From the IMG/VR virus record IMGVR_UViG_3300029393_000004: 64,000 nucleotides of DNA; one strand, given 5' to 3'. The position numbers were made by a program, and so were the translations under genes. This DNA is from a virus. The number at the start of each line of letters is the position of its first letter. The first letter of the stretch is position 1. The notes below the pieces were generated by a model, which was given only the letters and a program-made list of their open reading frames with translations, was not told the DNA's origin and searched no databases. This document shows, one piece after another, positions 1-64,000 of the stretch.

Positions 1-609
1 CCTCTCGGAAATCCAGTCCATCTATCGCCCCGTGACCCAGTATTCATTCTCCCCCATTGAATGGTAAATCCAGTTGAATTATCACGTGCCCATCCATTAG
101 TTCCATTAGAAACAGACCAATTAGAAGAGTTAGTTGTAACAGTGTCTTGAGTTGTAATAGAGAAAGTTGTGCCATTTCCTCTAGTGAAAGTCACGGTTCT
201 TCCGCTGACACTAACGGCTTTAATATAGTTGTCAGTAATTACCTGACCTGACCCGTCTTGTGTCGCTTTTGTAGCTGTATCTGCGGTAGTTGCCGAAACC
301 GCCTTTCCGTCGCTCGGCAAATAATCATGCGTGTGATCGGAAGCAGAAGCTCCGACATCAGCGGGAGTTAGCGTGATGTTTCCCGTTTCATCTGGCAAAC
401 ATCCGTTGATAGTTTTAACCTTCCCTGCTTCTTCGATAAGATCAGCTAAATCATCATTTCCAACAATTATTTTTGGAGCTTTTAAGAAATTTCCCTCTCC
501 ATCAATCGTGATAGATCCATTTATGGTGCCGCCAGTGCTTCCGACTGTTACTTTATTCAGTACGTTCTTAATGGCGGTTTTAATTTCTGTTTTTGTTTTC
601 TTTGGCATT
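1..609 (-). CDS. tail fiber protein, partial: N-terminal part only; the gene starts at 609 and runs off the window edge
   Basis: Manual minus-strand translation from the ATG at 609..607 gives MPKKTKTEIK...TADTATKATQDGSGQ...NGTNGW with no stop up to position 1. It carries fiber-like Thr/Asn-rich repeats. It is absent from the ORF track only because the window edge truncates it. Confidence 0.65.
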
Positions 610-908
610 TCTAATTCTTATTATTTTGTGGCAATTTAAAACTGCCTATACTTTGCCTAAACCCATTTATTGAAAAAGCTTGTACAATAACCTTCGTCTG
701 ATGATTTAGCTCTTAATCTAAAGACGATAATTTTGAAAAAGTTATTGCCCCGATTGCTAATATCGTGAACTCCCGTTAGTGAGTTGTTTCGAAACTCGGT
801 ATTGCAGTCGGGGCAATTCTTTTATAATTCTGCCCCGAAGTTTGAAAAGTCCGTCTTCAACTTATTTGAACTTCATCAGAGAAGGGAGTGAACAACCCTT
901 CTCTTTTC

Positions 909-1331
909 TTATGTCAAAGACCATTGAGTGACTAAGCGGTTATTCTTGCTACTCCAAATTCGTGCGTTGCCCCACGCTTCATCAAGATGAAAATCTGGCA
1001 GATCATCTCTACTGCCCTTCAAGACAATTTCTCCGCCCTCACCATTGTATCTGTTAACGACAATTAACTGAGTTTGCGTCTCGCCATTTAAGTACGTGGT
1101 GCCGTTAATCGTGAAGTTGGAATTTACTCTACCCGCTCCGTTTATCCAAGTTGTTCCGTTTACTGATAAATCTTTTTGGGCGACAGTCGGGCCATTAAAC
1201 CAAGCTGTTCCAACAACTGATAAATCATCGGAAATTGAAACTTGTTTAAACGAAACTACCCCCCCCACTTCAGCTTTCTTTTCGAGTGAGGTTTTGATTA
1301 AGTCGATACAGTCTTTTAAAGTCTTTGTCAT
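909..1331 (-). CDS. tail fiber-like protein (NGTT repeats); contains an in-frame G8 homopolymer
   Basis: 140-aa ORF with SVNGTTWINGAGRVNSNFTINGTTYLNGETQ repeats. The C8 run at about 1259-1266 (plus strand) encodes VGGV in frame. Confidence 0.55.
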   Translation of the reverse strand: MTKTLKDCIDLIKTSLEKKAEVGGVVSFKQVSISDDLSVVGTAWFNGPTVAQKDLSVNGTTWINGAGRVNSNFTINGTTYLNGETQTQLIVVNRYNGEGGEIVLKGSRDDLPDFHLDEAWGNARIWSSKNNRLVTQWSLT

Positions 1332-1345
1332 TTACCAAAAATTCA

Positions 1346-1797
1346 TTATGCTGTTCGTTTCCAACAGTAAGTAACTACATAGGGCGGAAGGTTGTTATGA
1401 GGTTGGTCATTGCCGAAACTCCAAACATAGCCCCATTGGGTGGTTGATCCTTCAACCGTTGATGGAGCTGGTTGTAAACTCAAACCGCTTCTTGAGGTTT
1501 CTTTCACTATGCCTGTTCGGTAATTTCCGTGATAAGAAGGCACAGCCATAAACAACTCGCCTTGGGTCTTGGGCAATTCCGCTTGAGTTAATTTATGAGT
1601 CGCTTCGCCACCCGTTTGCCCTTGTTGATAGGTATCTCCTGCGGTCAGAATGAACCTATCTTTTATTTGTACCCATGTTCCGCCGAAAATTTCACTTGGG
1701 GGGGGGTAGATACATCAGAAAAGTAATAACTACCCACTGGGTGGGCTTCTAACTTCGCTTTCTGAATCGCTTTTTCTAATAGTTGTTCTAAATTCAT
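1346..1797 (-). CDS. phage tail collar domain protein, interrupted by a frameshift at a C9 (coding-strand) homopolymer
   Basis: ATG at about 1797 directly follows the upstream stop. The N-terminal frame (MNLEQLLEKAIQKAKLEAHPVGSYYFSDVSTPP...) stops shortly after the 9-nt tract. The downstream frame (ORF 1346..1576, track start TTG) encodes the collar core: ...GTWVQIKDRFILTAGDTYQQGQTGGEATHKLTQAEL...HNNLPPY...WKRTA. A tract of 10 would fuse the two into a 151-aa protein. Confidence 0.6.
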
Positions 1798-2279
1798 TTA
1801 CGCTGTTCTTCGCCAAATGTATGCGCTTCTGTAAGGCTGTAGGTTGTTATGAGCTTGATTTCCGCCAGTGTTATCTGTGTTAATTCTGTTAGAGCCAACA
1901 ATCCATCCGTTTTGAGTGCTATTGGCGGCATAACCTGCTCGTCCTGATTTATTGTCAGGGAGCGTTACCATCGCTCCGTAAGTGTTCTTCCAACCATCGG
2001 TTCCCGAGCCGTTAATATTTTGACCGTGAAGATGTGCGGGCATTTCATTAACACTCAGTTTATGTGTCGCTTCCCCGCCCTCACTACCTACTGGATAAGT
2101 TGAGTTTGCTCCGAGTAAAACTCTACCTTCGAGTTTAACCCAAGTACTTACCCCCCCCCAAGTCCAAGAATTTCAGCAGGATTTCTATCTTCTTCGGTAA
2201 TGAAGTAACTACCTACTGGATGTGCTTTTAATACTGCAACCTGACCTGCTTTTTCAATTAACTCTTTAATCGTTGCCAT
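1798..2279 (-). CDS. phage tail collar domain protein (paralog), interrupted at a G9 (coding-strand) homopolymer
   Basis: ATG at about 2279 (MATIKELIEKAGQVAVLKAHPVGSYFITEEDRNPAEILGLGGG). The 9-G tract is followed immediately by TAA in this frame. The downstream frame holds GGEATHKLSVNEMPAHLHG...HNNLQPY...WRRTA (ORF 1798..2043). A 10-G tract would give a 161-aa collar protein. Confidence 0.6.
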
Positions 2280-2783
2280 TTAGCTACCTGCTTCTGTTTC
2301 GGTTTCGGCACCAGTTTCTTCGCCTAAAGCAGATTCAAGACTTGCGTAAGCCTCGTCAATCTGAGTCTGGAAGTCGTTCTTAGTCAAGTAAGTAGAAGTT
2401 GCTTCTGTCTTCTTCACATAGTTAGCTTCAACATCTGCTTTAAAAGCCTCGAACGCTGTTTTTAGCGCTTGAAATTCACTTTCATCAGCTTTCGTTTGAA
2501 GAACAACCTCATTAACCTCATCAAACGCTTCTACAATCGCTTCACCGAGTTCGATGATGTCGTTATCAAGACTCTCAAGAATATCAACCCAAACACCCTG
2601 TCTGCGCTGAAATAAGCGCTGTAGGTCTGATCTGAAGCAAAGCATTCCCTCTTTCAGATTTTCAGTGGGAAATACAATGCCAGCGCTACACGTAATGCTC
2701 GCTTCGTCATTGTGCAAAATTAACGGCAACGAGTCTTTTAACGGTGTCGTTAATTGAATTTCTTTATAACCTTGTGCCGCCAT
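2280..2783 (-). CDS. hypothetical acidic protein in the tail fiber module (possible fiber assembly protein)
   Basis: 167-aa ORF, translationally coupled to neighbouring genes. Confidence 0.4.
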   Translation of the reverse strand: MAAQGYKEIQLTTPLKDSLPLILHNDEASITCSAGIVFPTENLKEGMLCFRSDLQRLFQRRQGVWVDILESLDNDIIELGEAIVEAFDEVNEVVLQTKADESEFQALKTAFEAFKADVEANYVKKTEATSTYLTKNDFQTQIDEAYASLESALGEETGAETETEAGS

Positions 2784-3633
2784 TTTCTACCTGTACTTTC
2801 TTGGGCCTGCCACGTTTTATATAGGTATTTGCCCACTTAACTTTTGCCCAAACGCCCTCATGGTTTTCGGAATAGTAATAAGTAGAAGAGCCGTTAATTG
2901 AGCCGTTCTGAAGATATTTTTCCCACGCTTCAATCTTGTAAAACTCAATGGGAGACAATTCGCTCAAAAGTTTTAATTCTTTCTTGTTTGCGAAAATGCA
3001 TGGCGTGCATCCAACACGAGCAAATCCCATTGCATACAGCGGATTGGCTTTAATTCCGCTATCTTCAATCTTTCTAAAAACATCTTCGACCGTCCAACTT
3101 AAAATCGGTCTCACATCCCAAGCTTGAGCACCCGTTTTTTTATTTTCGAGTCTCAACTCTCTTTCGGGATATTTTGCACGTTTTATAGATTCATCGGCTC
3201 TGACACCCGTCCAAACTTCTACAGATTCTCCATTTTCAAGAAACTGAGCAATAAAGTCATTTGCGGGTTTTTGTTTTAATTCTTTTGTACAAAATCTACT
3301 AGTAAAGCCAGGAAATCTACCGTTGACCAAGCAAAGGTCTAAAAATGCACTACCTGTCGGTCGGATGTGTTTTGCGATTTCAGGATGGTCTTTGAGTCTT
3401 TCCGCTTTTCTTTTCAGCTTTTCCGTACTGTCTAATTTCAGTCTTACGATTTTTGAAAAACCTTTTGATTGAAAATAGTCATCAAGGTATTCCAAGTATT
3501 CATAAGTTTTGTAGTGCTCGTTACCTGTATCGCAGAAAATGAAGATTACATTCTCGGGTCTATTCTGCTCCATTGCAAGCAGAGCAACGGCCGTGCTGTC
3601 TTTTCCGCCAGATACTGATATTATTTTTCTCAT
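2764..3633 (-). CDS. PAPS reductase family PP-loop protein (phosphoadenosine phosphosulfate reductase / DndC-like)
   Basis: SVSGGKDS PP-loop near the N-terminus. FCDTGNEHYKTYEYL resembles the CysH DTG...ETY region. 289 aa. Confidence 0.7.
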   Translation of the reverse strand: MRKIISVSGGKDSTAVALLAMEQNRPENVIFIFCDTGNEHYKTYEYLEYLDDYFQSKGFSKIVRLKLDSTEKLKRKAERLKDHPEIAKHIRPTGSAFLDLCLVNGRFPGFTSRFCTKELKQKPANDFIAQFLENGESVEVWTGVRADESIKRAKYPERELRLENKKTGAQAWDVRPILSWTVEDVFRKIEDSGIKANPLYAMGFARVGCTPCIFANKKELKLLSELSPIEFYKIEAWEKYLQNGSINGSSTYYYSENHEGVWAKVKWANTYIKRGRPKKVQVENGGTRL

Positions 3634-4665
3634 TTAGTATCCCGCCGCCGTCCAAGTGAACGTGCCTGTAGTTTTGTTTCCTTCAACGTCGTAGAGCATC
3701 ACGGTAAAGCCAGTTGTGCTGACATTACTTACAATCGGACGAATGGCTTCTAAAGCATTTCCGCCACGCATTGTTACCGTCACTTCGGGAGCAACGCTGA
3801 ATTCTCTTGAGAAGTGAACGGTTGCGCCGTAATTCTTATCCGTAACGCTTGTAGAGCCTCGGTCATAAACGTCATCAACGTCAATAGCCACATCAATTTG
3901 CTCAACTAATGCTCGGTCAGCCGTTGTAGCCTCTAAAGCCAATCTGAAGAGCGCTTTCTGATATTCGTAGTCACCAGTGATGAATTCCCTAAATGTCGTA
4001 TATCCGACATGACGACCGCCGTTGCGCATGAACTTATCCAGACTTTCTTTCGTCCAAATCCCTTCTTGAAAGAACAAATCGGAAATAACACCTCGGGCTA
4101 CTTCCTTAATCGCATCATAGAAATTGAGTGACTGTGATTTAAATACGCCAATCTCTTTCTCGACCGTTGTCTCTGCAACCGTGTAGTTCTCTGAGTGATT
4201 TCTAATCCAAGCGATCTGTCGATCACATTGATCGAGCAGTTGCAATGCCTCAAAGACCATGTGCTCCGCATCTTTTGCCAAATGTTCAGCAAAAAAGATT
4301 TTATCTTCGACATTTTTATTTATGTCTTTCTCAGTTTTCGTCTCTTCAACGACAAAAAGCTCCTCAAACTCTTTTACTAGAACTAAAAGAGTATTCAGAG
4401 TGTATTCAAACTCGATTGCTTCGCTAAACGGAACATGAATTTGTGCTGATTTGGCTTCTAAGAAAGTCAGCAGTTCTTTGAGATTGCTTTCAATGTCAAA
4501 ACGAAACGTTTTGCTTACCGCAAGGGCTTCATCTATTGATGCAGTGTAGTTTGTGGGATGATGCCAGAGCCAGTCTCGCTGATCATCCCAAGTCCCTAAG
4601 CCCGAATTTTCGCTAATCCATGTTCTGTATCTTGTCGAAGCAGGAGATACAACAATGGTTGTCAT
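3634..4665 (-). CDS. tail fiber / receptor-binding protein with a C-terminal H-type lectin domain
   Basis: The C-terminal ~65 aa (TVHFSREFSVAPEVTVTMRGG...SNVSTTGFTVMLYDVEG...TFTWTAAGY) matches the H-type lectin pattern (F..F...P.V......sNVt..GF.v......W.A.G). Confidence 0.55.
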   Translation of the reverse strand: MTTIVVSPASTRYRTWISENSGLGTWDDQRDWLWHHPTNYTASIDEALAVSKTFRFDIESNLKELLTFLEAKSAQIHVPFSEAIEFEYTLNTLLVLVKEFEELFVVEETKTEKDINKNVEDKIFFAEHLAKDAEHMVFEALQLLDQCDRQIAWIRNHSENYTVAETTVEKEIGVFKSQSLNFYDAIKEVARGVISDLFFQEGIWTKESLDKFMRNGGRHVGYTTFREFITGDYEYQKALFRLALEATTADRALVEQIDVAIDVDDVYDRGSTSVTDKNYGATVHFSREFSVAPEVTVTMRGGNALEAIRPIVSNVSTTGFTVMLYDVEGNKTTGTFTWTAAGY

Positions 4666-5126
4666 TAGCTAGACGGCTGAGACATTGTGAAAGTAAATGT
4701 CATCTTAAGGGTATCGTCATCGCCCTTATTGATAACTGGGAACACAACTCGGTCAATCAAAATGCCGTCAGTTTCCGCATTCTGCACACTTGCTTCGGTC
4801 AATGCGCCTGTGGCTTCGCCCTTGTTGAATGTCGTCTCAAAAGTAAATGTCTTTGTGCCAGCAGTATGAGCGTATGTGGCTGCTTTCGCCATTAACTGAG
4901 TTTGAAGAGCTGTCTGATCAACAGAAACGGCAGTAGTGCTTGTACCTACAGCGATGTAGCTCATAACAGCAGGACGAGCAGAAGCGTTACCAATAGCGTC
5001 GGCAACGAAATCGAAACCGACATCAAGAATGGCATTGTGCTTATGAACAACTTCGTAGGAACCGTCTGCTTTGTGAAGTTCGGCTGTAAGAGAGCCTACT
5101 AATTTGAAGGTGTCAGATTTAATCAT
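4665..5126 (-). CDS. hypothetical tail-associated protein
   Basis: 153-aa ORF, start-stop coupled to gpJ and the lectin protein. Confidence 0.4.
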   Translation of the reverse strand: MIKSDTFKLVGSLTAELHKADGSYEVVHKHNAILDVGFDFVADAIGNASARPAVMSYIAVGTSTTAVSVDQTALQTQLMAKAATYAHTAGTKTFTFETTFNKGEATGALTEASVQNAETDGILIDRVVFPVINKGDDDTLKMTFTFTMSQPSS

Positions 5127-5189
5127 TTTTATTATTATTTTTCAACTTGAAAAGTCTAGCAAAATTTTGCCATATTGTCAAGTGGTTAA

Positions 5190-8100
5190 TTAAGCATTCC
5201 CCACTGACAATAGTTTTATTTGACCCTGCGGAAATGCGGGGGTCGTTTTGAACTCAACCTGCTTGCCAAGAATGCCGTAACCAAAGCCGCGAGTGACGTT
5301 TGTTTGATAGAACGCAATACAGAAGTAATCATCTGCAAGAAACTCAGTTTCAAAAGAGATGTCTTTCCCGTCACTGCAAGCAAGATTTAATGTCTTTTCT
5401 TCCGTGTTGTAGTAAATCTTGTACCAGCCAGCGCCGTCTTGAGTCTGCATTATCAGAATCTCAGCACACTTATTCCGCCCCTGATCTTTTGCCTTAAACC
5501 AAAAACTGAATTTAAAGTGCTCTGGCACATCAACTAACTGCCACTTAGCGCTTGTGATCAAATTCATGGTCATTCCAAGAGCATATCGGGCAGGTTCATA
5601 ATGCGCTTGAGCTGATATTGCCTGCTTGCCCGAAAGCGTATCAGTTGTGTTTTCAAGTGACATTCCCTCAATGTCTGAAGAGCCTAAACCGTACTCAAGA
5701 GCAATCTGCTTATAAGCAACGATACCGTCTTGGTCTCCTTCTAAGTTCCAAGCTCGCTCTGCGCCAGGAGCTTCAAAGTCGCACGTTAAATCTTCCCAAG
5801 TGGTTGTATCTTCACCTGTGCAAGCAATCGTTGTGACAGAGGTTGAGAAGGAGTTATGCGCATAATGCTTCTTGAAGAGATCAACAGGGATGATGTACTC
5901 CGAACGCTTTCTATCATCATCCATGACAAGATCGTCACCTCGATCAGACATATACACTCGGTGATTAGAGAAGCCTAATCCACGTTCGTGCATTTCGATG
6001 ATGATGTTCTTATCTTTGTCGTTGGTTACACCGATTTCATACCAGTCAGCAGACTCAGAATAAATTCCAGGCATACAGACTGCTTTAATCCAGAATTTTC
6101 TTCTTGTCTGTGCGCCAACCGGAATAGTCGCATGATTGAGTTTTGACTGACAAACAAGCGTAGAAGCCGTCCAGTTAATACCTTCTCGGATTTCATAGAA
6201 AGTAATATCTGTTTCGGGGTTACTATCCCACTTCAGCTCAAGACGCTCATTAGAACGTACAACTTGGAAGTTCTCAGGTGTAATCGGAGCGTGAAGATCA
6301 AGTCTTGTCGTTGTAACGTGCTTAGAGAGACTGCCGTCAGAGTTAATCGCCCGAATATGGTAGTAATAAATGCCCGCTTTATCCTGATAGTGAACAAACG
6401 AGTTACCTGCAAAGTTCGTAATAATCGCTTCGCCAGCGTCCCAAGAATCACCAATTCTGATTTCATAACCGAGCGCGCCTTCAACGGGTGTCCAGTCAAG
6501 CTGTAAGTAAGTTGAGCGCTTAGTAATCGTGAAGTCTTGAATATCGTCAGGAGACGGTAAAGAATCTTCTGCGTCATAATAGGTCTCTAGCTCAGTAGAA
6601 AGTGTACCAAGTACGCCCTTGGCGTAAATCTTGATGTGATAAAGGCCATTCTGTGCGTTAGAGATCGTGTAGTAAGGAGAATTAACTTCAACAGAAGTCC
6701 ATTCGTCTCCGTTGCCGTCCTTGTCTTCCGTTCGATACTCGACAACCCAAGAAGCATTGTTCTTACCAGCCGTCCAAGAAAGCTCAAGATTACCTGTTCT
6801 AATACCTGTAGCGGACTTAGAGATGGAAACCGAGATATTGAGGTTATTGGGTTTGCCAACATCATACGGGTCAATTTCTGAAGTATTGGGAAGCTGAATT
6901 TCCCAACCCTTTTCAATCAGATCATATTTGCCTTTGTTGTAGCTAATACAATCAATATTGAAAGTGCCCTTATCTTCGCCCTGAGCAATGTTTACAACAC
7001 GTGCAATCTGAGGTACGAGATTTTCTTCTTCGATAATCCAAATTGCATAGTCAACGGGAAGCTCGGGCAAAGGTTCGTCCCAAAAGACCTCGGCTCTTGG
7101 CTCATCATCAGAGATTTTCAGTGTTCTCGTGACGAATGTGTTGTCAGGCATCCGAATTGAAATTTTCGGATTGGCTTCACTCTTTAACTGCGTTACTGCG
7201 TCAAGAACGGCTGAAGTAGTTGTGTAAGACTTTAAGCGTCCGCCAAGTCTTCTGCCTGCATGATAGGGGTCGTGAATCTTAATAATGTCGCCTGGAAGCA
7301 CTAAAGCGGCATCCAAACCGACGGTAAACGAGATCATGTCGGATTCATACTGCTCAGTGTAGAGAATCCACTTGCCAGCACGAATTGCTTGAGCACGAGA
7401 AGTACAGCCGAAAAGTGTTAACTCAGACTGTCTAACGCCCCATTTTTCAATAAGCTCTCGGTCTTCAACGTACTCTACAACCTGCTTGTAGTTTTGATCA
7501 GGGTCGTTCCAAGTGATTAAAGCAACTGAGTGATGCTCGTTTCTGGAAGAGCCTGCGTAACGAAACTCTCCGTTGACAACATTGGCTTGAGTGAAAAGAA
7601 CCGACGGCTCAGTGGGTTTGTCGCACGTGAAGTTGGCCTGACCCATTGCCCAATAGGTCATACCTCTGAAAACAGAAGTAATGGAGTTGATTAACTCATA
7701 GGCTTCAGAACGCTCGGTAACCTGAGTGTTAATTGAGAACCGTTTTTCTTTCTTACCTAAGCCGTCATCAACTAATTCATCACAATAACGACCGATCTCA
7801 TAGAGCTTGGATTTATTGATCTGTTCAGGCTTAATGAATTCGCCCAAACCCCAACGGGTATTAGTCAGCAAACCATAGAGAATCCAAGCGGGATTGTCAG
7901 TAACCTCCATCTTGAAGGTGCCGTCCCAAATTCCGTTATAAGTATTGGTCTTTTTGTCATAGTTGCTCGGAACTTGCAGAATCAAGCCGTCAACAATGTA
8001 CGAACGAGTCGGAATTGAAGAAAGGTTCTCGGCCGTTGCAGAGATACCAATAATCGCTGAGTTTGGATAATTCAACTTCGTTTCTGAAATCAGAAACATC

Positions 8101-8732
8101 GTTGTGAAACTCAGTGCGGCCACGTAGTCGTCATCCGCTTCGGGAGATAACTTTGTCAGACGAATTAACCAGCGCTCGGGCGCTTTGCCCTTAGAGTCCC
8201 GCTGAGGGAGGTTAAACGTGTAGCTTCTTTGATACTGAGAAGAAGTTTTGCCTTCAACTTTTTGCGTGCCGTAATCAACAAAGTCATCGTTATTGATGGC
8301 AATTTCAAATTTAAACTCAATAGAGGTCTTTTTTAAGCCATTATCGACTCTGTAGAGATAAGGAATGGTGATACCGCAACGAACTTTGTCAGCGATTGTC
8401 TCTGTAATTGATCGAACAACGGGGAAGCCGTTTTTAACTTCCGCCCCGACCTCAATGGGGATAACGGTATTCTCGTATCCCTGCATCATGTCTTGATAAG
8501 GCGTGCCTCTAGCTTCTTTTACATAAACATTGTCATAGTTAAAAGAGCCTGTTTGGTTCTGAAGAGGTACGTCATCAAAATAAATGGACTTTGCGCCGTC
8601 AACAAGACCTCCGATCTGACCTTCGGAGATTAAGTCCAAGACTTGAAGCGAGGCAATCGAGAAAAGAGTGTTCTTGTCGTTTGACTGTTTGCTACCTTTA
8701 CTACCACCAGCACCAGCTACATAATTTTTCAT
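5190..8732 (-). CDS. J: host specificity / central tail fiber protein, lambda gpJ family, with FN3 repeats
   Basis: 1180 aa. The N-terminus (MKNYVAGAGGSKGSKQ...LFSIASLQVLDLISEGQIGGLVDG) is gpJ-like. Several fibronectin-III-like repeats are present. It is positioned after the I/K/L/M genes. Confidence 0.85.
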   Translation of the reverse strand: MKNYVAGAGGSKGSKQSNDKNTLFSIASLQVLDLISEGQIGGLVDGAKSIYFDDVPLQNQTGSFNYDNVYVKEARGTPYQDMMQGYENTVIPIEVGAEVKNGFPVVRSITETIADKVRCGITIPYLYRVDNGLKKTSIEFKFEIAINNDDFVDYGTQKVEGKTSSQYQRSYTFNLPQRDSKGKAPERWLIRLTKLSPEADDDYVAALSFTTMFLISETKLNYPNSAIIGISATAENLSSIPTRSYIVDGLILQVPSNYDKKTNTYNGIWDGTFKMEVTDNPAWILYGLLTNTRWGLGEFIKPEQINKSKLYEIGRYCDELVDDGLGKKEKRFSINTQVTERSEAYELINSITSVFRGMTYWAMGQANFTCDKPTEPSVLFTQANVVNGEFRYAGSSRNEHHSVALITWNDPDQNYKQVVEYVEDRELIEKWGVRQSELTLFGCTSRAQAIRAGKWILYTEQYESDMISFTVGLDAALVLPGDIIKIHDPYHAGRRLGGRLKSYTTTSAVLDAVTQLKSEANPKISIRMPDNTFVTRTLKISDDEPRAEVFWDEPLPELPVDYAIWIIEEENLVPQIARVVNIAQGEDKGTFNIDCISYNKGKYDLIEKGWEIQLPNTSEIDPYDVGKPNNLNISVSISKSATGIRTGNLELSWTAGKNNASWVVEYRTEDKDGNGDEWTSVEVNSPYYTISNAQNGLYHIKIYAKGVLGTLSTELETYYDAEDSLPSPDDIQDFTITKRSTYLQLDWTPVEGALGYEIRIGDSWDAGEAIITNFAGNSFVHYQDKAGIYYYHIRAINSDGSLSKHVTTTRLDLHAPITPENFQVVRSNERLELKWDSNPETDITFYEIREGINWTASTLVCQSKLNHATIPVGAQTRRKFWIKAVCMPGIYSESADWYEIGVTNDKDKNIIIEMHERGLGFSNHRVYMSDRGDDLVMDDDRKRSEYIIPVDLFKKHYAHNSFSTSVTTIACTGEDTTTWEDLTCDFEAPGAERAWNLEGDQDGIVAYKQIALEYGLGSSDIEGMSLENTTDTLSGKQAISAQAHYEPARYALGMTMNLITSAKWQLVDVPEHFKFSFWFKAKDQGRNKCAEILIMQTQDGAGWYKIYYNTEEKTLNLACSDGKDISFETEFLADDYFCIAFYQTNVTRGFGYGILGKQVEFKTTPAFPQGQIKLLSVGNA

Positions 8733-9400
8733 TGAACGCCTTTTCTGTCTTTAACCACTTCAACAATTCCAGGCTTGCCTGTCGGAGTAACGCTTTGATC
8801 TGAGACGTTAATAGAGGAGCTGATAACGGCTGAACCAACTTTACAGCGACCGAAAATCAAAGGAACTGGCACGCCCTGTCGAGTTGTGTTTTGAGCGCCG
8901 TTAAAGTAGTAGGAAGTTTGGTCGTCATCACTGCTACTATTTCCTCTTACTCTTCCCATAATCGCTGTAACGACTGTACTGAGTAAAAGTCCAGCACCAG
9001 CCACAATCATGCTTTGGCCAAACAATGAAATTCCTGGCCCAACACCCCAAGCTCCGCCGCCAGCCCACCAACAAAGCGCGCCAACTACAACCATAACTGC
9101 GCCAACAATAGCGCCCATAAATTTACCTGCGCCGTAAACTGTCGGCACAAAATGAATTTCTTGAGCCTCTTTGTGCATGAGCATTGTCTTTTCGTCCAAT
9201 GCTTCAATTCTTCCGTCTGCATACTTGCAGATAATCATGCACTTTTCATAGCGCTTCAGATTGTCTCTAATCCATTGACCAAATCTTGGAATATTTGCTT
9301 GAATGAGTTGAAATGCTTCGGCAGGAGTATGAATGTCTAACGTCCACTCTCTACCGAAGTTTCTGCCCATTGCTCCCTCAAGATAGATTTTCGTTAACAT
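8729..9400 (-). CDS. I: tail assembly protein, lambda gpI family
   Basis: Start most likely at the internal M (MLTKIYLEGAMGRNFGREW...) with GGAG upstream, giving 223 aa. A hydrophobic C-terminal region is present. The longer track ORF 8729..9520 overlaps gpK. Confidence 0.65.
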   Translation of the reverse strand: MLTKIYLEGAMGRNFGREWTLDIHTPAEAFQLIQANIPRFGQWIRDNLKRYEKCMIICKYADGRIEALDEKTMLMHKEAQEIHFVPTVYGAGKFMGAIVGAVMVVVGALCWWAGGGAWGVGPGISLFGQSMIVAGAGLLLSTVVTAIMGRVRGNSSSDDDQTSYYFNGAQNTTRQGVPVPLIFGRCKVGSAVISSSINVSDQSVTPTGKPGIVEVVKDRKGVQ

Positions 9401-10133
9401 CTTTATGTCTCCAATGAGAAAGCGTGTGCATCTGCCAATAAGAACCGCCGTAAATGTCAGTGTTAGAAAGACGACTGTTGATGTGATGAAGAATCTTGTC
9501 ATCTCCGACATAGATAGCAACGTGATCAGCGCCGTTTGTACCCATCTGAATCAAGAAGATGTCGCCTTTCTTCGGCGTACCGTTAATTTTCTGGAAACCA
9601 ATTTCAGAGGCTTTGCGCTCGAAGTAGCCTTCTTCATTCATCCAAGGGTCTTCGTCTCGCTCCCATTCTCCGAGGTCGATGTCGTATTCTTGCTTGTAGT
9701 AGTCTCTGAGGAGGGTATAGCAGTCAAACGTGCCATAGCAGTAATTTCTTCCGACCAAAGGCTGTACAAAACCAGAAGGTACAAGAACTTCAATGTTCTC
9801 GCCAAAATAAATTTCACCTTTTTCATTCTTATGCACCTCTCCGATGAACCAAGTCATCTCAGTGTTTTCGCATCCTTGTTTGTCTGCGTCGCTCGGTTTT
9901 GCGTCGGTGTTGCAGTGCGTATGCCATGCTCCGATGATTTCTCCTTTGCAGAGCACTTCGGCGTACTCGGAAGCAGAGATCAAGAAGTTATGTTCGGGTT
10001 CGCTAGAGATGTTTTTACATTCAACTGGAACGCCTTTCTTGCCTCTTTTGTAGATCAAACCGCAAGATTCTTTGGGAAAGTTTCTAATTCCCGCTTCTTT
10101 CATCAAATTAAAAAGTTCTTTAGTTACTTTCAT
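9378..10133 (-). CDS. K: tail tip assembly protein, lambda gpK family (MPN/JAMM + NlpC/P60)
   Basis: JAMM-like motif GAWHTHCNTDAKPSDADK, plus an NlpC/P60 cysteine peptidase-like C-terminal half. 251 aa. Confidence 0.8.
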   Translation of the reverse strand: MKVTKELFNLMKEAGIRNFPKESCGLIYKRGKKGVPVECKNISSEPEHNFLISASEYAEVLCKGEIIGAWHTHCNTDAKPSDADKQGCENTEMTWFIGEVHKNEKGEIYFGENIEVLVPSGFVQPLVGRNYCYGTFDCYTLLRDYYKQEYDIDLGEWERDEDPWMNEEGYFERKASEIGFQKINGTPKKGDIFLIQMGTNGADHVAIYVGDDKILHHINSRLSNTDIYGGSYWQMHTLSHWRHKDVNENLS

Positions 10134-10838
10134 TTAGCTTCTCGTTGCTCCAGGAAAACCGCCGAAGGGCAGAATGCACCCTTGACCGCCGTAGGAATAC
10201 CAACGCACTTCACACGCTTTTAAAGTCTTAGGACACGTATCTTCTTTTGCGTTGGTTGTAAGTTTGTTGTTCTTGTCATAAAAGGCGCCTTGATAATTAC
10301 AATTACCGTCTCTGTACCGCCACTGACAAGAGTTTTGAATAATTTGTCTTCTCGGAAGTTTCACGCCTTGAAGGTCATAAGCGCTGGCTAATTCCCATTC
10401 AATCAAATACCGAGTCTCAGTTGTCTTTTTGTCAACAAACCAAATATCAGCGGGAAACTCTTGAGTAGGGTCTGCCGAATCATTCCCATTAGGAAAATTA
10501 TCAGCATCAAGGTATCGAGCGAATGTTCTTCGTCTAACCAACTTAGCGCCAATAAGATCGTCACACTCTCTAAGCAAAGCGGAGAAAATACCGTTGACAT
10601 TAGCGACTCTTAGTTTGGGCTTGGGGAGACTGCCTTGCGTGTTAATGTCAAAGCCTTCGGTTTCGATAGGAAGAGCTGTATATTCTTTACCTTTCCATTT
10701 TATGTTCGTGCTAAAACCAGATGTGCCACAATGAAAACGGAAAGGTTCTTCGTTTGCTTCGGCATTCGGCAATGTCAGCTCGTACATCTCAATTAAAGCT
10801 GTGGGAGCTAAAGTCTGTTGTTCTGTTTGAATCGTCAT
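10134..10838 (-). CDS. L: minor tail protein, lambda gpL family
   Basis: 234 aa. KLVRRRTFARYLDADNFPNGN...CQWRYRDGNCNYQG parallels the lambda L region, including the conserved cysteines. Confidence 0.85.
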   Translation of the reverse strand: MTIQTEQQTLAPTALIEMYELTLPNAEANEEPFRFHCGTSGFSTNIKWKGKEYTALPIETEGFDINTQGSLPKPKLRVANVNGIFSALLRECDDLIGAKLVRRRTFARYLDADNFPNGNDSADPTQEFPADIWFVDKKTTETRYLIEWELASAYDLQGVKLPRRQIIQNSCQWRYRDGNCNYQGAFYDKNNKLTTNAKEDTCPKTLKACEVRWYSYGGQGCILPFGGFPGATRS

Positions 10839-11173
10839 TATTCAAATACCTGTTCAAATTTTGCAGACAGCTCAAACACGCCGAAACTTGTTTGCTTGCC
10901 AGTCCAAGACCGACAAACAAAATGAAGGGTTTCTCCTTCGGGCGTCTTCCATTCAAAAGTTTCAGAAGCGCCCCGCTCTCTCAAAAACTTTTTGATTGAA
11001 GCGTGCGTTTCTAAGTTTGTTGTAAAAGTTACAGACCAGTTTCGAGGAGTTGTGTTGATTAAATAACCCACACGAGTTTCGTAACCGTCACCGAATTTGG
11101 TGACGTTTACGAATGGCTGCTCCTCACAAGTAGCCCCCAAGTCAGGGCTCCAAGTAAATTTCGGATATTCCAT
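10838..11173 (-). CDS. M: minor tail protein, lambda gpM family
   Basis: 111 aa, immediately between the tape measure protein and L. Confidence 0.75.
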   Translation of the reverse strand: MEYPKFTWSPDLGATCEEQPFVNVTKFGDGYETRVGYLINTTPRNWSVTFTTNLETHASIKKFLRERGASETFEWKTPEGETLHFVCRSWTGKQTSFGVFELSAKFEQVFE

Positions 11174-14100
11174 TTATGCTCCCGCAAGAAGTCCGCCAGG
11201 ACGAGACTGCGTAATAATTTCTTGTCTAACGAGTGTCTTGATTCGGTTGGCGAGCTTTGCCATGTCAGTAGAATCTTTGCCTGCTTGAGTTGCGTCGGCA
11301 GTTTGGGTTTCGGCAGAACCGTTGTTTGTATTGCTTACATTGATAACAATGCTGATATTGTTCCCCCCAACAGACTCACCTGTTCCGTTACCTCTGAATG
11401 AAACAGGAATCGAACGTCCGTCAGGCAGAGGAACATAGGCTTCAGGCATTGAACCTTCGCCAAATAAAGCAAGCTGAGGAGAGTTCGCAATACCACCACT
11501 GGCATACTTACGAAGATCAAGCTCTCCGTTCGATGTCATTACTCCGCCTTTCGCAAACCTTGTCCAAGCAGAACCGCTAAAAGCGGCTTTCCCCGCTTCT
11601 GCAAAGTAATTAGCATTACTTGCGGCCGAAGCGTCAAAACCAGCTCCACTTAAACCAAAACTACCGCCTGTCGATGCTCCGACGCCACCAACTACAGCGC
11701 CGACAACACTGCTAATAATTCCACCCACTCCGCTTCCAGAAGAACCGCTAGAAAGCGACATGATGAATTGCCCGATAGCAGTAGAAGCAGAAGAAAAGGC
11801 ATTCTTCAAACTTTCAATCGGACTACCGCAAAACTCCAAGAAGCCGTCGGAAAGTTTGCCCATGTTGTCCCCGAAGTTTCCGAAGAAGTTCTTTGTAGAG
11901 TTCCAAAGACCACCGATGCCATCAGAGAAAGATGTTGTGAAGCTGTTCCACCAAGAGGTTTGAGCGTTGCTCGATGCGAATACCGCTGTACCGTCGTTAA
12001 TTGAACCCGTATAACCAATTTGTGCGCCCGTATCATCTGACATCAATGCGGAAGAATAATCGTGCGTGTAATACGGGCTGTAATAAGCGTCGTAAGGATT
12101 AACTTGTGGCGTTCTGAAGTAGTTGCCCGCAACAAAGTTGCTATAAAACCCGTTACCGAGCATTGCATTTGCGATATTGCCCGCTTGATAATAACCCGCT
12201 TTCTGTCTCATTGCTTCGACATCATTGCCAAAGAATCCTGCGATTCCTTGATTCATCATGCCTGTAATTTGAGAAAGCAACGGAGCAAAAGTGCCCTGAA
12301 GAATCTGTCTTCTAATCAGTCTTAGTAAGTTGTACGCATAATCACGCCAAGAATCAAGATTTCCGTCAAGCATCTGCTCAGTCATATCGATGAACCCGTT
12401 CATCATCTCAGACTGAAGATCATCTAATGCTTTAGAAAGATCAGTCCATTGAAGAACTAACTGCTGACCCGCTGTGGCATTATCTCTAAGCCACTTTTCT
12501 TGAGCCTCTGCATAACGATCATTGAAAGAATTTTCGAGATCAAGAATGGCCTTGTTAGCTTTGTCAATCTCTTGCTTCTTCGCTTCTGCATTAAGAGTCT
12601 TGTTGGCTTCGGTTGCCTTGATGATGTCTCTTTGACGAAGAATCTCGGCATTCATATTTGCTCGATTTTCTTCCCACTCTCTATCAAAGACAACTTTGCT
12701 AGCTTGCGTAGAGTTCAGACCGTAACCTTCCCTCTCTTTTCGCATTTCAAGCGTAGCTTTTCTATTTTCTACTGCTTTTTGAAGCATTGCAGAAGAACCG
12801 ACGCTTAACTGGCCTAAAAGCGAAAAGGCTTTGAGTTGTTCAAATTGCTTGGAAGACTTGTCGATTTGAGTAAGGGCTTTGGCAACCGCTCTATCGAAAC
12901 TTGTTACAGCAGAAGGTAACTTTTCAGTACCGCCGTTTTCAAAAATAAAAGCGGCATTTTCATAGTTCTCTTCTGCCTGAGCTGTTTCTGTAGCAATCTT
13001 TGTAATTGCTTGATTCATTAACTTGCTTTGTTCCGCCAAACGCTTCATTTCGGCAAGTTCGATCAATGTCTTTTTAGTCACAGGGTCTTTTTTATTCCAA
13101 TCAACATTATCTGCTGAAAGATCACCTTTCTTTTTCAAATAAGGAGAGTCTTGCGGATTTTTGTTGCTTAAAGACAGACCGCCGTTCAGCAACTTAGCGA
13201 GAACAAAGGCTTTCGCATATTCCATGCCCTTCTTGCCTTGTCCTGCAAGCATAGAAGCAAGGTCAGCTTGATTTTCATCAATAGTCGCCTGAAGAGAATT
13301 AACGAATTTAACGTTTTGAGGAACGTAATAAGAAGGAGTTGTCCCCGTTCCATTTTTAGGCTTTCCGTTACCAGCAGAACTAGTCGGGTCAATCGCATTA
13401 AGAAACTTTTTACCGTCTTTAGAAACAACTTTTGCTTTATTTAAAGTCCCTTCTTCGACGCTCTTCATCACACTCGAAACATCGCCAGAAGCACCACCTT
13501 CGGCAAGACCAAATGAATAATTTGCAACCCCGTTAGCGCTGGATGCAATTTCAGATTGTCCTTGAGCTTTAAACTGTTTAGCTACAAGGGCTTCGAGCAT
13601 CTTGCCGAATTTCGCAATTGCTTCTTCACTGCCTTTAATCTCTTTGCTAAGAGATTGGAAAGCTAGTTTTTCAGGCGCATAAATCTTTTCAAGAACGTCA
13701 TCAATGCGTTTTAATTCTGCTTCTTTGCGGGCTTCGTCTTCTTTGTTTAATGCTTCATAGTGCTGTACTTGGTACTTATGCTCAAGAATGTTGTCAACTT
13801 TGTATTTGCGACGATTTCCATCTTTGGACTTATAGCCGAAGAAGTCAGTCTCAAAATCAGCTTTCTGTAATTTTGCTAATGCCTGTTCATAGATTTTTTG
13901 GTAAACAGACATCATTTCAGCAATCTTATCGTTCGCTTTAGAAGCTACCGACTGATCAGGTAATGCTCTTCCTTGTTCGTCTGTGCGAATTCCTTTGCCC
14001 GTCTTGCCCTGAGCAATAGCAAGCGTTTTATTGTTTGTTTCGACAGTTTTTGTTAACTGTTCGATAGCCTGAGTCAAAGACAGAGTATCGACATTGAACA

Positions 14101-17100
14101 AACCTTCTTTAGTAAAAGCGTTTTCGTTAAGCAAACCTTGAGCCTTTAACTGACTCAAAACGCCCATACCAGAATGCTGATTTCCAAATTCATCAACAAT
14201 ATCGTCGCTATATTGACCCTGATAGCCCTCGGATTTAAGAGTTTGCAAAACTGCTTTTGCGCCCTGCAAAAGTTGAGCATTGTTGTTCTGGGTCTGAACC
14301 ATCTGCACATAAGGCTTCTGAGCTTCAGACAGAATTTGAGCTTTGCCCATACCGAGCTTATCTTTAAGCTCTTTTAATCTTTCTTCAATGATGTCTCCGA
14401 GCTTTTTAGTTTCTCCATCAACAGTAATGTTGATGTCATAGAACCAACCCGCAACAATCGAAGCAAGGTCAAAGGCTAAGAAAGCTGTGCCGACGACAGG
14501 CAACATCTTTAAGAACAACCCGCCAATTTTGCCGACAATGCTTCCAACAGAAACAAATGTCTTCGTGAATTTGGTTGTAATCTTGTCGCAAAAACCGCTG
14601 ACTGGCTGATAAGCCTTATCAAAATAGCCTACAGGGAACAACTTGCTATTCAGCGGAGTGGGTATTAACGGCTTATTCGGACTCTTAGCATGAGCCATTG
14701 TGTATGAACTTGGAATAACACCATCCATTTCAGACGGTCTTTTCATGACGCCCTTTAACTGCAAGTCAGCAACTGCCGCCTCATGCAATCTCTTAAAGCC
14801 CAAAGCCGCTAAACCAAGAGCTGGAACCATACCTGTGATTGTGACAAGCAAGCCGTTCATCATGGCAAGCATGGGATGATTTTCATTAAATTCAGCAATG
14901 GCAGTAATGAATTTAGAAACCGATCTTGTGATGTCGGCAAATTCAGCAACCAACGGCTTCATTGACTCGCCTAAACGGGTCATTGCAACTGTGAATTCTT
15001 GAGAAGCGACGCCCCAATTTCCCTTCGCATACTGCTCTTCGAGCCATTCCATAGGATTCATTTGGCGTTTAGAAGAGTCAATCGTGTATTGAGAACGCTT
15101 CAAGAAGAACGGGTTCATAAAAGTTGCCATAGCCGTAGTGGTACGGTGCTGGAAGCCCATCTGAGCGATTAAAGAAGTAATTGCTTTCTGTTCATCAAGC
15201 GTGGTGACGTTCTTTAAACGACCATTCTTAGCGTCAATCTGATCATCTCGATAAAATCTGCGGGCTTTCTTCTCGTCGAATTTGCCGTTTCTATCAAGAT
15301 ATGTGCCACGCAAAAATGCGTCACGCATGGCGCCCATTGTCTTAACAGGGTTGTCCCACATACCCTGCTTGTCTTGGAAACCAGCTTTGGCGATTTCTTT
15401 ATCAGCCCCGTTAAGAACCTCAATCGTCTGTTGAGCGATATTTTGAAAGTCGCTCATTGCTTGAGTAAAAGTAATACCGCCCTGAGTAGCAACTTCGCCT
15501 GATTCAGTATCAAGAAGACGATAGATTTTTCCGTCGGCGCCAATATTGAACAATTCCGACATCATCTTCTTGGCGTTGATGGATGTCGGTTTGCCAGAGG
15601 CGGTTAACTGCAACATCTTGATCAAGTTACCGACAGTGGAGATACCTGCGCCAGCTCCGCCACCACCACCGTGACCAGCGACTTTAATCTGTTCAGCGAA
15701 AGCCACAAGGTTCAGCAAACCTTCATCAGACATCAAAGGAGCGCCAGGGCCAAGGTTTCTCAGAATCGTTTCAAAGTCTTTAACAGTAACTTTGCCACCG
15801 GTTACATTCTCAATCTGCCACAACGTTTTAAAAGTCTTCAACATTGCATCAGGGTCGAGAGTTTGCTGTCTTGCTTCAACCACACCGAAGAAGTTCTTAA
15901 TCACGTCGGAGATTGAGTCGGTGGTATAACCGAGCATTTTGCTACCCTGAGCATATTGAACGGCTGTAGGAAGAACCTTCTTCAAGGCTTCGGGGTCAAA
16001 GTGACCCATAGAAGTCATGCCAGCAAGAGTTGCATCTGTAGCTTCAGCTCGTGATAAAAGAGAATTCTTCTGAAGAATCTTGTCAGCAATAAGATCAAAT
16101 TGATAACGGTCTTTCTTAGAAAGATTCCAAGTGTCAACCTGAGATTCAATTTTCTGAAGTCTTTCAACGCTGTCAAAAACACCTCGGAGCATTCTTTCGC
16201 CTAAGAAAGCTCCGCCACCGAGCATAAGAGCGGTTTCCAAACCACCGCCTCTTATTCCCATTAAACGAGTTGTTTCTCTATCCCAGCGTTTGGCATCGCG
16301 TTCTGCGCTTCTGGCAGAACGTTTAATTTGAGTCTCTTGGTCTCTTCTCTTTTTCTCGTCTAATTTAGCCTTGTCTGCAAGAGAACGAGACTTGGTGTTT
16401 TCTTCATGTAGATTGGCGGCTGTAGCCAAGTTAATGAAATTCAGTCTTTCAGAATCTTTAGCTACAAACCGATCTTTTACACGAACGACGCCTCGGGAAG
16501 CTCTGGCAAGTTTTGCGCCCAATGAATATTGCTCGGCATTTTCGGCTTTTCTTTGTTCGACATAAGAAAAATTACTCTGAAGTGCTTTATTTGCGGCGGC
16601 TAAATCTTTTCTAACTTGGTAATACTCTGGCCCCTTTTTACGCCCCTTCGGAGAACTTCTTAGAATGCTTGTCATCTTCTGTTGAAGTTCAGGAATAATT
16701 TTGTTCTGGAGCTTTCGGGCGGCAGTTAGATGTTCAGAAACTTCACCATAGACTTGTAAAGCATCTCTTGCTCTTTGATCAATTTGTTTGAATTCTTTGC
16801 CAAACCCCTTTCCCCGAGAAATTGATTTGGCGGTACTTAAAGAGATGCGGTTGTGTCCTTTTGCTAAACTGCTTCCTAATTTGTCTAAGACTTCAATTTG
16901 CTTGCAAAAGCCATCGAATGCCTTTATAAATTTAGGGGTAAATTTATACTTCCCGCTAGTAAAGTCCTTTTCGACTCCCCCGACAATTTTGTTCCAAGTT
17001 TTATCAAGGTTCCCATGAAGTGTCTTAGCGAGTTTATTTTGAGCCGCATCCAATGGCTTAAAGCTGTCAGCCATTGCCTTGCCAGTTCTTTGACTGGCTA

Positions 17101-17224
17101 TTTCGGCATTATTAAACGCTTGCTCAACCTCATGTATTTTGCGCTTAGTTGCGTCAGCGTTTCTAAGAAACCGAGAGGTATCTAAACTTAAACTAACCGA
17201 AAGGGAGTCAATTATGCCAGTCAT
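11174..17224 (-). CDS. H: tail tape measure protein (2016 aa)
   Basis: Very long, coiled-coil and Gly-rich ORF between the chaperone genes and gpM. Confidence 0.85.
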   Translation of the reverse strand: MTGIIDSLSVSLSLDTSRFLRNADATKRKIHEVEQAFNNAEIASQRTGKAMADSFKPLDAAQNKLAKTLHGNLDKTWNKIVGGVEKDFTSGKYKFTPKFIKAFDGFCKQIEVLDKLGSSLAKGHNRISLSTAKSISRGKGFGKEFKQIDQRARDALQVYGEVSEHLTAARKLQNKIIPELQQKMTSILRSSPKGRKKGPEYYQVRKDLAAANKALQSNFSYVEQRKAENAEQYSLGAKLARASRGVVRVKDRFVAKDSERLNFINLATAANLHEENTKSRSLADKAKLDEKKRRDQETQIKRSARSAERDAKRWDRETTRLMGIRGGGLETALMLGGGAFLGERMLRGVFDSVERLQKIESQVDTWNLSKKDRYQFDLIADKILQKNSLLSRAEATDATLAGMTSMGHFDPEALKKVLPTAVQYAQGSKMLGYTTDSISDVIKNFFGVVEARQQTLDPDAMLKTFKTLWQIENVTGGKVTVKDFETILRNLGPGAPLMSDEGLLNLVAFAEQIKVAGHGGGGGAGAGISTVGNLIKMLQLTASGKPTSINAKKMMSELFNIGADGKIYRLLDTESGEVATQGGITFTQAMSDFQNIAQQTIEVLNGADKEIAKAGFQDKQGMWDNPVKTMGAMRDAFLRGTYLDRNGKFDEKKARRFYRDDQIDAKNGRLKNVTTLDEQKAITSLIAQMGFQHRTTTAMATFMNPFFLKRSQYTIDSSKRQMNPMEWLEEQYAKGNWGVASQEFTVAMTRLGESMKPLVAEFADITRSVSKFITAIAEFNENHPMLAMMNGLLVTITGMVPALGLAALGFKRLHEAAVADLQLKGVMKRPSEMDGVIPSSYTMAHAKSPNKPLIPTPLNSKLFPVGYFDKAYQPVSGFCDKITTKFTKTFVSVGSIVGKIGGLFLKMLPVVGTAFLAFDLASIVAGWFYDINITVDGETKKLGDIIEERLKELKDKLGMGKAQILSEAQKPYVQMVQTQNNNAQLLQGAKAVLQTLKSEGYQGQYSDDIVDEFGNQHSGMGVLSQLKAQGLLNENAFTKEGLFNVDTLSLTQAIEQLTKTVETNNKTLAIAQGKTGKGIRTDEQGRALPDQSVASKANDKIAEMMSVYQKIYEQALAKLQKADFETDFFGYKSKDGNRRKYKVDNILEHKYQVQHYEALNKEDEARKEAELKRIDDVLEKIYAPEKLAFQSLSKEIKGSEEAIAKFGKMLEALVAKQFKAQGQSEIASSANGVANYSFGLAEGGASGDVSSVMKSVEEGTLNKAKVVSKDGKKFLNAIDPTSSAGNGKPKNGTGTTPSYYVPQNVKFVNSLQATIDENQADLASMLAGQGKKGMEYAKAFVLAKLLNGGLSLSNKNPQDSPYLKKKGDLSADNVDWNKKDPVTKKTLIELAEMKRLAEQSKLMNQAITKIATETAQAEENYENAAFIFENGGTEKLPSAVTSFDRAVAKALTQIDKSSKQFEQLKAFSLLGQLSVGSSAMLQKAVENRKATLEMRKEREGYGLNSTQASKVVFDREWEENRANMNAEILRQRDIIKATEANKTLNAEAKKQEIDKANKAILDLENSFNDRYAEAQEKWLRDNATAGQQLVLQWTDLSKALDDLQSEMMNGFIDMTEQMLDGNLDSWRDYAYNLLRLIRRQILQGTFAPLLSQITGMMNQGIAGFFGNDVEAMRQKAGYYQAGNIANAMLGNGFYSNFVAGNYFRTPQVNPYDAYYSPYYTHDYSSALMSDDTGAQIGYTGSINDGTAVFASSNAQTSWWNSFTTSFSDGIGGLWNSTKNFFGNFGDNMGKLSDGFLEFCGSPIESLKNAFSSASTAIGQFIMSLSSGSSGSGVGGIISSVVGAVVGGVGASTGGSFGLSGAGFDASAASNANYFAEAGKAAFSGSAWTRFAKGGVMTSNGELDLRKYASGGIANSPQLALFGEGSMPEAYVPLPDGRSIPVSFRGNGTGESVGGNNISIVINVSNTNNGSAETQTADATQAGKDSTDMAKLANRIKTLVRQEIITQSRPGGLLAGA

Positions 17225-17942
17225 TTTTGCTTCTTACTCTTATTATTTTGTCTGCGAATCGTGTTTTTCAGTTCGTTGAACTGAGAGCGATTTAACCTTT
17301 CGCTCATTGGGTCAAATTTAACCTTCTGCGTTTCGCCAATTTGCATTTCAAGGCTTTCACGCAATTTCTTGACCCCTTCTCCTCCCGCCATTCCCGTGGC
17401 TACGGCCACGTGCTGAAGACTGAGGTTTCTGACATCAAACGACGCTTGTATGCGGTCGATATTTGAACTTAATGTCCAAAAAAAACGAATCGGTACAGAA
17501 AGTAACTCTCTATAGCCGATTCCATAAAAGTGCATAACCCGACAAAAGAAGTATCCAAAATCGATACTTTCAATTGTCGGTGGTGTTACTTTCCCTCTGC
17601 TGTCGCCTCTTCAGTAGCGGAAGATTCTTGAGGCTTGACAGAACCTTCTAACTCTTCGTCAGGGATGTCGTTGCGGATAAACCGAACAATCGTACCGAGC
17701 TGTTCAATCGTTGCTCCCATTAGCACGTCTTCAGGTAGATCAGGAATGAATTTGCTAATCAAAGTCGTCATTGCTTTAATCTGATCTTGAAGTGTTTCAA
17801 CGTTTGCGTTTTGCTTTTCAAATTCTGCAATTTCCAAGAACAACTTAACAGTTGTTTCGGAAACTTTGTAAGTCTTGCCGTTCAGCGTAATGGAACGATT
17901 TTCGAAGGGAGCAATGGTGTCAATGTTTAAGAGTTTTGTCAT
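17221..17942 (-). CDS. tail assembly chaperones G and GT; the fusion is made by a -1 programmed frameshift
   Basis: G frame is about 17586..17942 (MTKLLNIDTIAPFENRSITLNGKTYKV...). It ends ...AEGK-TAA with GGGAAAG (the lambda slippery heptamer) immediately before the stop, at about 17589-17595 (plus-strand coordinates). The -1 frame continues through ORF 17221..17535 (T-like segment). Confidence 0.7.
17586..17600 (-). promoter_or_regulatory. -1 programmed ribosomal frameshift site GGGAAAG at the end of the G chaperone ORF
   Basis: The heptamer is identical to the lambda G/T slippery site and lies immediately before the TAA stop. The -1 frame is open through the T-like ORF. Confidence 0.65.
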
Positions 17943-18022
17943 TGTTTTGTGAAAAGGTAGGTTGTTAAAAAATGTGCAGATTGCCCTTTTCTTTCTTCTT
18001 ATCGCAACCTGCACAATAAAAT

Positions 18023-18553
18023 TTAAGCAGTTGCAGTGATGTCGCCCATAGCGAAGAGTCTTCCTCTATCGTCTGTGTAACCTTTGAACTTCACTGGATA
18101 AATCTTTTCTTCATCATGCTTGTAGCTGAATTCGACAGAGCCTGAAGTTGCGCACTTGTAAAGCACAAAGTCGTCTTCTCTTTCCCAACTTTCATTAGTT
18201 ACAGGATGAAGAACGAGTTCTTGAGCAATGTCGATTAAAGAAGTTCCGATAGAAGTAGGAGCCTCGATTCTGCGTTTGGTCGCGTCTTCTTTATCAGTGA
18301 CAAGATACGCGCCAGGCATGATTGAAATGGCGTTTTCGAGCGTCGTTTCTGCAAGCGGAACCGTTACTTCAACTCTGCGGGAAGTAATAATATCGTTTAC
18401 AGGAGCATCACCGTACTGATCAACGTTTACTTCGTGAGTATCTGTAGTAATGGAAACGTCAACACCACCTTTGGTGTATCCGAGATCAACGCCACCGAAA
18501 GAAACTCGGCAAACGCCTAATTTGATGTTTTTTGTATCGTAAACGCCAGCCAT
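18023..18553 (-). CDS. major tail tube protein, short form (176 aa, no Ig-like domain)
   Basis: Paralogous to the N-terminal 170 aa of ORF 19190..20221 (KNIKLGVCRVSFGGVDLGYTKGGVDVSITTDTHEV...VPLAETTLENAI). Sits directly upstream of G/GT. Confidence 0.65.
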   Translation of the reverse strand: MAGVYDTKNIKLGVCRVSFGGVDLGYTKGGVDVSITTDTHEVNVDQYGDAPVNDIITSRRVEVTVPLAETTLENAISIMPGAYLVTDKEDATKRRIEAPTSIGTSLIDIAQELVLHPVTNESWEREDDFVLYKCATSGSVEFSYKHDEEKIYPVKFKGYTDDRGRLFAMGDITATA

Positions 18554-18629
18554 TTATTGTTGTTCTTTTGTACTGACTAATAGTAAGTAATTAACTACTT
18601 ATATTAGCATCTTTTTAAAATAAAATCAA

Positions 18630-19178
18630 TTACTTTCTGCGTCGGATGAAGTCTTTGATTCTCTTCTTTAGGGCTTGTTTGAGATTTCCGACAATGTTAC
18701 CTTCGGCCATAGCCCAATCCGCGGCTCGGCGCATAAACATACCGCCAGCTTCGACACCCGTTTCTTCTTGCTTGGCTAATGTTCCTTTGCCTTTAAACCA
18801 AGGTGCCCCAACGCTCGGAGGAAGGTTTTCGTTAACCTCAACTGCATAATCTCCGACACGCATATTGTCGTCGGCCATAGCATTCGCATCGACACCAATA
18901 ATGAAAGTGTTTGATTCAAACTGCCCCTGTTCATTTCGGAGCTGTCCAGTCCCGCCCTCTCGGTTGAAGGATTCGATTATGATGGCCTCTTCCAAATAAC
19001 CCTCATCAAGCGGGGCCATATCTCTAGCCATACGGCGGATTCTTTGGGCTTCGTTATAAAGATGAATTTTGCCAGCTTGGGGGACTCTTTGTTTGAGTTT
19101 TTCTAACTGCAAATACAAAGACCCCCATTCATCTTTGTTCACCTCTTTCAAGGTGATCTTTTTGGGGGTCTTCGCCAT
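18630..19178 (-). CDS. hypothetical tail or connector component
   Basis: 182-aa ORF between the two tube paralogs. Confidence 0.4.
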   Translation of the reverse strand: MAKTPKKITLKEVNKDEWGSLYLQLEKLKQRVPQAGKIHLYNEAQRIRRMARDMAPLDEGYLEEAIIIESFNREGGTGQLRNEQGQFESNTFIIGVDANAMADDNMRVGDYAVEVNENLPPSVGAPWFKGKGTLAKQEETGVEAGGMFMRRAADWAMAEGNIVGNLKQALKKRIKDFIRRRK

Positions 19179-19189
19179 AATTGTTGAAG

Positions 19190-20221
19190 TTAAGCGTTAG
19201 TTACGCCAGAAGTGTCGATGACGTAGTAAGTCATAGCGCCTTCGTCTGCACCGCTCTTAGTCCACTGCAACTTGATAACAGAGTCAGCCATGCCGTTTTG
19301 AGTATGGTCAACATACATAGCAAAACCGCTTTCTGTATCTTTTACATTTTCTTCGAGCGGGTTAACTGCGCCTAAAACGCCGTCAACGCCCTTGGCATAC
19401 TTAAAGCCGTCAACGCCTGTCGGAGCAACAATTGCAAAGCCAACCCAATGGCCCATCTTGCCCTGACCATTCTGATGATTGACAACATCAGTTGCGCTAA
19501 TGGAAACCTTGACCTGATTGCCGCCATTGCTCTTAGCGACTACCGAATAACCCGAGCAGATGTCTGCGTCTTCAACAGTATTAGAAGCGTCATGCAGAAT
19601 ACCTGTATAAACGCCCGTCACGGGGGTGTCGTAAGTGGCGGCAGAATCAAAATTTCCTTTGTCTCCTTCGTCAGGTTTGGGAGCTTCTCCGCTCGCCATA
19701 GCGGTAATATCACCCAAAGCAAAGAGCTTGCCGTCTTCGTCAGGATAGCCCTTGAACGTGCAGGAGAAAATTCTTTCTTCATCCAAGTTATAGGAGTAAT
19801 CCATCTGTCCGGGAGTGGCCGCACGATAAAGAACGAAGTCGTCTTCAAGATTATCGTCAGCGTTTGCAATCGGATGCAGACGAAGTTTCTGAGCGTAATC
19901 CATCAAGGACAGACCGCAACCAGTCGGGACTTCGACATAACGCTTCGTTGTATCTTCTGCGTCTGTGAGAAGTTTTGCGCCAGGCATAATCTTGACAGCA
20001 TTCTCAAGAGTTGTTTCGGCCAAAGGAACAGTCACTTCAGCAGTACGAGCAGTGATGTACTCGTTAATTGGAGTATTACCCAGTTGATCAACGGTAACTT
20101 CATGTGTTTCTGTTGCGATAGAAACGTCAACACCGCCCTTGGTATAGCCAAGGTCTTCTTCTTTGTCACCGAAATAAACACGGCATACGCCAAGTTTTAC
20201 ATTTTTTGTATTACTTGCCAT
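19190..20221 (-). CDS. major tail protein with a C-terminal Ig-like extension (343 aa)
   Basis: N-terminal tube domain is homologous to 18023..18553. It carries a ~170-aa beta-rich C-terminal domain, like the lambda gpV C-terminus. Confidence 0.65.
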   Translation of the reverse strand: MASNTKNVKLGVCRVYFGDKEEDLGYTKGGVDVSIATETHEVTVDQLGNTPINEYITARTAEVTVPLAETTLENAVKIMPGAKLLTDAEDTTKRYVEVPTGCGLSLMDYAQKLRLHPIANADDNLEDDFVLYRAATPGQMDYSYNLDEERIFSCTFKGYPDEDGKLFALGDITAMASGEAPKPDEGDKGNFDSAATYDTPVTGVYTGILHDASNTVEDADICSGYSVVAKSNGGNQVKVSISATDVVNHQNGQGKMGHWVGFAIVAPTGVDGFKYAKGVDGVLGAVNPLEENVKDTESGFAMYVDHTQNGMADSVIKLQWTKSGADEGAMTYYVIDTSGVTNA

Positions 20222-20690
20222 TTTTCTTTCTTGTTTTTGTTGTTGAAATTGAAGGTGGTTCTACCTTTTCAGGCGGAAGTTCGTCATAGATAATTCGCAT
20301 ATTTACTGAGAACTCACGCAAATTACCGTTTGACAAAGGGAAAATCATTGGAGTGGTGATCGGTCTGCAAATGCGGACGTTCATACTGCCAACAACCTCC
20401 GACTGCTCTATGTAAAGCGCATCAGTAGCCTTTTGAAGCATCTCTTGTCCAATGCCGTGATTCGCCGCTCTTGCGATCAATCGAAAAGTCGCTTTCATAA
20501 ATCCTGGAAGCTCATAGTCGATTGTATCGCCAGAAATTGATGAACGAAGTACGATTCCCGTCGAACTTTCTGAGGGTAAGGTGTCAACGAAAATATCTTT
20601 TGCGCATTTTCCGCAACCCTTCTCTTCAAGTCGCTTTGCTAATGCCAAAAAATCAATCATTCGTCGCTCGCTTCGTTCCAAATTTTGCAC
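20211..20690 (-). CDS. hypothetical head-tail joining / tail terminator-like protein
   Basis: 159-aa ORF in connector position. Confidence 0.35.
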   Translation of the reverse strand: MQNLERSERRMIDFLALAKRLEEKGCGKCAKDIFVDTLPSESSTGIVLRSSISGDTIDYELPGFMKATFRLIARAANHGIGQEMLQKATDALYIEQSEVVGSMNVRICRPITTPMIFPLSNGNLREFSVNMRIIYDELPPEKVEPPSISTTKTRKKNGK

Positions 20691-21019
20691 GTAGCTTCTG
20701 TGTGATCGTGATCTCCTCGAATACTGAATCTCGGATGAAGACCAATGATCTTTAATCTCAGACCTCTGAATTCAATCAGGTCATCGATTTCAGCCTGTGT
20801 ATTCTTTTCTAAAATCAGCCAATAATCGGCTGTAATCTCTTGTGCGTTACCTCGTGAAGCAGAAGAGTCCGCACGTACAGAAGATTTTGTGGAGTTCTTC
20901 TTAGACTTCAAAATGGCGCAATTTTCGTTGATTCTTCGATCAACGTGCTTTTGTCCGTAGATATCCATAGCGCTCATTTTTACGATGACGCACCGTTGAT
21001 TGGGGACAAAAAGCGTCAT
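20657..21019 (-). CDS. hypothetical head-tail connector protein
   Basis: 120-aa ORF between the capsid and tail genes. Confidence 0.35.
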   Translation of the reverse strand: MTLFVPNQRCVIVKMSAMDIYGQKHVDRRINENCAILKSKKNSTKSSVRADSSASRGNAQEITADYWLILEKNTQAEIDDLIEFRGLRLKIIGLHPRFSIRGDHDHTEATCKIWNEASDE

Positions 21020-21690
21020 TTTCCCGCTCCCGAAATCCAGTTATTTGAACCGACGTGGAAGAACTTCTTTCTGCGTTCGTTGTTTCGATCTGCCAAATCT
21101 TTACGCTTAATCGCTTCAGTATTGAACGCAAGCATTATCGGGTCTTCAAACGTGACGCCGAATTCAGTTGCATCGGGTTTTTCTTCGACAATCATGTCGA
21201 TAAACGTTTGATAAGCGAAGTCTCTGTGATCAACATAGAAAGCCTTACAAGCATCCAGTTTTGAACCGTTAGCGCTTCTAATCGTCCATCTGATCTCTGT
21301 TGATTTCTGCTGTGCAAGAAGTCCGAAACCGCCATGAGCTTCAAAGAGGTGATAAACCTCAAGACTTCCGAACTTGATAGCGCTTAAGAAGGTTGCTTTA
21401 TTCGCTTCAAAGAACCTATTCTCACGCACATACAGAGCTTCTAAGAACTTTGCATTCTCGAAGGGATACAACATGTCACCTTCGCTCAACAGATCAATAG
21501 CGATCTGTTTATGTCGTTCAAATTCGATTTCCGCTTTCTTAATGACGCTCGGTGTTATCGGCATATTAGAACCACGAATGCCGAAGATGATTGCTTCTAA
21601 CGCTTTCAAAAACTGTTCGTAAATGTTCGTCTGTCTTTGGGCGTAGAGGTCTGCGTCTTTAGGAAAATAGACACCAAGAATTTTAGTCAT
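21016..21690 (-). CDS. hypothetical virion morphogenesis protein
   Basis: 224-aa ORF, coupled to its neighbours. Confidence 0.35.
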   Translation of the reverse strand: MTKILGVYFPKDADLYAQRQTNIYEQFLKALEAIIFGIRGSNMPITPSVIKKAEIEFERHKQIAIDLLSEGDMLYPFENAKFLEALYVRENRFFEANKATFLSAIKFGSLEVYHLFEAHGGFGLLAQQKSTEIRWTIRSANGSKLDACKAFYVDHRDFAYQTFIDMIVEEKPDATEFGVTFEDPIMLAFNTEAIKRKDLADRNNERRKKFFHVGSNNWISGAGK

Positions 21691-22655
21691 TAACTTCTAC
21701 CAATCTTTTTACCGCTTGCTAAGTATCTGGACAGATAACTCATAGCTTTAGAAGAAACGGCCATTTGAGCAGGAATGATGCTTGAAAACATCTGCTTGAC
21801 TTCGCCGATGGTTTCAAGAATTAAACCCTGTCTGCGCCTCTCAGCAATAGAATCAACTTCCAATACATCATTGGCTTCTGCAAGCTGTGCTTGCATCAGA
21901 GCGGTTCTAAATTTTGTCGGAAGAGCTTCAAAGTCTTCTACAGACAAGTCTTCCAGCTTCACTGAGCCGCCATAAACTCCGAAAATCTCTCCGACTTGAA
22001 CGCATCTTGGCTTGCCAGCGGCTTGAACGACATAATCTTGTTTAGTCATATCAAGCTGAACCTGACCAAAGTCAAAAGCTAATCTGCAAATTCTCTGTTT
22101 CGCTTCGAGTAATGCAGAGATTCTTTGAGACTGAGACATGGATTCCCAGTTGTTAAGTTTCGGCATATCCATAGCCATCTTTTGGGCTTGTCGATATGTC
22201 ATAAAAGAATTGACTCCGACAGTCAGCGGGTCTGCGATAGTCAATCCATAAGCATATTCGAGAGAAAAAACCGCACCTGATTTAGTCTTTGCTTTCAAGC
22301 AAATAATGCGAATATCTCTCGAAGTTTCTTCTTTTAAAGTGTTGACTTCTTCAGAAGTCTGAACGATTACCTCTGAGATAGTCTCTTCTTCAACAGGTTC
22401 CGAAGGTTCTTCTTGTTCAGGTTCGTCTGTCAAAGCCTCTTCAGGCGTTTCAGGGGTTTCAGGCTCTGTTGGTTCTTCCGTTTCTTCAGGATAGTCTTCA
22501 CCGTTCGGGACATAGACCGTCGGCTTAACTAGTTCGTTGTTTTCAGAATCAATCACACGATAAGTAACCCCAACAACATCCGCAATGGGGTTGCCAGCGT
22601 CATCGTTTAGTGCGATGTTTGATTCAACAACATTTCCTGAAATAAAAACGTTCAT
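21690..22655 (-). CDS. hypothetical head-associated protein with an N-terminal Ig-like region and an acidic PE-rich linker
   Basis: 321 aa. Contains an EETEEPTEPETPETPEE low-complexity linker. Confidence 0.4.
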   Translation of the reverse strand: MNVFISGNVVESNIALNDDAGNPIADVVGVTYRVIDSENNELVKPTVYVPNGEDYPEETEEPTEPETPETPEEALTDEPEQEEPSEPVEEETISEVIVQTSEEVNTLKEETSRDIRIICLKAKTKSGAVFSLEYAYGLTIADPLTVGVNSFMTYRQAQKMAMDMPKLNNWESMSQSQRISALLEAKQRICRLAFDFGQVQLDMTKQDYVVQAAGKPRCVQVGEIFGVYGGSVKLEDLSVEDFEALPTKFRTALMQAQLAEANDVLEVDSIAERRRQGLILETIGEVKQMFSSIIPAQMAVSSKAMSYLSRYLASGKKIGRS

Positions 22656-23158
22656 TCTTCTTTGCCCGCAATGGCGTAAATTCTTTCGATAAGTCTGCGA
22701 ATAGAGGTATCTCTGATGCCCAACGGGGTGGCAACATCTCGAAGTCCGTTAATGCCCTTTTCATCCGCAATCTTTTCCAATTCATCTCGGGTGTAGCGAA
22801 TGATGATTTCGGGGACTTCTTCTGCGGGAGGCAAGACTTCGACAATTGTCTTGCTTACAGCATCTTTGGGCTTTTCTTCGTGATGAATGAATTCAGGATG
22901 ATCGGAATCGTTTCCTGCAACAACTTCGGTCTTTACAAAGACATCACGTGTGACACGTCCGATAGGAGCGGAAATCTGAGTGTTGTCAACGATTCTTGAA
23001 ACTTCAGAGCCGTCTTCCCAAACGCAAGCCATGACTACAGAGATACGAATTGCTTCGTTGTGCTTCACGTCACGATCAGAGATTCCGTTCGTAAAGTGAA
23101 TTGTTTGCAGATAGCCCGTGTAATTACACAAGCCGTCTTGTTTAATCTTAAGTTTCAT
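22652..23158 (-). CDS. hypothetical head protein (possible decoration or connector)
   Basis: 168-aa ORF directly downstream of the major capsid protein. Confidence 0.35.
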   Translation of the reverse strand: MKLKIKQDGLCNYTGYLQTIHFTNGISDRDVKHNEAIRISVVMACVWEDGSEVSRIVDNTQISAPIGRVTRDVFVKTEVVAGNDSDHPEFIHHEEKPKDAVSKTIVEVLPPAEEVPEIIIRYTRDELEKIADEKGINGLRDVATPLGIRDTSIRRLIERIYAIAGKEE

Positions 23159-23229
23159 GGAGAATATTCAAATAAGGGCGGGAAGTTTCCCGCCCGTGTC
23201 TTGATTTAACTCAAAAAGTGAGTTGGGGC

Positions 23230-24138
23230 TTAGTTACCGCCGCCAGTTGTCGGTTTGGCGCCGATCTGAACGTTCTTCAAGCAAGCCAGAGACTTGGTGG
23301 ACTTCAGAGCAAGACCGCAGTACCACTTCAAGCGAGTACGGATAGCGTCCTTATTCTGAACAGTACCGATGTTTTCAACAACGATACCAGCGTTTTCGCC
23401 GCCATAAAGACCATGCAGACCGTCGAGTTCATTGGCGCGGAGAGCAAAAATCTGGCAAGTGCCATCATCCGCCATCGGAATGAATTCATTCATCAGAATC
23501 GGCATACCCTGATGAACAAGCATATGGTGACCGAAAGCAGGAAGCATCTGCATGACAGCGTCAGTACCAGAGGTGGCACGGAGAATCTGACGATACGCAC
23601 GAATTGTCGGACGGTTCATAACGAGAACGTCTGCACCGTTCGGGACTTTATCGAGCAGTTCGTCAAGCATTGCAAAGTTCAATGCGGAGGCCTTTCCGTC
23701 GATGGTCTGATCGGACGTAACGAGCTTGGCGATACCGTCAAACTGTTTTGCGTTAGTGGTGGAGTTACCCTGAATCAGAACCTTGGAGAATTCACGGCCC
23801 ATTCCCTTGGCTTTCTTAGCAATCTGAATTGCAAGCTGATTGTTGTGATCAGACATAGTAGCCTGAAGGAATTTATCAACGTCAACGTCGCCAATCAGAA
23901 TACGAAGTTTGGCAACGACTTCAGTGAAGGTGGAGGCAGATTCCTGAACGGTGTCGTTCGGATCAAGCCAGTCAGCACCAGCAAGAGTGTTTTCGCGGTT
24001 GTAAACGTAAGCCTTAGAGTTTACTTTTACGAAGGGAAGAATGGAGAAAAGATCATCACGATCAATAATTTCAGTAATGATGCCGGAGATAAGTGTGTTG
24101 TTAGAAAGTCTCTCGGCTTCTGCGCGAAGTAAAGGCAT
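23230..24138 (-). CDS. major capsid protein
   Basis: 302-aa ORF immediately after the scaffold gene. Standard portal-scaffold-capsid order, and strong RBS context. Confidence 0.7.
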   Translation of the reverse strand: MPLLRAEAERLSNNTLISGIITEIIDRDDLFSILPFVKVNSKAYVYNRENTLAGADWLDPNDTVQESASTFTEVVAKLRILIGDVDVDKFLQATMSDHNNQLAIQIAKKAKGMGREFSKVLIQGNSTTNAKQFDGIAKLVTSDQTIDGKASALNFAMLDELLDKVPNGADVLVMNRPTIRAYRQILRATSGTDAVMQMLPAFGHHMLVHQGMPILMNEFIPMADDGTCQIFALRANELDGLHGLYGGENAGIVVENIGTVQNKDAIRTRLKWYCGLALKSTKSLACLKNVQIGAKPTTGGGN

Positions 24139-24372
24139 TTTTTATTATTTTCCTTAAAGACTTTTTGTCTTCGTGCCTAGGTCGCTTTAGGATTTGCGAG
24201 ACAATGAAAGTTTGTTGTTGTTTTTATGCTTTCAGATTGTCTAACTCTTTGAAATTGATCGACAATCTTTGTCTGAGTAGAGCCAAGAGACCGAACGGCT
24301 CTTGGCGTATTTTTGCATCACTATACCACAAATTTGACATTTTGTCAAGTGGTATTTTAAACTAGAAAGTTT

Positions 24373-25215
24373 TTATTTTAAATTTGAAAGACCCTTGGCG
24401 ATCTGTTCAATCGCCGTCATCCCTTTCGTGTTTTCCTGAACAGATTTGGACTTGGAAGAAGAACCAGCACCGCTCTTAATCTTGGATTTCAGCAAGAAAT
24501 CTGCATCGGGGTCAGCAGAGATAATCTTTTCCATTGCAGAATCGAACGGAAGATTATTTCCGTACTGATCAACAAAAGGAGTACGGTCTTTCTGACCACG
24601 CGGTTTGTCAAAACCAACGACCTGACCATCAACCAAATCAAAATAATCGTCATAAATGACGCGAGCTTTGTTTGGCGTCAAAGTCAACTGTTCGTTGATG
24701 TACTGAGAATTTGCGAACTTTGCGCCGATGGTCAGTTCGATAATGCGTTTTTCGCTTTCAACATTCTTGGCCTTTTCGGCTTCAAGCTGTTTCTGAATCT
24801 CAGTCATTGCTTTGACGTGATCGTCGCTCATTTGTTTTTTGAGCTTTTCCCACTCACCTTTGGCTTCAAGCTCTTTCTTCTGCTTGTCTTCTTCGGCTTT
24901 CAGCATGGCAGAAAGTTTCTCAATACCACCGAGGTTTTCAACTTCTTCAAGTTTCTTTTTGAATTCGGCAATCTGAGCCTGAGCAGTCTTCAGCTCTTCT
25001 TTCTTTTTCATGATGTCTTTGAGCAGTTTGTGATCTGCTTCAGACATTCCGTGCTCACCTTCCTTCTTGTTCTGAGCGTCATCAGGTTTGGGGTCTTCTT
25101 TAGACTGTTCGGCCTGTTTGTTGTTGTCGTTATCTTCGGCTTTCTGATTTTCGGAAGAAGTGCCGTCACTGCCAGCAAAAATTTTGAATTTGGTTGTCAT
25201 TGTTTTCCTTGTCAA
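24373..25215 (-). CDS. capsid scaffolding protein
   Basis: 280 aa, highly charged, coiled-coil-like (KKLEEVENLGGIEKLSAMLKAEEDKQKKELEAKGEWEKLKKQ). Lies between the portal and capsid genes. Confidence 0.65.
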   Translation of the reverse strand: MTRKTMTTKFKIFAGSDGTSSENQKAEDNDNNKQAEQSKEDPKPDDAQNKKEGEHGMSEADHKLLKDIMKKKEELKTAQAQIAEFKKKLEEVENLGGIEKLSAMLKAEEDKQKKELEAKGEWEKLKKQMSDDHVKAMTEIQKQLEAEKAKNVESEKRIIELTIGAKFANSQYINEQLTLTPNKARVIYDDYFDLVDGQVVGFDKPRGQKDRTPFVDQYGNNLPFDSAMEKIISADPDADFLLKSKIKSGAGSSSKSKSVQENTKGMTAIEQIAKGLSNLK

Positions 25216-25232
25216 TTCTCTTTGACTTATTG

Positions 25233-26921
25233 TTATTTAGTATCTTTGGTAACTTGTCCCTGTCGTCTGTTCGCAACTGGACGCTTGTTATCGGAATTTG
25301 AACCGTCTGCACCCTTTGTTGCGTCGCCCTTACCGCTTTGTGTTTTGTAGAGTGTGTGGGTTGGGTCTCGCAAATTGTTAGAGGCGGTTCTCATAGTTGT
25401 CGGATTAGCCATCATCTCTTCGATAGAGATCGGCCACTTCTTCAACTCTTTTTCGATCTCTTCACGAACGCTCTTCTTTAACATTGGGAAGAGTTTGTCC
25501 ATAAGAGCACGCATCTGTTCGCGTCTTAAGGCGTCAGGAGCGTCAATCAGCATTAAACGAGAGGCAATATCGAACTCGTCATACAAACCACGAGTATCAA
25601 AATTGTCGGGATAAAGCACGTATCTCTTGTGCTCGTTCTTTTCCTCGTCAATCTTCTCTCCGCACCAAAGAGCCACAATTTTGACAATCTTGTTTTCGAT
25701 TACTTCAAGACTGTCTGCCTTTGCTGTAAGCAAGGCGTTAACACGCTCAAAGTCGTATGCTTTCGCAACGCCCGAGCTGTTATCTTTACTGACCGCATTG
25801 TCCTTGTTGGTTCTTTCGCTTGAAAGACCGACCGTGTGATAAATCTCAGAAACAATGCGGTTTACGACCTCAAGAATCAATTGAGCTTGCTTGGGGTCAG
25901 GTGAAATGTATTCAGGAGCACGCGAAGAACCGTCTGTCACATAAGTGAAGATTCTTTTTGTACCCATCTCAATCAACTTGTCTTGAACATCGCTGTCTGC
26001 GCCAGAAGCCGATGTCGGCATAATCAACTGAGAAAATGTCTGATCTTGAATAATTGCATCAAGGTTAGAGAGGTAGTTTGCGGTTGCTCTATCCAAGAAC
26101 GCAATATCATTGAGCATGCTCGGAGAGCCATATTCTTCGTCAGAAAGAAGATGATCGGCAAGAACGACAGGCACAATGCCCAAACCATGTTCACCTTGAT
26201 CAATCAGTTCATAAATCTTGCGGGAGTTGTTATAAGCAATAACGAACCAATCGTTTGTCGTCCAAAGACGATACTGAACACGTTCTTTCCCACTGGAAGT
26301 AAACGGGTTGTCGTCATCACGCACAACTTCTTGAATCAAAATCCAAGAAAGCTCTCCGTTCACGTCAAACGAATAATCGAGCATCTGCTGAGGTGTAACG
26401 ATATAAGCGTAAGGATGAATCTTTAAAGATTTTTCATCTGCTTTAGACAAAACACCATTCGAAACTCGTTCGTTATCAATCACAATGCCAATACGACCGT
26501 AGATGGAGGTGTTCTTAGCAATCTGCTTCGCTAAATCCTGAATATCGGAGCCGAACTTAGTTGCTTTCTTCCAGAAGTGCTTTACGCCCTCGGGAGCGTC
26601 TTCTGAGCGCTCAACATTCTGTTTAAAAAGATATTTAGTAACAAGATCAACAACTTCGCGGGAATGATTGAATCGATAGGCACGCTCCCGTCGATCTTCA
26701 AAGTCTTTTTGACCTTCTTTGATGTACTTGAAAATGTTATCGTCAAACCACTTTCTCCCGCCGTGATAAGTCGATTCAAAGAAGTCCCAACTAGTCACCA
26801 TTTCATCATACAAAGGATGACGACGGGAAATCAGATTCTTAAAGGGGTTGGCTGTAGAACTTGAATCAACCTGCGGGTCAATGTACGTAACACTGCCTGC
26901 TTTCTCAAAATTTTTCGTCAT
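25233..26921 (-). CDS. portal protein
   Basis: 562 aa, directly downstream of TerL. Confidence 0.7.
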   Translation of the reverse strand: MTKNFEKAGSVTYIDPQVDSSSTANPFKNLISRRHPLYDEMVTSWDFFESTYHGGRKWFDDNIFKYIKEGQKDFEDRRERAYRFNHSREVVDLVTKYLFKQNVERSEDAPEGVKHFWKKATKFGSDIQDLAKQIAKNTSIYGRIGIVIDNERVSNGVLSKADEKSLKIHPYAYIVTPQQMLDYSFDVNGELSWILIQEVVRDDDNPFTSSGKERVQYRLWTTNDWFVIAYNNSRKIYELIDQGEHGLGIVPVVLADHLLSDEEYGSPSMLNDIAFLDRATANYLSNLDAIIQDQTFSQLIMPTSASGADSDVQDKLIEMGTKRIFTYVTDGSSRAPEYISPDPKQAQLILEVVNRIVSEIYHTVGLSSERTNKDNAVSKDNSSGVAKAYDFERVNALLTAKADSLEVIENKIVKIVALWCGEKIDEEKNEHKRYVLYPDNFDTRGLYDEFDIASRLMLIDAPDALRREQMRALMDKLFPMLKKSVREEIEKELKKWPISIEEMMANPTTMRTASNNLRDPTHTLYKTQSGKGDATKGADGSNSDNKRPVANRRQGQVTKDTK

Positions 26922-26933
26922 TTATTCTTCTTA

Positions 26934-28178
26934 TTATCGTGAGTAACCTGCAACATTGAGTTTTCTGATCGGATATTCAATCTCAATCGCATATCCGAGT
27001 GCATCAGCAGAGTGTTCTATGTTTGCCGATTTATCGACTTCTCTTGAACCTTCGATATAAAGCGTCTGCTCAAGAGCGTTAATCAAGTGAGTACATGAAG
27101 GGTCAACGAATAGTCTGATCTTTCCTTCAGCACTCATAAGCATTCTGTTTACTGAGTTAACACGATCTGCAATCGCTGGATGCTGTCTGCGATACTTGAT
27201 ACGACTAAAACCGTGTTCCCTCAAAATATCAATATCAGTTTCACCACGTGCGTGCTGTCTTGCCCCGCCAGCGGGGTCGGGGTAAAGCGTAATTCTGTCT
27301 TGCCAGCGGTAATACTTCTGCTCAATAGCACACGCCATTTCTTCAGTATTGGAAGACACTTTGACAATCTCTCCCACCGCCCACAATTCGCCATTGGATT
27401 GAGGTTGAAGAATGACCGAAGACATCGGGTCAATATTGAAGTCCATACCAATCCAGATAGGCAATCCTGGATTAAATGGACAACTTTTGATATGTACCGC
27501 TCGTGAGAACGGGTAATACACACGACCAGCCATGTTTTCAAAAGCCGCTTCAAATTCAGCTCGATATGACTTTTCGTCCATATCCCGTTTGGCCGCTTCT
27601 AACTCGGCTTTGGGGATAAATGGGGAGGTAGATGTTGGGAATTGCCATGATTTCCAGTCAGGAGAACCTCCAGGTTGACCCAATTTATACACTTTATACA
27701 ATTGGTTGAAGGCCTTCGGACTGCCGATAAAGAGCGCCCAACCTTTCTTATCTGCTAATGTTGGTCGAAGAACTTGAGTCCAAGTCTCTTCTTTAATATC
27801 TTGGTACTCATCCAGAATCAAGCCGTGTAAGCCAACACCACGAAGTGAGTCAGCTTTATCAGCGCCCTTCAATTCAATTCTTGAGCCATTAACAAGCTCG
27901 ACCGTCATGTTGGTTTCGTTCAGACGGTAAATCCATTCTTTGGGAATAGCGTCCAATAAATCAGCCCACATGATCTGTTTAGCCATTCGATATGTAGGTG
28001 CAACGTACCAAATCTTCTGATTGGGCTTCGTGGCATGGGAAATCATCTCCATGCGTGACAAAAAGCTCTTTCCCCAGCGTCTTCCTGCCGCCACTACTCT
28101 AAATCTATGATTATCAAGATAAACTTCCATCTGTTTGGGATGTAGAGGAAGAGTAATTCTTCGTCTTTCCTTTGCCAT
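26934..28178 (-). CDS. terL: terminase large subunit
   Basis: Walker A VVAAGRRWGKSFLS and Walker B GLILDEYQD. 414 aa, next to the portal gene. Confidence 0.85.
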   Translation of the reverse strand: MAKERRRITLPLHPKQMEVYLDNHRFRVVAAGRRWGKSFLSRMEMISHATKPNQKIWYVAPTYRMAKQIMWADLLDAIPKEWIYRLNETNMTVELVNGSRIELKGADKADSLRGVGLHGLILDEYQDIKEETWTQVLRPTLADKKGWALFIGSPKAFNQLYKVYKLGQPGGSPDWKSWQFPTSTSPFIPKAELEAAKRDMDEKSYRAEFEAAFENMAGRVYYPFSRAVHIKSCPFNPGLPIWIGMDFNIDPMSSVILQPQSNGELWAVGEIVKVSSNTEEMACAIEQKYYRWQDRITLYPDPAGGARQHARGETDIDILREHGFSRIKYRRQHPAIADRVNSVNRMLMSAEGKIRLFVDPSCTHLINALEQTLYIEGSREVDKSANIEHSADALGYAIEIEYPIRKLNVAGYSR

Positions 28179-28405
28179 CAGAAGATACCTTTGAACGGGT
28201 AAGTTATCGTCTCAACAAATTCACCAAAAAGCGAACTTTCCTTCTTAACAGGACGCTGAAGATACAAAGACGCTTCGTATTCTGCTAAGAGAAGTTCTAT
28301 TCTGTCTAGCTTCTCTTGCAAGTATCTCTTTTCTTCTTGCTTAGTCAGCTCCGCTTCTCTTTTGTTCAGCTCTTCTTCTCTGACTTTCAACTCTTCTTCA
28401 GTCAT
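28178..28405 (-). CDS. hypothetical coiled-coil protein
   Basis: 75 aa, between TerS and TerL. Confidence 0.4.
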   Translation of the reverse strand: MTEEELKVREEELNKREAELTKQEEKRYLQEKLDRIELLLAEYEASLYLQRPVKKESSLFGEFVETITYPFKGIF

Positions 28406-29076
28406 TCTTCGCCTCCGATAATGTCGTCTGGAGCCTCGGTATCAATCACGCTGTTTCTTTCTGCAAACTGTTTGTTCAATTCTTCGTCGGGCAGTTCGAG
28501 AGAATCTTCTTCCTGATAATTTCTGATCTGTTCGATCTGATCGGCTGTAAGTTCAGTTAGAACAAGTTCTGGCAGTGCATCGGTGTTCTTATCGTCTTTA
28601 TCCAAGCCGAGTACAGTCCAGCGTTCTTGGCGTGTTACTGCTAAAGTTCTTGCGGCAGATTCAAGGGCTTTTAAGTTACCTGCGATAGAAGCAAACGGTT
28701 TCCCATTCTGTTTGGCGAGGGCAACTTCGGCCCACGTGAGTTTTGCCAAGCCCATCGCCATCTTGTAATGGTCTTCTTTCGTCTCACGAATGCGGGATGC
28801 AACAAGTGTTGCTTCCTGCTCTGCCATTGTCTTAGCTTTATTCATTGCAGACTTTTGTACTTCGTCTGCGTAAGCACCCTTCTTAATTCCGTGATTACTA
28901 ATGAAGTTGGAAACGACAGATTTTGGCACGCCCAACTCTTTAGCAATTTGAGCGGGTGTAAATTCGCCAGTTTCATAAAGTGCCGTTAATCTTCTTTTTT
29001 CTGTAGCGCTCAAAGATCGAGTCGAAGTTCGCTTTTTCGGCTCTTCTTTTGCTTCTAATTCTTTTTCGACTTCCAT
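28402..29076 (-). CDS. terS: terminase small subunit (HTH)
   Basis: HTH FTPAQIAKELGVPKSVVSNF, positioned upstream of TerL. Confidence 0.65.
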   Translation of the reverse strand: MEVEKELEAKEEPKKRTSTRSLSATEKRRLTALYETGEFTPAQIAKELGVPKSVVSNFISNHGIKKGAYADEVQKSAMNKAKTMAEQEATLVASRIRETKEDHYKMAMGLAKLTWAEVALAKQNGKPFASIAGNLKALESAARTLAVTRQERWTVLGLDKDDKNTDALPELVLTELTADQIEQIRNYQEEDSLELPDEELNKQFAERNSVIDTEAPDDIIGGEE

Positions 29077-29117
29077 TTTATTGTTCTTATTCTTATAGAT
29101 GTCTCTTTCTTAGCTGT

Positions 29118-29507
29118 CTAAGAAACGTTATCAATGGTGGTCAGTAATTCGTCTTCTTCTACCGAGTAAATAAACTTGTCAGCTTCTTTTTCGGTAGCTT
29201 TCTTTTCATAAATGAAATCGCAATTCACATAGCAATGTTCGCCATAAGCTGTAACGTCAATTAGTTGACATTGACTTTCTTGGTTGTGAATACGAGCGAT
29301 TTTCGTACCTTCTGGAACCTTAACTTTTTCTAAACAACCCTTGCGAATCAAATATCTGACCGAAAACGCGAGTGCATGAATAGACGGCTTCCAAGGTAAC
29401 CTTTCAGCTAATTCTTTTTTATAAGGCGCTCTTCCGTTCGCTTTCTTGAACGTCTGAATCGTCTCAATAATTATTTTTTGCTTCGGAGAAAGTTCATTGT
29501 GAAACAT
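29118..29507 (-). CDS. putative winged-helix DNA-binding protein
   Basis: 129-aa ORF. Confidence 0.35.
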   Translation of the reverse strand: MFHNELSPKQKIIIETIQTFKKANGRAPYKKELAERLPWKPSIHALAFSVRYLIRKGCLEKVKVPEGTKIARIHNQESQCQLIDVTAYGEHCYVNCDFIYEKKATEKEADKFIYSVEEDELLTTIDNVS

Positions 29508-30430
29508 TAGAGCTTCTCCGAAAGTTCTTTTAATGTCTCTAATCTCAGCGGTTCATCGAGTCTGTGACAATCAAACGCCGAGATTGGGATTCTGCTCGGC
29601 AAGTCTGTTCTGCCCTTGTCAGGGTTGAAATAGACGCCGTACAGGGGAAAAGCAAAAACTAACTGCTGAGTGTTCTTGATCAGTTTCGCAATAGGCAGAG
29701 AATCAACTCTTGTGCGTCCCCTGAGTCGATTATCTCCGCTGTTTTCCATTGAGGAGTGCTTCCAGTAGAAGGTACGCATCTCTTCAATGCATTTATTTCG
29801 TTCAAATTCGCTCATTTCATTGAGTTCTTGATAAACTGCAACAAAATCAGCAGGAATACAACTGAACCAACGACGGAACCACTTCAAACCAGCCTGATAA
29901 TTAACTGTTCTTTTCGGTGGTGCAAACTGAATACCAGCCTTCTGAGCAAAAGGGTTAAACCGAGACATTGAGCTTTGAAACTCAACAAAGTCGGCTCCAG
30001 TCATACGCATCATAATGTTCTGCATTCTGTATGCGATACCAACTCCACGGTACATAGTATCTAAAACCAGTCGGGAGTTAGTACAAGAATGGGCGTTAAT
30101 CCAAATAGCGCGATGTCGATTGATAATGCGTGTATCTCTACCCCCGATATTGGGCTTCAGATGCTTAAACAATTCATTTCTGCCCGCAAGCGTCATACGG
30201 GGAACGGTCATAACTCCGACGCCAATGAGCTGATCTTCGAGCATACAGCGATAGAAACGAGGCCAAATGCCCAAAACTTCAGCTTTGTAATGCAAAGCAT
30301 GAAGTTCGTTCCAATCTTCAACTGTACCCTTCTCAACATAAATCTTGTCCAGCAGAGACAGTCTTGGCTTCTTGGGCACATCCCAACGCTCAATCAGAAT
30401 ATCAGGGGTGTCGGAGATAACCTGCTTCAT
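29507..30430 (-). CDS. GNAT-like acetyltransferase-fold protein
   Basis: LVLDTMYRGVGIAYRMQ resembles GNAT motif A (V.....RG.GIA). 307 aa. Confidence 0.4.
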   Translation of the reverse strand: MKQVISDTPDILIERWDVPKKPRLSLLDKIYVEKGTVEDWNELHALHYKAEVLGIWPRFYRCMLEDQLIGVGVMTVPRMTLAGRNELFKHLKPNIGGRDTRIINRHRAIWINAHSCTNSRLVLDTMYRGVGIAYRMQNIMMRMTGADFVEFQSSMSRFNPFAQKAGIQFAPPKRTVNYQAGLKWFRRWFSCIPADFVAVYQELNEMSEFERNKCIEEMRTFYWKHSSMENSGDNRLRGRTRVDSLPIAKLIKNTQQLVFAFPLYGVYFNPDKGRTDLPSRIPISAFDCHRLDEPLRLETLKELSEKL

Positions 30431-30633
30431 TCTTTAATTGCTCGATAAATCAAGAAGAAAGGTGTGAACGCCCAACCTAAGACGAACAATAAAATACGGA
30501 TGATCAGCGTGACAATCCCGACAAATGTCCAGAAAACAAGCATCAGAGGAAAGACAATCCAACAAAGCCAAAGAATGAGAATGTTGGAGTCTCTAACAAG
30601 CTGGCAAACTTCGGCGAAACTTTTATCACGCAT
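30427..30633 (-). CDS. small membrane protein (2 TM)
   Basis: 68 aa, strongly hydrophobic. Confidence 0.45.
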   Translation of the reverse strand: MRDKSFAEVCQLVRDSNILILWLCWIVFPLMLVFWTFVGIVTLIIRILLFVLGWAFTPFFLIYRAIKE

Positions 30634-30910
30634 TCGTCAAGCCCCATTTCTTGAACAATTCTTCGATTGAAGAGAATGTCTGATGACCGATCACACGATC
30701 AACTTCTTTGCCATCTTCAACAATCAGAATCGTTGGAACGCCCCGAACGTTATGAGCAATAAATTCTTCTCTTGCGGAATCCATGTCATAAACAGTCAAA
30801 GGAACATCAAAGCGCTCGCAAAAATCCGTCAGCAACGGCTTTAACATTCTGCAAGGCGAGCAAGTAACGCTCGAAAAAATATAGACTTCTTTATTTGCCA
30901 TCGAATTCAC
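30626..30910 (-). CDS. thioredoxin/glutaredoxin-like protein (CSPC active site)
   Basis: CxxC motif (VTCSPCRM) and a VPTILIV beta strand. 94 aa. Confidence 0.7.
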   Translation of the reverse strand: MNSMANKEVYIFSSVTCSPCRMLKPLLTDFCERFDVPLTVYDMDSAREEFIAHNVRGVPTILIVEDGKEVDRVIGHQTFSSIEELFKKWGLTNA

Positions 30911-31577
30911 TCGTAATATCTCTGTATCCGTCTTCAGTGCGCACTTTTACGTCAATACGCTCTCTGTAACGCTTCAATATGTAGGTGTCAGGCGCCAAGT
31001 CATTCACCAAGTCGGTGTGGGTTGTGGCAACGATGAGGGTTGCGCCACATTTGCGTGCAATCTTTTGCAGATTGAAGGCAATGTTTTTCGCTGTGACTCG
31101 ATCAAGCACCGCCAAGAATTCATCCGCAAACCAAACTTGCGCGCCTGACTCGATCAACCTTGCCAATTTGAATCGGTATCGCTGACCGTCCGAAAGCTCC
31201 TTGGGCTTTCTGAGATACAGGTTTGCATCTGATAAACCCACGAGAGAGAAAATTTGAAGAGCTTCGCTGACAGTCGGACAAAGTTGATCAATGATTGGTT
31301 CGTCTGTAGAGGTTGCTTCATCAATATCCGCAACCTTCAGACCTTCTTTTTTCATCAGACTCTTCAATTCATTCAGAATCGTTGACTTGCCCGAGCCTGA
31401 TTGACCTGTAATGTAAACAACGTCTCCATCGTTGATCTGCAACTTCAAATTGTCGAAAACAACGAAGTCTTTTTCGTCCAGCCCGAGACCGAACGCTTCT
31501 GCAATCTCAAGAACACGCTTGGTTCTTGAGACTTCAGTGGAGAAGTGCTTGTTAATTAAATAGGTTCTGTTTGTCAT
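30891..31577 (-). CDS. ABC-type ATPase, stand-alone nucleotide-binding domain
   Basis: Walker A GQSGSGKST; ABC signature LSDGQRYR; Walker B VWFADEFLAVLD; H-loop ATTH. The likely start at the internal M overlaps the SPFH stop (TAATG). Confidence 0.7.
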   Translation of the reverse strand: MTNRTYLINKHFSTEVSRTKRVLEIAEAFGLGLDEKDFVVFDNLKLQINDGDVVYITGQSGSGKSTILNELKSLMKKEGLKVADIDEATSTDEPIIDQLCPTVSEALQIFSLVGLSDANLYLRKPKELSDGQRYRFKLARLIESGAQVWFADEFLAVLDRVTAKNIAFNLQKIARKCGATLIVATTHTDLVNDLAPDTYILKRYRERIDVKVRTEDGYRDITSEFDGK

Positions 31578-32419
31578 TACTTTGTTTGTACAAAGGGCAT
31601 CGGAGCGTCCGCACTCATAAACTGGGGCATAACACCATTCCATTTGTTAATCGCTTCAAGCTGTACAACCTCGGGATTGTCTCTAAGCGCTTTAGCCTTA
31701 AGAGCAATAGCGTCTGCTTCTGCTTGAGCTTCAATCTTGATTGACTCTGCCTTACCACGGGCGGCTTCAATGAGCTTCTGAGCTTCTGCTTTAGACTGAG
31801 CGATTTCGTTTTCTCTCAAAAGAGCACGCTGAGTTGCTTCAATCTTTGCGTTGATGGAGTCTCTGACCTGTTGCGGATACTGCATATCCGAAGTCCAAGA
31901 AACTTTAACGATTTCAATTCCGATGGGGTCTAATTTGGCTTTAAGGTCTTTAGTGACCTCATCCAATAAGTCTGTTTTGCCCGTGGTTGTGAGCTTATTC
32001 ACGTCCATCTTAGAAGCGTGCTTAATCAGAGAATCGCTGATGTTCTGTCTTACGTTTGTAGCGGTAATTTCATCAACACCCTTACGGTACGTCTGAAAAA
32101 CCGTCGCTGTCATCTCAGGCTTAACACGATATTCAATGCCGATCTTGGCTTGAACAGTCATCGCATCCGAAGTCTGAAAGATGAACGGAGAATTGTAGGA
32201 ATGAAGCTGATTGAATGTCGGGAACAGGTAAATCTGTTCGTTCCAAGTCAAGAAGTAACGACCGACATTAAGAGCTTCCTGCTGAACGCCCTTTGAGTCG
32301 CCATAGAGATTGACTTTAATGCCAACATTACCTGCCGGAACGGTTTCAACAGAGCAACCGTTTAAATTCACACAAGCCAGCAGAAAACCGAGAAGTACAG
32401 CTACTTTAAATTTTTTCAT
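31577..32419 (-). CDS. SPFH/band-7 (prohibitin/HflC-like) lipoprotein
   Basis: Lipoprotein signal with lipobox LNGC. SPFH-like body with a coiled-coil tail (EAQAEADAIALKAKAL). Confidence 0.65.
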   Translation of the reverse strand: MKKFKVAVLLGFLLACVNLNGCSVETVPAGNVGIKVNLYGDSKGVQQEALNVGRYFLTWNEQIYLFPTFNQLHSYNSPFIFQTSDAMTVQAKIGIEYRVKPEMTATVFQTYRKGVDEITATNVRQNISDSLIKHASKMDVNKLTTTGKTDLLDEVTKDLKAKLDPIGIEIVKVSWTSDMQYPQQVRDSINAKIEATQRALLRENEIAQSKAEAQKLIEAARGKAESIKIEAQAEADAIALKAKALRDNPEVVQLEAINKWNGVMPQFMSADAPMPFVQTK

Positions 32420-32670
32420 CGTTTAAGGAAAAGGTAAGTGAAATACAGACAAAGCGCCACAAAAGAAACAGGAGCGGCAAATGCAAGCCAAACAAAGACA
32501 ATGTTTGAACTATTAAGCATCGTCGGAATAGCCGTTGTTACTAAGTAAGCCCCCGACAATACAAATAGAATGAAGAAGAAAATTTTCAAAAACTCTTTAA
32601 ATCTGTTCATTGCACTGTTCCGTGTTGCAGACCAAGACCCGTAACATGAAGATTGTTCAGAATGAAGCAA
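32416..32670 (-). CDS. small membrane protein, NfeD-like candidate partner of SPFH
   Basis: 2-TM protein directly upstream of, and overlapping, the SPFH gene. The true start is possibly the internal M (MNRFKEF...). Confidence 0.4.
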   Translation of the reverse strand: MLHSEQSSCYGSWSATRNSAMNRFKEFLKIFFFILFVLSGAYLVTTAIPTMLNSSNIVFVWLAFAAPVSFVALCLYFTYLFLKR

Positions 32671-33038
32671 ACGAGATCAGGGTTGTCCTGAAATACCTGA
32701 CAGAGACCATTGATACCCGCAACAACATAGTTTTCGTTTGTCCACTGAGATGTAGCATCCTGACAGCCGAAACCTGCATTGAAATGAATGACGTGAAGAA
32801 CCTCATGCAACAGGGTATTAGCTTCGTCAATCTCGTTTAGACCGTCGTCGATGTAGATGACGCTCTTCTTGTAGTCAACCATCCCGAAGACTTGACCTTC
32901 CATATTCTTAAAGTAGTGATCGGGGTCGCCAACCTTTTTGATTTCATAGTATTGATAGCCGATTTTCACAACTTTCGGCATTTCAACAACTGCGATAGGG
33001 GCAACGGCTTCGATGGGCTGAGTTTCTTTTTTCTTCAT
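32607..33038 (-). CDS. putative Zn-metallopeptidase (HExxH)
   Basis: LLHEVLHVIH motif. 143 aa. Confidence 0.45.
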   Translation of the reverse strand: MKKKETQPIEAVAPIAVVEMPKVVKIGYQYYEIKKVGDPDHYFKNMEGQVFGMVDYKKSVIYIDDGLNEIDEANTLLHEVLHVIHFNAGFGCQDATSQWTNENYVVAGINGLCQVFQDNPDLVCFILNNLHVTGLGLQHGTVQ

Positions 33039-33041
33039 ATC

Positions 33042-33701
33042 TTATTTAATGTAGTTTTGAGCAAATTCAACAAAGGCTTCTGCACCAGCTTTAGACGTTT
33101 CGCCCTCGATTTTTGCCATGAAACGAGCAACAGTTCTTTCCTGCGCTCCCTTAATCGTTTTAAAGCCAAGAGCGTCAGCAATTCTCACTTCCGCTTCATC
33201 GGCTTCAATAATCTTTTCTTCGGTTTCCGTCGCTTTCTTTTCAATATCTGCGTAAAGGTCTGCTGAAACGGCTTCAGGCTTGAACTCGCTCAAGTCAGCT
33301 TCTAAGAAAGCCAATTCTTTCTTATCGAAAATTCCGCTGAGGTCTAAATCAATGCTTGCGATTTCGTTTTGCAATCCGACAGTATCGAAGTCGGAAATGG
33401 CAACTCGGTTGTCTGCGATACGAGCCGCTTTTATTTGTTCTTCGGTCAAGTCTCTGCGAACTAAAACTGGAACTTTCTTCAGTCCCAAAAAGCGGGATGC
33501 TTCAGTTCTGCCATGACCTTTGATAATTACGCCGTCTTTATCAACGACAATAGGCTGATCGAATCCGAACTGTTTGATACTTTGAGCGATCTTTTCAACC
33601 TGCTCTTCGTCATGTATCTTGACATTGTTCTCGTATGGCTTGACGGCTTCTATCGGCCACCATTCAATTTTCAATTCGCCATTCGTACTTGTAGAACTCA
33701 T
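33042..33701 (-). CDS. ParB-like nuclease domain protein
   Basis: ParB N-terminal pattern (IVVDKDGVIIKGHGRTEASRFLGLKKVPVLV). Confidence 0.7.
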   Translation of the reverse strand: MSSTSTNGELKIEWWPIEAVKPYENNVKIHDEEQVEKIAQSIKQFGFDQPIVVDKDGVIIKGHGRTEASRFLGLKKVPVLVRRDLTEEQIKAARIADNRVAISDFDTVGLQNEIASIDLDLSGIFDKKELAFLEADLSEFKPEAVSADLYADIEKKATETEEKIIEADEAEVRIADALGFKTIKGAQERTVARFMAKIEGETSKAGAEAFVEFAQNYIK

Positions 33702-33873
33702 TTTCCTTTTCTCGTTCTTCTATTTCTTCTGCGAAAAGTTTTCTTAATTCTTCTCGATCTTCTGACTCGTCGGGTTGTTCTAAGTCTTCAATTTCGAGTT
33801 CTCTTGGGATTCCAGGCGGCTTTATTCTGTCGCTCTTATTCTTCTTTTTTGACATTTGTGCAAAGGTAAACAA
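33664..33873 (-). CDS. small acidic ORF between the ParB genes (uncertain)
   Basis: 69-aa ORF overlapping both neighbours. May be spurious. Confidence 0.2.
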   Translation of the reverse strand: MFTFAQMSKKKNKSDRIKPPGIPRELEIEDLEQPDESEDREELRKLFAEEIEEREKENEFYKYEWRIEN

Positions 33874-34492
33874 GCGCGTCGCCAGCGTTCGTCAGAGAAT
33901 CGCTTTCTGTGTAGCCCTGCTCTTTCATAATCTTTTCGATTAGCTTTTGCACTTTTTCAGAATCTTCGATTGCAACTTTAAAACGCATCACGACGTGTGT
34001 TTGAGGCGGTCGTTCGGTTACGGGAGCGCTTTCTTCTAATTCTTCTTCATCAACTTCCAATTCATCTAAATTGATAGATGTGTTTGAAAACAGCGTCTCA
34101 AGGCTTTGATCAGAGTACGGCATATAAGACGAAAGATCAGATATGTCACCCAAGCCCGAAAGCAATTCGGATAGCTTGAAAGCGTCATCTTCGCCATAAC
34201 GTCCGTTATCAATGAGAGAGATTTTCTTGGCTTCTTCATCTGAAATCTCGCCAAGGTTAATAACTGCGACCTTATCTAATCCCAGCTCTTTGGCGGCTCT
34301 CCATCTATGTTCTCCGCCAATAATTTCAAAACCTTCATCTTGCTCACGCACAAGAATCGGTTTGAACTGACCGAATCGTCTCAGGCTCTCCTTTATTTTT
34401 TCTTCGTTGTCTGGAGAAACGACGTTTGTGTTGTAGGGATTAGGGGTCAGTTGATTGATTGGAACTTGTTCTATTTTTAATTCGTCCCGCAT
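33836..34492 (-). CDS. ParB-like nuclease domain protein (second copy)
   Basis: ILVREQDEGFEIIGGEHRWRAAKELGLDKVAVINL. Confidence 0.7.
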   Translation of the reverse strand: MRDELKIEQVPINQLTPNPYNTNVVSPDNEEKIKESLRRFGQFKPILVREQDEGFEIIGGEHRWRAAKELGLDKVAVINLGEISDEEAKKISLIDNGRYGEDDAFKLSELLSGLGDISDLSSYMPYSDQSLETLFSNTSINLDELEVDEEELEESAPVTERPPQTHVVMRFKVAIEDSEKVQKLIEKIMKEQGYTESDSLTNAGDALVYLCTNVKKEE

Positions 34493-34549
34493 TAAAACTT
34501 TTATAATAAGTAGTTAACTACTTCATTATTGTAGAGCAATGGATTAAAA

Positions 34550-36091
34550 ATGTCAATGGAAAACAATACGATAAAGATTTTAGCGAATGCTGTAACGTGC
34601 AAAGTAGATACTGAGGACAGAAACGTAAAGCTCGAAGTCAATCGTTGTCTGACTTATTTTGTGGACGGCTATGAACAATCTACCGCTTTCAAAATGCACA
34701 CGTGGGACGGCACGGCTTCCTTCTTCAACTTTGCAAAATGCACGTTCCCCGCAGGTTTTATGTATTACGTCGGAGCCTGTCTGAAAAGAAAAGGTTATGA
34801 CGTACAGTTCTATAAAAAGCCGTTGCCGAAGCCTTTGGGCAAACTCAGACCGAAAATTGGCAATTATGAGTACGACCCAAGGTATGAATATCAGTACACG
34901 GTTACAGAGAAACTTTTAAAACACGGACAGATCATTTGTCGAGCGGCAACGGGCGCGGGTAAAAGTCTTATTGCTTTAATCGCTTTTGCAACCATCAATC
35001 GACCTACTCTGTTTCTTACGACACGCTCCATTCTCATGTACCAAATGAAGGAAAATGTCGAAAACAATCTCGGCATTGATGTTGCGGTTATCGGAGACGG
35101 CAATTTAGGTTTTGAAAACTCAGACGGCTCTAAATCACTCAAAAAATTCACTGTCGCTACCGTTCAAACGATTCATTCATACATCAAAGAGCCGAATCCC
35201 ACTGATTCCGCCTATGAATTCACTGCACAAAAGAAACGTCAAGAGTTTATGAAGTCCATTCTTGAGAAGTTTGAGTTTGTCATCTTAGAAGAAGCTCATG
35301 AGTCTTCAGCTTCAGGTTGGTTTGAACTACTTAAATACTGCAAAAACGCTTATTACAGACTTGCTTTGACGGGCACACCGTTTATGAAGGAGTCTGAAGA
35401 GATGAATATGCGTTTAATGGCTTCTTCTGGCCCTGTCGCCATCACCGTTACTGAAAAGCAACTCATTGACTGCGGGATTCTTGCGACGCCTTACTTCAAG
35501 TTTGTTCATCTGACTAAGAAACCTACAACCATGTCGATGAAGACTTCTTGGCAACCCGCCTATCGCATCGGCATTGTTGAAAACGAAGAACGTAATCAAG
35601 CCATTATCTATGAAGCAAAACGTGCTGTTGCTCACGGTCTTACCGTGATGATTCTTTTCAAGCAAATTGCCCACGGTAAAATGCTCAAGGAAATGCTTGA
35701 TGACGCTCGTATTCCCAATGAGCTTATTGTCGGCGCTGATGATCAAGCGGAAAGAAAACGGGCAATTAACAAACTCAAAGACGGCAAAATTAAAGTCTTA
35801 CTCGGCTCAACTATTCTTGATGTCGGAGTAGATGTCCCTGCTGTCGGCATGGTGATAATTGCTAGTGCTGGCAAAGCTGAAGTCGCTCTCAGACAACGTA
35901 TCGGCAGAGGTCTGCGTGCCAAGAAAAATCAAGCTAATATCTGTTTTGTGGTTGACTTTGATGACCCGTTTAATAAGTACCTGAAGAATCATGCTCAACA
36001 GAGAAAAGCGATTATTCAGCATACAGACGGCTTCAAAGAACACATTGTTGAAGATTTTGACTACAACTTGCTCAAGGAAAAATTATGCTAA
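34550..36091 (+). CDS. SF2 DNA helicase (DEAD/DEAH-like)
   Basis: Walker A AATGAGKS; motif II ILEEAHES; motif VI QRIGRGLR. 513 aa. Confidence 0.8.
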   Translation: MSMENNTIKILANAVTCKVDTEDRNVKLEVNRCLTYFVDGYEQSTAFKMHTWDGTASFFNFAKCTFPAGFMYYVGACLKRKGYDVQFYKKPLPKPLGKLRPKIGNYEYDPRYEYQYTVTEKLLKHGQIICRAATGAGKSLIALIAFATINRPTLFLTTRSILMYQMKENVENNLGIDVAVIGDGNLGFENSDGSKSLKKFTVATVQTIHSYIKEPNPTDSAYEFTAQKKRQEFMKSILEKFEFVILEEAHESSASGWFELLKYCKNAYYRLALTGTPFMKESEEMNMRLMASSGPVAITVTEKQLIDCGILATPYFKFVHLTKKPTTMSMKTSWQPAYRIGIVENEERNQAIIYEAKRAVAHGLTVMILFKQIAHGKMLKEMLDDARIPNELIVGADDQAERKRAINKLKDGKIKVLLGSTILDVGVDVPAVGMVIIASAGKAEVALRQRIGRGLRAKKNQANICFVVDFDDPFNKYLKNHAQQRKAIIQHTDGFKEHIVEDFDYNLLKEKLC

Positions 36092-36438
36092 GAAGAAATC
36101 TCATACTGTCGTCTTCTCTTCTTATTTTGCCTGCTGTTACTTTTGCAAAACCGCGCACTTCAAAAGAAGAGCAAGCGCTTTTTGACATAAGTATTGCCTC
36201 CATTACTCTTTCAGGCGAATTTTTCACCAGAGAACAATTAAACGAGAAGATCAAAGAGTTAAAAAATGCCCTACCTCATGTCAAAGATAAAGAATTAAAA
36301 ACCGAAACAAGAAAGCTAATTGCAAAAGCTCAGACCATACTTCTCTCGAGTTATGTGTCTAATACTCAAATGAGAGAGATGAACGAACAAGCAAATTTAG
36401 TAGATGCATTGAGTCAAGAAGTTCGCAACAGAAAATAA
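36085..36438 (+). CDS. secreted hypothetical protein
   Basis: Signal peptide MLRRNLILSSSLLILPAVTFA. Confidence 0.5.
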   Translation: MLRRNLILSSSLLILPAVTFAKPRTSKEEQALFDISIASITLSGEFFTREQLNEKIKELKNALPHVKDKELKTETRKLIAKAQTILLSSYVSNTQMREMNEQANLVDALSQEVRNRK

Positions 36439-36558
36439 ACGCTTTCATAGTTGCAAATCCCACGATTGATTGTTTGTGGGATTTATTTTTGCTTGGTAAT
36501 GATTAATTGGCAAACTTCTTCTATTCTCTTAGGAATGATCAACCCAAGAGGAAGAAGA

Positions 36559-37086
36559 ATGACAAAAGTTTTTCGTTTCAATTGGAATATAAAAAAGTTC
36601 CCATTCGAAGTTTGCAAAAATGCATTCGAAGAGGCCCAGCAACTAGACAACATAATGTTTTGGCGTCATAAAAAAGAAGTTCATCCCAAGAAGAATTCTC
36701 CTTGTTTCTTTTGGCTCGGCACTTCTGGCACCAACAATAAAAGATTCAGAAAATTACGAGGAGTTATAGGTGTCGGACAAATTGCTGATGATGAAGAATA
36801 CAAATTCAAATACGAAGACGAGACGACTCCCAAATATTTAACACAATTGAAAGACATAAAGTCCCCAAAGCACTTCGAGAACATGATGTTTTCGAAAGTT
36901 AAAGTTATCTTTCTTGCTTTTGACAAAGCTATTGTATCCAAGGAAGAAGCAACTCGGCTGTTTGACAATGACATCTACAAAGTATCTGGCAACGGATGCT
37001 CAAACTACATTAACGACGCTTTTCAAGAAATAGCAAAAAGACTGATCAGAGAAACGGCACTAAGAATTAAAAAATCTCGGACATAG
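36559..37086 (+). CDS. hypothetical protein (PUA/EVE-like?)
   Basis: Start at MTKVFRF with an AGAGGAAGA RBS. The longer track ORF 36451.. lacks an RBS. Confidence 0.45.
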   Translation: MTKVFRFNWNIKKFPFEVCKNAFEEAQQLDNIMFWRHKKEVHPKKNSPCFFWLGTSGTNNKRFRKLRGVIGVGQIADDEEYKFKYEDETTPKYLTQLKDIKSPKHFENMMFSKVKVIFLAFDKAIVSKEEATRLFDNDIYKVSGNGCSNYINDAFQEIAKRLIRETALRIKKSRT

Positions 37087-37339
37087 TCAACATTTCAGTG
37101 CGATTCAAGGGATAAGGATAGGCCTCTGACCTCCCCGCCCCTATGGGATAAGGACGAGTTTGGGAAAGCTCAGGAAAATTGAGGGATGGATAGGGGGTTA
37201 TTCACAACCGGTTTTAGACTTCGATTGTAAATATTATCTATTTATTTATAAATCGGCTGCTGAAATAAATATTTTTATTTTATTTACAATAAATGAATTA
37301 AAATAATAAATAAAACAATTTAAATAAATTGCATAATTA

Positions 37340-37380
37340 AAAATAAACCGCTTGATTAACAAGCGGTTTATTTGTTTATT
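37340..37380. terminator. bidirectional terminator hairpin AAACCGCTTGATTAACAAGCGGTTT
   Basis: Perfect stem with A and T tracts on either side. Separates the plus-strand helicase island from the minus-strand small genes. Confidence 0.55.
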
Positions 37381-37384
37381 TATT

Positions 37385-37551
37385 TAGCAGGTCTTTTTTA
37401 GAATTTCATGCTCTAATAATCTGCATAACCATTTGTGAAACAATGCGTTAGGGTATGTAGTCGTATAAATAACCCAAATTAAACACCAAATAAAACCAAA
37501 AACTAAAGCACACAAATTAAGCAAAAGATTAAATATAAATTGTTCTGACAT
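37385..37551 (-). CDS. small hydrophobic protein (~55 aa)
   Basis: Manual translation gives MSEQFIFNLLLNLCALVFGFIWCLIWVIY... It is preceded by the same 29-bp element as gene 37590..38036 and followed by a hairpin terminator at about 37340-37380. Confidence 0.35.
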
Positions 37552-37589
37552 TTTCAGTACCTTTAAATGTAGTGATTTATTTAAAGAAT

Positions 37590-38036
37590 TTAACCGATAA
37601 ATCTTAATGCTTCAATAATAAACTTATTATATAGTTCTAAATGTCTAGGTATTGAAAGATCAAAAATCAATTGATCATAGTATTCATTAGAAACAATATC
37701 TATACAATTATCAGCATATACAGCAGTATTAAATATTTCCCAAATATTTACACCGTCACGGGTAATTTTTTCATTATCGTTCAATACCGCAAACTTGACT
37801 ACAGCAATTTTTGAATTTTCAAAGGGTAAATATTTAGATTCACCGTAAGCAAGCAGACCAGATAAACAATCAATGTTATAAACGACATTACAGCGTTGAA
37901 AAGAAATAGTATCGTCTATACAACCAAAATCACCTTCTAATAAAAATTCATGGTCTTTCGTGAATTTAGCAATTTCGGAGAATTGAGCTTTTAGTTCTTC
38001 TGATAATTTAATAGTTAATTCTTTATTGATTAACAT
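37590..38036 (-). CDS. hypothetical protein
   Basis: 148-aa ORF flanked by a 29-bp direct repeat. Confidence 0.5.
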   Translation of the reverse strand: MLINKELTIKLSEELKAQFSEIAKFTKDHEFLLEGDFGCIDDTISFQRCNVVYNIDCLSGLLAYGESKYLPFENSKIAVVKFAVLNDNEKITRDGVNIWEIFNTAVYADNCIDIVSNEYYDQLIFDLSIPRHLELYNKFIIEALRFIG

Positions 38037-38119
38037 GTTTGTACCTTTAAATGTAGTGATTTATTTAAAAGTCTATTTAATTGCACCCGTTTATTTGAAC
38101 GGGTGCAATTTATTTATAT

Positions 38120-38986
38120 TTAAGCGTTAGCAGAGATTAGTTTAAATAACTGCATAGCTTGCACGCTGTTAATTGTAATCGGTGTGTTTCTCTTGAATTT
38201 CTTAAACGTGATTAAACCGAGGTACATGCAAATCTTTTTGCATTGGGTAGTTTGGGCGCTAGCAGTGTCGAGAGTGTTATTAGTTGCTCCCTCTTTTGCG
38301 TATTGTGCTCGTGTCTTTTCGTCTATCTTAGCTTTTTTGTTAAGTGCACACATCATCAATTTAGCGCTAGCTAAATCGTGATGACCGTTGACCATAGCTA
38401 ATGTAAATTTGACAACGTAGTTAATTTTGCATTTTCTACCGAGTGCGAGAGCGTGTACAGTCTCAGCAAATTTATTCATTTCTTTTTGACTGACATAATA
38501 TTGATCACTTTCGTCAAGAATCGCTACATTTTTCGCGTACTGCATAGCGTAAGCATGACCATCAGAAAAACCGAGCAAACCAGCAAGAGTGACTAAATCT
38601 TGATAGACAATTGCGGGGGTCATGCTCATTGTGTCTCTTAAGATGTGCGTGTCTCTGTACCACCCTGTTTGAAGGTTATGCTCTTCTTCGTATGTTGCGG
38701 GGATGGGCATTCTGCGGGTTTTATAATAATTAACCCGTCTTTCACCGTAAGATTTAAACCAAAGATTTTTGAACTCTGTTGCTTTCGGGTCATTAGAACC
38801 CTTGACATTGAGAACGGGAGCAACTTTAGCGGGTGCGTTCTTTTTTGTCTGCTTAGTCTGTTTCGAAGCGACTTTCTTAGATTCTTCGTTGAAAACCTTG
38901 TTAGAACGAGAACGATTCTTTTGAGTCTGTTTGTCGAATTTAGCGATTTCGCTAGCAGTTGCGAATGTAAAAACGTTCTTTTTCAT
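38120..38986 (-). CDS. hypothetical basic protein (candidate DNA-binding or replication-associated)
   Basis: 288 aa with a Lys-rich N-terminus. Adjacent to a repeat-rich 780-bp noncoding region. Confidence 0.45.
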   Translation of the reverse strand: MKKNVFTFATASEIAKFDKQTQKNRSRSNKVFNEESKKVASKQTKQTKKNAPAKVAPVLNVKGSNDPKATEFKNLWFKSYGERRVNYYKTRRMPIPATYEEEHNLQTGWYRDTHILRDTMSMTPAIVYQDLVTLAGLLGFSDGHAYAMQYAKNVAILDESDQYYVSQKEMNKFAETVHALALGRKCKINYVVKFTLAMVNGHHDLASAKLMMCALNKKAKIDEKTRAQYAKEGATNNTLDTASAQTTQCKKICMYLGLITFKKFKRNTPITINSVQAMQLFKLISANA

Positions 38987-39781
38987 AATGATACCCTTAT
39001 AAAGTGTGTATTAAATTGTTTGTAGATTAGTAGTAGTGAATTACTATCTACACTTCATATTTTACGCTAATTTATATAAATGTCAACAAACACGAATAGG
39101 GATAAACCCTATTACGGGTAAATCCCTAAACCGAGAATGGGTGAGCGGGTCTAACTCCGAAAGGTCGCTAGTACACACTATAAGGGGATTAGAGCATGAC
39201 TGCTCTAATACTTTTAGAAACTAGCGGGAAACAGGTTAGATTTTCAGGTCACTACTCCCTAGCTCACTCATAAATTTTTACTCTTGTCAAACGAATTTTT
39301 CTAGGGATTTACCCTAGGGTGGTTATCAAAATCCCACCCGGTACCAGCATTTTAACTACCCCTCTGCTACCGCTTTTCATCACCCCTCGTTCACCCCCGC
39401 TTGCGGTGCCAACGTTTTTCCCACAAACCGAAGTTCCTTGGCACGGGCGAAGCGCGTGTGCGCTTGGAGGATAAAATTCGCTCGTCAATAGCGTGCCAAC
39501 ACTTTAACACAAAACGAATTCCTCGGCAAGAAGCGCTTCAAGCGATTTGCGTTCAGGATAAATTTCGCTGAGTCAATGCGCATTCCGAGGATTTTTGATG
39601 CTCAAGAAAGCACTTTCCAGCCCTTCTGAGCGTCTTTTGTGTTATGTCGTATATAGTTAGTTGGTTACTGCATAAAACTCCGTTATAGAACATTGGCAAC
39701 AGGTTTGTAGTCATTATTCATAAGTAAGTAACTACGCTATAATGCACATATCGAAACAACGAACTAATAGGGAGTTCAAAG

Positions 39782-40159
39782 ATGTACAAGATCGAAAAGC
39801 TCAGTAAATATGTTGATTGGGCCGAACCTGAAGATGAAGCTGTCGTATTCGACACTTTCGGTGAATTCATCAGTCAAGTAAAAGACGGTGAGATTTTCAA
39901 AGAATACTTCAAAGACGAAAGAGACGCCCCGTGTGCCCCGTGCGTTCTCAAGTTCGTACATAACGAAGAAGAAGCCCGCGAATTCGTCAAAAAAGCGATT
40001 GAAGCAGGTGATGAAGACTTCATAACCATACAACAATGCGCCGATAAAGATCATTATGACGGTGGTGCTTACGGTGTCTTAACTGGTGAATATGACGGTT
40101 ATGCAAGATTCAGTTTCACCAAACAGGGATATTTATTAGATAACCCGTTATTTGATTAA
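39782..40159 (+). CDS. hypothetical protein (paralog family with 40624..41031)
   Basis: GGGAG RBS, own promoter element and terminator. Shares the EAREFVKKAIE and GAYGVLTGEYDGYARFSFTKQGYLLD blocks with its paralog. Confidence 0.55.
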   Translation: MYKIEKLSKYVDWAEPEDEAVVFDTFGEFISQVKDGEIFKEYFKDERDAPCAPCVLKFVHNEEEAREFVKKAIEAGDEDFITIQQCADKDHYDGGAYGVLTGEYDGYARFSFTKQGYLLDNPLFD

Positions 40160-40623
40160 AGCAGTAGTACAGAATAACTCATAGTGTGTACCTTAAAACC
40201 CGCTATTCTTGTAGTGAAAAAGAAAGAATAGCGGGTTCTTTTTTTGCTCGCTTGAAGTTGTCTGACCGTCCACGATCCGCCTGCAAGCCACATATCTTGC
40301 CTTGAGCCAAGGGACTGCCTTCATAGCCAAGACTCCAGAGACTCCATTTGCCAAGTTTAAAAAGACTGTTTGCCAACACCGCAAAGACTCGTGCCAAGGA
40401 TTTTCTTTGCGTGCCAATGACAGTTGCCAACGCCACTAAGACTCTGTTGCCAGATGTGCAAAATTCGCGCCAAGGATAAATTTCGTGTGCCTAGGCAATC
40501 GTTTTGTTCTCTCAACTGTTTCCAAGGTTTCTGTCGGTTTGTTTTATTTCGTTGGAATGAGTTTGATTGAACCTTCCCGCCTACATTCAAACAGTTAATA
40601 TATAGTTATCGAAACAACGAACT

Positions 40624-41031
40624 ATGGGAGTTCACACTATGAAGATCGAAAAATTCAAGAAGTACGATCGCACCGCAAAAGATAATAATTATTGTGTTGT
40701 TCTCAGTAATTTTGAAGAGTTCAAACGTTTTTCAAAAGGTGAGACTGCTGAATTAGTCGAGTTCGTCGAAACTCATAGAAAAGAACTTGGTTTTTGGCTC
40801 TGGGGAAGTTTCCCCGTCGTTTTCACTTTTGTAAAGGGCGAAAAAGAAGCCCGTGAATTCGTCAAAAGAGCGATTGATGAAATTAACGACATTGAATATA
40901 CAACCATACAGTTGTATGCAAAAGAAAACGGTTACAAGGGTGCATACGAGGTCTTGAGCGGTAAAGCCGACGGTTACGCAAGAATCAGTTACAGCGATCA
41001 GGGCTATCTAATTGACTCAATCGAAGTTTAA
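40624..41031 (+). CDS. hypothetical protein (paralog of 39782..40159)
   Basis: GGGAG RBS, with a terminator hairpin at about 41040-41095. Confidence 0.55.
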   Translation: MGVHTMKIEKFKKYDRTAKDNNYCVVLSNFEEFKRFSKGETAELVEFVETHRKELGFWLWGSFPVVFTFVKGEKEAREFVKRAIDEINDIEYTTIQLYAKENGYKGAYEVLSGKADGYARISYSDQGYLIDSIEV

Positions 41032-42085
41032 GCAGTAAGAAACCCGCTGTATTCAGAGCTACCCTATTTAGCTCAAAGTACAGCGGGTTTGTTTTATCGA
41101 TATTGATTATGTTGGAACGCATACAAGATGTTGTATGTATGAAAATTCCTTTGATTTCAACGGCTTCCAACGAATTTGTATATCTATGAATAGTGCCTTG
41201 GCATTAAAACCCACCGAATTTGATTGCCAGAGTTTGAAGAACTGGTTATTTGAATGCCTTGAATTGAGAGACTCACCGCCTGCTAATAAAAGACCGCCTA
41301 CTCTACCGCTTGTTATAATGAAATTGCTTTTTTAAGCGAACACTCAAAAGCACAATCCGCTTAGATTTATGCGGGCGCTAAATCAGTTGTCATTTACTTG
41401 TAAGTGATAATTAAAAAGCCCCGCTATTGGTAGTAGCGGGGCTGATAATTCCATAAGTGCTTAAATGAGTACGAAGCATAAAAAGCACAGAAGAACTATA
41501 TCACACAAAGAACTAAAAGAGTATCGAAAGATGCTCGTTGCCTTACTTTGGTTTCTCAGTTTGGTAATGATAACGGTTCTTGATTTAGTTCAGATGTAAT
41601 TTTTCTTCCCTTCGGGATGTTGTGTCGTCTCGAAGGTTTTTCTTTTTGCGTTTTCTCTGGACGCAATGCGGCTAAGGCTAAGAATAATTAAATTTAATTC
41701 TTTATTCTCTATTTCTCTTTTTTCTTAAGGGTTTACACATCCGATTGGAAAACCTTGAAAAGAAAATGGTAAAAGTTCCCTTACCCATTTTTTCAACTTG
41801 GTACTACTAATCCAAGAAGCACTGTAATGGTTAAGAGACTTTCCATCTTCAACAGGTTACCGATCGGATCAACATCCGCTTAGTTCTAACCTCGCCAAAG
41901 AAAACGCAAAAGTTCCCAGAAAAGCCCTAAAGAAGGTGTGACTTTCGTCACAAAATATCATGAACATGACTGTATCACAAAATACTTCTTTTGTAAATAG
42001 TTGACTACTTATTTATTTGTGTATAATGAGAATTGTTGAAAGTGAATCGCTTTCGTCATTTTGTTTACATCGTTTGGAGAAAAAG

Positions 42086-42355
42086 ATGTTTGAAAAAGCC
42101 GCCAAAGAGTACATTCGTAAAAAGAATGCCATGACCGCTTCAATCAATTCTGAGATCAACAAAGAGCGTCAACCACGCCTTGAGAAACGTGCAGAAAGTC
42201 AAAGAATCAGAGCAAAAGCCAAAGCGTTATCTGAGTTGCGTGAAATGCTTTCTGCCTTGACCCAATCGGGCGCCTCTGAGTCTGACATCAAGACCTTGCG
42301 TAATAAGTGCGTAAGACTTTCCAATGAGCTTGCAGATAAAGCCATCGCCTCATAG
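42086..42355 (+). CDS. hypothetical helical protein
   Basis: Start at MFEKAAKEY with a GGAGAAAAAG RBS. Upstream TTGACT/TATAAT-like promoter at about 42001-42027. Terminator at about 42362-42415. Confidence 0.45.
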   Translation: MFEKAAKEYIRKKNAMTASINSEINKERQPRLEKRAESQRIRAKAKALSELREMLSALTQSGASESDIKTLRNKCVRLSNELADKAIAS

Positions 42356-42492
42356 CTTGCTCATCTGACATTCAACCTCTCAGAAACGCTCAAAATCGCT
42401 TTCTGAGAGGTTTTTCTTTTCAACGCAGTTCGGTACTCAAAAAACAAAAGAAAAGCGCTCAGAAGAGCGCTACAAAGGTTTTAGAAGGTGTT

Positions 42493-42843
42493 TTAAGCAA
42501 TATCGCAGAGAAACCTAAACCGATATGGTTCAATCGGTAGCTCTAACCATTGTTCCTCCGTTTCTATTCCCCTGTACGTTCTGCCATGGAATAATCGCAT
42601 TCTGAAGATAAACGCCATGACATGAAGAATTTGTCTGCCAGTCTTTCCTTCTGCCAACCTGTGAACAATTCCATCTTTCGTATAGCAAGCCAAGAAGTCA
42701 CCGCGAGATTCCAAGAAAGCGGTTCCTTCGTCATCAAACACAAGGTTGACATTCTTTCCAAAGCCGAAGGGAGAGACGCCAACGCTGGTCAATCTTTGTC
42801 GGAAGGGTTTGGATTCTTCATTTTCGAGCGAGAAATAAAGCAT
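42493..42843 (-). CDS. hypothetical protein
   Basis: 116-aa ORF. Confidence 0.4.
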   Translation of the reverse strand: MLYFSLENEESKPFRQRLTSVGVSPFGFGKNVNLVFDDEGTAFLESRGDFLACYTKDGIVHRLAEGKTGRQILHVMAFIFRMRLFHGRTYRGIETEEQWLELPIEPYRFRFLCDIA

Positions 42844-42919
42844 TTCATAATACCTTTTCTTAAGTAATCACTTATTTATTTTACGCTCGAAAGCCCGTGA
42901 TTGCTCACGGGCTGAAATT

Positions 42920-43078
42920 TTGTTTATTCTTCTTCGCTTGATTCTTCTTCGCCCCATTCTTCAAGGTCTTTAGAGATTTGTTCGTCAATCTCTGTCAATT
43001 CTTCTAAAGATTCAAGCATTTCTAAATCATCAAAATCGCAACCGAAGAACTCAGCTAATTGATCATAATCATCAAACA
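42920..43078 (-). CDS. small acidic protein (~52 aa)
   Basis: Manual translation gives MFDDYDQLAEFFGCDFDDLEMLESLEELTEIDEQ... It is preceded by the conserved promoter/leader element and followed by a hairpin at about 42885-42910. Confidence 0.35.
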
Positions 43079-43266
43079 TTTTCAAACTCCCTATTAGTTC
43101 GTTGTTTAGATATATGTATATTACTCTCGTGTTTATTGGCGGGGAGTTTGATTAAAGTTAGTGCCAAGATTTGCACTGTGACTAATTGAGTGCCAAGGAA
43201 TTAAGTTTTTAAATCTTAGGAATTGAATCAGTCAGCGTTTGACCCGCATCCCTGCGGGTCTTTTGT

Positions 43267-43542
43267 TTAGAGAAAAGCGGGAATTTCTCTCATATCCCAA
43301 TCGTGCTTACCGATGTAGGGGTTATTGGTTGCGTAGCGGTCTGAGAATGATTTGATATGACGGGCCGTTGTGCGTGACCATGCAGACGACATCTTGTAAA
43401 GTGTACCGTTTTTGATGTAAGCAACTTTTGTCGAGTAAGAAACCAAAATTTTGAGACCGCTTTCAAGCTCTTGAACCTTTGCTTTATGGTAAAAACTCTT
43501 GTGACCGTCGTACTCAGAAGGTTGTAATTCGTAAGTCTTCAT
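43267..43542 (-). CDS. hypothetical protein
   Basis: Own promoter/leader copy and terminator. Confidence 0.5.
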   Translation of the reverse strand: MKTYELQPSEYDGHKSFYHKAKVQELESGLKILVSYSTKVAYIKNGTLYKMSSAWSRTTARHIKSFSDRYATNNPYIGKHDWDMREIPAFL

Positions 43543-43615
43543 TTTTGAACTCCCTCGTTCATTGTTTCGATATAGACATATTACCCGTTTGAGTATTGGC
43601 GGGGAGAGTTAACTT
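43543..43615 (-). promoter_or_regulatory. conserved phage promoter/5'-leader element (consensus, gene-sense: CTCCCCGCCAATA-N16-19-TAATAT..TATATCGAAACAACGAAC...GGGAGTTCAAAAATG)
   Basis: One of at least 10 copies found by eye. The others lie at about 43081-43150, 44113-44175, 44987-45050, 45636-45700, 46306-46375, 48879-48945 and 55658-55725 (minus sense), and at 39745-39781 and 40570-40623 (plus sense). Each sits directly 5' of a small gene. Confidence 0.6.
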
Positions 43616-43728
43616 AATTACAGCCAACGTTTGAGAAGTTATGAAGTTAGAGCCAAGGAATTTTGTTTCTAATTCCTAGGAATTATTGATGTAAAAACAA
43701 ACCCCGCAGGGTTGCGGGGCGTTGTGTG

Positions 43729-44112
43729 CTATACGCACACATAATCGTTATAGAAGTCAAACAAGAAATTCTTGAATTGTTGTTTTTCTTCTTCGTTTTC
43801 TAAGTCAAACATGAAATTGAAGAATTCGACATCTTTGGGTACTGAGATATGTAATCTATCCCAATCGGCGCCCTTGTCATTAAAATCGTTGTCGATTGAA
43901 TCGGTTGACTCGCAAACTTTAACCCAGACACCGTACTCGGTTTTTGTGATGCTTTTATCTGCGTTAAGAAATTGAACGTCATCAGCAAGAAAAATCAACT
44001 CAGCAGTGAAATCACAACTTCTCAACTGATTGTAGTCGTTCAGACAACCGTGATTTTTTTGATGACGACCTGCGAATTTTGCGTATTTTTTAACTAAGTC
44101 TTTCATTTGCAC
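43729..44112 (-). CDS. hypothetical protein
   Basis: Own promoter/leader copy. Terminator at about 43695-43725. Confidence 0.5.
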   Translation of the reverse strand: MQMKDLVKKYAKFAGRHQKNHGCLNDYNQLRSCDFTAELIFLADDVQFLNADKSITKTEYGVWVKVCESTDSIDNDFNDKGADWDRLHISVPKDVEFFNFMFDLENEEEKQQFKNFLFDFYNDYVCV

Positions 44113-44417
44113 TCCCTTTAGTGCGTTGTTTCAATATATGTATATTACTCTCATGGTTATTGGCGGGGAGATTGTTTTCAGTTAGTTCCAACGTTGTAGC
44201 GTTTTCACTTCCAATAATGTTGCGTTTTTACTTCCGAGTTTGTAGCGCCAAGGAATTGATTATTCTTTTTCGTTGGATTTCGTTTGCTTAATGTCAAGGC
44301 AATGCGTGCGCATTCGGCTCTGGATATAAATTTCGGCCAACAAATAGCTCTGTTGTTTCCAAGGATTTAATTACGCAAAACAAAACCCGCCAATCTTCTT
44401 TAGCGGGTCTCTTTTCG

Positions 44418-44660
44418 TTAATCAAGAGGTTTGTAATAGCACCTGTAGCACGTACCCCAAACACCTAAGATGTCATCACGGTAAAACTCCCCTTCATCAT
44501 CAGGGTCAACCGTTGTGAGTACGTTATTGTGTCGCATGAATTCCCGTACTGTTTCGGCTTCTTCGGGATAATCATAATCAAGCCCTGTGAAGTCATTGTT
44601 AATTAAAGCGGTCATGTGAGCTTCTAGAAAATAACCGATTAAATAATCATCTAAGTTCAT
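44418..44660 (-). CDS. hypothetical protein
   Basis: 80 aa, in a bicistron with 44672..44986. Confidence 0.45.
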   Translation of the reverse strand: MNLDDYLIGYFLEAHMTALINNDFTGLDYDYPEEAETVREFMRHNNVLTTVDPDDEGEFYRDDILGVWGTCYRCYYKPLD

Positions 44661-44671
44661 AATTCACCCCT

Positions 44672-44986
44672 TTACTGTTCTGCATCATCAACCAACTTAG
44701 CAACTAACCAGTTGAGGTAAAGCGCTGTATAAATTCTTTTCGCTTTGTCGGTACACGTGATAATGTCTTTGAAAGACAAACCGATTTCATAAAGAAACTG
44801 ATGACCGCTATCAAGCACTTCATTTTCGACGTAAGCGAGAATCTTTTGATTGAATTCTTCGTTATCCCAAAACTTGAGTAATTCTTCAGTCGTGAAGACT
44901 TTCTCAGCACTTTCGTTTATTAACCTGAAAAGGTTATTACAGCAGTCATGAAGATTAACTGTTGCTTCAATCGTTATAACAATCAT
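44672..44986 (-). CDS. hypothetical protein
   Basis: Promoter/leader copy upstream. Confidence 0.45.
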   Translation of the reverse strand: MIVITIEATVNLHDCCNNLFRLINESAEKVFTTEELLKFWDNEEFNQKILAYVENEVLDSGHQFLYEIGLSFKDIITCTDKAKRIYTALYLNWLVAKLVDDAEQ

Positions 44987-45242
44987 TTTTAACTCCCGTT
45001 AAGTTTGTTTCGATGATTAAAGTTTACGCTACTGATTATTGGCGGGGAGTTAATTTATTTTTTAATCCAATGATTTAGAAAGCCATAGCCTAGGATTTAG
45101 AATTGTTTTTATTGGAATTAGTTTATTGGATTTAATTTATTGGAATTAAATAATTAAATGCCTTGGCAACAAATACCGTATCAATTAAATGCCTACAATT
45201 CATTGATTAAAAAAGCGGGATTGCTCCCGCTCTTCGGTATGG

Positions 45243-45635
45243 TTATTCTTCAACCATATCAATCATTCTACTGATTACATCTTCTACATAAACCCACACG
45301 TAATTGTTAATTGCGCAGTCTGTTTTTTCAATGATTTCATAGATTTCAAGTCTCATTGTTTGTTGAAAATCCGCCCACCCAAGCTCGGCGCAAAGATTTT
45401 CAACAAATTCATCAACTTGATCTTCAAACTTTTGATAAAACTCTTTTGTGTCAGAGTAGTAAATCAACGGCCCGCAAGCTCCCGAAGCGCAACCGTGTTC
45501 ATAAGTTTCATTAAGCATTTCAGCTAAAGACTGCAATTCATCTTCTGAACTATCTTTATCGCAACCAAAGAAGTCGAACAGTTTTGTAAATTCATCTTCT
45601 TTAAATAACTTGCGAATATTTTTACTGTTTAACAT
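45243..45635 (-). CDS. hypothetical acidic protein
   Basis: Promoter/leader copy upstream. Confidence 0.45.
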   Translation of the reverse strand: MLNSKNIRKLFKEDEFTKLFDFFGCDKDSSEDELQSLAEMLNETYEHGCASGACGPLIYYSDTKEFYQKFEDQVDEFVENLCAELGWADFQQTMRLEIYEIIEKTDCAINNYVWVYVEDVISRMIDMVEE

Positions 45636-45876
45636 TTTTGAACTCCCTCGTTCGTTGTTTCGTTATGTATATATTAGTCTTTTGATTATTGGCGGGAGCT
45701 GTAAATATTTTCGATTCCAATGTTTTAAACCTACTAATTTATTTCTTAGGAATTAAATTATTTTCATTGTTGGAAATAGATTTTTGTTTCCTAGGCTATA
45801 AATAAATTCAAATAAAAATTCCAAAGAAAGCTGCTTAAAAAATAACCCCGCATTTCTGCGGGGCTTGTCTTGTCGG

Positions 45877-46305
45877 TTAGAGTTTCGCTATTTCGGTTTG
45901 AAGTTTCTCAATGAACTCATTGATGAGTGGTATAACGAACCTGATGAAATCGGGCCGATACATCATGTAGCTCAAAGAATTCAGAGCTTCATCACCCATT
46001 TCGTCTTCTGAGTAGTTATAAGTCATACGCTTATCGGGGAAGTAAATCAGCTCAAATCGCTTGCATTCTTCATCAGAGAAGAGTTTGACTGCGTACCAGC
46101 AAACGGCACTACCTTCTTCATTAGTTTCGGGGTCTTTTCTGTACAGATACAGGTCAACGGGAAGGTGTTCTTCGTAAACTTCATCTTCTTTGTTCACACC
46201 GAACGGGGTATGAAGTTCAACACGCAAATTACCGAAGGTTTTGGTAACGCTTAAGTCACCGATTGTTTCAGAAAGAAGGTTCGCAACGTTTTCAAGTTTC
46301 GTCAT
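45877..46305 (-). CDS. hypothetical protein
   Basis: Start at the internal MTKLENVANLL, right after a promoter/leader copy. The track ORF extends artificially through the promoter to 46446. Confidence 0.5.
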   Translation of the reverse strand: MTKLENVANLLSETIGDLSVTKTFGNLRVELHTPFGVNKEDEVYEEHLPVDLYLYRKDPETNEEGSAVCWYAVKLFSDEECKRFELIYFPDKRMTYNYSEDEMGDEALNSLSYMMYRPDFIRFVIPLINEFIEKLQTEIAKL

Positions 46306-46891
46306 TTTTAAACTCCCATAGTGTGTTTGTTTCGACAATTCACAGTTTACGCTTACGAACGTAGGCGGGGAGATTTCTTTAATTCGATTCCAATAACTAT
46401 AAAATATTTTCCCGTTGTTCCTAGGAATTAGGAGAAATTTTCCCATTATCCTCTTATCAACTATGGGAAAAATTCCCGTTTTGTTACAAATTCTGCGCCA
46501 AGGATATATTTCTTCTTATTTTAGCCACGTGTTTTCCAGGTTTTTCGTTTGTTCTCCCTCCAAGGCACACGTACTTCTGCTCTAAGGATAAATCCCGCCA
46601 AGGAATAGCTTTCAGATTCTTCAATTCTCCGCCATCTCTTCTCTGCCAAGGCGTCTTTATCTTTCCTAGGCGCTCTCACATGACGCTTCAAGGATAAATC
46701 TCGTCCGGATATGCCCTCCCTTTCTTCTTTCCACTGCTTTATTCAGCCAAAAATCCTTGCTGTTATTTTTTCGTAGATGATTTTCTTCATCTCATAGAGG
46801 GTCTGACTAAGCAACTCTCCAAGAGCCTCAAGACTTCTTCATTTTCGTCTTTTTCAAAAATTTTCGCTCACTGCTTTGTCAGACCGCCCTT

Positions 46892-47149
46892 TTAAATCGT
46901 ATTTTCAAGTGCTTTCATGACGCTGTTGACGATATTACCCATGTAATTGGTAATTTCTTGACGAGTTTCTTCATTTACCTCCGACATAACCTTCAAATAG
47001 TCTAATGTGAGGTAAATATCATTGTCTGTGTTCCATTCTTTGGTCAGCACATACTCCCTGTTTTCTTCATCAAATACTTTGATTGTGATTCTCGGAGACT
47101 GTAAATTTGGTATAACCATGCGGTCAAACTGCATTCTCGTAATCTTCAT
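46892..47149 (-). CDS. hypothetical protein
   Basis: 85-aa ORF. Confidence 0.4.
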   Translation of the reverse strand: MKITRMQFDRMVIPNLQSPRITIKVFDEENREYVLTKEWNTDNDIYLTLDYLKVMSEVNEETRQEITNYMGNIVNSVMKALENTI

Positions 47150-47369
47150 CGTCGTAACCTCTCATAAAATTGATAAATTCATTATATTTCAATCACTTTT
47201 TGGAAGGTTACTGTATAAATAAACTGTCCAAATCTTAAAATTGATGATTTTCTTAAACCCAATAACGGCGGGGCTTAGAGCTTGGTCAGACCCTCTGTGA
47301 GATGCTCAGTTTTCAAGGGATAAGATTACTGTATAAATACAGTGGTTTTACTGTATAAATCATTTCCGA

Positions 47370-47530
47370 GAGATTCTAAGTCAGTGCCTAGGAATTAAAG
47401 ACTCAGTGCCTTGGAATCAATGACTGCCTAGAAAAAGAAGACTCCGAATGTTGCCTATGAGAGAAAGACTCATTGCCTTGGAAATAGAGACTCATTGCCT
47501 TGGATTGAGAGACTGATTGATGTGAAAATA
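47370..47530. repeat. about seven direct repeats of AGACTCAnTGCCTTGGAAT-like 20-mers
   Basis: aaagactcagtgccttggaatc / aagactcattgccttggaaat / agagactcattgccttggattg, plus degenerate copies. Confidence 0.55.
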
Positions 47531-47599
47531 TTGGAATTAGCTTAGAATTTCACAATGTGGAAAATAGTGTCAGATTGATTGAGTTATGAATTTGCGTTA

Positions 47600-47775
47600 T
47601 CAATCCCTCCCCCTATTTCTGCCTTACACCCATTGATTCTTTCCTCTACTTCTTTCTTATCCTGTTGTATCTCTCTCTTCTCTGTTTTCTTACACCCATT
47701 GACTGATTTCTCTGTTTTGTTTTACACCTATTGATTCTTTCTTCTGTTCTCTCTTACATCTATTGATTGTCTGTC
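47600..47775. repeat. four direct repeats of CTTACACCCATTGATTC-like iterons
   Basis: Copies at about 47626, 47690, 47727 and 47752 within a 750-bp ORF-free region. Confidence 0.55.
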
Positions 47776-47901
47776 TATATACGTATTACGTCTGTACGTC
47801 TTTCTTCGGCTTGTATTCGTTCTCTATTAAGCGATTGCCTATGTCGAAAGTAGTTTGACAGGGCTGTGCGTTATCTTCGTTTACAGCCCTTTATTTGCGT
47901 T

Positions 47902-48228
47902 TTAGCAATTTTTTAAATCATCGACTAAAGAATCATATTGTTCTTTAGTGATATTTCCGCATTCAAGAGAATAGTCGAGATGTGTCTGACAATCTTCTTT
48001 AGCATCAAAGAAGTCGCCTCTATTGAACGTTTGACTTGAAATAAGTTCGTTTAATTCATCAGAGTTATTGAGCGGGACTTCTTTTCCGCCATCATCTTCA
48101 AGAATTGCGTAATGCTGATTGTGCTTTTCAATAAAGTGCAGACAAAGCGAAGTTTGCCAAAGTTTCTTTTGTGACGTAATCAGGTGTGCCATTAGGTTTG
48201 ATATAAACCGCATATCCAGTATGAGCAA
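47902..48228 (-). CDS. hypothetical protein
   Basis: 108-aa ORF. Confidence 0.4.
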   Translation of the reverse strand: MLILDMRFISNLMAHLITSQKKLWQTSLCLHFIEKHNQHYAILEDDGGKEVPLNNSDELNELISSQTFNRGDFFDAKEDCQTHLDYSLECGNITKEQYDSLVDDLKNC

Positions 48229-48371
48229 CGGCTTGTTCGATTTCTTTTCTAAGTTCTGTCATTTTGATGACCTTTTAAAAATTCATTATTTGATTATAGG
48301 CAAGCTATCAAGGCGTTTATGAGAGCTGTATTCATTCGTTGTTTACAGCCCTTCTATGTTATTTCTCTGTA

Positions 48372-48878
48372 TTAGCAATATCTCTTGATATGTCTCTTTG
48401 AAAACCAAATGTCGGGGTAAATTTCCGCTCTTTCGACTGGTTCAATCTTAATTTCTTCTTTAATTTTGTAAAGGTTATTTGTCTTCAACGCCAACTGAAT
48501 AAGATCGGTGAAGATTGATCTCATGTAACTGAGATAACAATCAATCATGTGTTTTTTAGTTCTGTCTTTGTCTTTAGGGAAGTATTTGTTCATAAAAAGT
48601 TCAAGACCCGAAGGTTCGTTCGAACGTAAATTCTTATCTTCTTCGTAAACCTCATTCAGTTTTTCGTACACATATTTATCTTCTAACCAAACCGCAACTG
48701 CAAAATCAGTGAGCGTTCTAAGATCAGTGTAGAAATCAATCCAATCGCAAAGACCTCCGATAGATGCGCCTAACGGATAAAGCATTTCATCTGTTAGCTT
48801 GCCATCGGTCAGGTATCCATTAAGCAAAAACTGACTGATTATGTAATCGCCCCTTTTAGCATCTATTAGTACCGTCAT
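48372..48878 (-). CDS. hypothetical protein
   Basis: Start at the internal MTVLIDAK, after a promoter/leader copy. The track ORF runs on to 48956. Confidence 0.5.
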   Translation of the reverse strand: MTVLIDAKRGDYIISQFLLNGYLTDGKLTDEMLYPLGASIGGLCDWIDFYTDLRTLTDFAVAVWLEDKYVYEKLNEVYEEDKNLRSNEPSGLELFMNKYFPKDKDRTKKHMIDCYLSYMRSIFTDLIQLALKTNNLYKIKEEIKIEPVERAEIYPDIWFSKRHIKRYC

Positions 48879-49627
48879 TTTGTAATTCCCTTGTTGAGTT
48901 TGTTTCGATATAGACATAATACCGAGATTGTTACTGGCGGGTGAGTAGTGTTTCAATCGTAGCCAAGAGGTGAATTTTTGGAAAAGTCAATAAAATAATT
49001 ATATCCTTTAAAATCAATTAGTTAGCATAATAATCGTTAATTGACGTGATGTTCTTCGGGTAAATCCTAATGCTTTAATTCATTTATAAGTAGTTATTTA
49101 CTTAATATTTGCTTATAATGAGAAACAAATAAGAAAAAGATTGCTCTTTTAAAAATAGATCTCCTTAAAGTTAGCTGATAAAGCGAGAGTTGGTTTTATG
49201 GTGGTTTTATCACTCGAAATTATCTCAAATCTGTGGAACAGACCAACTCTCGCATCATTTTATAGGATGTAAGTGATTACTTATGTAAAACAAGGATTGT
49301 CGATCAACTTCGAGAGGTTAGACAATCTGCGACTTGGTACTTAATGGCTTAGAAGCGTGACCGAGAAGTAGTAGGAAATAAGAAGCTCTGACAACGGACG
49401 CTTGTTAGAGATTGAAGATTTCCTCAAGGTTTTCAGATTCATAACCTGAGTGAACGCGGTGCAATTCCGCCCTTCTATTCCCAAATCGCATATTTTTTGA
49501 TAGTTAGAACGGGGTTGAGCAGAACCTGATGAAGTTTCAGTTGTTGTTAAAAGAATGTACTTCAATGAGCTTCCACAAGTGAGAATTCCTTTGAGCTTGT
49601 GGGTTCTGCTTCAATCTTTTAAATGAT

Positions 49628-49703
49628 TCTCCGATAGCTCAGTTGGTAGAGCGACGGACTGTTAATCCGTGGGTCGTTGGTTCAAGTCCAACTCGGAGAG
49701 CCA
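49628..49703 (+). tRNA. tRNA-Asn (GTT)
   Basis: Cloverleaf found by eye: acceptor TCTCCGA/TCGGAGA, D arm GCTCAGTTGGTAGAGC, anticodon arm ACGGA-CTGTTAA-TCCGT, T arm GTTGGTTCAAGTCCAAC, CCA encoded. Confidence 0.8.
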
Positions 49704-49988
49704 CCAAATTCAGTTTGCTTGTTTGATCTACAAGCAACGAATGCCGTGCTCCAGGGTTTCTGTAGCGGTTCTATTCTTGGTGAACCTTAAACGAAGAAGG
49801 TTATCGCAACTATCCAAAAGCGTTTGCGGAGTTTAAGCCTTTTTACTCTGATTAAGGCTTTGGTGAGGTTAGCCAATTCAACACGGTCTAGCGCTGGGTC
49901 GTGGCGGAAAAATAACAAGGGGTCTGTTAAAGATCGACAGACTCCGCCTCAAAGTCATTTGGCAAACAGATGATTTTGAAGTTTTAAT

Positions 49989-50080
49989 CGCAGTGGTGGC
50001 ATGAGTTGGTCGATGGCGGCGGACTGTAAATCCGTTTCTCTGAGCGAGACGCGTTGGTTCGAATCCAACCCCTGCGACCA
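49989..50080 (+). tRNA. type II (long variable arm) tRNA, anticodon GTA (Tyr-like), with non-canonical pairs
   Basis: Anticodon arm GCGGA-CTGTAAA-TCCGT; variable arm TCTC-TGAGC-GAGA; T arm GTTGGTTCGAATCCAAC; CCA encoded. The acceptor stem has one T/C mismatch and the D stem one G/G mismatch. Total length 92 nt. Confidence 0.5.
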
Positions 50081-50088
50081 AGGTTGTT

Positions 50089-50163
50089 GCGGGTATGGTT
50101 CAACTGGTAGAACAACGGCCTTCCAAGCCGTTGACGAGAGTTCGAGTCTCTCTACCCGCTCCA
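50089..50163 (+). tRNA. tRNA-Gly (TCC)
   Basis: Acceptor GCGGGTA/TACCCGC; anticodon arm ACGGC-CTTCCAA-GCCGT; T arm GAGTTCGAGTCTC; CCA encoded. Confidence 0.8.
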
Positions 50164-50350
50164 CTAGGAGTTGACCTGCACTATCCGAGACATATAGGTC
50201 TCGCAAGGCTTGTGTCTCGGAGTCCGTGTAGGTTTTTGAGGTGGTGTGCAGGTGTGTAGCGAACATCTGTGTAAGGTCTGTCGGTTGGCCACTGACAGTC
50301 CTGTATGACCGGCAACAGGCGCCATTTTGTTGAAGGGAATACGAACGGTC

Positions 50351-50422
50351 GGAGGTAGCTCAGTCGGTAGAGCGGCCTTTAATAAGGGTGTGTCGTGGGT
50401 TCGAGCCCCACCCTCCGACAAT
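50351..50422 (+). tRNA. tRNA-like gene with an aberrant anticodon arm (possible pseudo-tRNA)
   Basis: Acceptor TCGGAGG/CCTCCGA, D arm GCTCAGTCGGTAGAGC and T arm GTGGGTTCGAGCCCCAC are all canonical. The anticodon region GGCCTTTAATAAGGGTGT cannot form a 5-bp stem with a 7-nt loop. Confidence 0.45.
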
Positions 50423-50442
50423 TTTTAATAGTCCGATTTTGA

Positions 50443-50757
50443 ATGAACAACATTAAACAAATTGAGGTCAAGACTGAGTTTGGTCAATGTTGTTTATTGA
50501 TTTACTTAGATGATCTTTCTAAAGGTTATCTAACAAACGTTGAAATCTTCAAAGAGCATCGTCGCCAAGGGCACGGTAACGAACTGTTAGAGACAGCGTT
50601 GAGAATCGCCAAGCAACAAAATTTGTCTTGTGTTGTTTTGCAGGTTGTCGCTGATTCGTTTGTTCGACGTTGGTACGAAAACAAAGGCTTTCGCAGACTA
50701 AACGTTTACCAACATTCGCCTCAAGAAGGTCACATTTGGATGACAAAGGAGATTTAG
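50443..50757 (+). CDS. GNAT family N-acetyltransferase (small)
   Basis: RRQGHGNELL motif A. 104 aa. Confidence 0.6.
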   Translation: MNNIKQIEVKTEFGQCCLLIYLDDLSKGYLTNVEIFKEHRRQGHGNELLETALRIAKQQNLSCVVLQVVADSFVRRWYENKGFRRLNVYQHSPQEGHIWMTKEI

Positions 50758-50760
50758 AGA

Positions 50761-51177
50761 GTGTGGCAAATTAAGAATCCCGAAATCGAGAAGAAAATTC
50801 TCGTTTTCTTTACTCAAGACGAAATTGATTCGTTCTGCAAAAAGCAAATTGACGATGAATTTTCTTACGTTCTCTTCGGAAAGAATGACTGTCTTGGCTT
50901 TAATCAAGTCAGTTTCGAAGTTGAAAAAGAAGAGCTTGAGGAAGTTGAAAAATACGACCCTAGAACTTGGAACGATTTCTCTAAAGTGAAACCGCCTCGG
51001 CCTGGTTATTACTGCGTTTCTAATTTCAAGATCAACGATTATCCCTCCGAAGTCTTTCAGATTTATTGGGATGGTGAGAAGTGGAATCCTTCTAACACCC
51101 TCGCTGTTCTTTCTTTCAGAGAATATCCGATTGACCCTACTCATTTGGACGGTTTTTGGGATACAAAAGGTCTCTAA
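50761..51177 (+). CDS. hypothetical protein, DUF551-like (paralog of 51680..52084)
   Basis: Shared N-terminus MWQIKN...FFT.(D/E)EID with a WN...PP..G core. Confidence 0.5.
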   Translation: MWQIKNPEIEKKILVFFTQDEIDSFCKKQIDDEFSYVLFGKNDCLGFNQVSFEVEKEELEEVEKYDPRTWNDFSKVKPPRPGYYCVSNFKINDYPSEVFQIYWDGEKWNPSNTLAVLSFREYPIDPTHLDGFWDTKGL

Positions 51178-51179
51178 TC

Positions 51180-51680
51180 GTGCCCAATCCATTCGTTAAT
51201 CTCATTGTTGCACGCAGTCGGAACGGCGTGATTGGCAAAGACGGCAAATTACCTTGGCGATTGCCTGAAGACCTGAAGTTTTTCAAAGCAAAAACACTCG
51301 GTCATCACGTCGTTATGGGGCGCCATACTTGGGAGTCCATCGGTCAAAAAGCTCTGCCTGAAAGAAGCAACATCGTTTTAACGAGCAATTCTGATTACAA
51401 AGCTAAGAACGCCTTTGTCAGCTCCTCCTTAGAAGATGTTTTAGAGTGCCTTAATTCTGATGAAACGGTGTTCATTATTGGCGGAGCTGAACTTTACAAA
51501 CGTGCTTTGCCCTATGTAAAGAGAGCTTGGATTACTGAGATTGATGCGGACTTTGAAGGTGATACGACATTTGACGCTTTAGATGAAAACGAATGGAAGC
51601 TCGTTTGGGTTGAAGAACATTCTAAGACTGAAGACCGACCGTTCGGTTTCAAATTTCAATGCTTCGAGAGAATTAAGTAA
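51180..51680 (+). CDS. folA: dihydrofolate reductase
   Basis: LIVARSRNGVIGKDGKLPWRLPEDLKFFKAKTLGHHVVMGRHTWESIG is closely similar to the FolA N-terminus. The start is uncertain (GTG at about 51180, or TTG at 51156). Confidence 0.85.
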   Translation: MPNPFVNLIVARSRNGVIGKDGKLPWRLPEDLKFFKAKTLGHHVVMGRHTWESIGQKALPERSNIVLTSNSDYKAKNAFVSSSLEDVLECLNSDETVFIIGGAELYKRALPYVKRAWITEIDADFEGDTTFDALDENEWKLVWVEEHSKTEDRPFGFKFQCFERIK

Positions 51681-52084
51681 TGTGGCAGATTAAGAACGAA
51701 GAGCTTAAAAAGACAGTCGGAGCTTTCTTCACCGATGAAGAGATTGATGAACAAGTTTGTCGTGTCTGGAAAACAGATTCCACTTACGTGCGTCTTCAAA
51801 AATACGTTCAACCTTCTTATCAAACCGTAATCTTTGAAATTCCATTAGAAGAATTCAAGCTAGTTTACAACCCTAACGGTTGGAATCCCTACCCTTCCGT
51901 CACACCTCCCAGCGAGGGAGACTGGCTTGTACAGGACAAGTACGGAGATTTAACAATCAGAGAGTTTCACGCCACTTACGGCCCCGAAGGTTGCGACAAA
52001 TGGTGGGAAAACACTCCTTCTTATTACCCTGAAGCAGTGGCTTTCAGAGCTTTACCTGAACGTTACAAGGAAAATAAAAAATGA
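51680..52084 (+). CDS. hypothetical protein, DUF551-like paralog
   Basis: 134 aa, paralogous to 50761..51177. Confidence 0.5.
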   Translation: MWQIKNEELKKTVGAFFTDEEIDEQVCRVWKTDSTYVRLQKYVQPSYQTVIFEIPLEEFKLVYNPNGWNPYPSVTPPSEGDWLVQDKYGDLTIREFHATYGPEGCDKWWENTPSYYPEAVAFRALPERYKENKK

Positions 52085-52560
52085 AACTCAGTTACTTTGA
52101 TTGTCAATTCTTAGCTCAGAAGTTAAATAATATTGCACGTAACCCTGACGTTGGTTCTCACGACAAACGTTATTGCGACACCCTGCTTCCTTACTTTGAA
52201 AGAATAGTTGAAAGCAGACCTGATGGTGTCCGTATGTCTAGTGACGTAGAGATTGCTTTCGAGGATAAGATCAACGAAAGAATCGCCGAACTGGTCAGCC
52301 AAGAAAATAAAGTCCAAGAGAAAATCGACCTGATGGAAAAAGTCAGAGCGAACGTTACCAAAGTCTTTTGGGATTACTTTTTCCTTACCATCAAAGTCGT
52401 TCTTATCTTCACGCTGTTAGGAGCATCCCTCTACACAGTCGCACACCTCGTACCTAAGGAGTGGGCTATCTGGGCACCTATTCCTATTGCCGCTGGATTA
52501 GCTTTTTGGGAATGGTGCGGAAGCATCTTTAAGCGCTGGTATCACGGTCACTGGAAATAA
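52081..52560 (+). CDS. hypothetical membrane protein
   Basis: C-terminal TM helices. 159 aa. Confidence 0.45.
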   Translation: MKLSYFDCQFLAQKLNNIARNPDVGSHDKRYCDTLLPYFERIVESRPDGVRMSSDVEIAFEDKINERIAELVSQENKVQEKIDLMEKVRANVTKVFWDYFFLTIKVVLIFTLLGASLYTVAHLVPKEWAIWAPIPIAAGLAFWEWCGSIFKRWYHGHWK

Positions 52561-52562
52561 GA

Positions 52563-52748
52563 ATGAAGAAAGTTGAACTAACGATTGAACAAGCTGAGTT
52601 TGTCCTAGATGTAGCAAGACGGTTTGAAAAGTTTATTCAAATAGTTTTGTTTATGAAACCTGAATGGAGAAAAGACTTATCAGTAATCAATGTAGCTCCA
52701 ATGATTGACTTTCTTGTTTACAAGATTCAAAAAGCAAAGGACGAATAG
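52563..52748 (+). CDS. hypothetical protein
   Basis: 61-aa ORF in an operon. Confidence 0.35.
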   Translation: MKKVELTIEQAEFVLDVARRFEKFIQIVLFMKPEWRKDLSVINVAPMIDFLVYKIQKAKDE

Positions 52749-52750
52749 CT

Positions 52751-52999
52751 ATGACAGTGAAAGTAATTCAATGCGATCACAAGAAACGTATAGACGGATA
52801 TTGGTTGGAACTCAAAAAACTTGCAGATCGATGGGAAAAAGACATTTCCGAGCTTAAGGAGATTAACGAAATCTCGGAAGACGAAGCTCTTTCAGAAGGC
52901 GATGTTCTTGAACATCTTTGGGATTACATGGAAGAAGTCAGCACTCTTGCTGACGATATATACGAAGACGAAGAAGATGATGACGAGGAGGAAGAATAA
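52751..52999 (+). CDS. hypothetical acidic protein
   Basis: 82 aa with a poly-D/E C-terminus. Confidence 0.4.
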   Translation: MTVKVIQCDHKKRIDGYWLELKKLADRWEKDISELKEINEISEDEALSEGDVLEHLWDYMEEVSTLADDIYEDEEDDDEEEE

Positions 53000-53388
53000 T
53001 GGAAATTTCACCTCTTCTTATTTACTTCGTTGGACAACTTGACGCGTTTAACGGCGTCTGTGGTCTCACCTTAGTTTTAGGAGGAATCGCTTTAGTAGTG
53101 ATGAACATTATTAAAGCAGTCTCCTACTGTGACTCTAGTACATATTACGAGCTTAAGACATATAACAAAGTCAAACTTGTAACCGACAAAACAAATAAAG
53201 TAATAGGCCCAATAGTGTTTGTCGCGTTCTTAGGAGTTGCTTTTCTTCCTAGTCGGAGCACTGTAGCAGCCATGATCGTCGTCCCCGCCATCTCTGCTAA
53301 CCAAAGTATTCAGAACATCTCCAAGGGCGCTCTTCAGTGGGCAGAACAATTCATCCAAGAACAACTTAATCCCAAGAAAGAAAAATGA
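52999..53388 (+). CDS. membrane protein (tandem paralog 1)
   Basis: 2 TM. Conserved TIAAMIVVPAI..N.NIQNISK..LQWAE block shared with 53385..53768. Confidence 0.5.
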   Translation: MEISPLLIYFVGQLDAFNGVCGLTLVLGGIALVVMNIIKAVSYCDSSTYYELKTYNKVKLVTDKTNKVIGPIVFVAFLGVAFLPSRSTVAAMIVVPAISANQSIQNISKGALQWAEQFIQEQLNPKKEK

Positions 53389-53768
53389 TCGAATTAACAC
53401 CGACCACAATTTACGCCATTGCCACAATAGATGAAGTAAAGAGAGTATTGGGAAGTTTATGTTTTCTCGGCTCTTTGATTGTTTTTGGATTACTGGTTGC
53501 CCGAATAGGAACTGCAATTATAGAGTCTGAAGAAACCAACGAAAAATTTTGTCGCTGGTTTAATCCGATGATGCCAAAAATTCTCGGCGCTTTTATCTGT
53601 GTTCTTCTTCTCAATACCTTTCTCCCTAATCAAAAGACAATAGCCGCCATGATCGTCGTTCCCGCTATTGTCAACAACGAGAACATTCAGAATATTTCCA
53701 AGAACACCCTTCAGTGGGCGGAAGAGTACATCAAAGATCAACTTCAAACCAAAAAGAAAAATGATTGA
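53385..53768 (+). CDS. membrane protein (tandem paralog 2)
   Basis: Paralogous to 52999..53388. Confidence 0.5.
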   Translation: MIELTPTTIYAIATIDEVKRVLGSLCFLGSLIVFGLLVARIGTAIIESEETNEKFCRWFNPMMPKILGAFICVLLLNTFLPNQKTIAAMIVVPAIVNNENIQNISKNTLQWAEEYIKDQLQTKKKND

Positions 53769-54117
53769 TAAATACAAAATTCATAACGAAATTTGCTCGA
53801 ACCTCCATCAGACTTACGTTGCCAAGAACACTGATTACGGGGATTCTTTCGCTAAAACCCGCTCGGAGTTTCCCGAAGCGATTTTGATTCGTTTATCTGA
53901 TAAGTTTGAGCGCATTAAGTCTCTTTATCGCAAGTCTGACCGTCAAGTCAAAGATGAAAGCATTGAAGACACTCTGCTTGATCTTGCAAACTATGCGATT
54001 ATGGAAGTCGTTGAACGTCGTGCAATGAAGCGTTCGGACTCCAATGACGAACCTCAGCACGTCTCTTTGCCGATTCAAGCAAAGTACACGGATAACGACG
54101 AATATCCTTACAGGTAA
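53761..54117 (+). CDS. DUF1599-like protein
   Basis: Start at MIDKYKI, overlapping the upstream stop. The KNTDYGDSF...EDTLLDLANYAIM pattern is typical of the DUF1599 family. Confidence 0.45.
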   Translation: MIDKYKIHNEICSNLHQTYVAKNTDYGDSFAKTRSEFPEAILIRLSDKFERIKSLYRKSDRQVKDESIEDTLLDLANYAIMEVVERRAMKRSDSNDEPQHVSLPIQAKYTDNDEYPYR

Positions 54118-54123
54118 TTAAAC

Positions 54124-54918
54124 ATGACTAAGTTTGATGTAGTCTCCGACCTGCATTTTGATCACTTCGTAGGAAGTGGTGAAGCGGGTACAGAATTCTT
54201 GGAAAGCGTATTTCTCAAGCCAACTGCCCCCAATCTTTTAGTAGCGGGAGATATTGGCAACTGGTACAGCGAACACGCCTTAATCTATACAGACTACTTC
54301 TTCAACTTAGTCAGACATAAATACCAAAACGTCATTTGTGTCTTAGGCAACCACGATTACTACTTTTCATCGTTTGATGAGAGTCCAACACCCGTTGGAC
54401 TCTATCGCCAACGTTACGCCGAATATAATAACGTTCGTTTTCTAAATTTGAATGACGCTCGGAGTACCATCAAAGTAGATGACGTCACTATTATTGGCGG
54501 AACACTCTGGTCTGAGCTTGACCCTGTGTATGAGCTTGAGATTATTCGACGTCTTAATGATTTCAGGTGCATTCACGGCTTAACAGCTAAAGACTACCGA
54601 GACAGATTCACAAAAGAATTGCTTGAGCTTGATAGACTGCTTGAAATACACAAAGATGAAAAATGTGTGGTCTTAACGCACCACGCACCGACCTTCTATA
54701 CAACGCCAATGTACAAAGACAGCTCGCTTCAAAGTGCTTTCTGCACTGACCTTACAAGAATGTTTCCTTCTCGGTCAAACATTAAAGCGTGGGTATTCGG
54801 TCATACCCATGTCAAAGCCGAGCTTGAGATTGGCGGAGTAAAGCTGGTTGAAAATTCGTTTGGATATTACGGTCAAGAGAGCTTAGATTACAAGCCGAAG
54901 TTATTGACAATAGAGTAA
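54124..54918 (+). CDS. calcineurin-like metallophosphoesterase
   Basis: Motifs SDLHFD, GDIGN, GNHDYY and GHTH. Confidence 0.75.
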   Translation: MTKFDVVSDLHFDHFVGSGEAGTEFLESVFLKPTAPNLLVAGDIGNWYSEHALIYTDYFFNLVRHKYQNVICVLGNHDYYFSSFDESPTPVGLYRQRYAEYNNVRFLNLNDARSTIKVDDVTIIGGTLWSELDPVYELEIIRRLNDFRCIHGLTAKDYRDRFTKELLELDRLLEIHKDEKCVVLTHHAPTFYTTPMYKDSSLQSAFCTDLTRMFPSRSNIKAWVFGHTHVKAELEIGGVKLVENSFGYYGQESLDYKPKLLTIE

Positions 54919-54924
54919 AAATTA

Positions 54925-54955
54925 GCCCCGCAAAAGCGGGGCTTTCGTTTCTTTA
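54925..54955. terminator. bidirectional rho-independent terminator between convergent operons
   Basis: AGCCCCGCAAAAGCGGGGCT hairpin flanked by T and A runs. Confidence 0.6.
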
Positions 54956-55657
54956 GATTCCCATCTTCTGATAGATCAGCGGGAGCAGGTTTGATTCAGG
55001 GTCAGGAGTTAAACGATGACCGACCTTAACAGCGATACCGAGCTTAGGGAGCATATTCATGACTTGAGCCGACTGAGCGTTTGCAGTTCCAGGACTGTAG
55101 GGTTTCTTCAGCAGTGCTTGATAGAGGTTCCCTTTTTTACCACCGTCAAGAAAACCGTCTTGCTTGAAAGTATCAAAAGCAATTTTGAGTACTGTGTTAA
55201 GACTGCAACCGCCCGTAAGGAATGTGTAAAGCTGAATAACCTTTTCGCAAACCTTTTTCTGAGAGAAGACCGTCTTGTCGTCTAAGAGCTTTTCAAGTTC
55301 CCGTACTTCTTTTACCTGTTCTTCTTCATCAATGTCTTTTGTGAGCGCCAGCACGTCTTTCGAGTTCTTGATGCGTTGTTCCAACATCTTCCCGTAACCG
55401 TCTTTGTAAGTAACGCGGGGTTCGGAGACTTTCTTTTCTTTCGGAGCTTTTGCAACTTTTTTCGCTTTAGCGGGTTTTGCGGTCTTTTCTTGCTTTTCGA
55501 CTTTTTCAACCTTGTCTAAAGCGATGAGCTTTTGTTCAACGAAGTCTTTTGTGACGACTTCAGGGATGCCGACAGGTTCGTCAATGACGATGACATCTTC
55601 AGTGTTCAATGTGCTCATAAGTTCATCTAAATCTTCAGCTATTTGTTTCTCGTTCAT
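54953..55657 (-). CDS. hypothetical protein
   Basis: 234 aa. Promoter/leader copy upstream. Convergent terminator at about 54925-54955. Confidence 0.45.
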   Translation of the reverse strand: MNEKQIAEDLDELMSTLNTEDVIVIDEPVGIPEVVTKDFVEQKLIALDKVEKVEKQEKTAKPAKAKKVAKAPKEKKVSEPRVTYKDGYGKMLEQRIKNSKDVLALTKDIDEEEQVKEVRELEKLLDDKTVFSQKKVCEKVIQLYTFLTGGCSLNTVLKIAFDTFKQDGFLDGGKKGNLYQALLKKPYSPGTANAQSAQVMNMLPKLGIAVKVGHRLTPDPESNLLPLIYQKMGI

Positions 55658-55781
55658 GTTGTACCTCTTTGATTACAAAAGAATTTCTATATGCTTATTG
55701 TAGAGGTGTGAATATTGGCGGGGAGACTCACCTTATCTTCATTCCAAGCATGAAAAAGCCCCGAAAGTTCGGGGCTGATTT

Positions 55782-56099
55782 TTAGATGAAAACCTCTGTT
55801 GTGAAGAATTCTGCCTGACCTGTTCGTGTTAGTTCCCGATTGATCTTATTGACCATCTCTATGGCGACTTCATCTTGATAACCGAAACGCCAAACAAGTT
55901 GTTCGATCATTATCAGACAGTCTGCAAGCTCGGTGACTAAATCTTTTCGCGTAATTGGATTGTGACCGTGACGACGCATTTTGATGATAGCCAAGGCGCA
56001 TTCAACGGCTTCTTCTTCCATCTGTCTGAGTTGTTCTTCTTCAGTATGAGCGTTGGCAATTTTCGCAATTGCTTCTTTGTGTTCTATTTCTGTTTTCAT
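55782..56099 (-). CDS. MazG-like nucleotide pyrophosphohydrolase (putative)
   Basis: About 100 aa, all-helical, with EEAVE...ELADCLIM, reminiscent of the MazG EExxE motif. Confidence 0.4.
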   Translation of the reverse strand: MKTEIEHKEAIAKIANAHTEEEQLRQMEEEAVECALAIIKMRRHGHNPITRKDLVTELADCLIMIEQLVWRFGYQDEVAIEMVNKINRELTRTGQAEFFTTEVFI

Positions 56100-56103
56100 T
56101 CTT

Positions 56104-56610
56104 CTAATAATTTCCTTCGCAGACCTGATAACAGGTCAATCCAAGTGACCGCCACATTTGAACAACCTGTGTGCGGTCTTCAAATACTCCAAGAATCTCA
56201 TATTTGTCCTTGAGTTCCTTTTCGTAGATTTCCTTCTTGACTTCCCAGTCGGGGCGAAAATCTCCATCTTTACGCATGAACAACATATCATCGTAAAAGT
56301 TTCCAAAACATCCCCAAACTTTCTTTTTTAGCCAATTCATGGTTAATTCTCGATAGGCTTCAGACCTTCCCGTGACAAACAAGATTCCTCTAGTCTGATA
56401 ACCGTGCAAAGCGTTTCTGAGCAGTCTTAGCGTGTTTTTGTTTGGTTGAATAACTTCGTCTTTATCCGAATTTTCGTAAAACCTTTTCCAGTCTTTTGGT
56501 TCTTGTTGGATAAAGTGCAGACGGTGAGAGCAATCGGCCAAAACGCCGTCAATGTCAAAGATGTAAGCACGTTGTAAGTGTGTCATTTTCATTCCAAGAT
56601 TTTTGAGCAC
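56104..56610 (-). CDS. HAD-superfamily phosphatase (nucleotidase/PNK-phosphatase-like)
   Basis: FDIDGVL motif I, VTGRSE motif II, GVFEDR motif IV. Confidence 0.6.
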   Translation of the reverse strand: MLKNLGMKMTHLQRAYIFDIDGVLADCSHRLHFIQQEPKDWKRFYENSDKDEVIQPNKNTLRLLRNALHGYQTRGILFVTGRSEAYRELTMNWLKKKVWGCFGNFYDDMLFMRKDGDFRPDWEVKKEIYEKELKDKYEILGVFEDRTQVVQMWRSLGLTCYQVCEGNY

Positions 56611-56650
56611 GAGAAAACGGCATAGGTTCTAAACCTATACCGTCAATGCG

Positions 56651-56878
56651 TTAGATGTTGTGAGTTACGATGTAGTCTCTTAACCCCCTCATAGCTCCCT
56701 GCTCATCGATGGTGTAGCGATTTGGCTCGGTGAACAGTTGAACATTAAGTTTGTTTTTGACCGTAATTGTCTTTTTTGTGACCGAAACTTTAAATTCTCT
56801 GCCCTCGTATTCGATTAGAGCGCTGAATTTTGGAGAACGACCGAAAATCGTTTCTCGATTGCTAATGATGAAGTTCAT
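56651..56878 (-). CDS. hypothetical protein
   Basis: 75-aa ORF. Confidence 0.35.
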   Translation of the reverse strand: MNFIISNRETIFGRSPKFSALIEYEGREFKVSVTKKTITVKNKLNVQLFTEPNRYTIDEQGAMRGLRDYIVTHNI

Positions 56879-56887
56879 AAATGTCTC

Positions 56888-57253
56888 CTACTGCTGTTTT
56901 TCGATCAAATAGTTTTCAATGATGTTGTAAGCAGAATTAAGCTTTTCAAGCGCATAGTTGATTGTTTCGTTGAATTCGTCTTCTGCGTTTTCTGCTATCT
57001 CTTTTCGGTCTTTAATGAGCCGAGCTTTTGCAACCTCTTTAACGTTGTCAGTGTGTCTCTTAGTCAGTGAACGAATCACGAGTTTGAGTTCGTCAAGTTC
57101 TGAAAGCGCTCCGCAAAAAGCCTCTTCTTGTTCTGTTAAAACTTCGCACCATTCAGCGAGATAACGTGTTAGCGGGTCATTAGACTCTTTACCGACCTCA
57201 ACCAACTTTTCAACACCGTAGACTTTGCATTCGACTATTGAAAGACCATTCAT
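56888..57253 (-). CDS. hypothetical protein
   Basis: 121-aa ORF. Confidence 0.4.
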   Translation of the reverse strand: MNGLSIVECKVYGVEKLVEVGKESNDPLTRYLAEWCEVLTEQEEAFCGALSELDELKLVIRSLTKRHTDNVKEVAKARLIKDRKEIAENAEDEFNETINYALEKLNSAYNIIENYLIEKQQ

Positions 57254-57344
57254 TTTGTTACCTTCTTAAGTAGTTACTTACTTAAGTATTATTGTATTCT
57301 ACTCTATGTAGGCGGGTTGCGCCCACATAGAATTAAGTAGTTAG

Positions 57345-57956
57345 TTAGCCATTCTTAAGAGCTGAAATTTCTTTTAAAATCTCACACTTACGGATTTTGA
57401 GGTCAATCAGCTCAAGTTCTTGTTCCAAGTTTTTGAGCTTAACTTCCTTAATCGGGTCAATGGGAGTGACCAACTTTGTCGTATCGTTAGACGCCCCCGC
57501 TACAACCTTTTTAATTGTCGAATGCTTTGAAGGTTTTGTAGCTGAAGAAAGAATTGTTGTAGATTCTCTGAAGTCCAACATCTCTTTTAACGTCTTCTGA
57601 GGAAGAGCTACTTTTAATGCTGACAATATCGAATGTTTATCTTTTCCGAGCAGATTAACCCTTCTTAAGTTTTCTACAATTTCGTTGACGGACACGGGGT
57701 GATTAAATTTGAACTTTACGGGGTTACTTTCGGTCTTTTGTTCAACTACTTCGCTGTAGAAATCTCCAATGCGAATAGCGTTGCCCCTGCCTTTATGGTT
57801 GAAAATATAGTAGGCATTGCATCTGGCAACGTTTTTGTTTTTAGTGCAAATAAAACTCACGTTTTTTAATTCAGTCATTCTGAACGTTTTTGTTCTATTC
57901 CCTCTCAAAGCCCAATTGACCAAAGCCTGTTCAAAATACGGTTTATCTATTCTCAC
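57345..57956 (-). CDS. hypothetical protein
   Basis: 203-aa ORF. Confidence 0.4.
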   Translation of the reverse strand: MRIDKPYFEQALVNWALRGNRTKTFRMTELKNVSFICTKNKNVARCNAYYIFNHKGRGNAIRIGDFYSEVVEQKTESNPVKFKFNHPVSVNEIVENLRRVNLLGKDKHSILSALKVALPQKTLKEMLDFRESTTILSSATKPSKHSTIKKVVAGASNDTTKLVTPIDPIKEVKLKNLEQELELIDLKIRKCEILKEISALKNG

Positions 57957-58039
57957 TCTAAACTCCTTGTTTGCTGTTGAAAACCGCTTTCATGCGATTC
58001 ACCCTTGCAGTTTACAGGGGTGAATAATGGAATGTTCTT

Positions 58040-58639
58040 TTAAATCAAAGACATTCCATCAGCTTTCAAGTACAGCTCTTCGCTTATTTGGTTGAATGGA
58101 AAGATGTAGTTTTTGTCGATATTTCCACTTCTTAGCATTTTGCAGAAACACGCCAACATTACTTCAACGTCATACCGAGCCGAGTGAGCTTCTGTTTCGC
58201 TGTATATGACATCAAGCGCAAAGCACAATTCCTTTAATCTCGGTACTTTTCCATCAAATGTCGCCCAGCGGGTTGACCTCATAGTGCAAAGGGTCGGAGT
58301 TGTAATTTCACTCATACCGAGACGCTTAAATTCTCGGTTCAGAAAAGAAGTATCAAAGGCGGCGTTATGAATCACGATAAGTGTGGCGTTTTTCAATTGC
58401 TCGTGAATCGCTTCTGCTTTCGTTTCAAAAATTGGCTCGCTCATTAAGTCGGCCAACGAAATGTGATGGACGGCTTGTGCTTTCGGGTCTATGGCTCTCT
58501 GTGGATTAAATCGCTGTAGGATACTTTTTGACTCGTCTTCCAACAATTTATCGTTTAATACCAATCCACAATACTCGATGATCTTGTGGTCTTCGCCAAT
58601 ACCTGTTGTTTCAAGGTCTAATCCAACAATATTTTTCAT
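58040..58639 (-). CDS. DnaQ-like 3'-5' exonuclease (DEDD)
   Basis: Exo I GLDLETTG, Exo II HNAAFD, Exo III HSARYD. Confidence 0.8.
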   Translation of the reverse strand: MKNIVGLDLETTGIGEDHKIIEYCGLVLNDKLLEDESKSILQRFNPQRAIDPKAQAVHHISLADLMSEPIFETKAEAIHEQLKNATLIVIHNAAFDTSFLNREFKRLGMSEITTPTLCTMRSTRWATFDGKVPRLKELCFALDVIYSETEAHSARYDVEVMLACFCKMLRSGNIDKNYIFPFNQISEELYLKADGMSLI

Positions 58640-58705
58640 ATGTGCGCTCTAAGGATAAATCTCGTCACACCTATTGCGGTTGGCAAAGACCGTAACGAGA
58701 TCGTG

Positions 58706-59374
58706 TTAATTGATAAAAGTTATCTTCTCATTGCGAAGTCTGGATAGTTCGCTTTCTGCTTGTTTGAGTTCAAGACTTTCCATCTCTTCAATCACAGGGT
58801 CGATGCAAGGTATCGGGTCTGGCGTTCTGTCTCTTGAGACTGCTAACGCTTTCAAACCTGTTTTTGCAATATAGCCGTTGGTCATCAATGCGCATTGTTC
58901 TAAAGTGCCGTCAAACGCTTCAAAACTCTTTCTAGCGGGCAAATGAATCAACCAAGTGAAACTCCGCGACAACTCAGCAACATTCCCATCAAAAACGAAT
59001 AAACGCTTGTTCAGGGCTTCTAATTGCTCGTCTGTCAGCCCGTCGGGGCGAACGATGAATGAGCAATTTGCTAAAACAGTGACGTATATATCAATCGGGG
59101 AAAAGTCGATCACGACGTTATCGGGAAGATTTCCGATCATTTTCTTCAGTCGCTTAAACATCAGCTCGTGAAAGTTCAGAAAAGCCTCTCCGTTATCTGT
59201 CATCTTGGAAAACTTCTTCTTGTCGATCAACTTATCAACCTCGATGTGTACGTACTTGCAGTTGAGTTTTTTAGCTAATTCTTCTGCGAATGCTTCTTTT
59301 TCAGAACAAATTTGCGGGCCAACAATCTGCACTCTCATTACAATTCCTCTTGGTCTGATTGATTTCCAAGACAT
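58706..59374 (-). CDS. hypothetical protein (degenerate P-loop-like N-terminus)
   Basis: 222 aa. IVGPQICSEKEAF resembles a Walker A motif but is not canonical. The true start is possibly the internal MRVQ. Confidence 0.35.
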   Translation of the reverse strand: MSWKSIRPRGIVMRVQIVGPQICSEKEAFAEELAKKLNCKYVHIEVDKLIDKKKFSKMTDNGEAFLNFHELMFKRLKKMIGNLPDNVVIDFSPIDIYVTVLANCSFIVRPDGLTDEQLEALNKRLFVFDGNVAELSRSFTWLIHLPARKSFEAFDGTLEQCALMTNGYIAKTGLKALAVSRDRTPDPIPCIDPVIEEMESLELKQAESELSRLRNEKITFIN

Positions 59375-59445
59375 TGTAATGGACTCATTTTTGGCGAAAT
59401 TTCTTTAAATGAGTCCAGCAGAATTAAACCCAGCGAACCGACTTC

Positions 59446-59796
59446 CTATTGTTCTTCATAAAACTCCGAAGCCCAATCTTCTGTATTGCCAAAACCGCAA
59501 AGACTTGCTCTTCGCCTACGGGTCAAAGACCTCTTACCTCTGTCTTTCCATTCTTTGCGTTTTTTCAGAATGATTAACTTAGCTTTCTGAAGCTCTGCTA
59601 AAGACAAGGTGGAGAAATGACAATCTTCAAACTCAATGCCGAGTTCTCTTGCGAGCCAAGCGTAAGCCTGTTTTCTTGTCATTCCCCCGTACTTCCAAAG
59701 TTTGTCAAACTCCTTATGACAATCTTGTCTAATCTTCTTTTTGATTGGGATTTTCAGAGCCTTACGAATCTCATTCAGCTTCGATGACATTTTCAC
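59446..59796 (-). CDS. hypothetical basic protein
   Basis: 116-aa ORF. Confidence 0.35.
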   Translation of the reverse strand: MKMSSKLNEIRKALKIPIKKKIRQDCHKEFDKLWKYGGMTRKQAYAWLARELGIEFEDCHFSTLSLAELQKAKLIILKKRKEWKDRGKRSLTRRRRASLCGFGNTEDWASEFYEEQ

Positions 59797-59986
59797 GAAT
59801 GAACGGTTTCATTGCCATCAACTGAGCGATAAAGTCTTTAAAATCTCTGACCGTCAATTCGAGTTCGATTTCACTTTCGTCCCGCTTATCAATCGCTTTG
59901 AACTTCACGGTCGAACTGCCAATTTGTGCTTTTGCAATCAACCTTGCGTTTGTTGATGTCGCTTCTGCAATTTTACTCACTGCCAT
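59771..59986 (-). CDS. hypothetical protein
   Basis: 71-aa ORF. Confidence 0.3.
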   Translation of the reverse strand: MAVSKIAEATSTNARLIAKAQIGSSTVKFKAIDKRDESEIELELTVRDFKDFIAQLMAMKPFIRENVIEAE

Positions 59987-59988
59987 AA

Positions 59989-60318
59989 TTAAGCCTCTTT
60001 ATCGGTAAAAGTTTTCGGATATTGATGTCCAGGAAAGTAGAGAATCTTGTCTAAGCCCATTGAGTCAGTGCGGGCACACTCTTTGAGTTCTCTGAGTTCT
60101 CTTTTTACTGTTTCAAACAGGTAAGGATTAACGTTCTCGAACATATCGAAGATGTCGAGCCAGTCGGCGTTTCGCTCAAGACAAAAGCCCAAGCACGTTT
60201 CGCCATACATGAATCGTCCGCTGTAGCTTTTATCTATTCTGAACGAGATGTTTTCGGCTTCGTGAGACCAATAAGCCTCTTCTAAAAGCGCGACTAAAAA
60301 TTGACTAATCATTGCCAT
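59989..60318 (-). CDS. hypothetical protein
   Basis: 109-aa ORF. Confidence 0.35.
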   Translation of the reverse strand: MAMISQFLVALLEEAYWSHEAENISFRIDKSYSGRFMYGETCLGFCLERNADWLDIFDMFENVNPYLFETVKRELRELKECARTDSMGLDKILYFPGHQYPKTFTDKEA

Positions 60319-60390
60319 AAATTTTCTCTTCTTTAATGAGTTTGTCTGCCTAGTTATTTCTTTGGTAATAAAGCACCGCTTACCTATTGC

Positions 60391-60645
60391 TTACCATCGC
60401 ATTTTGGAACCATTCTCTTTCACTCTTGCTCTTTCCTTCTCTGAACACATGAGCGCCTCTACAACCCTGGCGGCTCTATCGAGATATACTGCGTCTGCGG
60501 CAAGAAAAGAGACTTCAAACCCTTCGCCTTCAATGCTCACTTTTATTTCGGAACCATAGAGCCCTTTGCCGCCAATAGTGTCATCAGGGTGACCGAGCTT
60601 TTGACCCTCGACCACTTCGGCCTCTTTAAGTTTGTCGAGATTCAT
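60391..60645 (-). CDS. hypothetical protein
   Basis: 84-aa ORF. Confidence 0.35.
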   Translation of the reverse strand: MNLDKLKEAEVVEGQKLGHPDDTIGGKGLYGSEIKVSIEGEGFEVSFLAADAVYLDRAARVVEALMCSEKERARVKENGSKMRW

Positions 60646-60669
60646 TCGCTTTCTCCTTTTTCACAATCT

Positions 60670-61581
60670 CTAAACTGCAATCGGTGCTTTAATCGCGGGA
60701 TATGATTCATAACTCGTGATCTCAAAATCATCGAACTTGTATTCCCAAGGGAATTCGTGATGATTTCTTATATGTAATTGTGCGCTCGGGGGTAATGGCG
60801 TGCGTGAAAGCTGAAGTTTTACCTGTTCAATGTGATTGTCATAGAGATGAACATCTCCGCCCGTCCAAACGAATTCATCAGGGACATAACCCAAACAATC
60901 AGCAAAAATGTGTGTTAGCAAGGAATAACTTGCGATGTTGAACGGCACACCTAAGAAGAAGTCACAACTTCTCTGATAAAGCTGACAAGACAGATACCTC
61001 TTGCCGTTTTCTTCTCTTACGAAGAACTGAAAGAGACAGTGACAAGGCGGTAAAGCCATTTGGTCGATTACTAATGGGTTCCATGCGCAAACAATATGTC
61101 TTCTTGAGAATGGAAAATCCTTGAGAGACCAAAGAACATTTTCAATTTGATCTACGCTATCTGTTTCTTCCTCGTCCTCGATTGTTCCATCGGCCACAAA
61201 ATAGTGGTCTTCTTCGTCATCACAGTCTTCAGCATCACAAAACACTTCAACTCTTGCGAATGTTCCGACAGCAGAAAATGCTCTCCATTGTTTACCGTAG
61301 ATCGGGCCAAGATTTCCGTTTTGATTTGCCCATTCGTCCCAAATCGTCACGCCGTTTTCTTGCAGGTACTTGATGTTTGTATCCCCGCTCAAGAACCAAA
61401 TCAGCTCGTGAATGATGGACTTCAAATGAAGTTTCTTTGTTGTCAGAAGCGGGAAGGATTCTTTGAGATCAAATCTCATTTGGGCACCGAAAATTGCTCG
61501 TGTGCCAACGCCCGTTCTGTCTTCTCGATGATTTCCTTTATCGAGAATTTGTTGCATTAAATCAAGATATTGTTTCATGGT
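60670..61581 (-). CDS. thyA: thymidylate synthase ThyA, with a ~35-aa acidic insertion
   Basis: Start at [26 protein letters not shown] (canonical ThyA N-terminus). The catalytic region [11 protein letters not shown] is present. An inserted block [34 protein letters not shown] sits before the conserved [11 protein letters not shown]. Confidence 0.85.
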
Positions 61582-61757
61582 TTTTGAAAATAAATAGTGA
61601 CAACCAATGCCGAGATGACGGCTACTAAGAAAATGGAAAGAGCTAAGTAATGGTTTTTGTCCCAAGCGACAATTAACCCGACGACAAAAGCCATGAGACC
61701 ACCAGCGCCCGCCATTAGTCCGACAAGGTGATAGAGAAAGTCAAAGAAGGTTTTCAT
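61575..61757 (-). CDS. small membrane protein
   Basis: Hydrophobic ~60 aa, starting at the internal [11 protein letters not shown]. Confidence 0.35.
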
Positions 61758-62362
61758 TTCTTCTCCTTCTTTATTTCCGCCACAACGTTTATTGGTTCCC
61801 ACGCATACCATTCAACGTTGTTGACTAAATCCCGAGAAAGAGAGTCATAAAGCCCCTCTTCAATGACTAGAAGATGACGGTGACCTTCGTTTTTGTTTTT
61901 GATTGCTAAAAACTCCTGTCCTAACTTAAATTGATCAAAGGGAATTTTTCCTTGATGTGTTAGCTTGAAATTTGGCTGAACTTCTGCTTTTTCATATTTT
62001 TGAAATTGCTTAATTACGTTCAGACATTCATCGACAATTTTTTGCGTTGTCCAGAGTTTGTCTCCCGTCATGACAAAGGGGAAAGTGAAGTCTCCAGCGT
62101 GTGCGTAATCCCAGCCAAACCAACGACCTTCAATGTTTCTCAACTTCCCGCTGAAAGTCAGCCCGCCATGCGCTTCAATACGATTATCGATTTCAAAATA
62201 ATCTTTGCCGTAGAACGGGTGATTTTGAGGGACAGAAACATAACCGCATGGGTGAGAACCGAGAGACAGCACCATCCATTTGTATTCGCCCACCTCCCCT
62301 TCTGCTAACTTCTCGGCTTCATAAAGACGAGATTGATATTCCATTTCTTTATAGATCGTCAT
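61754..62362 (-). CDS. hypothetical protein
   Basis: 202-aa ORF. Confidence 0.4.
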   Translation of the reverse strand: MTIYKEMEYQSRLYEAEKLAEGEVGEYKWMVLSLGSHPCGYVSVPQNHPFYGKDYFEIDNRIEAHGGLTFSGKLRNIEGRWFGWDYAHAGDFTFPFVMTGDKLWTTQKIVDECLNVIKQFQKYEKAEVQPNFKLTHQGKIPFDQFKLGQEFLAIKNKNEGHRHLLVIEEGLYDSLSRDLVNNVEWYAWEPINVVAEIKKEKK

Positions 62363-62916
62363 TTCAACTCCGTTTTCTCGTTGTCGAGGTAGTGATAAAT
62401 CTTGCCGTCTTCGGCTTCTAGTTTTGCCATGCAGTAAGAAAGATTGAAAATTACAGAGGTCGGAGCAGTGCTTTTATTCACGCCGTCTTCGTAAAATTCT
62501 TCGTCTTTGCAAACTGAACGAAAACCACAGCAACGCAAAACTTTTTGAGCTGGCTCATAGATTTTCTTCATGAACTTCAGCATCGTGAGACGGCTCGGAC
62601 GTAAGTCTCTATACAGTTGATTGCGTGCTTGTTTCTGTAGTTTTATATTCAGAAAGTTTCCGAAGTAACATGTGGTGGATTCTGGAAGTTTTGCACTGCC
62701 GACATCGCAGTCGGTAACCCAGTAAAAACCTCGGAACCAATAGACTTTGTGGTTATAGATAAGCCAGATACCGTACTTAGAGCAATCAAGAAGTAAAATC
62801 TTGTCTCGGTTCCGAATCATGTCTTTTACAAGATCATCAACTTTCTTGTTGTATTTTCCGTCAGGGAACCACAAAGAAGGTCGCTTGATGATCTTCTTAA
62901 TGTTTTTAAATTTCAT
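62359..62916 (-). CDS. hypothetical protein
   Basis: 185 aa. A 30-bp palindromic operator lies upstream. Confidence 0.4.
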   Translation of the reverse strand: MKFKNIKKIIKRPSLWFPDGKYNKKVDDLVKDMIRNRDKILLLDCSKYGIWLIYNHKVYWFRGFYWVTDCDVGSAKLPESTTCYFGNFLNIKLQKQARNQLYRDLRPSRLTMLKFMKKIYEPAQKVLRCCGFRSVCKDEEFYEDGVNKSTAPTSVIFNLSYCMAKLEAEDGKIYHYLDNEKTELK

Positions 62917-62947
62917 TTATGAATCTCCGAATTCACTAAAAGAATTA

Positions 62948-62977
62948 TATCGTAAGTAGTTAACTACTTACGATATG
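62948..62977. promoter_or_regulatory. 30-bp perfect palindrome ATATCGTAAGTAGTTAACTACTTACGATAT (operator candidate) overlapping a TATAAT box
   Basis: Core AAGTAGTTAACTACTT recurs at about 34509-34524 (divergent ParB/helicase promoters), 18583-18600, 57275-57295, 39727-39742, 49089-49105 and 42855-42880. Confidence 0.5.
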
Positions 62978-62992
62978 TATAAATGAAATTCC

Positions 62993-63559
62993 TTAGATAG
63001 TCTTTAACAAACTCACTATATTGTGCCATTCATCGGTCTGAAGCCCAGCATTTATGGCTCCGATAGCGTCCGCTAAGTGTTCGTTTTTCTCGACCATGAC
63101 ACTTTCTCCCTTAAGTTTTCGCTTAATCCAAGGTGCATTCGGAAACTTTCCAGAAGCCCAAAGAATCATCTCTTCTTTACTTGCGGTTTTGTGATTGACC
63201 GCTTTGACTTTATTTTCTTGGGCAGTCACTTGAATAATTGGTATCGGCAGACTTGCGAGAAGCCCAATGCAGATACCATAACTAGCCATTGACCGAGCAC
63301 TCTGAGACCCGTGCGGTACTTCAACGAATGCGTAAGTCGGAGACTCTTTCTTAATCACCTCACAAACGCCCTTAAATAGCGCTCTAGCGCGTTCTAAATC
63401 TTGACTGTTCTTACGTACTCTCTTCTCATTAGAACTCTCTGTAGAGACCAATTTGAGGTCGTGTACGTCAAAATCGTTGCTGTCGGTGTCAATGGTTCCG
63501 ATAGCAATACCAAAGTTTCTCAGGGAGGGGTCGATACCTATAATTTTTATCTTTTTCAT
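62993..63559 (-). CDS. RuvC-like Holliday junction resolvase
   Basis: N-terminal IIGIDPSLRNFGIAI (catalytic Asp motif) and C-terminal EHLADAIGAI. Confidence 0.65.
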   Translation of the reverse strand: MKKIKIIGIDPSLRNFGIAIGTIDTDSNDFDVHDLKLVSTESSNEKRVRKNSQDLERARALFKGVCEVIKKESPTYAFVEVPHGSQSARSMASYGICIGLLASLPIPIIQVTAQENKVKAVNHKTASKEEMILWASGKFPNAPWIKRKLKGESVMVEKNEHLADAIGAINAGLQTDEWHNIVSLLKTI

Positions 63560-63865
63560 TTACCAAGTTCCATAATTTACGTGATAGGAAAGTTCGTTCT
63601 CTTTCTGCACTTCTTCTTTTTGCGGTCTAAAGACTTCCAGCAGAGCGTTTCTAATAATGGGAAGAATGAAGCACGTTGTGAAGTTGTCTATCAATTCTCT
63701 TTCGGAAATCTTTGGCCCTTTGTATTTCAGTGATCGCAATACAGCTTGAATCAACTTTGTATTAGCTTTTAGAAAAGAGCTGTCTTTACACTCAAAGAGG
63801 ATTTCGTTGTTTTTGTCGTAATAAACGTCCGCTCGTTTAATTGCCTTAAAGTTTTTCAAGTCCAC
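63560..63865 (-). CDS. hypothetical protein
   Basis: 101-aa ORF. Confidence 0.35.
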   Translation of the reverse strand: MDLKNFKAIKRADVYYDKNNEILFECKDSSFLKANTKLIQAVLRSLKYKGPKISERELIDNFTTCFILPIIRNALLEVFRPQKEEVQKENELSYHVNYGTW

Positions 63866-64000
63866 AACAAGATCGTAAGTAAACTGCCATAACTCAAGTT
63901 GGTCGATAACATCGGTTGTAATGCCCGTGATAGAACCGAAAACCTGAATTCTAAAAACAAGTTTCTCGCTTGCTGGTGTGTTTCTTAAAACTCCGCAATT

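Follow-up and report, generated by a model that had tools for sequence, protein, structure and literature searches.

Switching of phage receptor-binding genes by homopolymeric tracts has been described in the Campylobacter Fletchervirus phages, in which polyG tracts lie inside the receptor-binding genes (Sorensen et al. 2021, Cell Rep 35:109214, as reported in PMC10579305, PMC12633550 and PMC11959909). According to these accounts, the tracts are 7-11 nt long, several tract-bearing genes occur per genome, and on/off subpopulations represent bet-hedging against variable host receptors; the phages are lytic myoviruses, and their epsilonproteobacterial host itself has polyG in its surface genes. 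This mode of switching receptor-binding genes was previously known from one genus only, the Campylobacter phages, and was called 'an exceptional case' in a 2025 review (PMC11959909). The polyG/C contingency loci of Campylobacter jejuni itself lie in chromosomal genes for the synthesis of surface structures and have measured switching rates; their tracts are most often 9 nt long and range over ~7-11, with G8 tending towards gain and G11 towards loss of a base (Bayliss et al. 2012, PMC3401435). Among lytic phages, T2/T4 included, contingency loci operating by homopolymer slippage were also reported (Gomez, Barrick and Waters 2025 preprint, PMC12633550); most consist of A runs 6-9 nt long, for instance in agt and rIIA, with relevance to defence-system escape, and repeats were under-represented in the coliphage tail-fibre genes surveyed there. 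Tropism is switched by other means in Mu and P1, through invertible G/C segments, and in Bordetella phage BPP-1, through a diversity-generating retroelement; as outlined in PMC10579305, these phages derive alternative receptor-binding tips from one genome by site-specific inversion or reverse-transcriptase mutagenesis, not by homopolymer tracts.

A locus in the window (the whole stretch of viral DNA analysed here, 64,000 nt in length) resembles these systems, and its putative receptor-binding tip genes are quite probably subject to slipped-strand phase variation that switches the tips in and out of frame. Like the Fletchervirus genomes as described in the above sources, it has several genes with an internal homopolymeric tract; G/C tracts of at least 7 nt were found in putative receptor-binding genes, together with frame-toggling polymorphism and a downstream frame that appears functional. 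The array would represent a further case of Fletchervirus-type phase-variable receptor-binding genes, with a tandem-array architecture. It differs from Fletchervirus in belonging to an apparently SSU5-related siphovirus with an integrase gene by the fibre module and a host that is probably betaproteobacterial and a common gut commensal, in carrying tandem, stand-alone Gp10_C tips of 150-170 aa with a shared anchor, in having poly-C in one paralogue and most tracts in the off phase, and in being known here from sequence alone. With the C. jejuni loci it shares intragenic G/C tracts with a mode of 9 and a frame that sets the on or off state, but in genes that belong to a phage. Homopolymer slippage in phage genes with reversible frameshifts would be common to it and the T2/T4 loci, where population heterogeneity has been seen, and the concentration of tracts in its tip genes is the opposite of the depletion in the coliphage survey. 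The proposed outcome, alternative receptor-binding tips from one phage genome, is that ascribed to Mu, P1 and BPP-1 in the account cited; among the neighbouring genes, no invertase, reverse transcriptase or template repeat was noticed.

Tandem Gp10_C-type tip genes and their G/C tracts

The fibre module consists of a 167-aa gene, the two paralogous cassettes A and B, and gene C, which is the last of the cluster and is followed by a 300-nt gap (Table 1). The coordinates and sequences given for A, B and gene C in the initial annotation, which was made from the sequence, were all reproduced, and both cassettes start at a TAAATG junction as described there, that of A being formed by the TAA stop of the 167-aa gene directly abutting the ATG. 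Each cassette was confirmed to be one base out of frame. The N-terminal ORF of A (2148..2279, 43 aa) ends in ILGLGGG*, and the remaining domain lies in another frame that runs to the stop at 1798; the N-terminal ORF of B (1663..1797, 44 aa) ends in STPPQVKFSAEHGYK*. Gene C is read in frame through its tract, also as claimed. A 10-nt run restores both cassettes, as had been predicted, to 160 aa for A and 150 aa for B; the earlier values of 161 and 151 aa were one too high because they correspond to codons including the stop. Removal of two bases has the same effect, with uninterrupted products of 159 aa for A with G7 and 149 aa for B with C7.

Table 1. Genes and homopolymeric tracts of the fibre module in the 64-kb window.
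Feature	Position	Strand	Basis or remark
Putative fibre anchor/shaft protein, 167 aa	2280..2783	minus	position upstream of array; N-terminal resemblance
Cassette A, stand-alone Gp10_C-type fibre-tip gene, out of frame	1798..2279	minus	PF21939 match
Tract A, G9 on coding strand (C9 on plus)	2151..2159	minus	sequence
Cassette B, paralogous Gp10_C-type tip gene, out of frame	1346..1797	minus	PF21939 match
Tract B, C9 on coding strand (G9 on plus)	1698..1706	minus	sequence
Gene C, 140 aa, in frame	909..1331	minus	unrelated to A and B; weakly beta-helix-like
Tract C, G8 on coding strand (C8 on plus), codons 22-24	1259..1266	minus	sequence

The tracts occupy defined places in the encoded domain. Tract A codes for a Gly run directly before the conserved Trp of the domain, and its out-of-frame reading meets a TAA immediately after the run. 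Tract B codes for consecutive Pro residues where the domain has its invariant Pro (P34 in the alignment), ~15 nt upstream of the site where the G tracts sit; at the latter site, the Gly-Gly of the FGGTW motif of cassette B is encoded by GGC GGA, with no run. A tract locked in frame would read GGAGGTGGA. Tracts A, B and C are the only G/C runs of at least 7 nt in the whole 64 kb, and all three fall within 1.1 kb in consecutive genes. With ~0.38 runs of at least 8 nt expected per window under an i.i.d. model, the clustering of the three tracts exceeds chance.

Repaired A and B matched the Pfam family Gp10_C (PF21939) with 61.7 bits (residues 19-159) and 55 bits (residues 18-149), respectively, at a cut-off of 27, and they cover positions 5-139 of the 139 in the profile; in the unrepaired window sequence the domain is divided between two frames. 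The tip-domain C-terminus first noticed in both genes is present, and the family is Gp10_C, not the 'Phage tail collar' originally named: searches of repaired A and B against Pfam gave no other family at E <= 0.1, the 'Phage tail collar' model included. Both repaired proteins align without break to intact tail proteins of other phages, and the alignment of A to PDB chain 7z47_I ('Putative structural protein') is continuous across the tract site (E = 7e-8). Judged by these alignments, the frameshifts of A and B interrupt one coherent domain. The AF2 model of the in-frame homologue P0023 had a mean pLDDT of 69.5, with a variable middle below 50, and its best Foldseek matches were T4 gp10 (2fl8, 5iv5 and 2fkk; probability 0.87-0.91, E ~0.02, TM ~0.3); at this moderate model confidence and with weak fold matches, the structural comparison would add little beyond the HMM match. 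By HMM and sequence, the C-terminal domain of T4 gp10 (PF21939; PDB 2fkk) and 7z47_I belong to the same domain family as A and B. Those two are longer proteins with the domain as their C-terminal part, whereas in the cassettes it forms a separate ORF behind a helix of only ~18 aa. The family and the position suggest a receptor-binding role for A and B.

The flanking genes are less clearly assigned. The N-terminal part of the 167-aa protein resembles the N-terminus of one-piece fibres that combine anchor and tip (P0050 and P0074), its C-terminal half looks helical by eye, and its family matches are all weak (phrog_6183, minor tail protein, E = 0.007). In every related locus it immediately precedes the cassette array, with 95-100% conservation. 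We infer that this protein is the fibre anchor or shaft, to which the stand-alone tips of 150-160 aa would attach. Gene C adjoins the tip genes as annotated, but its designation as a fiber gene did not extend to homology: the match to Bactofilin (E = 0.016) is under the cut-off of that family. With this weak beta-helix resemblance and no homology, its assignment as a fibre gene rests on position.

Tract lengths within the clone, in related loci and in the census

The variation of the tracts was followed in assemblies of the window's own clone, which came from several samples and pipelines (ENA, Logan and JGI), the SRR5056xxx runs being human gut metagenomes. In nine clone assemblies, tract A was G9 in eight and G8 in one, and tract B was C9 in seven and C8 in two, leaving both cassettes off in every assembly. 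Tract C was the most variable, with lengths of 8, 8, 9, 9, 10, 10 and 10 in seven assemblies, and is in frame only at 8; the consensus state of the window is A off, B off and C on. The clone assemblies differ by 0-5 substitutions, and their aligned indels coincide with the tract-length differences; the gap counts equalled these differences in the pairs checked (window vs L044, L045 and L046, and L044 and L045 vs L046). Pairs ending before the array are 100% identical without gaps, the aligned clone sequence outside the array is free of indels, and the length of an A7/T7 run at 3135-3141, within the same 9 kb, is constant. Some of the length differences between assemblies could come from low-coverage contigs, and the frequent breaking of contigs at the array is an indirect hint of mixed tract lengths within one population.

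About 40 public contigs of human or mouse gut origin contain the same locus, among them that of a Parasutterella muris isolate (assembly GCA_009767915.1). Related loci contain 2-6 tandem cassettes with near-identical N- and C-terminal ends and a hypervariable middle, and every paralogous cassette bears a tract at a homologous site, although the paralogues are only 35-60% identical. The tract seeds are of two kinds, poly-G at a near-invariant Gly and poly-C at an invariant Pro. In nearly all cassettes, a change of one tract step gives back a product of 146-171 aa. The same element, 98-99% identical, is present in the contig of the P. muris isolate and in mouse-gut metagenomes, where its on/off patterns differ. 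Recombination also occurs, as indicated by the variable number of cassettes and by a hybrid in L043 that joins the N-terminus of A to the body of B.

A census of 127 tract observations gave lengths of 6 (2), 7 (5), 8 (15), 9 (82), 10 (21) and 11 (2). Twenty-six tracts were in frame, 53 need -1 and 48 need +1; the in-frame share of 20% is below the one third expected for random phase, with observations that are not independent. The strong mode at 9 would follow from a bias of the C. jejuni type, in which G8 gains and G11 loses a base. Cassette A was out of frame in 27 of 27 loci with the two common flanks. Its orthologues need +1 with the GGACTT flank and -1 with the GGACT flank; with the latter flank, G8 is in frame (L091 and L092) and the relatives have G9. 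The 90% protein cluster of cassette A contains the in-frame forms P0146, P0149 and P0151 (159-160 aa) and fragments of 122, 106 and 81 aa, the former on 4 contigs vs more than 40 for the fragments, and the in-frame alleles differ from the predicted full-length A by 1-5 residues. Exact look-ups of the predicted full-length A (G10 and G7) and B (C10 and C7) returned no match, and the look-ups and cluster members included no in-frame allele of the B variant present in the window. Tract B is C9 or C10 in relatives whose flank is one base shorter, so that the in-frame length changes. In most relatives, gene C orthologues that bear this tract are not in frame, the tract being G6 in L091, G7 in L035 and G9 in L041; in L037, a C-type gene (12371..12850) has no tract. 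Distant Gp10_C relatives have no run at the tract site, with the exception of an in-frame G7 in L020 and L021.

Comparison of the sequences downstream of the tracts gave dN/dS of 0.02-0.3 (about 0.1), with dS of up to 0.5, and low values were also obtained for pairs with neither copy in frame; orthologues of cassette B gave 0.03-0.13. Such ratios indicate that the reading frames downstream of the tracts are under strong purifying selection and are kept functional.

Proposed slipped-strand switching and its alternatives

The slipped-strand reading put forward in the initial annotation was supported by these results, namely tracts at homologous sites, polymorphic lengths, on and off alleles, clone indels that coincide with the tract differences, and low dN/dS. 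Under the proposed mechanism, a fibre module made of the 167-aa anchor or shaft would be followed by the distal tip genes, A and B with Gp10_C-type receptor-binding domains and the unrelated C, each with an 8-10 nt homopolymer of G or C ~65-125 nt past the start codon. Mispairing of slipped strands during DNA replication would add or remove one base of a tract, and each tip gene would toggle reversibly and independently between a full tip in frame and a stub of 24-50 aa out of frame. A prophage or virion population would then be a mixture with different tip sets, a hedge against variation of the host surface receptor. If tract length gravitates to 9, the frame at 9 sets the usual state of each cassette, which for A, B and C of the window's clone would be off. 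Slippage as the cause of the length changes and the effect on host range are both suggested by the pattern of alleles. The TAAATG abutment of stop and start codons implies that an off cassette may lower translation of the next, giving graded rather than independent switches. A more comprehensive reading, about as likely as not, is that of a combinatorial array with up to six stand-alone tips behind one anchor, each with its own G or C tract and giving up to 2^n virion types per genome, in which a 9-nt mutational attractor and one-base changes of the flank would set the defaults, in a module that unrelated phages of Sutterellaceae from the human and mouse gut have in common.

Recoding at the level of RNA or the ribosome, in which a fixed 9-nt signal yields full tips from out-of-frame DNA and the DNA length changes are incidental, is unlikely as the main explanation. 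It could proceed through transcriptional slippage of RNA polymerase or through slippage of the P-site tRNA-Gly or tRNA-Pro on the homopolymer. The RNA-DNA hybrid measures about nine nt, which permits realignment, and slippage in the P site is favoured when a stop codon occupies the A site; in cassette A, the TAA directly past the run could help in this way. The dominance of length 9 whether in frame or not, the nearly constant, out-of-frame G9 of cassette A, and purifying selection even where both compared copies are off agree with recoding, and the persistent off states could reflect RNA-level slippage instead of DNA switching. Yet the shifts needed are +1 in some cassettes and -1 in others and differ between orthologues of one cassette, so that there is no single programmed direction, and in-frame alleles are not rare overall (26/127). 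No unusually stable RNA structure was found in the 96 nt spanning each tract and its downstream sequence (z of -0.44, -1.29 and -1.60), the programmed frameshift of this phage uses a canonical GGGAAAG before the tape-measure gene, and A/T runs account for most documented cases of transcriptional slippage in bacteria. A one-directional programmed frameshift was rejected, given both shift directions, the in-frame alleles and the lack of downstream structure. Recoding can coexist with switching at the DNA level, as leakiness.

Two further alternatives are less probable still. That the cassettes are inactive, either as decaying pseudogenes or as silent donors for gene conversion of the pilS/pilE type with tracts as by-products, is considered very unlikely. 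A and B are indeed off in every assembly of the clone, and the shared ends around a hypervariable middle, the L043 hybrid and the cassette number of 2 to 6 are compatible with donor cassettes; against this, dN/dS is ~0.1 in the downstream frame, a second disabling mutation occurs in almost no cassette, and the tracts are kept at the same site in divergent paralogues and were created twice, from G and from C. No always-on expression copy is evident either, as even the cassette that follows the anchor is off in most cases. Pseudogene decay was rejected on the grounds of purifying selection, frames restorable in a single step and the conserved tract site. The least probable alternative is a sequencing or assembly artefact, in which the true tracts are in frame (10 or 7), the genes are intact and the homopolymers are mis-called. 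Runs of 9-10 G or C are harder to sequence, several contigs have low coverage (e.g. 1.2x to 7x), and many break at or within the array. However, the same G9 and C9 recur in several independent assemblies from different samples and pipelines, and errors would be needed in both directions, at near-equal frequency, in ~80% of tracts; the initial annotation had itself raised systematic under-calling, which does not fit the need for both +1 and -1 corrections. The A7/T7 run and the remaining aligned clone sequence show no indels, ORFs of 1180 and 2016 aa elsewhere in the window are intact, and the existence and placement of the tracts need explaining at any exact length. Slipped-strand phase variation is preferred over these alternatives.

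If phase variation operates here, gut phages of a single clone can differ in host range, and a second, unrelated lineage would show that the strategy is not peculiar to Campylobacter. For annotators, rows of 'broken' tail genes with G9 or C9 should not be dismissed as pseudogenes or 'corrected'.

Phage and host context

The window appears to be part of a siphovirus of ~105 kb from the mammalian gut that is related to the SSU5-like phage-plasmids. Contigs of relatives span 104-107 kb, and the large terminase shares 58-67% identity with its counterparts in SSU5, in Klebsiella and Acinetobacter plasmids of 107-113 kb, and in Pseudomonas phage nickie. DNA searches of the phage collection with the locus, in near and distant mode, gave no match, and there is accordingly no cultured close relative in that collection. 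A scan of genome contigs with the 343-aa neighbouring gene found no match, and the same scan with the large terminase recovered relatives of at most 67% identity in assorted Proteobacteria, which does not identify the host. Promoter and terminator predictions in the fibre module scored no better than in shuffled sequence.

The most likely host is Parasutterella, as suggested by an exact-sequence match of a truncated 47-aa product; for the human clone, the assignment draws only on similarity to records of P. muris and of 'uncultured Parasutterella'. The lineage recurs in many human and mouse metagenomes and in the cultured P. muris isolate, which carries the element and would give a tractable system. 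In the clone contigs, an integrase gene adjoins the fibre module, and the module sits downstream of a lambda-J-like tip protein.

Organization and protein identity of the tract genes

Analysis of the window confirmed three G or C homopolymeric tracts, one in each of the consecutive genes A, B and C, and excluded chance as their origin; these are the only G/C runs of at least 7 nt in the whole 64 kb, in which base composition alone predicts ~0.38 runs of at least 8 nt. A stop follows directly after the G9 of A (product ending ..ILGLGGG) and 11 codons after the C9 of B (..STPPQVKFSAEHGYK), where the initial annotation had both genes terminating within a few codons, and, as it had stated, the G8 of C is in frame. 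Its claim that a 10-nt run gives intact A and B also held, but the products are 160 and 150 aa, not 161 and 151 aa. In silico variation of run length indicated that runs of 10 or 7 nt leave A (160 or 159 aa) and B (150 or 149 aa) uninterrupted, that runs of 8, 9, 11 or 12 nt do so in neither gene, and that C, in frame at 8, meets early stops at 6, 7, 9 and 10. Stop and start codons abut (TAAATG) and B lacks a clear Shine-Dalgarno sequence, an arrangement suggestive of translational coupling, through which the off state of one cassette might exert polarity on the next.

Coordinates of the tail-tip genes, tracts and other features (window coordinates unless a contig is named)
Feature	Coordinates	Strand	Tract	Remarks
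J-like protein	5190..8732			tail-tip module
153-aa protein	4665..5126			tail-tip module
343-aa protein	3634..4665			weak H-type lectin match, below cut-off
PAPS-reductase-family gene	2764..3633	minus		PF01507, 91 bits; then 167-aa protein and three tract genes
167-aa ORF	2280..2783	minus		TAA directly abuts ATG of A
Gene A	1798..2279	minus	plus-strand C run 2151-2159	TAA directly abuts ATG of B
Gene B	1346..1797	minus	plus-strand G run 1698-1706	C9; out of frame
Gene C	909..1331	minus	plus-strand 1259-1266	starts 14 nt after B
104-aa ORF	17221..17535	minus
142-aa ORF	17586..18014
GGGAAAG motif	17595..17589 (window 17586-17595)	minus
Large terminase	26934..28178
Four tRNA genes	49628-50420	plus
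L093/L094 module	7001-7962		7115-7124	156-aa gene in anchor position and two tips
L043 hybrid cassette	7500-8000
L037 C-type gene	12371..12850			no run
Intergenic G9, L036			14130-14138
Intergenic G9, L037			14762-14770
Intergenic G9, L039			14241-14249
Intergenic G9, L043			11785-11793

Translated with the run length that restores the frame, A and B matched Pfam PF21939 (Gp10_C, the C-terminal domain of baseplate structural protein gp10) with scores of 61.7 and 55 bits, the gathering score being 27; the matches spanned nearly the entire profile on both sides of the run. PHROG matches were to tail and tail-fibre proteins, at their C-terminal ends. By tblastn, many phages encode intact tail proteins to which residues 2-160 of repaired A aligned unbroken (33-40% identity), and a phmmer alignment to a PDB chain annotated as 'Putative structural protein' (7z47_I, E = 7e-8) was likewise unbroken over the tract site. 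In the AlphaFold model of P0023, an in-frame homologue, the tract residues are predicted as a confident loop from a short helix to a strand with a conserved Trp, the variable middle is poorly predicted, and the best Foldseek matches, T4 gp10 structures, are weak. Gene C matched no convincing family, the best being a Bactofilin-like beta-helix below the cut-off (E = 0.016).

The surrounding genes form a lambda-like tail-tip module. Its PAPS-reductase-family gene overlaps the 167-aa ORF by 20 nt and is missing from the related contigs L036, L037 and L039, in which that ORF lies directly after the 343-aa gene, and thus behaves as an insertion/deletion 'moron'. Because one-piece relatives exist (P0050 and P0074, 219-223 aa) in which an N-terminal part is joined to the same, but run-free, tip domain (..FGFGTW..), the 167-aa protein may be read as an anchor or shaft and A and B as its separated tips.

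Tract-length variation across loci and within one clone

IMG/VR contigs carrying the 343-aa gene at 61-99% identity contained 3-7 G/C runs in the same module, with lengths varying between contigs at homologous sites; in L037, six Gp10_C cassettes abut stop to start, all with a run at the same place. In ~40 non-redundant loci from IMG/VR, ENA, Logan, JGI and NCBI, all runs of at least 6 nt were scored that lie in the early part of an ORF of 120-200 aa and whose change in length can restore that ORF; the 127 observations, which are non-independent across contigs and include some contigs of low coverage, had lengths of 6 (2), 7 (5), 8 (15), 9 (82), 10 (21) and 11 (2) nt, with 26 in frame, 53 needing -1 and 48 needing +1. 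Nine is an out-of-frame length for A and B, almost all copies of which were out of frame; the cassette with flanks ..AATTCTATTC and TATTCTAA.. is in frame at nine, and of its 13 copies 7 were in frame.

The same variation was found among near-identical independent assemblies of the window's own phage, with 0-5 substitutions between them across as much as 10.6 kb. Gap counts in the clone pairs compared equalled their tract-length differences, and pairs ending upstream of the cassette array were 100% identical with zero gaps. The A tract was 9 nt in eight of nine assemblies and 8 in the other, the B tract 9 in seven of nine and 8 in two, and the C tract 8, 8, 9, 9, 10, 10 and 10. A Parasutterella muris isolate and three mouse-gut metagenome contigs, 98-99% identical, also differed in on/off pattern over five or six tracts. 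Many metagenomic contigs break at the start of the array or inside it (L047 within a G8 run, L048/L086 and L050/L085 at the last anchor codon, L087 in cassette A), as would be expected if samples mix tract lengths or cassette variants.

In-frame alleles were also recovered. The 90% protein cluster holding C-terminal fragments of A (122, 106 and 81 aa; >40 contigs) includes full-length forms of 159/160 aa from 4 contigs, and at the DNA level the in-frame sequence ..GGACT-G8-TAAG.. occurs in L091 and L092 in place of the G9 of many relatives. In full-length P0151 (..LGLWGGV..), the frame seems, judging from the protein, to have been restored by an additional T ahead of the run. The in-frame length shifts with such one-base changes beside the run (GGACTT or GGACT; probably the extra T of P0151). 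Short or tract-free alleles occur as well, among them the G5 A tract of L077 and the C-type gene of L037, suggesting that cassettes can be reset or locked. Genomes carry 2 to 6 cassettes (arrays in L034-L047 and L078-L081), L043 has a hybrid of A N-terminus and B body, and in the A-type cassettes P0023-P0030 the first ~70 and last ~17 residues are identical and flank a hypervariable middle, so recombination shuffles the tips besides tract switching.

Probable slipped-strand switching and alternative explanations

Slipped-strand phase variation, as first proposed, is the best explanation of these patterns, with +1 and -1 states about equally frequent and in-frame alleles present; mispairing would switch each tip gene on or off independently. 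The artefact that had been raised alongside it, systematic homopolymer under-calling, would have to strike 80% of tracts, and in both directions, yet spare an A7/T7 run and all other parts of the clone, which were indel-free. Decay of pseudogenes was ruled out by low dN/dS and one-step restorability: Nei-Gojobori estimates for orthologous cassette pairs, on codons downstream of the tract in the restored frame, were 0.02-0.30 at dS up to 0.5, pairs with both copies out of frame included, and a single tract step restores 146-171 aa in nearly every cassette. A unidirectional programmed frameshift is disfavoured by the near-equal +1 and -1 states, the in-frame alleles, the lack of unusually stable RNA structure after the tracts and the presence of a canonical GGGAAAG site where such a frameshift is expected. 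This motif, by sequence a lambda-type G/GT tail-assembly-chaperone frameshift site, sits directly ahead of the TAA that ends the 142-aa ORF, and reading continues in the -1 frame through the 104-aa ORF, which lies upstream of the tape-measure gene (2016 aa). Slippage at the RNA level within a 9-nt run could supply low-level expression from off alleles and could account for the persistent G9 of cassette A.

The tract itself appears to be favoured by selection. The same site is retained in paralogues just 35-60% identical, and in B the poly-C lies at an invariant Pro codon, its own Gly-Gly being GGC GGA. More distant Gp10_C genes of other phages had no run; the exceptions were L020 and L021, whose Gly-Gly site holds an in-frame G7. 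The pronounced modal length of 9 nt is also that of the proven C. jejuni polyG/C contingency loci, in which G8 mainly gains and G11 mainly loses (PMC3401435); given a similar mutation bias, the phase of the flanks would decide whether a cassette is usually on or off. In four related contigs, an intergenic G9 is followed after ~14 nt by AAGGAG, a Shine-Dalgarno-like motif; in L037 it stands before the second member of a paralogous gene pair (198 and 237 aa) encoded downstream of the Peptidase_S74 fibre. This tract may affect expression, not reading frame.

Precedents, distribution and host

The finding is filed with the known phase-variable receptor-binding genes of the Fletchervirus type. The Campylobacter Fletchervirus phages are the closest precedent, with polyG tracts in receptor-binding genes according to papers that cite Sorensen et al. 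(2021), a case called 'exceptional' in a 2025 review (PMC11959909); a 2025 preprint describes contingency loci formed by A runs in T2 and T4, and under-representation of repeats in coliphage tail-fibre genes (PMC12633550). What sets the present system apart is its tandem series of stand-alone tips behind a putative shared anchor, its use of G as well as C runs, a default state that is mostly off, and occurrence of the module in at least one unrelated phage (L093). Literature searches of incomplete coverage, which leave absence unproven, yielded no account of Parasutterella phages or of gut prophages bearing such tracts. The L093/L094 phage (52% GC) encodes a virion-type protein of 3343 aa and an integrase of its own; one of its tips is a 171-aa Gp10_C protein with an in-frame G10, the second lacks a run, and the tip cluster holds many 104-aa fragments beside 170-171-aa forms, so the switchable module appears to extend across phage lineages.

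The large terminase is 58-67% identical to those of SSU5, of phage-plasmids of 107-113 kb from Klebsiella and Acinetobacter, and of Pseudomonas phage nickie, and contigs related to the window phage measure 104-107 kb. Many human gut metagenome contigs carry the exact 343-aa and 167-aa proteins; the SRR5056xxx runs are from human gut (PMC13355591, PMC13653608). A truncated 47-aa A-type product is recorded at NCBI from P. muris (WP_160334816.1), further cluster members are labelled P. muris or 'uncultured Parasutterella sp.', and the same module lies on contig WSRP01000009.1 of the P. muris isolate (L078). Parasutterella is therefore the probable host, an assignment made by similarity in the case of the human clone. 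The phage encodes tRNAs Asn-GTT, Tyr-GTA, Gly-TCC and Ile-AAT, the last with an anticodon unusual in bacteria. tRNA-Gly(UCC) decodes GGA and GGG and, speculatively, the phage-borne copy could matter when GGG-GGG-GGG runs are translated.

Follow-up and report, generated by a model that had tools for sequence, protein, structure and literature searches.

DndC, SspD and BrxP are PAPS-reductase-domain subunits in DNA phosphorothioation (PT) (PMC12914056, PMC12707154), the synthesis of which has been reported to require a P-loop NTPase partner (PMC12914056). SspD and DndC are PP-loop ATP pyrophosphatases, and DndC contains an Fe-S cluster (PMC10853773, PMC12914056). BrxP of BREX type 4, which was shown to be required in PT synthesis (PMC12914056), is a fusion protein of about 780 amino acids that also contains DUF4007 and further domains and acts together with BrxC/Z/L. 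Phage genes annotated as 'PAPS reductase' figure among the auxiliary metabolic genes reported most often, and the usual reading is that they help in sulfur assimilation. The phage copies are concentrated in variable, anti-defence regions (PMC13551039), and one of them is reported to promote evasion of the host Dnd system, in the passage of PMC13551039 that cites Piel et al. 2022.

In the window, by which we mean the whole stretch of 64,000 nucleotides that was analysed, a gene of this kind is located among the tail-fibre genes, arranged as follows.

5190..8732, minus strand: lambda J-like central tail fibre/host-specificity protein of 1180 amino acids, at the head of the distal-tail block
4665..5126, minus strand: p153, a tail-fibre-type protein (phrog_5417, phrog_4176)
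3634..4665, minus strand: p343, a fibre-region protein upstream of the enzyme, the C-terminus of which has a sub-threshold H-type lectin match
2764..3633, minus strand: the PAPS-reductase-like PP-loop ORF (phrog_424 clade), 289 amino acids, ATG start
2764..2783, minus strand: 20-nt overlap between the enzyme ORF and p167, from the junction alignment
2280..2783, minus strand: p167, a fibre-region protein downstream of the enzyme, with no family match

An earlier note on this DNA had described the ORF correctly, including its tight coupling to both neighbours. The ATG at 3631-3633 directly abuts the TAA stop codon of p343 at 3634-3636 (...GGATAC TAA ATG AGA...), and the start of p167 at position 2783 creates the 20-nt overlap, in which the final six codons (NGGTRL) and the stop codon of the enzyme ORF coincide with the 5' end of p167 in another frame and consist of recipient-phage sequence. 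The note had placed the gene between a lectin-type and collar-domain genes. The fibre block was confirmed, but the lectin label is based on a sub-threshold match (22.8 bits for p343 against the Pfam H_lectin profile, cutoff 24), and p167, for which Pfam and PHROG profile searches found no family, intervenes before the collar/Gp10_C-like genes, which begin one gene beyond it. The J ortholog in contig L009 matched PF24801 (FNIII-A_GpJ) and PF13550 (Phage-tail_3). It was also noted that the tip-protein cassettes downstream contain poly-G/C tracts of variable length. The statement that no metabolic genes are nearby holds locally, with the genes for ThyA, DHFR and thioredoxin located more than 45 kb from the enzyme gene in the window.

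No terminator-like sites flank 2764..3633 on the minus strand and no strong promoter-like site was identified close upstream of the gene, the nearest being a 9/12 match inside p343 (4143..4114); we therefore infer that the gene is expressed together with the late tail operon, as a passenger. The number of promoter-like sites in the region was not above the shuffled expectation, and the scan yielded nothing convincing for a cassette with its own promoter or terminator. Judged by its sequence, the gene is thus not a moron in the strict sense of an autonomous transcription unit, but an in-operon passenger.

The protein matched the Pfam profile PF01507 (PAPS_reduct) far beyond chance (E 1.1e-25; 91.1 bits, cutoff 22.5; alignment to positions 3-173 of the 175 in the profile) and phrog_424 with an E-value of 4.2e-60. 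The CysH/DndC-type assignment suggested earlier from the letters alone was borne out by these profiles, and the protein was nearer to DndC/SspD than to QueC, for which no match to PF06508 was obtained at E <= 0.01. The motifs on which that assignment was based were also recovered, and with the conserved cysteines they are located as follows.

3592..3618, minus strand: PP-loop SVSGGKDST, the ATP pyrophosphatase signature, residues 6-14, invariant in 56 homologs
3517..3531, minus strand: DTGNE motif, with invariant D35, T36, G37 and E39
3289..3333, minus strand: C101 and C115 (RFCTKELK), conserved in 51/56 and 56/56 homologs, candidate Fe-S ligands
2998..3009, minus strand: C209-T-P-C212 (VGCxPC), conserved in 56/56 and 55/56 homologs

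The DTG..E.Y region corresponds to the invariant family columns D35, T36, G37, E39, T43 and Y46, and the other core motifs of phrog_424 (RFC..LK, RADES, NPLY and VGCxPC), likewise invariant columns, are kept. Every nucleotide-binding motif and the four conserved cysteines C101, C115, C209 and C212 are intact. The AlphaFold model (pLDDT 92.3) gave APS and PAPS reductases as the best PDB folds in Foldseek searches, with CysD, FAD synthase and the [4Fe-4S] thiolase TtuA next in rank, and the CTPC segment aligned with GCAPC of the Mycobacterium tuberculosis APS reductase chain 7LHR. These profiles and motifs identify the product as a predicted PAPS-reductase-fold PP-loop ATP pyrophosphatase of the large phage and prophage clade usually annotated 'PAPS reductase' (phrog_424). 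It is ordinary in kind, its family of PAPS-reductase-like enzymes that use ATP being common in phages.

The same family includes the PHROG 424 morons of the Burkholderia phages phiE125, phi644-2 and vB_E173, Acidovorax phage Acica gp46 and Agrobacterium phage Rivra gp60, to which the enzyme was 34% to 42% identical over 87% to 93% of its length. All share the PP-loop, DTGNE, RADES, C101/C115 and CxPC, and the genes are, like the one studied here, accessory and present or absent at a hotspot (PMC2920897). However, those copies occupy early, replication or nin modules, with genes for DNA methyltransferases or ParB-like proteins as frequent neighbours, whereas the gene in the window is located in a late tail-fibre block. 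The former are also 300 to 330 amino acids long and end in ...CSSIYGLCE, whereas the latter encodes 289 amino acids without this tail.

The two-cysteine C-terminal tail (C-x6-C-E) was present in 49 of the 56 aligned homologs and in a variant form in the Vibrio phage versions, but was absent from the enzyme and from the homologs P0001 and P0003. The enzyme ends in ...RGRPKKVQVENGGTRL, with C212 as its last cysteine; the tail is missing because the ORF ends in the recipient sequence of p167. The tail may be the sulfur-relay element, and its loss makes this copy unusual in one respect; the gene is nevertheless under strong purifying selection. Three ways in which the loss might have been made good were considered and rejected. 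C34 does not qualify as compensation, since it also occurs in the tail-keeping homologs P0005 and P0007. The cysteines in the N-terminus of p167 (ITCSAGIVF...LCF) are found in the same p167 sequence in phages without the enzyme gene. A frameshift fusion with p167 would require a +1 shift, for which no slippery site was seen by inspection, and p167 is unchanged in those same phages.

No near-identical DNA was found in the GenBank phage collection, and the genomic context was therefore taken from IMG/VR, Logan and NCBI contigs. The junctions were aligned for seven carriers of the gene (the window, L023, L017, L024, L018, L025 and L009) and four non-carriers (L019-L022). Since p343 and p167 are contiguous in near-identical phages that lack the enzyme gene, the alignment delimits an exact cassette.

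2784..3633, minus strand: presence/absence cassette of 850 bp, ATGAGAAAA...GGTAGAAA, both junctions with a 5-nt microhomology (AAATG)

In the non-carriers, the J, p153, p343 and p167 proteins were 92% to 99% identical to those of the window (97% to 98% for the flanking p343 and 92% to 99% for p167), and the fibre genes were intact and contiguous. The stop codon of p343 is here followed directly by the ATG of p167 (...GGATACTAA joined to ATGGCGGCA...), whereas exactly 850 nt separate them in the carriers. The insertion site was identical in all seven carrier contigs, the window included, and the reading frame of the enzyme was intact in each of them, across about 21% protein divergence. The alignment thus shows a seamless insertion between the p343 stop codon and the p167 start codon, whereby the cassette occupies the original ribosome-binding context of p167 and provides a new one with its own 3' end (AGGTAGAAAATG). 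With near-isogenic phages that differ by an exactly defined cassette, the locus represents a clean natural experiment. It also provides, from a single sample series (IMG 3300045988), genomes with and without the gene that match each other and could serve to probe the hypothesis of a function in anti-defence or DNA modification.

The dN/dS ratios of the enzyme ranged from 0.031 to 0.053, with dS values of up to 0.73, consistent with strong purifying selection. The dS values of the PAPS alleles (0.6 to 0.7) exceeded those of the flanks (0.1 to 0.3), as expected if the alleles are older than the flanks. Furthermore, the enzyme in L009, a Parasutterella muris assembly, was 79% identical to that in the window, as compared to 61% for p343.

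For homologs with 34% to 45% identity, 12 other contexts were examined: 11 were early, replication or nin regions, and none was a tail module. The contexts included GpA with a C5-MTase, a P2-like early region, CII/O/ParB-like genes, MTases at both flanks, ERF/SSB, YqaJ/SSB, RecT/RdgC, PolA/SNF2, DnaB/NinB, C5 and Dam MTases upstream, and NinG, several homologs thus adjoining DNA methyltransferases. One distant homolog was located between glycosyltransferase genes and beside the portal gene, and a glycan-linked role is conceivable for some family members. The homolog in Vibrio phage K73 is situated between the terminase and portal genes, which is a precedent for a location in a late module. Like the enzyme, the Vibrio phage versions (K73 and 49E33-1) are accessory PP-loop proteins with FC...K and CxxC; they differ from it in having SGGRTS as the PP-loop and in keeping a Cys-rich C-terminal tail (SCSESCEVFVCE), and the identity was only about 30% over the first 184 residues (64% of the length). 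It is this Vibrio phage PAPS-reductase-like family that is reported to aid evasion of host Dnd, as Piel et al. 2022 are cited in the relevant passage of PMC13551039. The finding that would, by its own account, count against the earlier note, a common, unlinked moron of variable location, applies to the family, but not to this lineage, in which every carrier has the gene at one and the same site.

Among the PADLOC profiles, which have no curated cutoff so that the match to SspD denotes similarity and not membership, the best scores were obtained for SspD (4e-30), BrxP (5e-18) and DndC (1e-12). The alignment to the SspD profile (PDLC02782, E 4.1e-30) covered profile positions 1-211 of 277 and residues 2-255 of the query, that to BrxP was partial (residues 112-222), and the match to the DndC model TIGR03183 was limited to residues 68-188 and scored 40.4 bits against a cutoff of 290.4. 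The domain is the one shared by all three proteins, and the cysteine pattern is compatible with the Fe-S cluster of DndC. Unlike SspABCD and DndABCDE, however, the enzyme is a single phage-encoded domain of 289 amino acids for which no SspA/B/C or DndA/D/E partners were found, either by profile searches of the flanking genes or in a scan of the 48 ORFs with 90 or more amino acids in the 28-64 kb part of the window, beyond the presumed structural block at 9-28 kb. None of the additional domains or partners of BrxP was detected, the neighbours being tail genes. In the 48 ORFs, no cysteine desulfurase, DndD/SspC-type ATPase or DndE/SspB was detected, and no DNA methyltransferase, TGT or QueC; the only ABC-type ATPase was a protein of 250 amino acids (30891..31643) beside a Band_7 gene. 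Since PT synthesis is reported to require a P-loop NTPase partner, autonomous phosphorothioation is unlikely, and an autonomous module was rejected because the scanned ORFs yielded no desulfurase, no ATPase partner and no DNA-binding partner. A QueC/7-deazaguanine reading was likewise rejected, with no match to PF06508 and no TGT or Que genes in the same scan.

We hold with moderate confidence that the gene codes for an accessory, late-co-expressed SspD/DndC-like enzyme that acts on nucleic acid or against host defence and does not modify the fibre. It is a hitch-hiking accessory gene, extraneous to the tail fibre and probably related to DNA or defence. The late tail operon would transcribe it as a passenger, and the enzyme would bind ATP and carry a [4Fe-4S] cluster on C115, C209 and C212, possibly also on C101. 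It would then adenylate a nucleic-acid substrate in the cytoplasm and act on neither the fibre nor host glycans. As a result, the progeny phage DNA may be modified prior to packaging or, alternatively, the enzyme may interfere with restriction systems of the host, sulfur-based or other (Dnd/Ssp/BREX type 4). For the former, late expression has a parallel in Mom of phage Mu, a late-expressed DNA-modifying anti-restriction gene at the end of the genome, adjacent to the tail-fibre region, with its own regulated promoter; this likeness concerns position and timing only, fold and chemistry being unrelated. Among the three ideas in the earlier note, that of a DNA-modification moron in the late operon is thus the best supported, apart from the autonomous transcription that the term implies. 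Several observations count against the preferred reading, the homolog between glycosyltransferase genes among them. The late-operon position fits poorly with a need at the moment of DNA entry, most homologs being early; the anti-Dnd activity attributed to Piel et al. 2022 in the cited passage concerns a distant homolog that aligns to 64% of the length at about 30% identity; and partner genes went undetected in the 28-64 kb scan of a phage whose enzyme has lost the C-terminal Cys tail.

An unlikely variant is that the tail-less late form does not insert sulfur but is neofunctionalised, keeping ATP and Fe-S binding while having lost the sulfur-relay tail. It could then be a decoy or dominant-negative partner that poisons host DndCDE, SspBCD or BrxPC complexes or, as an adenylating enzyme, put a mark other than sulfur on the progeny DNA ahead of packaging. 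If so, the purifying selection, the presence/absence pattern and the older PAPS alleles would reflect balancing selection by hosts that differ in their PT-based defences.

The missing tail, the ending of the ORF in recipient sequence and the dispensability of the gene in four relatives could also be taken to mean that it is an inactive remnant, a 3'-truncated fragment from illegitimate recombination that is merely tolerated in the operon. We regard this as very unlikely, given dN/dS ratios of 0.03 to 0.05 at dS values of 0.6 to 0.7, the retention of all invariant catalytic columns and the intact frame in 7/7 carrier contigs.

We give hardly any credence to the role routinely proposed for such genes (PMC2920897, PMC9144972, PMC6145125, bioRxiv 10.64898/2026.02.18.706556), that of a PAPS/APS reductase yielding sulfite for host cysteine synthesis during infection. 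The closest folds are indeed APS and PAPS reductases (PDB 1SUR, 2O8V, 6VPU, 2GOY and 7LHR; Foldseek E 3e-9 to 6e-8, TM to target 0.58-0.63), and the genome includes a gene for a protein of the thioredoxin family, which ordinarily serves CysH as reductant. However, the identity to these enzymes was only 17% to 23%, with about 70 extra residues, and similarity to the solved chains was limited to about 70 residues. Every curated equivalog or subfamily score was far below threshold, namely 39 bits against 165 for cysH (TIGR00434), 35 against 254 for PAPS_reductase (TIGR02057), 51 against 235 for APS_reductase (TIGR02055) and 54 against 154 for PRK02090 (NF002537). The C-terminal catalytic cysteine of CysH is part of an ECGLH-type tail, and the enzyme has no cysteine beyond C212, hence no counterpart of it. 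The family is, moreover, associated genomically with DNA enzymes and not with sulfur metabolism. Taken together, the cassette polymorphism, the intact core without a cysteine tail and the lack of detected Dnd/Ssp partners argue against the CysH reading.

It is equally improbable that the substrate of the enzyme is a tail-fibre protein or a glycan on the host surface, as the earlier note had envisaged to explain its position. The gene is inside the fibre block, is translationally coupled on both sides and has kept its site in all carriers, and one distant homolog has glycosyltransferase genes as neighbours. Nevertheless, four relatives with the same contiguous fibre genes lack it, the family resides in replication or nin modules in all but one of the 12 other contexts, and the enzyme is better conserved than the surrounding fibre proteins (79% versus 61% in L009), unlike a co-evolving partner of a receptor-binding protein. 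The need for ATP and a probable Fe-S cluster would also confine its action to the cytoplasm. For annotation, location within a tail-fibre operon is thus no evidence for a structural role.

Finally, an RNA/tRNA thiolase-like enzyme with TtuA/TtcA-type [4Fe-4S] PP-loop chemistry on phage or host tRNA has only the slightest probability: TtuA and MnmA are among the significant structural matches, the cysteines could accommodate an Fe-S cluster and the phage carries the tRNA genes listed below, but the TtuA matches were much weaker than those to CysH/APR (TM 0.38-0.42, rmsd >11 Å), no other PP-loop family in Pfam was matched at E <= 0.01, and most family members belong to small temperate phages and have no tRNA genes around them.

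49628..50420: tRNA cluster, four tRNA genes of the phage

It was also noted that PDB chain 21fy_C, named 'PptA', matched the family profile weakly (E 4e-4) and the Vibrio phage protein somewhat better (E 1e-4).

The gene for the PAPS-reductase-like protein, hereafter the enzyme, starts with an ATG codon, encodes 289 amino acids, and is located within a series of fibre-type genes. The features of this region, taken from the ORF listing of the window and, for the 2 motifs, checked on the sequence, were as follows:

5190..8732, minus strand, J-like gene, 1180 aa
4665..5126, minus strand, p153
3634..4665, minus strand, p343, upstream neighbour of the enzyme gene
2764..3633, minus strand, enzyme gene
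3592..3618, minus strand, PP-loop SVSGGKDST of the enzyme
3517..3531, minus strand, DTGNE motif of the enzyme
2280..2783, minus strand, p167, downstream neighbour of the enzyme gene

The TAA codon of p343 immediately precedes the ATG codon of the enzyme gene (...GGATAC-TAA-ATG-AGA...), and the stop codon of the enzyme gene lies 20 nt past the ATG codon of p167, which corresponds to a 20-nt overlap. The abutting and overlapping junctions as well as the PP-loop and DTG region thereby agree with the earlier note, which had also named a lectin-type protein upstream and collar-domain fibre genes downstream. The H-type lectin match of the p343 protein is below the Pfam threshold (22.8 vs 24 bits), and Gp10_C/collar-like genes are present, but located one gene past p167 rather than adjacent to the enzyme. 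The immediate downstream neighbour, p167, had no family match in Pfam or PHROGs, and more small fibre-type ORFs were located beyond it on the same strand. A fibre-like ORF (MPKKTKTEIK...TINGSITIDGEG...; 1..608, minus strand) starts at about position 608 and extends off the start of the window, and the tail-fibre block thus continues past it.

The profile searches placed the enzyme in the PAPS-reductase-like PP-loop family. PF01507 (PAPS_reduct) was the sole Pfam match, nearly over the full profile (E 1.1e-25; 91 bits, gathering score 22.5 bits), and the PHROGs match was phrog_424, "phosphoadenosine phosphosulfate reductase" (E 4e-60). The curated NCBIfam models matched only in part and with scores far under their cutoffs, with 39 bits for CysH (cutoff 165), 35 bits for PAPS reductase (cutoff 254), 51 bits for APS reductase (cutoff 235), and 40 bits for DndC (cutoff 290). 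The defence-system models were ranked SspD (4e-30, nearly full length), BrxP (5e-18), and DndC (1e-12). A search of a large database yielded 2606 homologs at E ≤ 1e-5, and among the matches listed, these were typically 300-325 aa long, about 40-45% identical, and in many cases located on phage-sized contigs. The enzyme is a new member of this well-populated phage family, a finding that is real and ordinary in kind.

The fold is that of a PP-loop ATP pyrophosphatase, and every nucleotide-binding motif is present, as are 4 conserved cysteines. The AlphaFold model was confident (pLDDT 92.3, pTM 0.86), and its top PDB matches were the APS reductase 2GOY and CysH structures (E ~3e-9, TM to target ~0.6), followed by CysD, the PAPS domain of FAD synthase, and the [4Fe-4S] thiolase TtuA. 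In an alignment of 56 family sequences, the invariant columns were S8, G10, K11, D12, S13, T14, D35, T36, G37, E39, C115, K120, R145, E148, S149, C209, and P211, while C212 was present in 55 and C101 in 51 sequences. Since CTPC in the enzyme lines up with GCAPC in the Mycobacterium tuberculosis APS reductase (chain 7LHR), a candidate Fe-S cluster involving this motif, C115 and C101 is plausible. It was also noted that PDB 21fy chain C ("PptA", 270 aa), which has a degenerate PP-loop (CHFSCGAPSA), matched a Vibrio phage PAPS-reductase-like protein (E 1e-4) better than any CysH chain did, and the enzyme family profile weakly (E 4e-4). Among solved structures, this chain may be the nearest to these phage proteins.

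With p343 as the query, 9 related loci were identified in IMG/VR, and the region was compared by a tblastn map and junction alignments. The gene order J-p153-p343-enzyme-p167 was shared by 7 carriers: the window, L023 (=L001), L017 (=L002), L024 (=L003), L018 (=L004), L025, and L009, the last from a Parasutterella muris assembly. In the 4 non-carriers (L019, L020, L021, and L022), with flanking proteins 92-99% identical to those of the window, the stop codon of p343 is directly followed by the ATG codon of p167 (...GGATACTAA|ATGGCGGCACAAGG...). The difference amounts to exactly 850 nt (2784..3633), here called the cassette, with a 5-nt microhomology, AAATG, at its edges. Because the insertion falls exactly between the 2 codons, the enzyme gene takes over the former initiation context of p167, for which a new Shine-Dalgarno-like AGGTAG is provided at the 3' end of the cassette. 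A scan for promoter- and terminator-like sites detected no autonomous transcription signals for the enzyme; no terminator-like sites flank the cassette, and the nearest promoter-like site, inside p343, matched at only 9/12 positions. The cassette is a seamless in-operon passenger. The earlier note had raised the idea that the enzyme modifies a fibre component, and its position among the fibre genes is the observation behind this; that these genes are complete and contiguous in the 4 relatives without the cassette is strong evidence that the enzyme neither assembles nor modifies the fibre.

Most of the aligned family sequences (49 of 56) end with a tail that contains 2 cysteines (consensus ...C(S/T)SIYGLCE), and remote Vibrio phage versions have a related cysteine-rich tail (...SCSESCEVFVCE...), unlike the enzyme. 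The enzyme and its 2 closest relatives (P0001, 96% and P0003, 79% identity) instead end with ...RGRPKK(VQVEN/EAID)GGTRL. The tail is missing because the 3' end of the gene is the 5' sequence of p167 in another frame, which supplies the final 6 codons and the stop (NGGTRL*). Nevertheless, the gene is under purifying selection and not decaying, with Nei-Gojobori dN/dS values of 0.031-0.053 and dS up to 0.73 between the window and its relatives. Two features are therefore of note: an indel polymorphism of exactly 850 bp, and a tail that was lost while strong constraint persisted.

The dS values of the cassette against L002/L017, L004/L018, and L003/L024 (0.60-0.73) were several-fold higher than those of the flanking p343 and p167 (0.11-0.35; 0.11-0.28 against L002 and L004). 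The cassette alleles are thus older than the sequence around them, a sign of mosaic recombination. For the P. muris relative, which is more distant, identity is 79% for the enzyme and only 61% for the adjacent p343. With 39.5% GC (GC3 36%), the cassette is slightly poorer in GC than its neighbours (43-46%) and similar to the early region of the phage. The P. muris locus (GCA_943193055; 157-kb contig CALPCR010000003.1, 49713..70579) is syntenic and points to Sutterellaceae as the host; genes for a Gp34_trimer/Peptidase_S74 fibre, a holin, a lysozyme, a Fic-domain protein, and a radical-SAM protein follow further downstream.

Elsewhere, the family is mostly tied to functions in the replication, recombination, and methylation of DNA, as seen in 12 contexts besides the window lineage. 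Homologs were located after GpA and a C5 methylase and ahead of the integrase in Acidovorax phage Acica, in the early region of a P2-like phage, between CII and a ParB-like/O-like replication block in Burkholderia vB_E173, and with a methyltransferase on either side in Agrobacterium Rivra. On metagenomic or genomic contigs, they were found with ERF/SSB, YqaJ/SSB, RecT...RdgC, PolA/SNF2, DnaB...NinB, or DUF1367/NinG, and in one case a few genes downstream of C5 and Dam methylases. The exception was L031 (Logan SRR13304735, 3931..8811), where the homolog P0105 (41% identical) lies near a portal gene between a Glyco_transf_4 gene and a gene for a 957-aa double Glycos_transf_2 protein; among the contexts seen, this one alone gives a hint of a role linked to glycans or DNA glycosylation. 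Counted separately, Vibrio phage K73 has a distant member between the terminase and portal genes. The family is therefore a common accessory gene of variable location, the outcome listed in the earlier note as a refutation, and this speaks against a fibre-specific role. The late-operon site is unusual but not unprecedented.

Phage PAPS reductases have traditionally been termed morons or sulfate-assimilation AMGs (PMC2920897, PMC9144972, PMC6145125, bioRxiv 10.64898/2026.02.18.706556), and a 2026 survey notes them in variable, Aca-regulated anti-defence regions and cites Piel et al. 2022 for a phage copy reported to help evade host Dnd (PMC13551039). The PAPS-reductase-domain subunits of DNA phosphorothioation systems are DndC, SspD, and BrxP, which require a P-loop NTPase partner (PMC12914056, PMC12707154, PMC10853773, PMC12839542).

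We consider it very probable that the enzyme is an accessory passenger unrelated to fibre function, while the chances of a nucleic-acid or anti-defence function seem evenly balanced; the overall explanation is slightly favoured. The enzyme would be co-expressed with the late tail operon, bind Fe-S, and adenylate a nucleic-acid target in an ATP-dependent manner, and its presence/absence polymorphism could be explained by a benefit that hinges on the host defence repertoire. By analogy with Mu Mom, which is expressed late and marks progeny DNA before packaging, late expression would be compatible with such marking, and fits less well with an activity that must be in place as the phage DNA enters. 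The enzyme may instead be a decoy or interference factor, or perform other adenylation-based chemistry. Autonomous phosphorothioation is unlikely, given the loss of the cysteine tail and the lack of partner genes: the enzyme is an orphan relative to the 48 ORFs scanned against Pfam at 28-64 kb, which included no DNA methyltransferase, cysteine desulfurase, DndD/DndE, SspB/SspC, TGT, or QueC.

The same scan and the tRNA genes gave the following picture of the rest of the window:

30891..32419, minus strand, 250-aa ABC-type P-loop ATPase overlapping an SPFH/Band_7 protein (Pfam)
33042..33701, minus strand, ParB_N protein (Pfam, E 3e-9)
33836..34492, minus strand, ParB_N protein (Pfam, E 4e-17)
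49628..50420, plus strand, 4 tRNA genes (Asn-GTT, Tyr-GTA, Gly-TCC, Ile-AAT)

The adjacent ParB_N genes are located where the presumed structural block meets the early region; in other phages, PAPS-reductase-like genes are often accompanied by ParB-like genes (e.g., in vB_E173), but here the ParB_N genes are 30 kb from the enzyme gene. The ATPase/Band_7 pair, unusual for a phage, is located between the ParB_N genes (33-34.5 kb) and an HTH_23 ORF (28402..29076). One helicase matched ResIII, DEAD, Helicase_C, and SWI2_SNF2 and is probably the 513-aa ORF at 34550..36091. Other matches were ThyA, DHFR, a PNKP-type HAD phosphatase, an RNase T-type exonuclease, a metallophosphatase, GNAT, DUF1599 ("nucleotide modification associated domain 1"), and thioredoxin. 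The nucleotide-metabolism set includes DHFR, the HAD phosphatase, and a 331-aa thymidylate synthase with an N-terminal extension of ~30 aa (51156..51680, plus strand; 56104..56610 and 60670..61665, minus strand), and likewise thioredoxin, DUF1599, and GNAT, placed within 29-64 kb. Bacteria seldom have the Ile anticodon AAT, and the region around the tRNA cluster (36-50 kb) has a low GC content (33-40%) and few long ORFs.

Downstream of p167 (909..2279, minus strand), small collar/Gp10_C-like tip cassettes are arranged in tandem, with 2 copies in the window, followed by p140, and about 2 to 5 copies in relatives. Nearly every tip cassette of the window and of the relatives (L009 and L017-L025), and p140, contains a G7-G11 or C9-C10 homopolymer ~60-250 nt into the frame. 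In the window, these were:

2151..2159, minus strand, G9 in tip cassette 1, out of frame
1698..1706, minus strand, C9 in tip cassette 2, out of frame
1259..1266, minus strand, G8 in p140, in frame

The 2 tip cassettes are broken exactly at the tract, into ORFs of 43+81 aa and 44+76 aa. Across 10 loci, 11 of 41 tracts were in frame and 30 out of frame, and the same tip cassette varied from G7 through G8, G9, and G10 to G11 among near-identical relatives. These lengths are metagenome-assembly consensus values, in which long homopolymers are error-prone, and assembly error could account for the differences. With this caveat, the tracts suggest a phase-variable repertoire of receptor-binding tips, for which the hypermutable polyG tracts of Campylobacter phages, as listed in PMC10877375, are a precedent (Sørensen et al. 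2021, Cell Rep 35:109214), and they are possibly of more interest than the enzyme itself.

Follow-up and report, generated by a model that had tools for sequence, protein, structure and literature searches.

A proposed split ABC-GNAT enzyme and a mobile SPFH cassette in the probable pre-terminase operon of an SSU5/Nickie-type phage

Results

A composite stretch upstream of the terminase genes

The stretch at positions 29118–32670 of the window—the whole 64,000 nucleotides of viral DNA that we analysed (IMG/VR record IMGVR_UViG_3300029393_000004)—is a composite and not one system, and it holds no new seven-gene membrane system. In the likely reading, the phage is a siphovirus of the SSU5/Nickie type and the region is a single long operon that starts at a promoter ahead of ParB1 and reaches into the terminase genes. 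Its core, an ABC-GNAT enzyme split over two genes, would be accompanied by an independent mobile SPFH cassette and by accessory genes set in slots. The host of the phage is probably a member of the Sutterellaceae. No near-DNA match to this phage was found in the phage or plasmid collections.

A promoter-like site (34528..34556, minus strand; TTGACA-17-TACAAT, 11/12, a match to the consensus only) lies in the gap between the divergent helicase gene (plus strand) and ParB1 (minus strand). It is likely the start of the ParB-to-terminase transcription unit, whose genes are all on the minus strand. The unit opens with two proteins carrying ParB N-terminal domains: ParB1 (33836..34492, 218 aa; PF02195, E=3.6e-17; phrog_723, E=1.4e-66) and ParB2 (33042..33701, 219 aa; PF02195, E=3.4e-9; phrog_930, E=5.7e-78). 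At its other end are a putative winged-helix DNA-binding protein (wHTH; 29118..29507, 129 aa; phrog_900, E=1.4e-7), a TerS-like DNA-binding protein (28402..29076, 224 aa; phrog_867, E=6.4e-45), and the terminase large subunit TerL (26934..28178, 414 aa; Terminase_6N and Terminase_6C). The winged helix had been proposed in the first-pass annotation; the protein has a weak match to LexA_DNA_bind (E=0.0026), but one below the cutoff.

That annotation had also described seven minus-strand ORFs overlapping by 1–64 nt. All seven are found where it placed them, but the 64-nt overlap disappears once the starts are corrected. For the small membrane protein TM64, the most likely start is the ATG at 32610 (64 aa), because the upstream TTG extension is missing in relatives; the ATGA junction with the preceding gene also supports this start. 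For the ABC gene it is the ATG at 31577 (228 aa), because P0121, which is 99% identical, has 228 aa. With these starts, all gene junctions overlap by 1–20 nt, for example TAATG between SPFH and ABC and ATGA between the peptidase gene and TM64. Such tight packing is normal for a phage operon and is no evidence of shared function.

The conserved core

Beginning with a divergent helicase gene, the order ParB-ParB-(HExxH peptidase)-ABC-(thioredoxin)-GNAT-(wHTH)-TerS-TerL recurs in Nickievirus, in SSU5-like phage-plasmids, in Rhizobium RHEph10, and in about 20 divergent IMG/VR contigs. The core synteny is kept in Nickie, Cyrano (SSU5-like), RHEph10, and 31 IMG/VR loci whose GNAT identity falls as low as 52%. 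What stays invariant is the scaffold ParB1-ParB2-ABC-GNAT(-wHTH)-TerS-TerL. ParB2 is syntenic, as is ParB1 at every locus whose sequence extends that far; wHTH lies between GNAT and TerS in most loci (its counterpart in Cyrano, CYRAN_123, is annotated as a DNA-binding protein), and the TerS-like gene is directly upstream of TerL in all relatives.

An evolutionary link among Nickievirus, the SSU5 supergroup, the Acinetobacter AB group, and RHEph10-like elements has been published (PMC7969092). The ParB-ParB-ABC-GNAT block is core to the SSU5/pMT1/pHCM2/AB phage-plasmid supergroup. The first-pass remark that nothing comparable belongs to the lambda-like late region chose the wrong reference: the phage is not lambda-like but belongs to the Nickie/SSU5/RHEph10 supergroup, where ParB-ABC-GNAT directly upstream of the terminase is canonical. 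The GNAT gene is present in 31 phage records and 967 plasmid records. The latter include elements of about 100–117 kb from Klebsiella, Escherichia (E. coli), Acinetobacter, Yersinia (Y. pestis), and Salmonella, and the gene is also found in lytic Nickie-like and Rhizobium phages. A large group of phages and phage-plasmids of ~110 kb shares the ABC-GNAT pair.

The ABC ATPase is paired with a GNAT-fold protein

The stand-alone ABC-type ATPase (30891..31577, minus strand; PF00005, 53 bits, E=5e-14; phrog_293, E=5.5e-50) has a nucleotide-binding domain (NBD) with Walker A (GQSGSGKS), signature (LSDGQ), Walker B (VWFADE), and H-loop. These motifs are kept in most relatives, the signature in all except one. 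As previously noted for this locus, the ATPase comes without a permease: this block encodes none, and neither do those of Nickie, Cyrano, and RHEph10. The other half of the pair is a protein of 307 aa (29507..30430, minus strand), with a C-terminal helical domain. It has the GNAT fold that had been suspected, and motif A (Q/R-x-x-G-x-G/A, the acyl-CoA pyrophosphate-binding loop) with R128, G131, and A133 invariant in 39 sequences. It matches no Pfam model, GNAT models included, and one fused distant homologue (P0430) matches Acetyltransf_1.

ABC and GNAT are neighbours in all the loci examined and overlap by 4 nt in Cyrano. A profile search with the 307-aa protein retrieved many proteins of 440–560 aa, in which the GNAT part lies at about residues 200–390. 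All ten of the distant homologues tested have an N-terminal ABC_tran domain, i.e., both domains in one polypeptide and in the same order, and the Pfam matches in these ten are to ABC_tran and other soluble domains, with no permease domain. Because fused ABC-GNAT homologues exist, the partner of the ABC ATPase appears to be the 307-aa GNAT-fold protein and not, as had been proposed, the SPFH protein. The 307-aa protein is best described as the C-terminal half, split off into its own gene, of the COG2401 ‘ABC ATPase fused to acetyltransferase’ architecture, in which an ABC NBD is joined physically or genetically to a GNAT-like domain. Both halves are named ‘ABC-type ATPase with predicted acetyltransferase domain’ by JGI. 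Elsewhere the enzyme is annotated as hypothetical or mislabelled ‘ABC transporter’; PHROG labels the GNAT half ‘ABC transporter ATP-binding subunit’, which is a misannotation, as this protein has no ABC or P-loop Pfam match. Our literature search found no paper on COG2401. The two genes adjoin those of the two ParB proteins and of the terminase.

SPFH and TM64 as a mobile cassette

The SPFH/Band-7 lipoprotein (31577..32419, minus strand, 280 aa; phrog_200, E=1.4e-81) has a signal peptide with the lipobox LNGC visible in its translation, an SPFH domain, and a C-terminal helix of ~65 residues. The earlier identification of an SPFH lipoprotein is confirmed by PF01145 (86.4 bits for a cutoff of 23.6, E=3e-24). 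Its AF2 model, of low confidence over the first ~57 residues, shows strands at 71–99, helices, and one long helix at 183–247; the top Foldseek matches are HflK/C, prohibitin, stomatin, and erlin (E-values from 2.5e-10 to 1e-8). It lacks a transmembrane (TM) anchor and scores far below the HflK and HflC equivalog cutoffs (TIGR01933, 37.4 bits for 159; TIGR01932, 23 bits for 134). At lipobox +2, a position that bears on sorting to the inner or outer membrane, this protein has S, the enterobacterial versions have E, and those of Acinetobacter have D.

Directly upstream lies TM64 (32416..32610, minus strand), a predicted inner-membrane protein with two hydrophobic segments and a conserved loop (IPTMLNSS) predicted to be periplasmic. 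The first-pass annotation had called it NfeD-like and the pair a stomatin-type operon. A small membrane protein is indeed conserved as the partner of SPFH, but it is not an NfeD protein: SPFH and ABC_tran profiles matched as expected, but PF01957 gave no match to TM64 at E≤0.1, and a protein of 64 aa with two TM segments is too short for the NfeD OB-fold. A homologue by position and motif directly precedes the SPFH gene in PVP-SE1, phage 19-1-2, loci L044/L047 and L046, a Salmonella prophage, and Acinetobacter plasmids, and TM64 thus appears to be the obligate partner of the lipoprotein. Identity within this two-TM family is 21–29% across contexts, so that homology is judged from position, topology, and the short loop motif. 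Outside this operon, the pair occurs in early regions of Vequintavirinae, in the replication module of a Salmonella prophage, and on Acinetobacter plasmids, and SPFH homologues are present in about 400 phage records. Phage-borne SPFH genes are already regarded as morons (PMC5834331), and the SPFH protein of a P. multocida prophage was detected in outer-membrane vesicles (PMC9872710).

Among relatives of this phage, the cassette was found solely where the GNAT protein is 99–100% identical, and it is missing below ~95% identity. At L011, where GNAT is 84% identical, the peptidase gene is followed directly by ABC, whose ATG (31577) is the exact point at which the DNA becomes homologous again. A 99% relative, L013, has an internal deletion of ~600 nt that leaves SPFH truncated; ABC, GNAT, and thioredoxin persist. 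Judged from these patterns, SPFH and TM64 are a mobile and recently acquired two-gene cassette. Given the translational coupling between SPFH and ABC (TAATG), it is predicted to be co-expressed with the core, and a recruited functional link between the two is possible in this clade.

Slots on both sides of the ABC gene

By comparison with relatives, the two gaps flanking the ABC gene are insertion hotspots for accessory genes. One is between −58 and 844 nt long and the other between −3 and 2846 nt, and their contents in relatives include Tad2-like, N4 gp49-like, crAss001_48-like, and GIY-YIG endonuclease genes. Here, slot 1 holds the TM64-SPFH cassette and an HExxH metallopeptidase-like ‘shell’ gene common in the lineage (32607..33038, minus strand, 143 aa; phrog_1233, E=7e-15; weak Peptidase_M78/DUF6782 matches). 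Such a peptidase-like gene occupies this slot in about half of the relatives, and the HExxH motif is kept in 13/13 distinct homologues. Slot 2 holds another common ‘shell’ gene, thioredoxin (30626..30910, minus strand, 94 aa), which occupies it in most relatives, and the accessory gene TM68 (30427..30633, minus strand, 68 aa). The CxxC thioredoxin of the first-pass annotation was recovered by PF00085 (47 bits for a cutoff of 23.5, E=2.7e-12), with a CSPC site; CxPC is present in 17/17 distinct homologues. TM68 is hydrophobic with about two TM segments, consistent with the tiny TM protein described before; it had no family match in Pfam and PHROG searches, and a similar protein (71 aa) occurs at L011 only. 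Small membrane proteins lie between thioredoxin and GNAT in many relatives, so the ABC-GNAT core may have a membrane connection. Overall, five of the seven first-pass domain guesses—SPFH lipoprotein, ABC, thioredoxin, GNAT-like, and small TM—are right or plausible.

A PADLOC search for known anti-phage defence systems gave no specific match, and none of any kind for SPFH, the TM proteins, thioredoxin, or GNAT. The ABC ATPase had generic P-loop matches alone, the neighbouring ParB proteins matched type II MTase models via their ParB domain, and the peptidase had one weak match.

Discussion

From the synteny, fusions, folds, motifs, and patterns of presence and absence, we infer activities and targets as follows. 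The ABC ATPase and the 307-aa protein would be the two halves of one enzyme, in which ATP-driven dimerisation of the ABC domains may gate or position an acyl-CoA-dependent transferase on its target. The ParB neighbours and the fusions of homologues to PolB and TFIIB are a pointer towards DNA or a DNA-bound protein as this target (the PolB fusion is possibly an artefact of the gene model). The SPFH cassette would work independently of ABC-GNAT. Its lipoprotein would be exported and then lipid-anchored. The long helix at its C-terminus might drive oligomerisation, giving a ring or cage like that of HflK/C or prohibitin on the periplasmic side, docked onto the conserved loop that TM64 is predicted to expose there. 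The cassette may serve as a dispensable accessory that modifies the envelope, for instance to bring about exclusion, to protect the envelope, or to modulate a membrane protease.

The first-pass annotation had instead grouped all seven genes in one membrane system. In such a system, the ABC ATPase, lacking a permease, would power an SPFH/NfeD complex, together with the thioredoxin and the small TM proteins, to manipulate FtsH, exclusion, or lysis timing. The genes do lie side by side in one orientation with translational coupling, three of the seven encode membrane or envelope proteins, and HflK/C-type SPFH proteins, which our structural matches recall, cage FtsH. Yet ABC, GNAT, wHTH, and usually thioredoxin are syntenic in related phages, whereas no relative below ~95% identity has SPFH and TM64 in this block. 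SPFH is partly lost at L013 while ABC, GNAT, and thioredoxin remain, and the cassette occurs in hundreds of phages with neither ABC nor GNAT nearby. With ABC fused to GNAT in distant homologues, no NfeD domain, and only the unspecific PADLOC matches given above, a single seven-gene system seems highly improbable and is largely refuted by gene order in related phages, a test that the annotation itself had proposed. We also regard as very unlikely that the ATPase drives a cryptic mini-transporter or mechanotransducer (FtsEX-, LolCDE-, or MacB-like), with small TM proteins as membrane parts and GNAT and thioredoxin processing the cargo. The best NCBIfam matches of the NBD are of the CcmA, DevA, LolD, FtsE, and MacB types, but every score is far below the family cutoff. 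A small membrane protein does recur between thioredoxin and GNAT (TM68 here, the 71-aa protein at L011, a different one of 92–114 aa with three TM segments at L014, L018, and L024), but these proteins are of at least two unrelated kinds, and the blocks of Nickie and the Cyrano/SSU5-type elements are free of membrane-protein genes. The ten fused proteins have no membrane or permease domain either, as judged by Pfam and not by TM-segment prediction.

The block from ParB to wHTH could also be a packaging-linked device for DNA modification or anti-restriction. ParB would load on phage DNA, and ABC-GNAT would acylate either bases or a protein bound to the DNA ahead of encapsidation; the analogy is with Mom of phage Mu, an enzyme with a GNAT fold. 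This is unlikely, since the match to Mom (10% identity) is no better than those to generic GNATs, a literature search on SSU5, Nickie, and RHEph10 turned up no modified-DNA data, and the case draws on gene position, which is weak evidence, and on a PolB fusion that may be an artefact. We give a correspondingly small chance to its broader form, a previously unrecognised ATP-dependent acyl-transfer system of ParB-ParB-ABC-GNAT whose substrate, modified shortly ahead of packaging, would be phage DNA or a protein associated with DNA or the capsid, as in a Mom-like modification or anti-restriction device with thioredoxin and the HExxH peptidase as frequent helpers.

Under the composite reading, two very widespread units remain, the split ABC-GNAT enzyme and the two-TM-SPFH cassette. 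The former is the better lead: identifying its target would account for a core function in a phage-plasmid lineage that is common in the clinic. The latter is a tractable model for the role of SPFH cages in bacterial envelopes. The gaps around the ABC gene are flagged as hotspots of accessory and anti-defence genes, given the Tad2-like genes in relatives.

These units have known counterparts. The COG2401/‘MK0520’ family (phrog_293 and phrog_886) has the same order of ABC NBD and GNAT-fold domain, but the two domains are encoded by separate genes here and in every phage or phage-plasmid examined, and accessory genes are often inserted between these. The SPFH lipoproteins of phages and prophages (phrog_200; PVP-SE1 gp117; ‘SPFH/Band 7/PHB domain protein’ of Salmonella, Serratia, and Yersinia prophages) are 60–68% identical over their full length and share the lipobox and a two-TM gene of ~63–75 aa directly upstream; their cassettes are in early or replication modules or on plasmids, whereas ours is in a pre-packaging operon. 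Bacterial stomatin/NfeD operons and HflK/C-FtsH have in common with it the SPFH fold, the long oligomerisation helix, and the pairing with a gene for a small membrane protein, but here the anchor is a lipobox instead of an N-terminal TM helix and, unlike in stomatin/NfeD pairs, the partner has neither the NfeD OB-fold nor a ClpP-like domain. Finally, the pre-terminase blocks of Nickievirus, the SSU5 supergroup, the Acinetobacter AB group, and RHEph10-like elements have the same order of divergent helicase, ParB, ParB, ABC, GNAT, small DNA-binding protein, TerS, TerL, and portal (GNAT 41–46% identical; TerL 56–60% identical to those of Nickie, SSU5, and RHEph10), and differ from this phage in its slots, which are filled by the SPFH cassette, thioredoxin, and TM68.

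Organisation of the probable operon in the window

The region next to the packaging genes can, with good confidence, be described as one operon in which two accessory slots interrupt a conserved scaffold. The minus-strand run of seven ORFs reported in the first-pass annotation is indeed present at 29118-32670, and it continues uninterrupted on both sides. It starts upstream with two ParB-domain proteins (33042-33701 and 33836-34492) and a protein with an HExxH motif (32607-33038). These are followed by an 84-aa hydrophobic ORF (32416-32670), an SPFH lipoprotein (31577-32419), a stand-alone ABC ATPase (30891-31643 as an ORF), a thioredoxin (30626-30910), a 68-aa hydrophobic protein (TM68, 30427-30633), a 307-aa GNAT-fold protein (hereafter GNAT, 29507-30430), and a winged-helix protein (wHTH, 29118-29507). 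Profile searches confirmed the SPFH (PF01145, 86 bits), ABC (ABC_tran, 53 bits), and thioredoxin calls (47 bits, active site CSPC), and gave a weak match for the winged helix (LexA_DNA_bind, E=0.0026). The GNAT protein matches phrog_886 (E=5.5e-128) and has no Pfam match. Downstream, the wHTH gene is followed by genes for a TerS-like protein (28402-29076), TerL (26934-28178), and the portal. Beyond the ParB genes, a strong promoter-like site (11/12 match, 34556-34528) faces the divergent helicase. A 75-aa charged, coiled-coil-like ORF (28178-28405) lies between TerS and TerL, overlaps both, and is kept only in close relatives (68-99% identity in the fetched loci L004-L013 and L034).

Two gene starts were revised. 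The 84-aa ORF most likely starts at ATG 32610, giving 64 aa (hereafter TM64), because the TTG extension is missing in relatives, and the junction has the sequence ATGA. The ABC gene most likely starts at ATG 31577, giving 228 aa, because the homologous protein P0121 (99% identical) has this length; the SPFH/ABC junction then reads TAATG. All junctions therefore overlap by 1-20 nt, which is the usual packing for phage operons, and not by up to 64 nt as initially described.

TerL is 56-60% identical to those of Pseudomonas Nickievirus, SSU5-like phage-plasmids (SSU5, Cyrano, and Klebsiella elements), and Rhizobium RHEph10-like phages, which places the phage with these groups and not with the lambda-like phages to which it had been compared. 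We found no near-identity DNA match to the region in phage or plasmid collections. The one clue to the host is an ABC protein named from Parasutterella muris, 85% identical to that of the window, so the host is probably a Sutterellaceae bacterium of the gut; when genome contigs were scanned with the GNAT protein, no locus was confirmed.

Elsewhere in the window, we observed four tRNA genes on the plus strand (49628-50420; Asn-GTT, Tyr-GTA, Gly-TCC, and Ile-AAT, the latter anticodon being unusual among bacteria). Just past the helicase gene, the GC content drops to 0.33 (36001-38000, vs ~0.42 in the flanks), and the ORFs at this dip (36451-37086 and 38120-38986) have no PHROG match; this stretch could be an origin region or an island of foreign DNA. 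With genes for a thymidylate synthase (60670-61665; phrog_160, E=8e-114) and a metallophosphoesterase (54124-54918), the phage encodes functions of nucleotide metabolism, in which the thioredoxin could take part too.

A core block shared by phages and phage-plasmids

The annotated records of Nickie, Cyrano, and RHEph10 share one layout: a divergent helicase, ParB, a small gene that may be missing, a ParB-like gene, ABC, up to two small genes, the phrog_886 protein, a small DNA-binding protein, and then TerS, TerL, and portal. From IMG/VR we took 31 loci that encode a homologue of the GNAT protein and mapped their ORFs to the window proteins by blastp. The order ParB1-ParB2-ABC-GNAT-TerS-TerL-portal, next to a helicase in the opposite orientation, was found in every sufficiently long locus, down to 52% identity. 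The thioredoxin and wHTH are present in most of these loci, and the HExxH protein in about half. The HExxH motif is kept in 13 out of 13 distinct homologues, the CxPC motif of the thioredoxin in 17 out of 17, and Walker A, LSDGQ, and Walker B in most ABC proteins of relatives. PADLOC did not lead to a defence-system assignment: the ABC ATPase gave generic P-loop matches only, the ParB proteins matched type II MTase models via the ParB domain, and the peptidase had one weak match.

The GNAT-like gene occurs in 31 phage records and 967 plasmid records, the hosts of the latter including Klebsiella (341), Escherichia (207), Acinetobacter (147), Enterobacter (90), Yersinia (62), and Salmonella (49); among the matches listed, nearly all plasmids are ~100-117 kb. 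It is labelled hypothetical almost everywhere in public records. The paper on Nickievirus auxiliary metabolic genes says nothing of ABC or ParB, and literature searches for SSU5 together with ParB and ABC returned nothing relevant. For the 'putative membrane lipoprotein' that Cyrano encodes upstream of the helicase, blastp gave no match to the SPFH protein at E<=1e-4. In close relatives, inteins with LAGLIDADG homing endonucleases interrupt two genes whose window copies are intein-free: the large terminase (854 aa vs 414 aa in the window; L007:8517-11081, also L008, L009, L011, L013, and L034) and the divergent helicase (866 aa vs 513 aa; L005:281-2881, with Hom_end_hint and Hom_end domains).

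Accessory slots around the ABC gene

In the comparison of relatives, the gaps flanking the ABC gene are hotspots for accessory genes. The first slot, between ParB2 and ABC, ranges from -58 to 844 nt, and the second, between ABC and GNAT, from -3 nt in Cyrano to 2846 nt in the relative L023. Beyond the thioredoxin and the peptidase, in relatives they contain two N4 gp49/Sf6 gp66-family proteins, one crAss001_48-like protein, and a GIY-YIG/NUMOD3 homing endonuclease. The second slot of L023 encodes a Tad2-like anti-Thoeris domain protein (L023:5267-5689; PF11195). That of RHEph10 (L003) encodes gp080, annotated as DUF2829, which we take to be the older name of the Tad2-like Pfam family, so that gp080 is possibly Tad2-like as well. 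A Tad2-like gene also lies downstream of the SPFH cassette on an Acinetobacter plasmid (L050:7811-8389). The ABC-GNAT slot and the site downstream of SPFH may be hotspots of anti-defence genes.

The place of TM68 is variable: L011 has a 71-aa protein resembling it, and other relatives have an unrelated three-TM protein after the thioredoxin. The latter (92-114 aa; L014:5060-5344, L018:6478-6822, L024:3874-4152) is conserved in several divergent relatives, with the motif FLLGLQS(R/K)NV..GRY.AAM.TS.GIS..QFIFVK, and has no Pfam match. The recurrence of such small membrane proteins is the only sign that the core might be tied to the membrane.

The SPFH cassette

Within the supergroup, SPFH and TM64 are found in the block only where the GNAT protein is 99-100% identical (among L004-L013). 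In L011, whose GNAT protein is 84% identical, ABC directly follows the peptidase gene, both SPFH and TM64 are missing, and DNA homology to the window stops at 32666 to restart exactly at the ABC start, 31577. L013 (IMG/VR 3300045988_155538), a relative at 99% that comes from the same metagenome, has a deletion of ~600 nt inside SPFH (window 32268-31666), which leaves a 97-aa remnant. This absence and this deletion indicate that the gene is recent and dispensable in the window lineage.

Homologues of SPFH occur in 400 phage records (35 at >=60% identity), among which Vequintavirinae and Pseudomonas, Burkholderia, Erwinia, Caulobacter, and Stx2a phages. Hundreds of others, at 61-68% identity, are in Salmonella, Serratia, Yersinia, and Pantoea chromosomes and one Acinetobacter plasmid, under the name 'SPFH/Band 7/PHB domain protein' or, wrongly, 'serine protease'. 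In all contexts examined, a two-TM ORF of 63-75 aa is directly upstream of SPFH, often overlapping its start: PVP-SE1 gp115, phage 19-1-2, the IMG/VR loci L044/L047 and L046, a Salmonella prophage (with the pair flanked by an Enc34-type ssDNA-binding protein and DNA polymerase A), and Acinetobacter plasmids (where the ORF is uncalled). Because their overall identity is only 21-29%, the homology of these ORFs rests on position, topology with basic termini, and a shared loop motif, (A/V)-P-(T/S/W)-(L/M)-x-S-x-(K/R)-(D/S)-T. By the positive-inside rule, this loop is predicted to face the periplasm, where the lipoprotein would be. The earlier identification of TM64 as NfeD-like did not hold, given its 64-aa length, the lack of an OB-fold, and the absence of a PF01957 match for the 84-aa ORF.

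The predicted model of the SPFH protein consists of the SPFH domain and one 65-residue helix, and in structure it comes closest to the cage-forming complexes of HflK/C, prohibitin, stomatin, and erlin. Membership in HflK/C itself was rejected, the HflK and HflC equivalog scores being far below threshold. Phage SPFH genes were listed as morons in DLP5 (PMC5834331). Another SPFH protein, from a Pasteurella multocida prophage, was reported in outer-membrane vesicles with an effect on virulence (PMC9872710). Literature searches tying SPFH to superinfection exclusion gave nothing relevant.

Favoured and alternative readings of the block

The first-pass annotation took the seven genes as a single, novel membrane-acting system. 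Its observation was largely correct; this interpretation was not, and we regard it as very improbable because synteny goes against it, SPFH and TM64 being confined to near-identical relatives. A cryptic ABC mini-transporter, with the small TM proteins as its membrane parts, is hardly more credible, since no TM gene occurs in the blocks of Nickie and of SSU5-type elements. A further, unlikely reading of the block is a system for DNA modification or anti-restriction that is linked to packaging. The better lead is the uncharacterised ABC-GNAT/ParB block, which forms the core of a very widespread phage-plasmid lineage.

We favour the scaffold with two slots, and are less confident in the biochemistry that we propose for its parts. 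The SPFH cassette would be an autonomous envelope module, in which a lipid-anchored periplasmic SPFH ring docks on the two-TM partner in the inner membrane. Its role would be a non-essential one, for example exclusion, protection of the envelope, or modulation of a protease. The ABC-GNAT pair would be a split ATP-gated acyltransferase. Its constant company of two ParB, a small DNA-binding protein, and terminase, together with the PolB and TFIIB fusions described below, suggests that its substrate might be DNA-associated.

Fused relatives of the ABC-GNAT pair

A profile search of the GNAT protein against 1.84 billion representatives retrieved 613 relatives, many of them 440-560 aa long with the GNAT-like part at around residues 200-390. 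All ten that we scanned have an N-terminal ABC_tran domain, i.e., the architecture described as 'ABC-type ATPase fused to a predicted acetyltransferase domain' (COG2401/MK0520). Odd variants among them include one with an intein within the ABC domain, one that ends in a TFIIB repeat, and a PolB-ABC-GNAT protein of 1260 aa. The matches in BFVD, where the search otherwise gave generic GNAT matches only, include a Yasminevirus protein of that length. One fused gene adjoins an integrase; the neighbourhoods examined lay on contigs too short to tell more. We found no publications on this family.

JGI and some GenBank records give the COG2401/MK0520-type name to both phage genes. In phrog_886 and in many GenBank records, the label of the GNAT-fold protein is 'ABC transporter ATP-binding subunit'. 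This protein has no Pfam match to ABC or other P-loop domains, and the label is an annotation artefact derived from the name of the fused family.

In summary, every component of the block falls in an existing, though uncharacterised, phage protein family, and only the combination is new. In the COG2401/MK0520 proteins the ABC and GNAT domains are fused in the same order as the separate phage genes, and this fusion is Rosetta-stone evidence that the two phage proteins act together.
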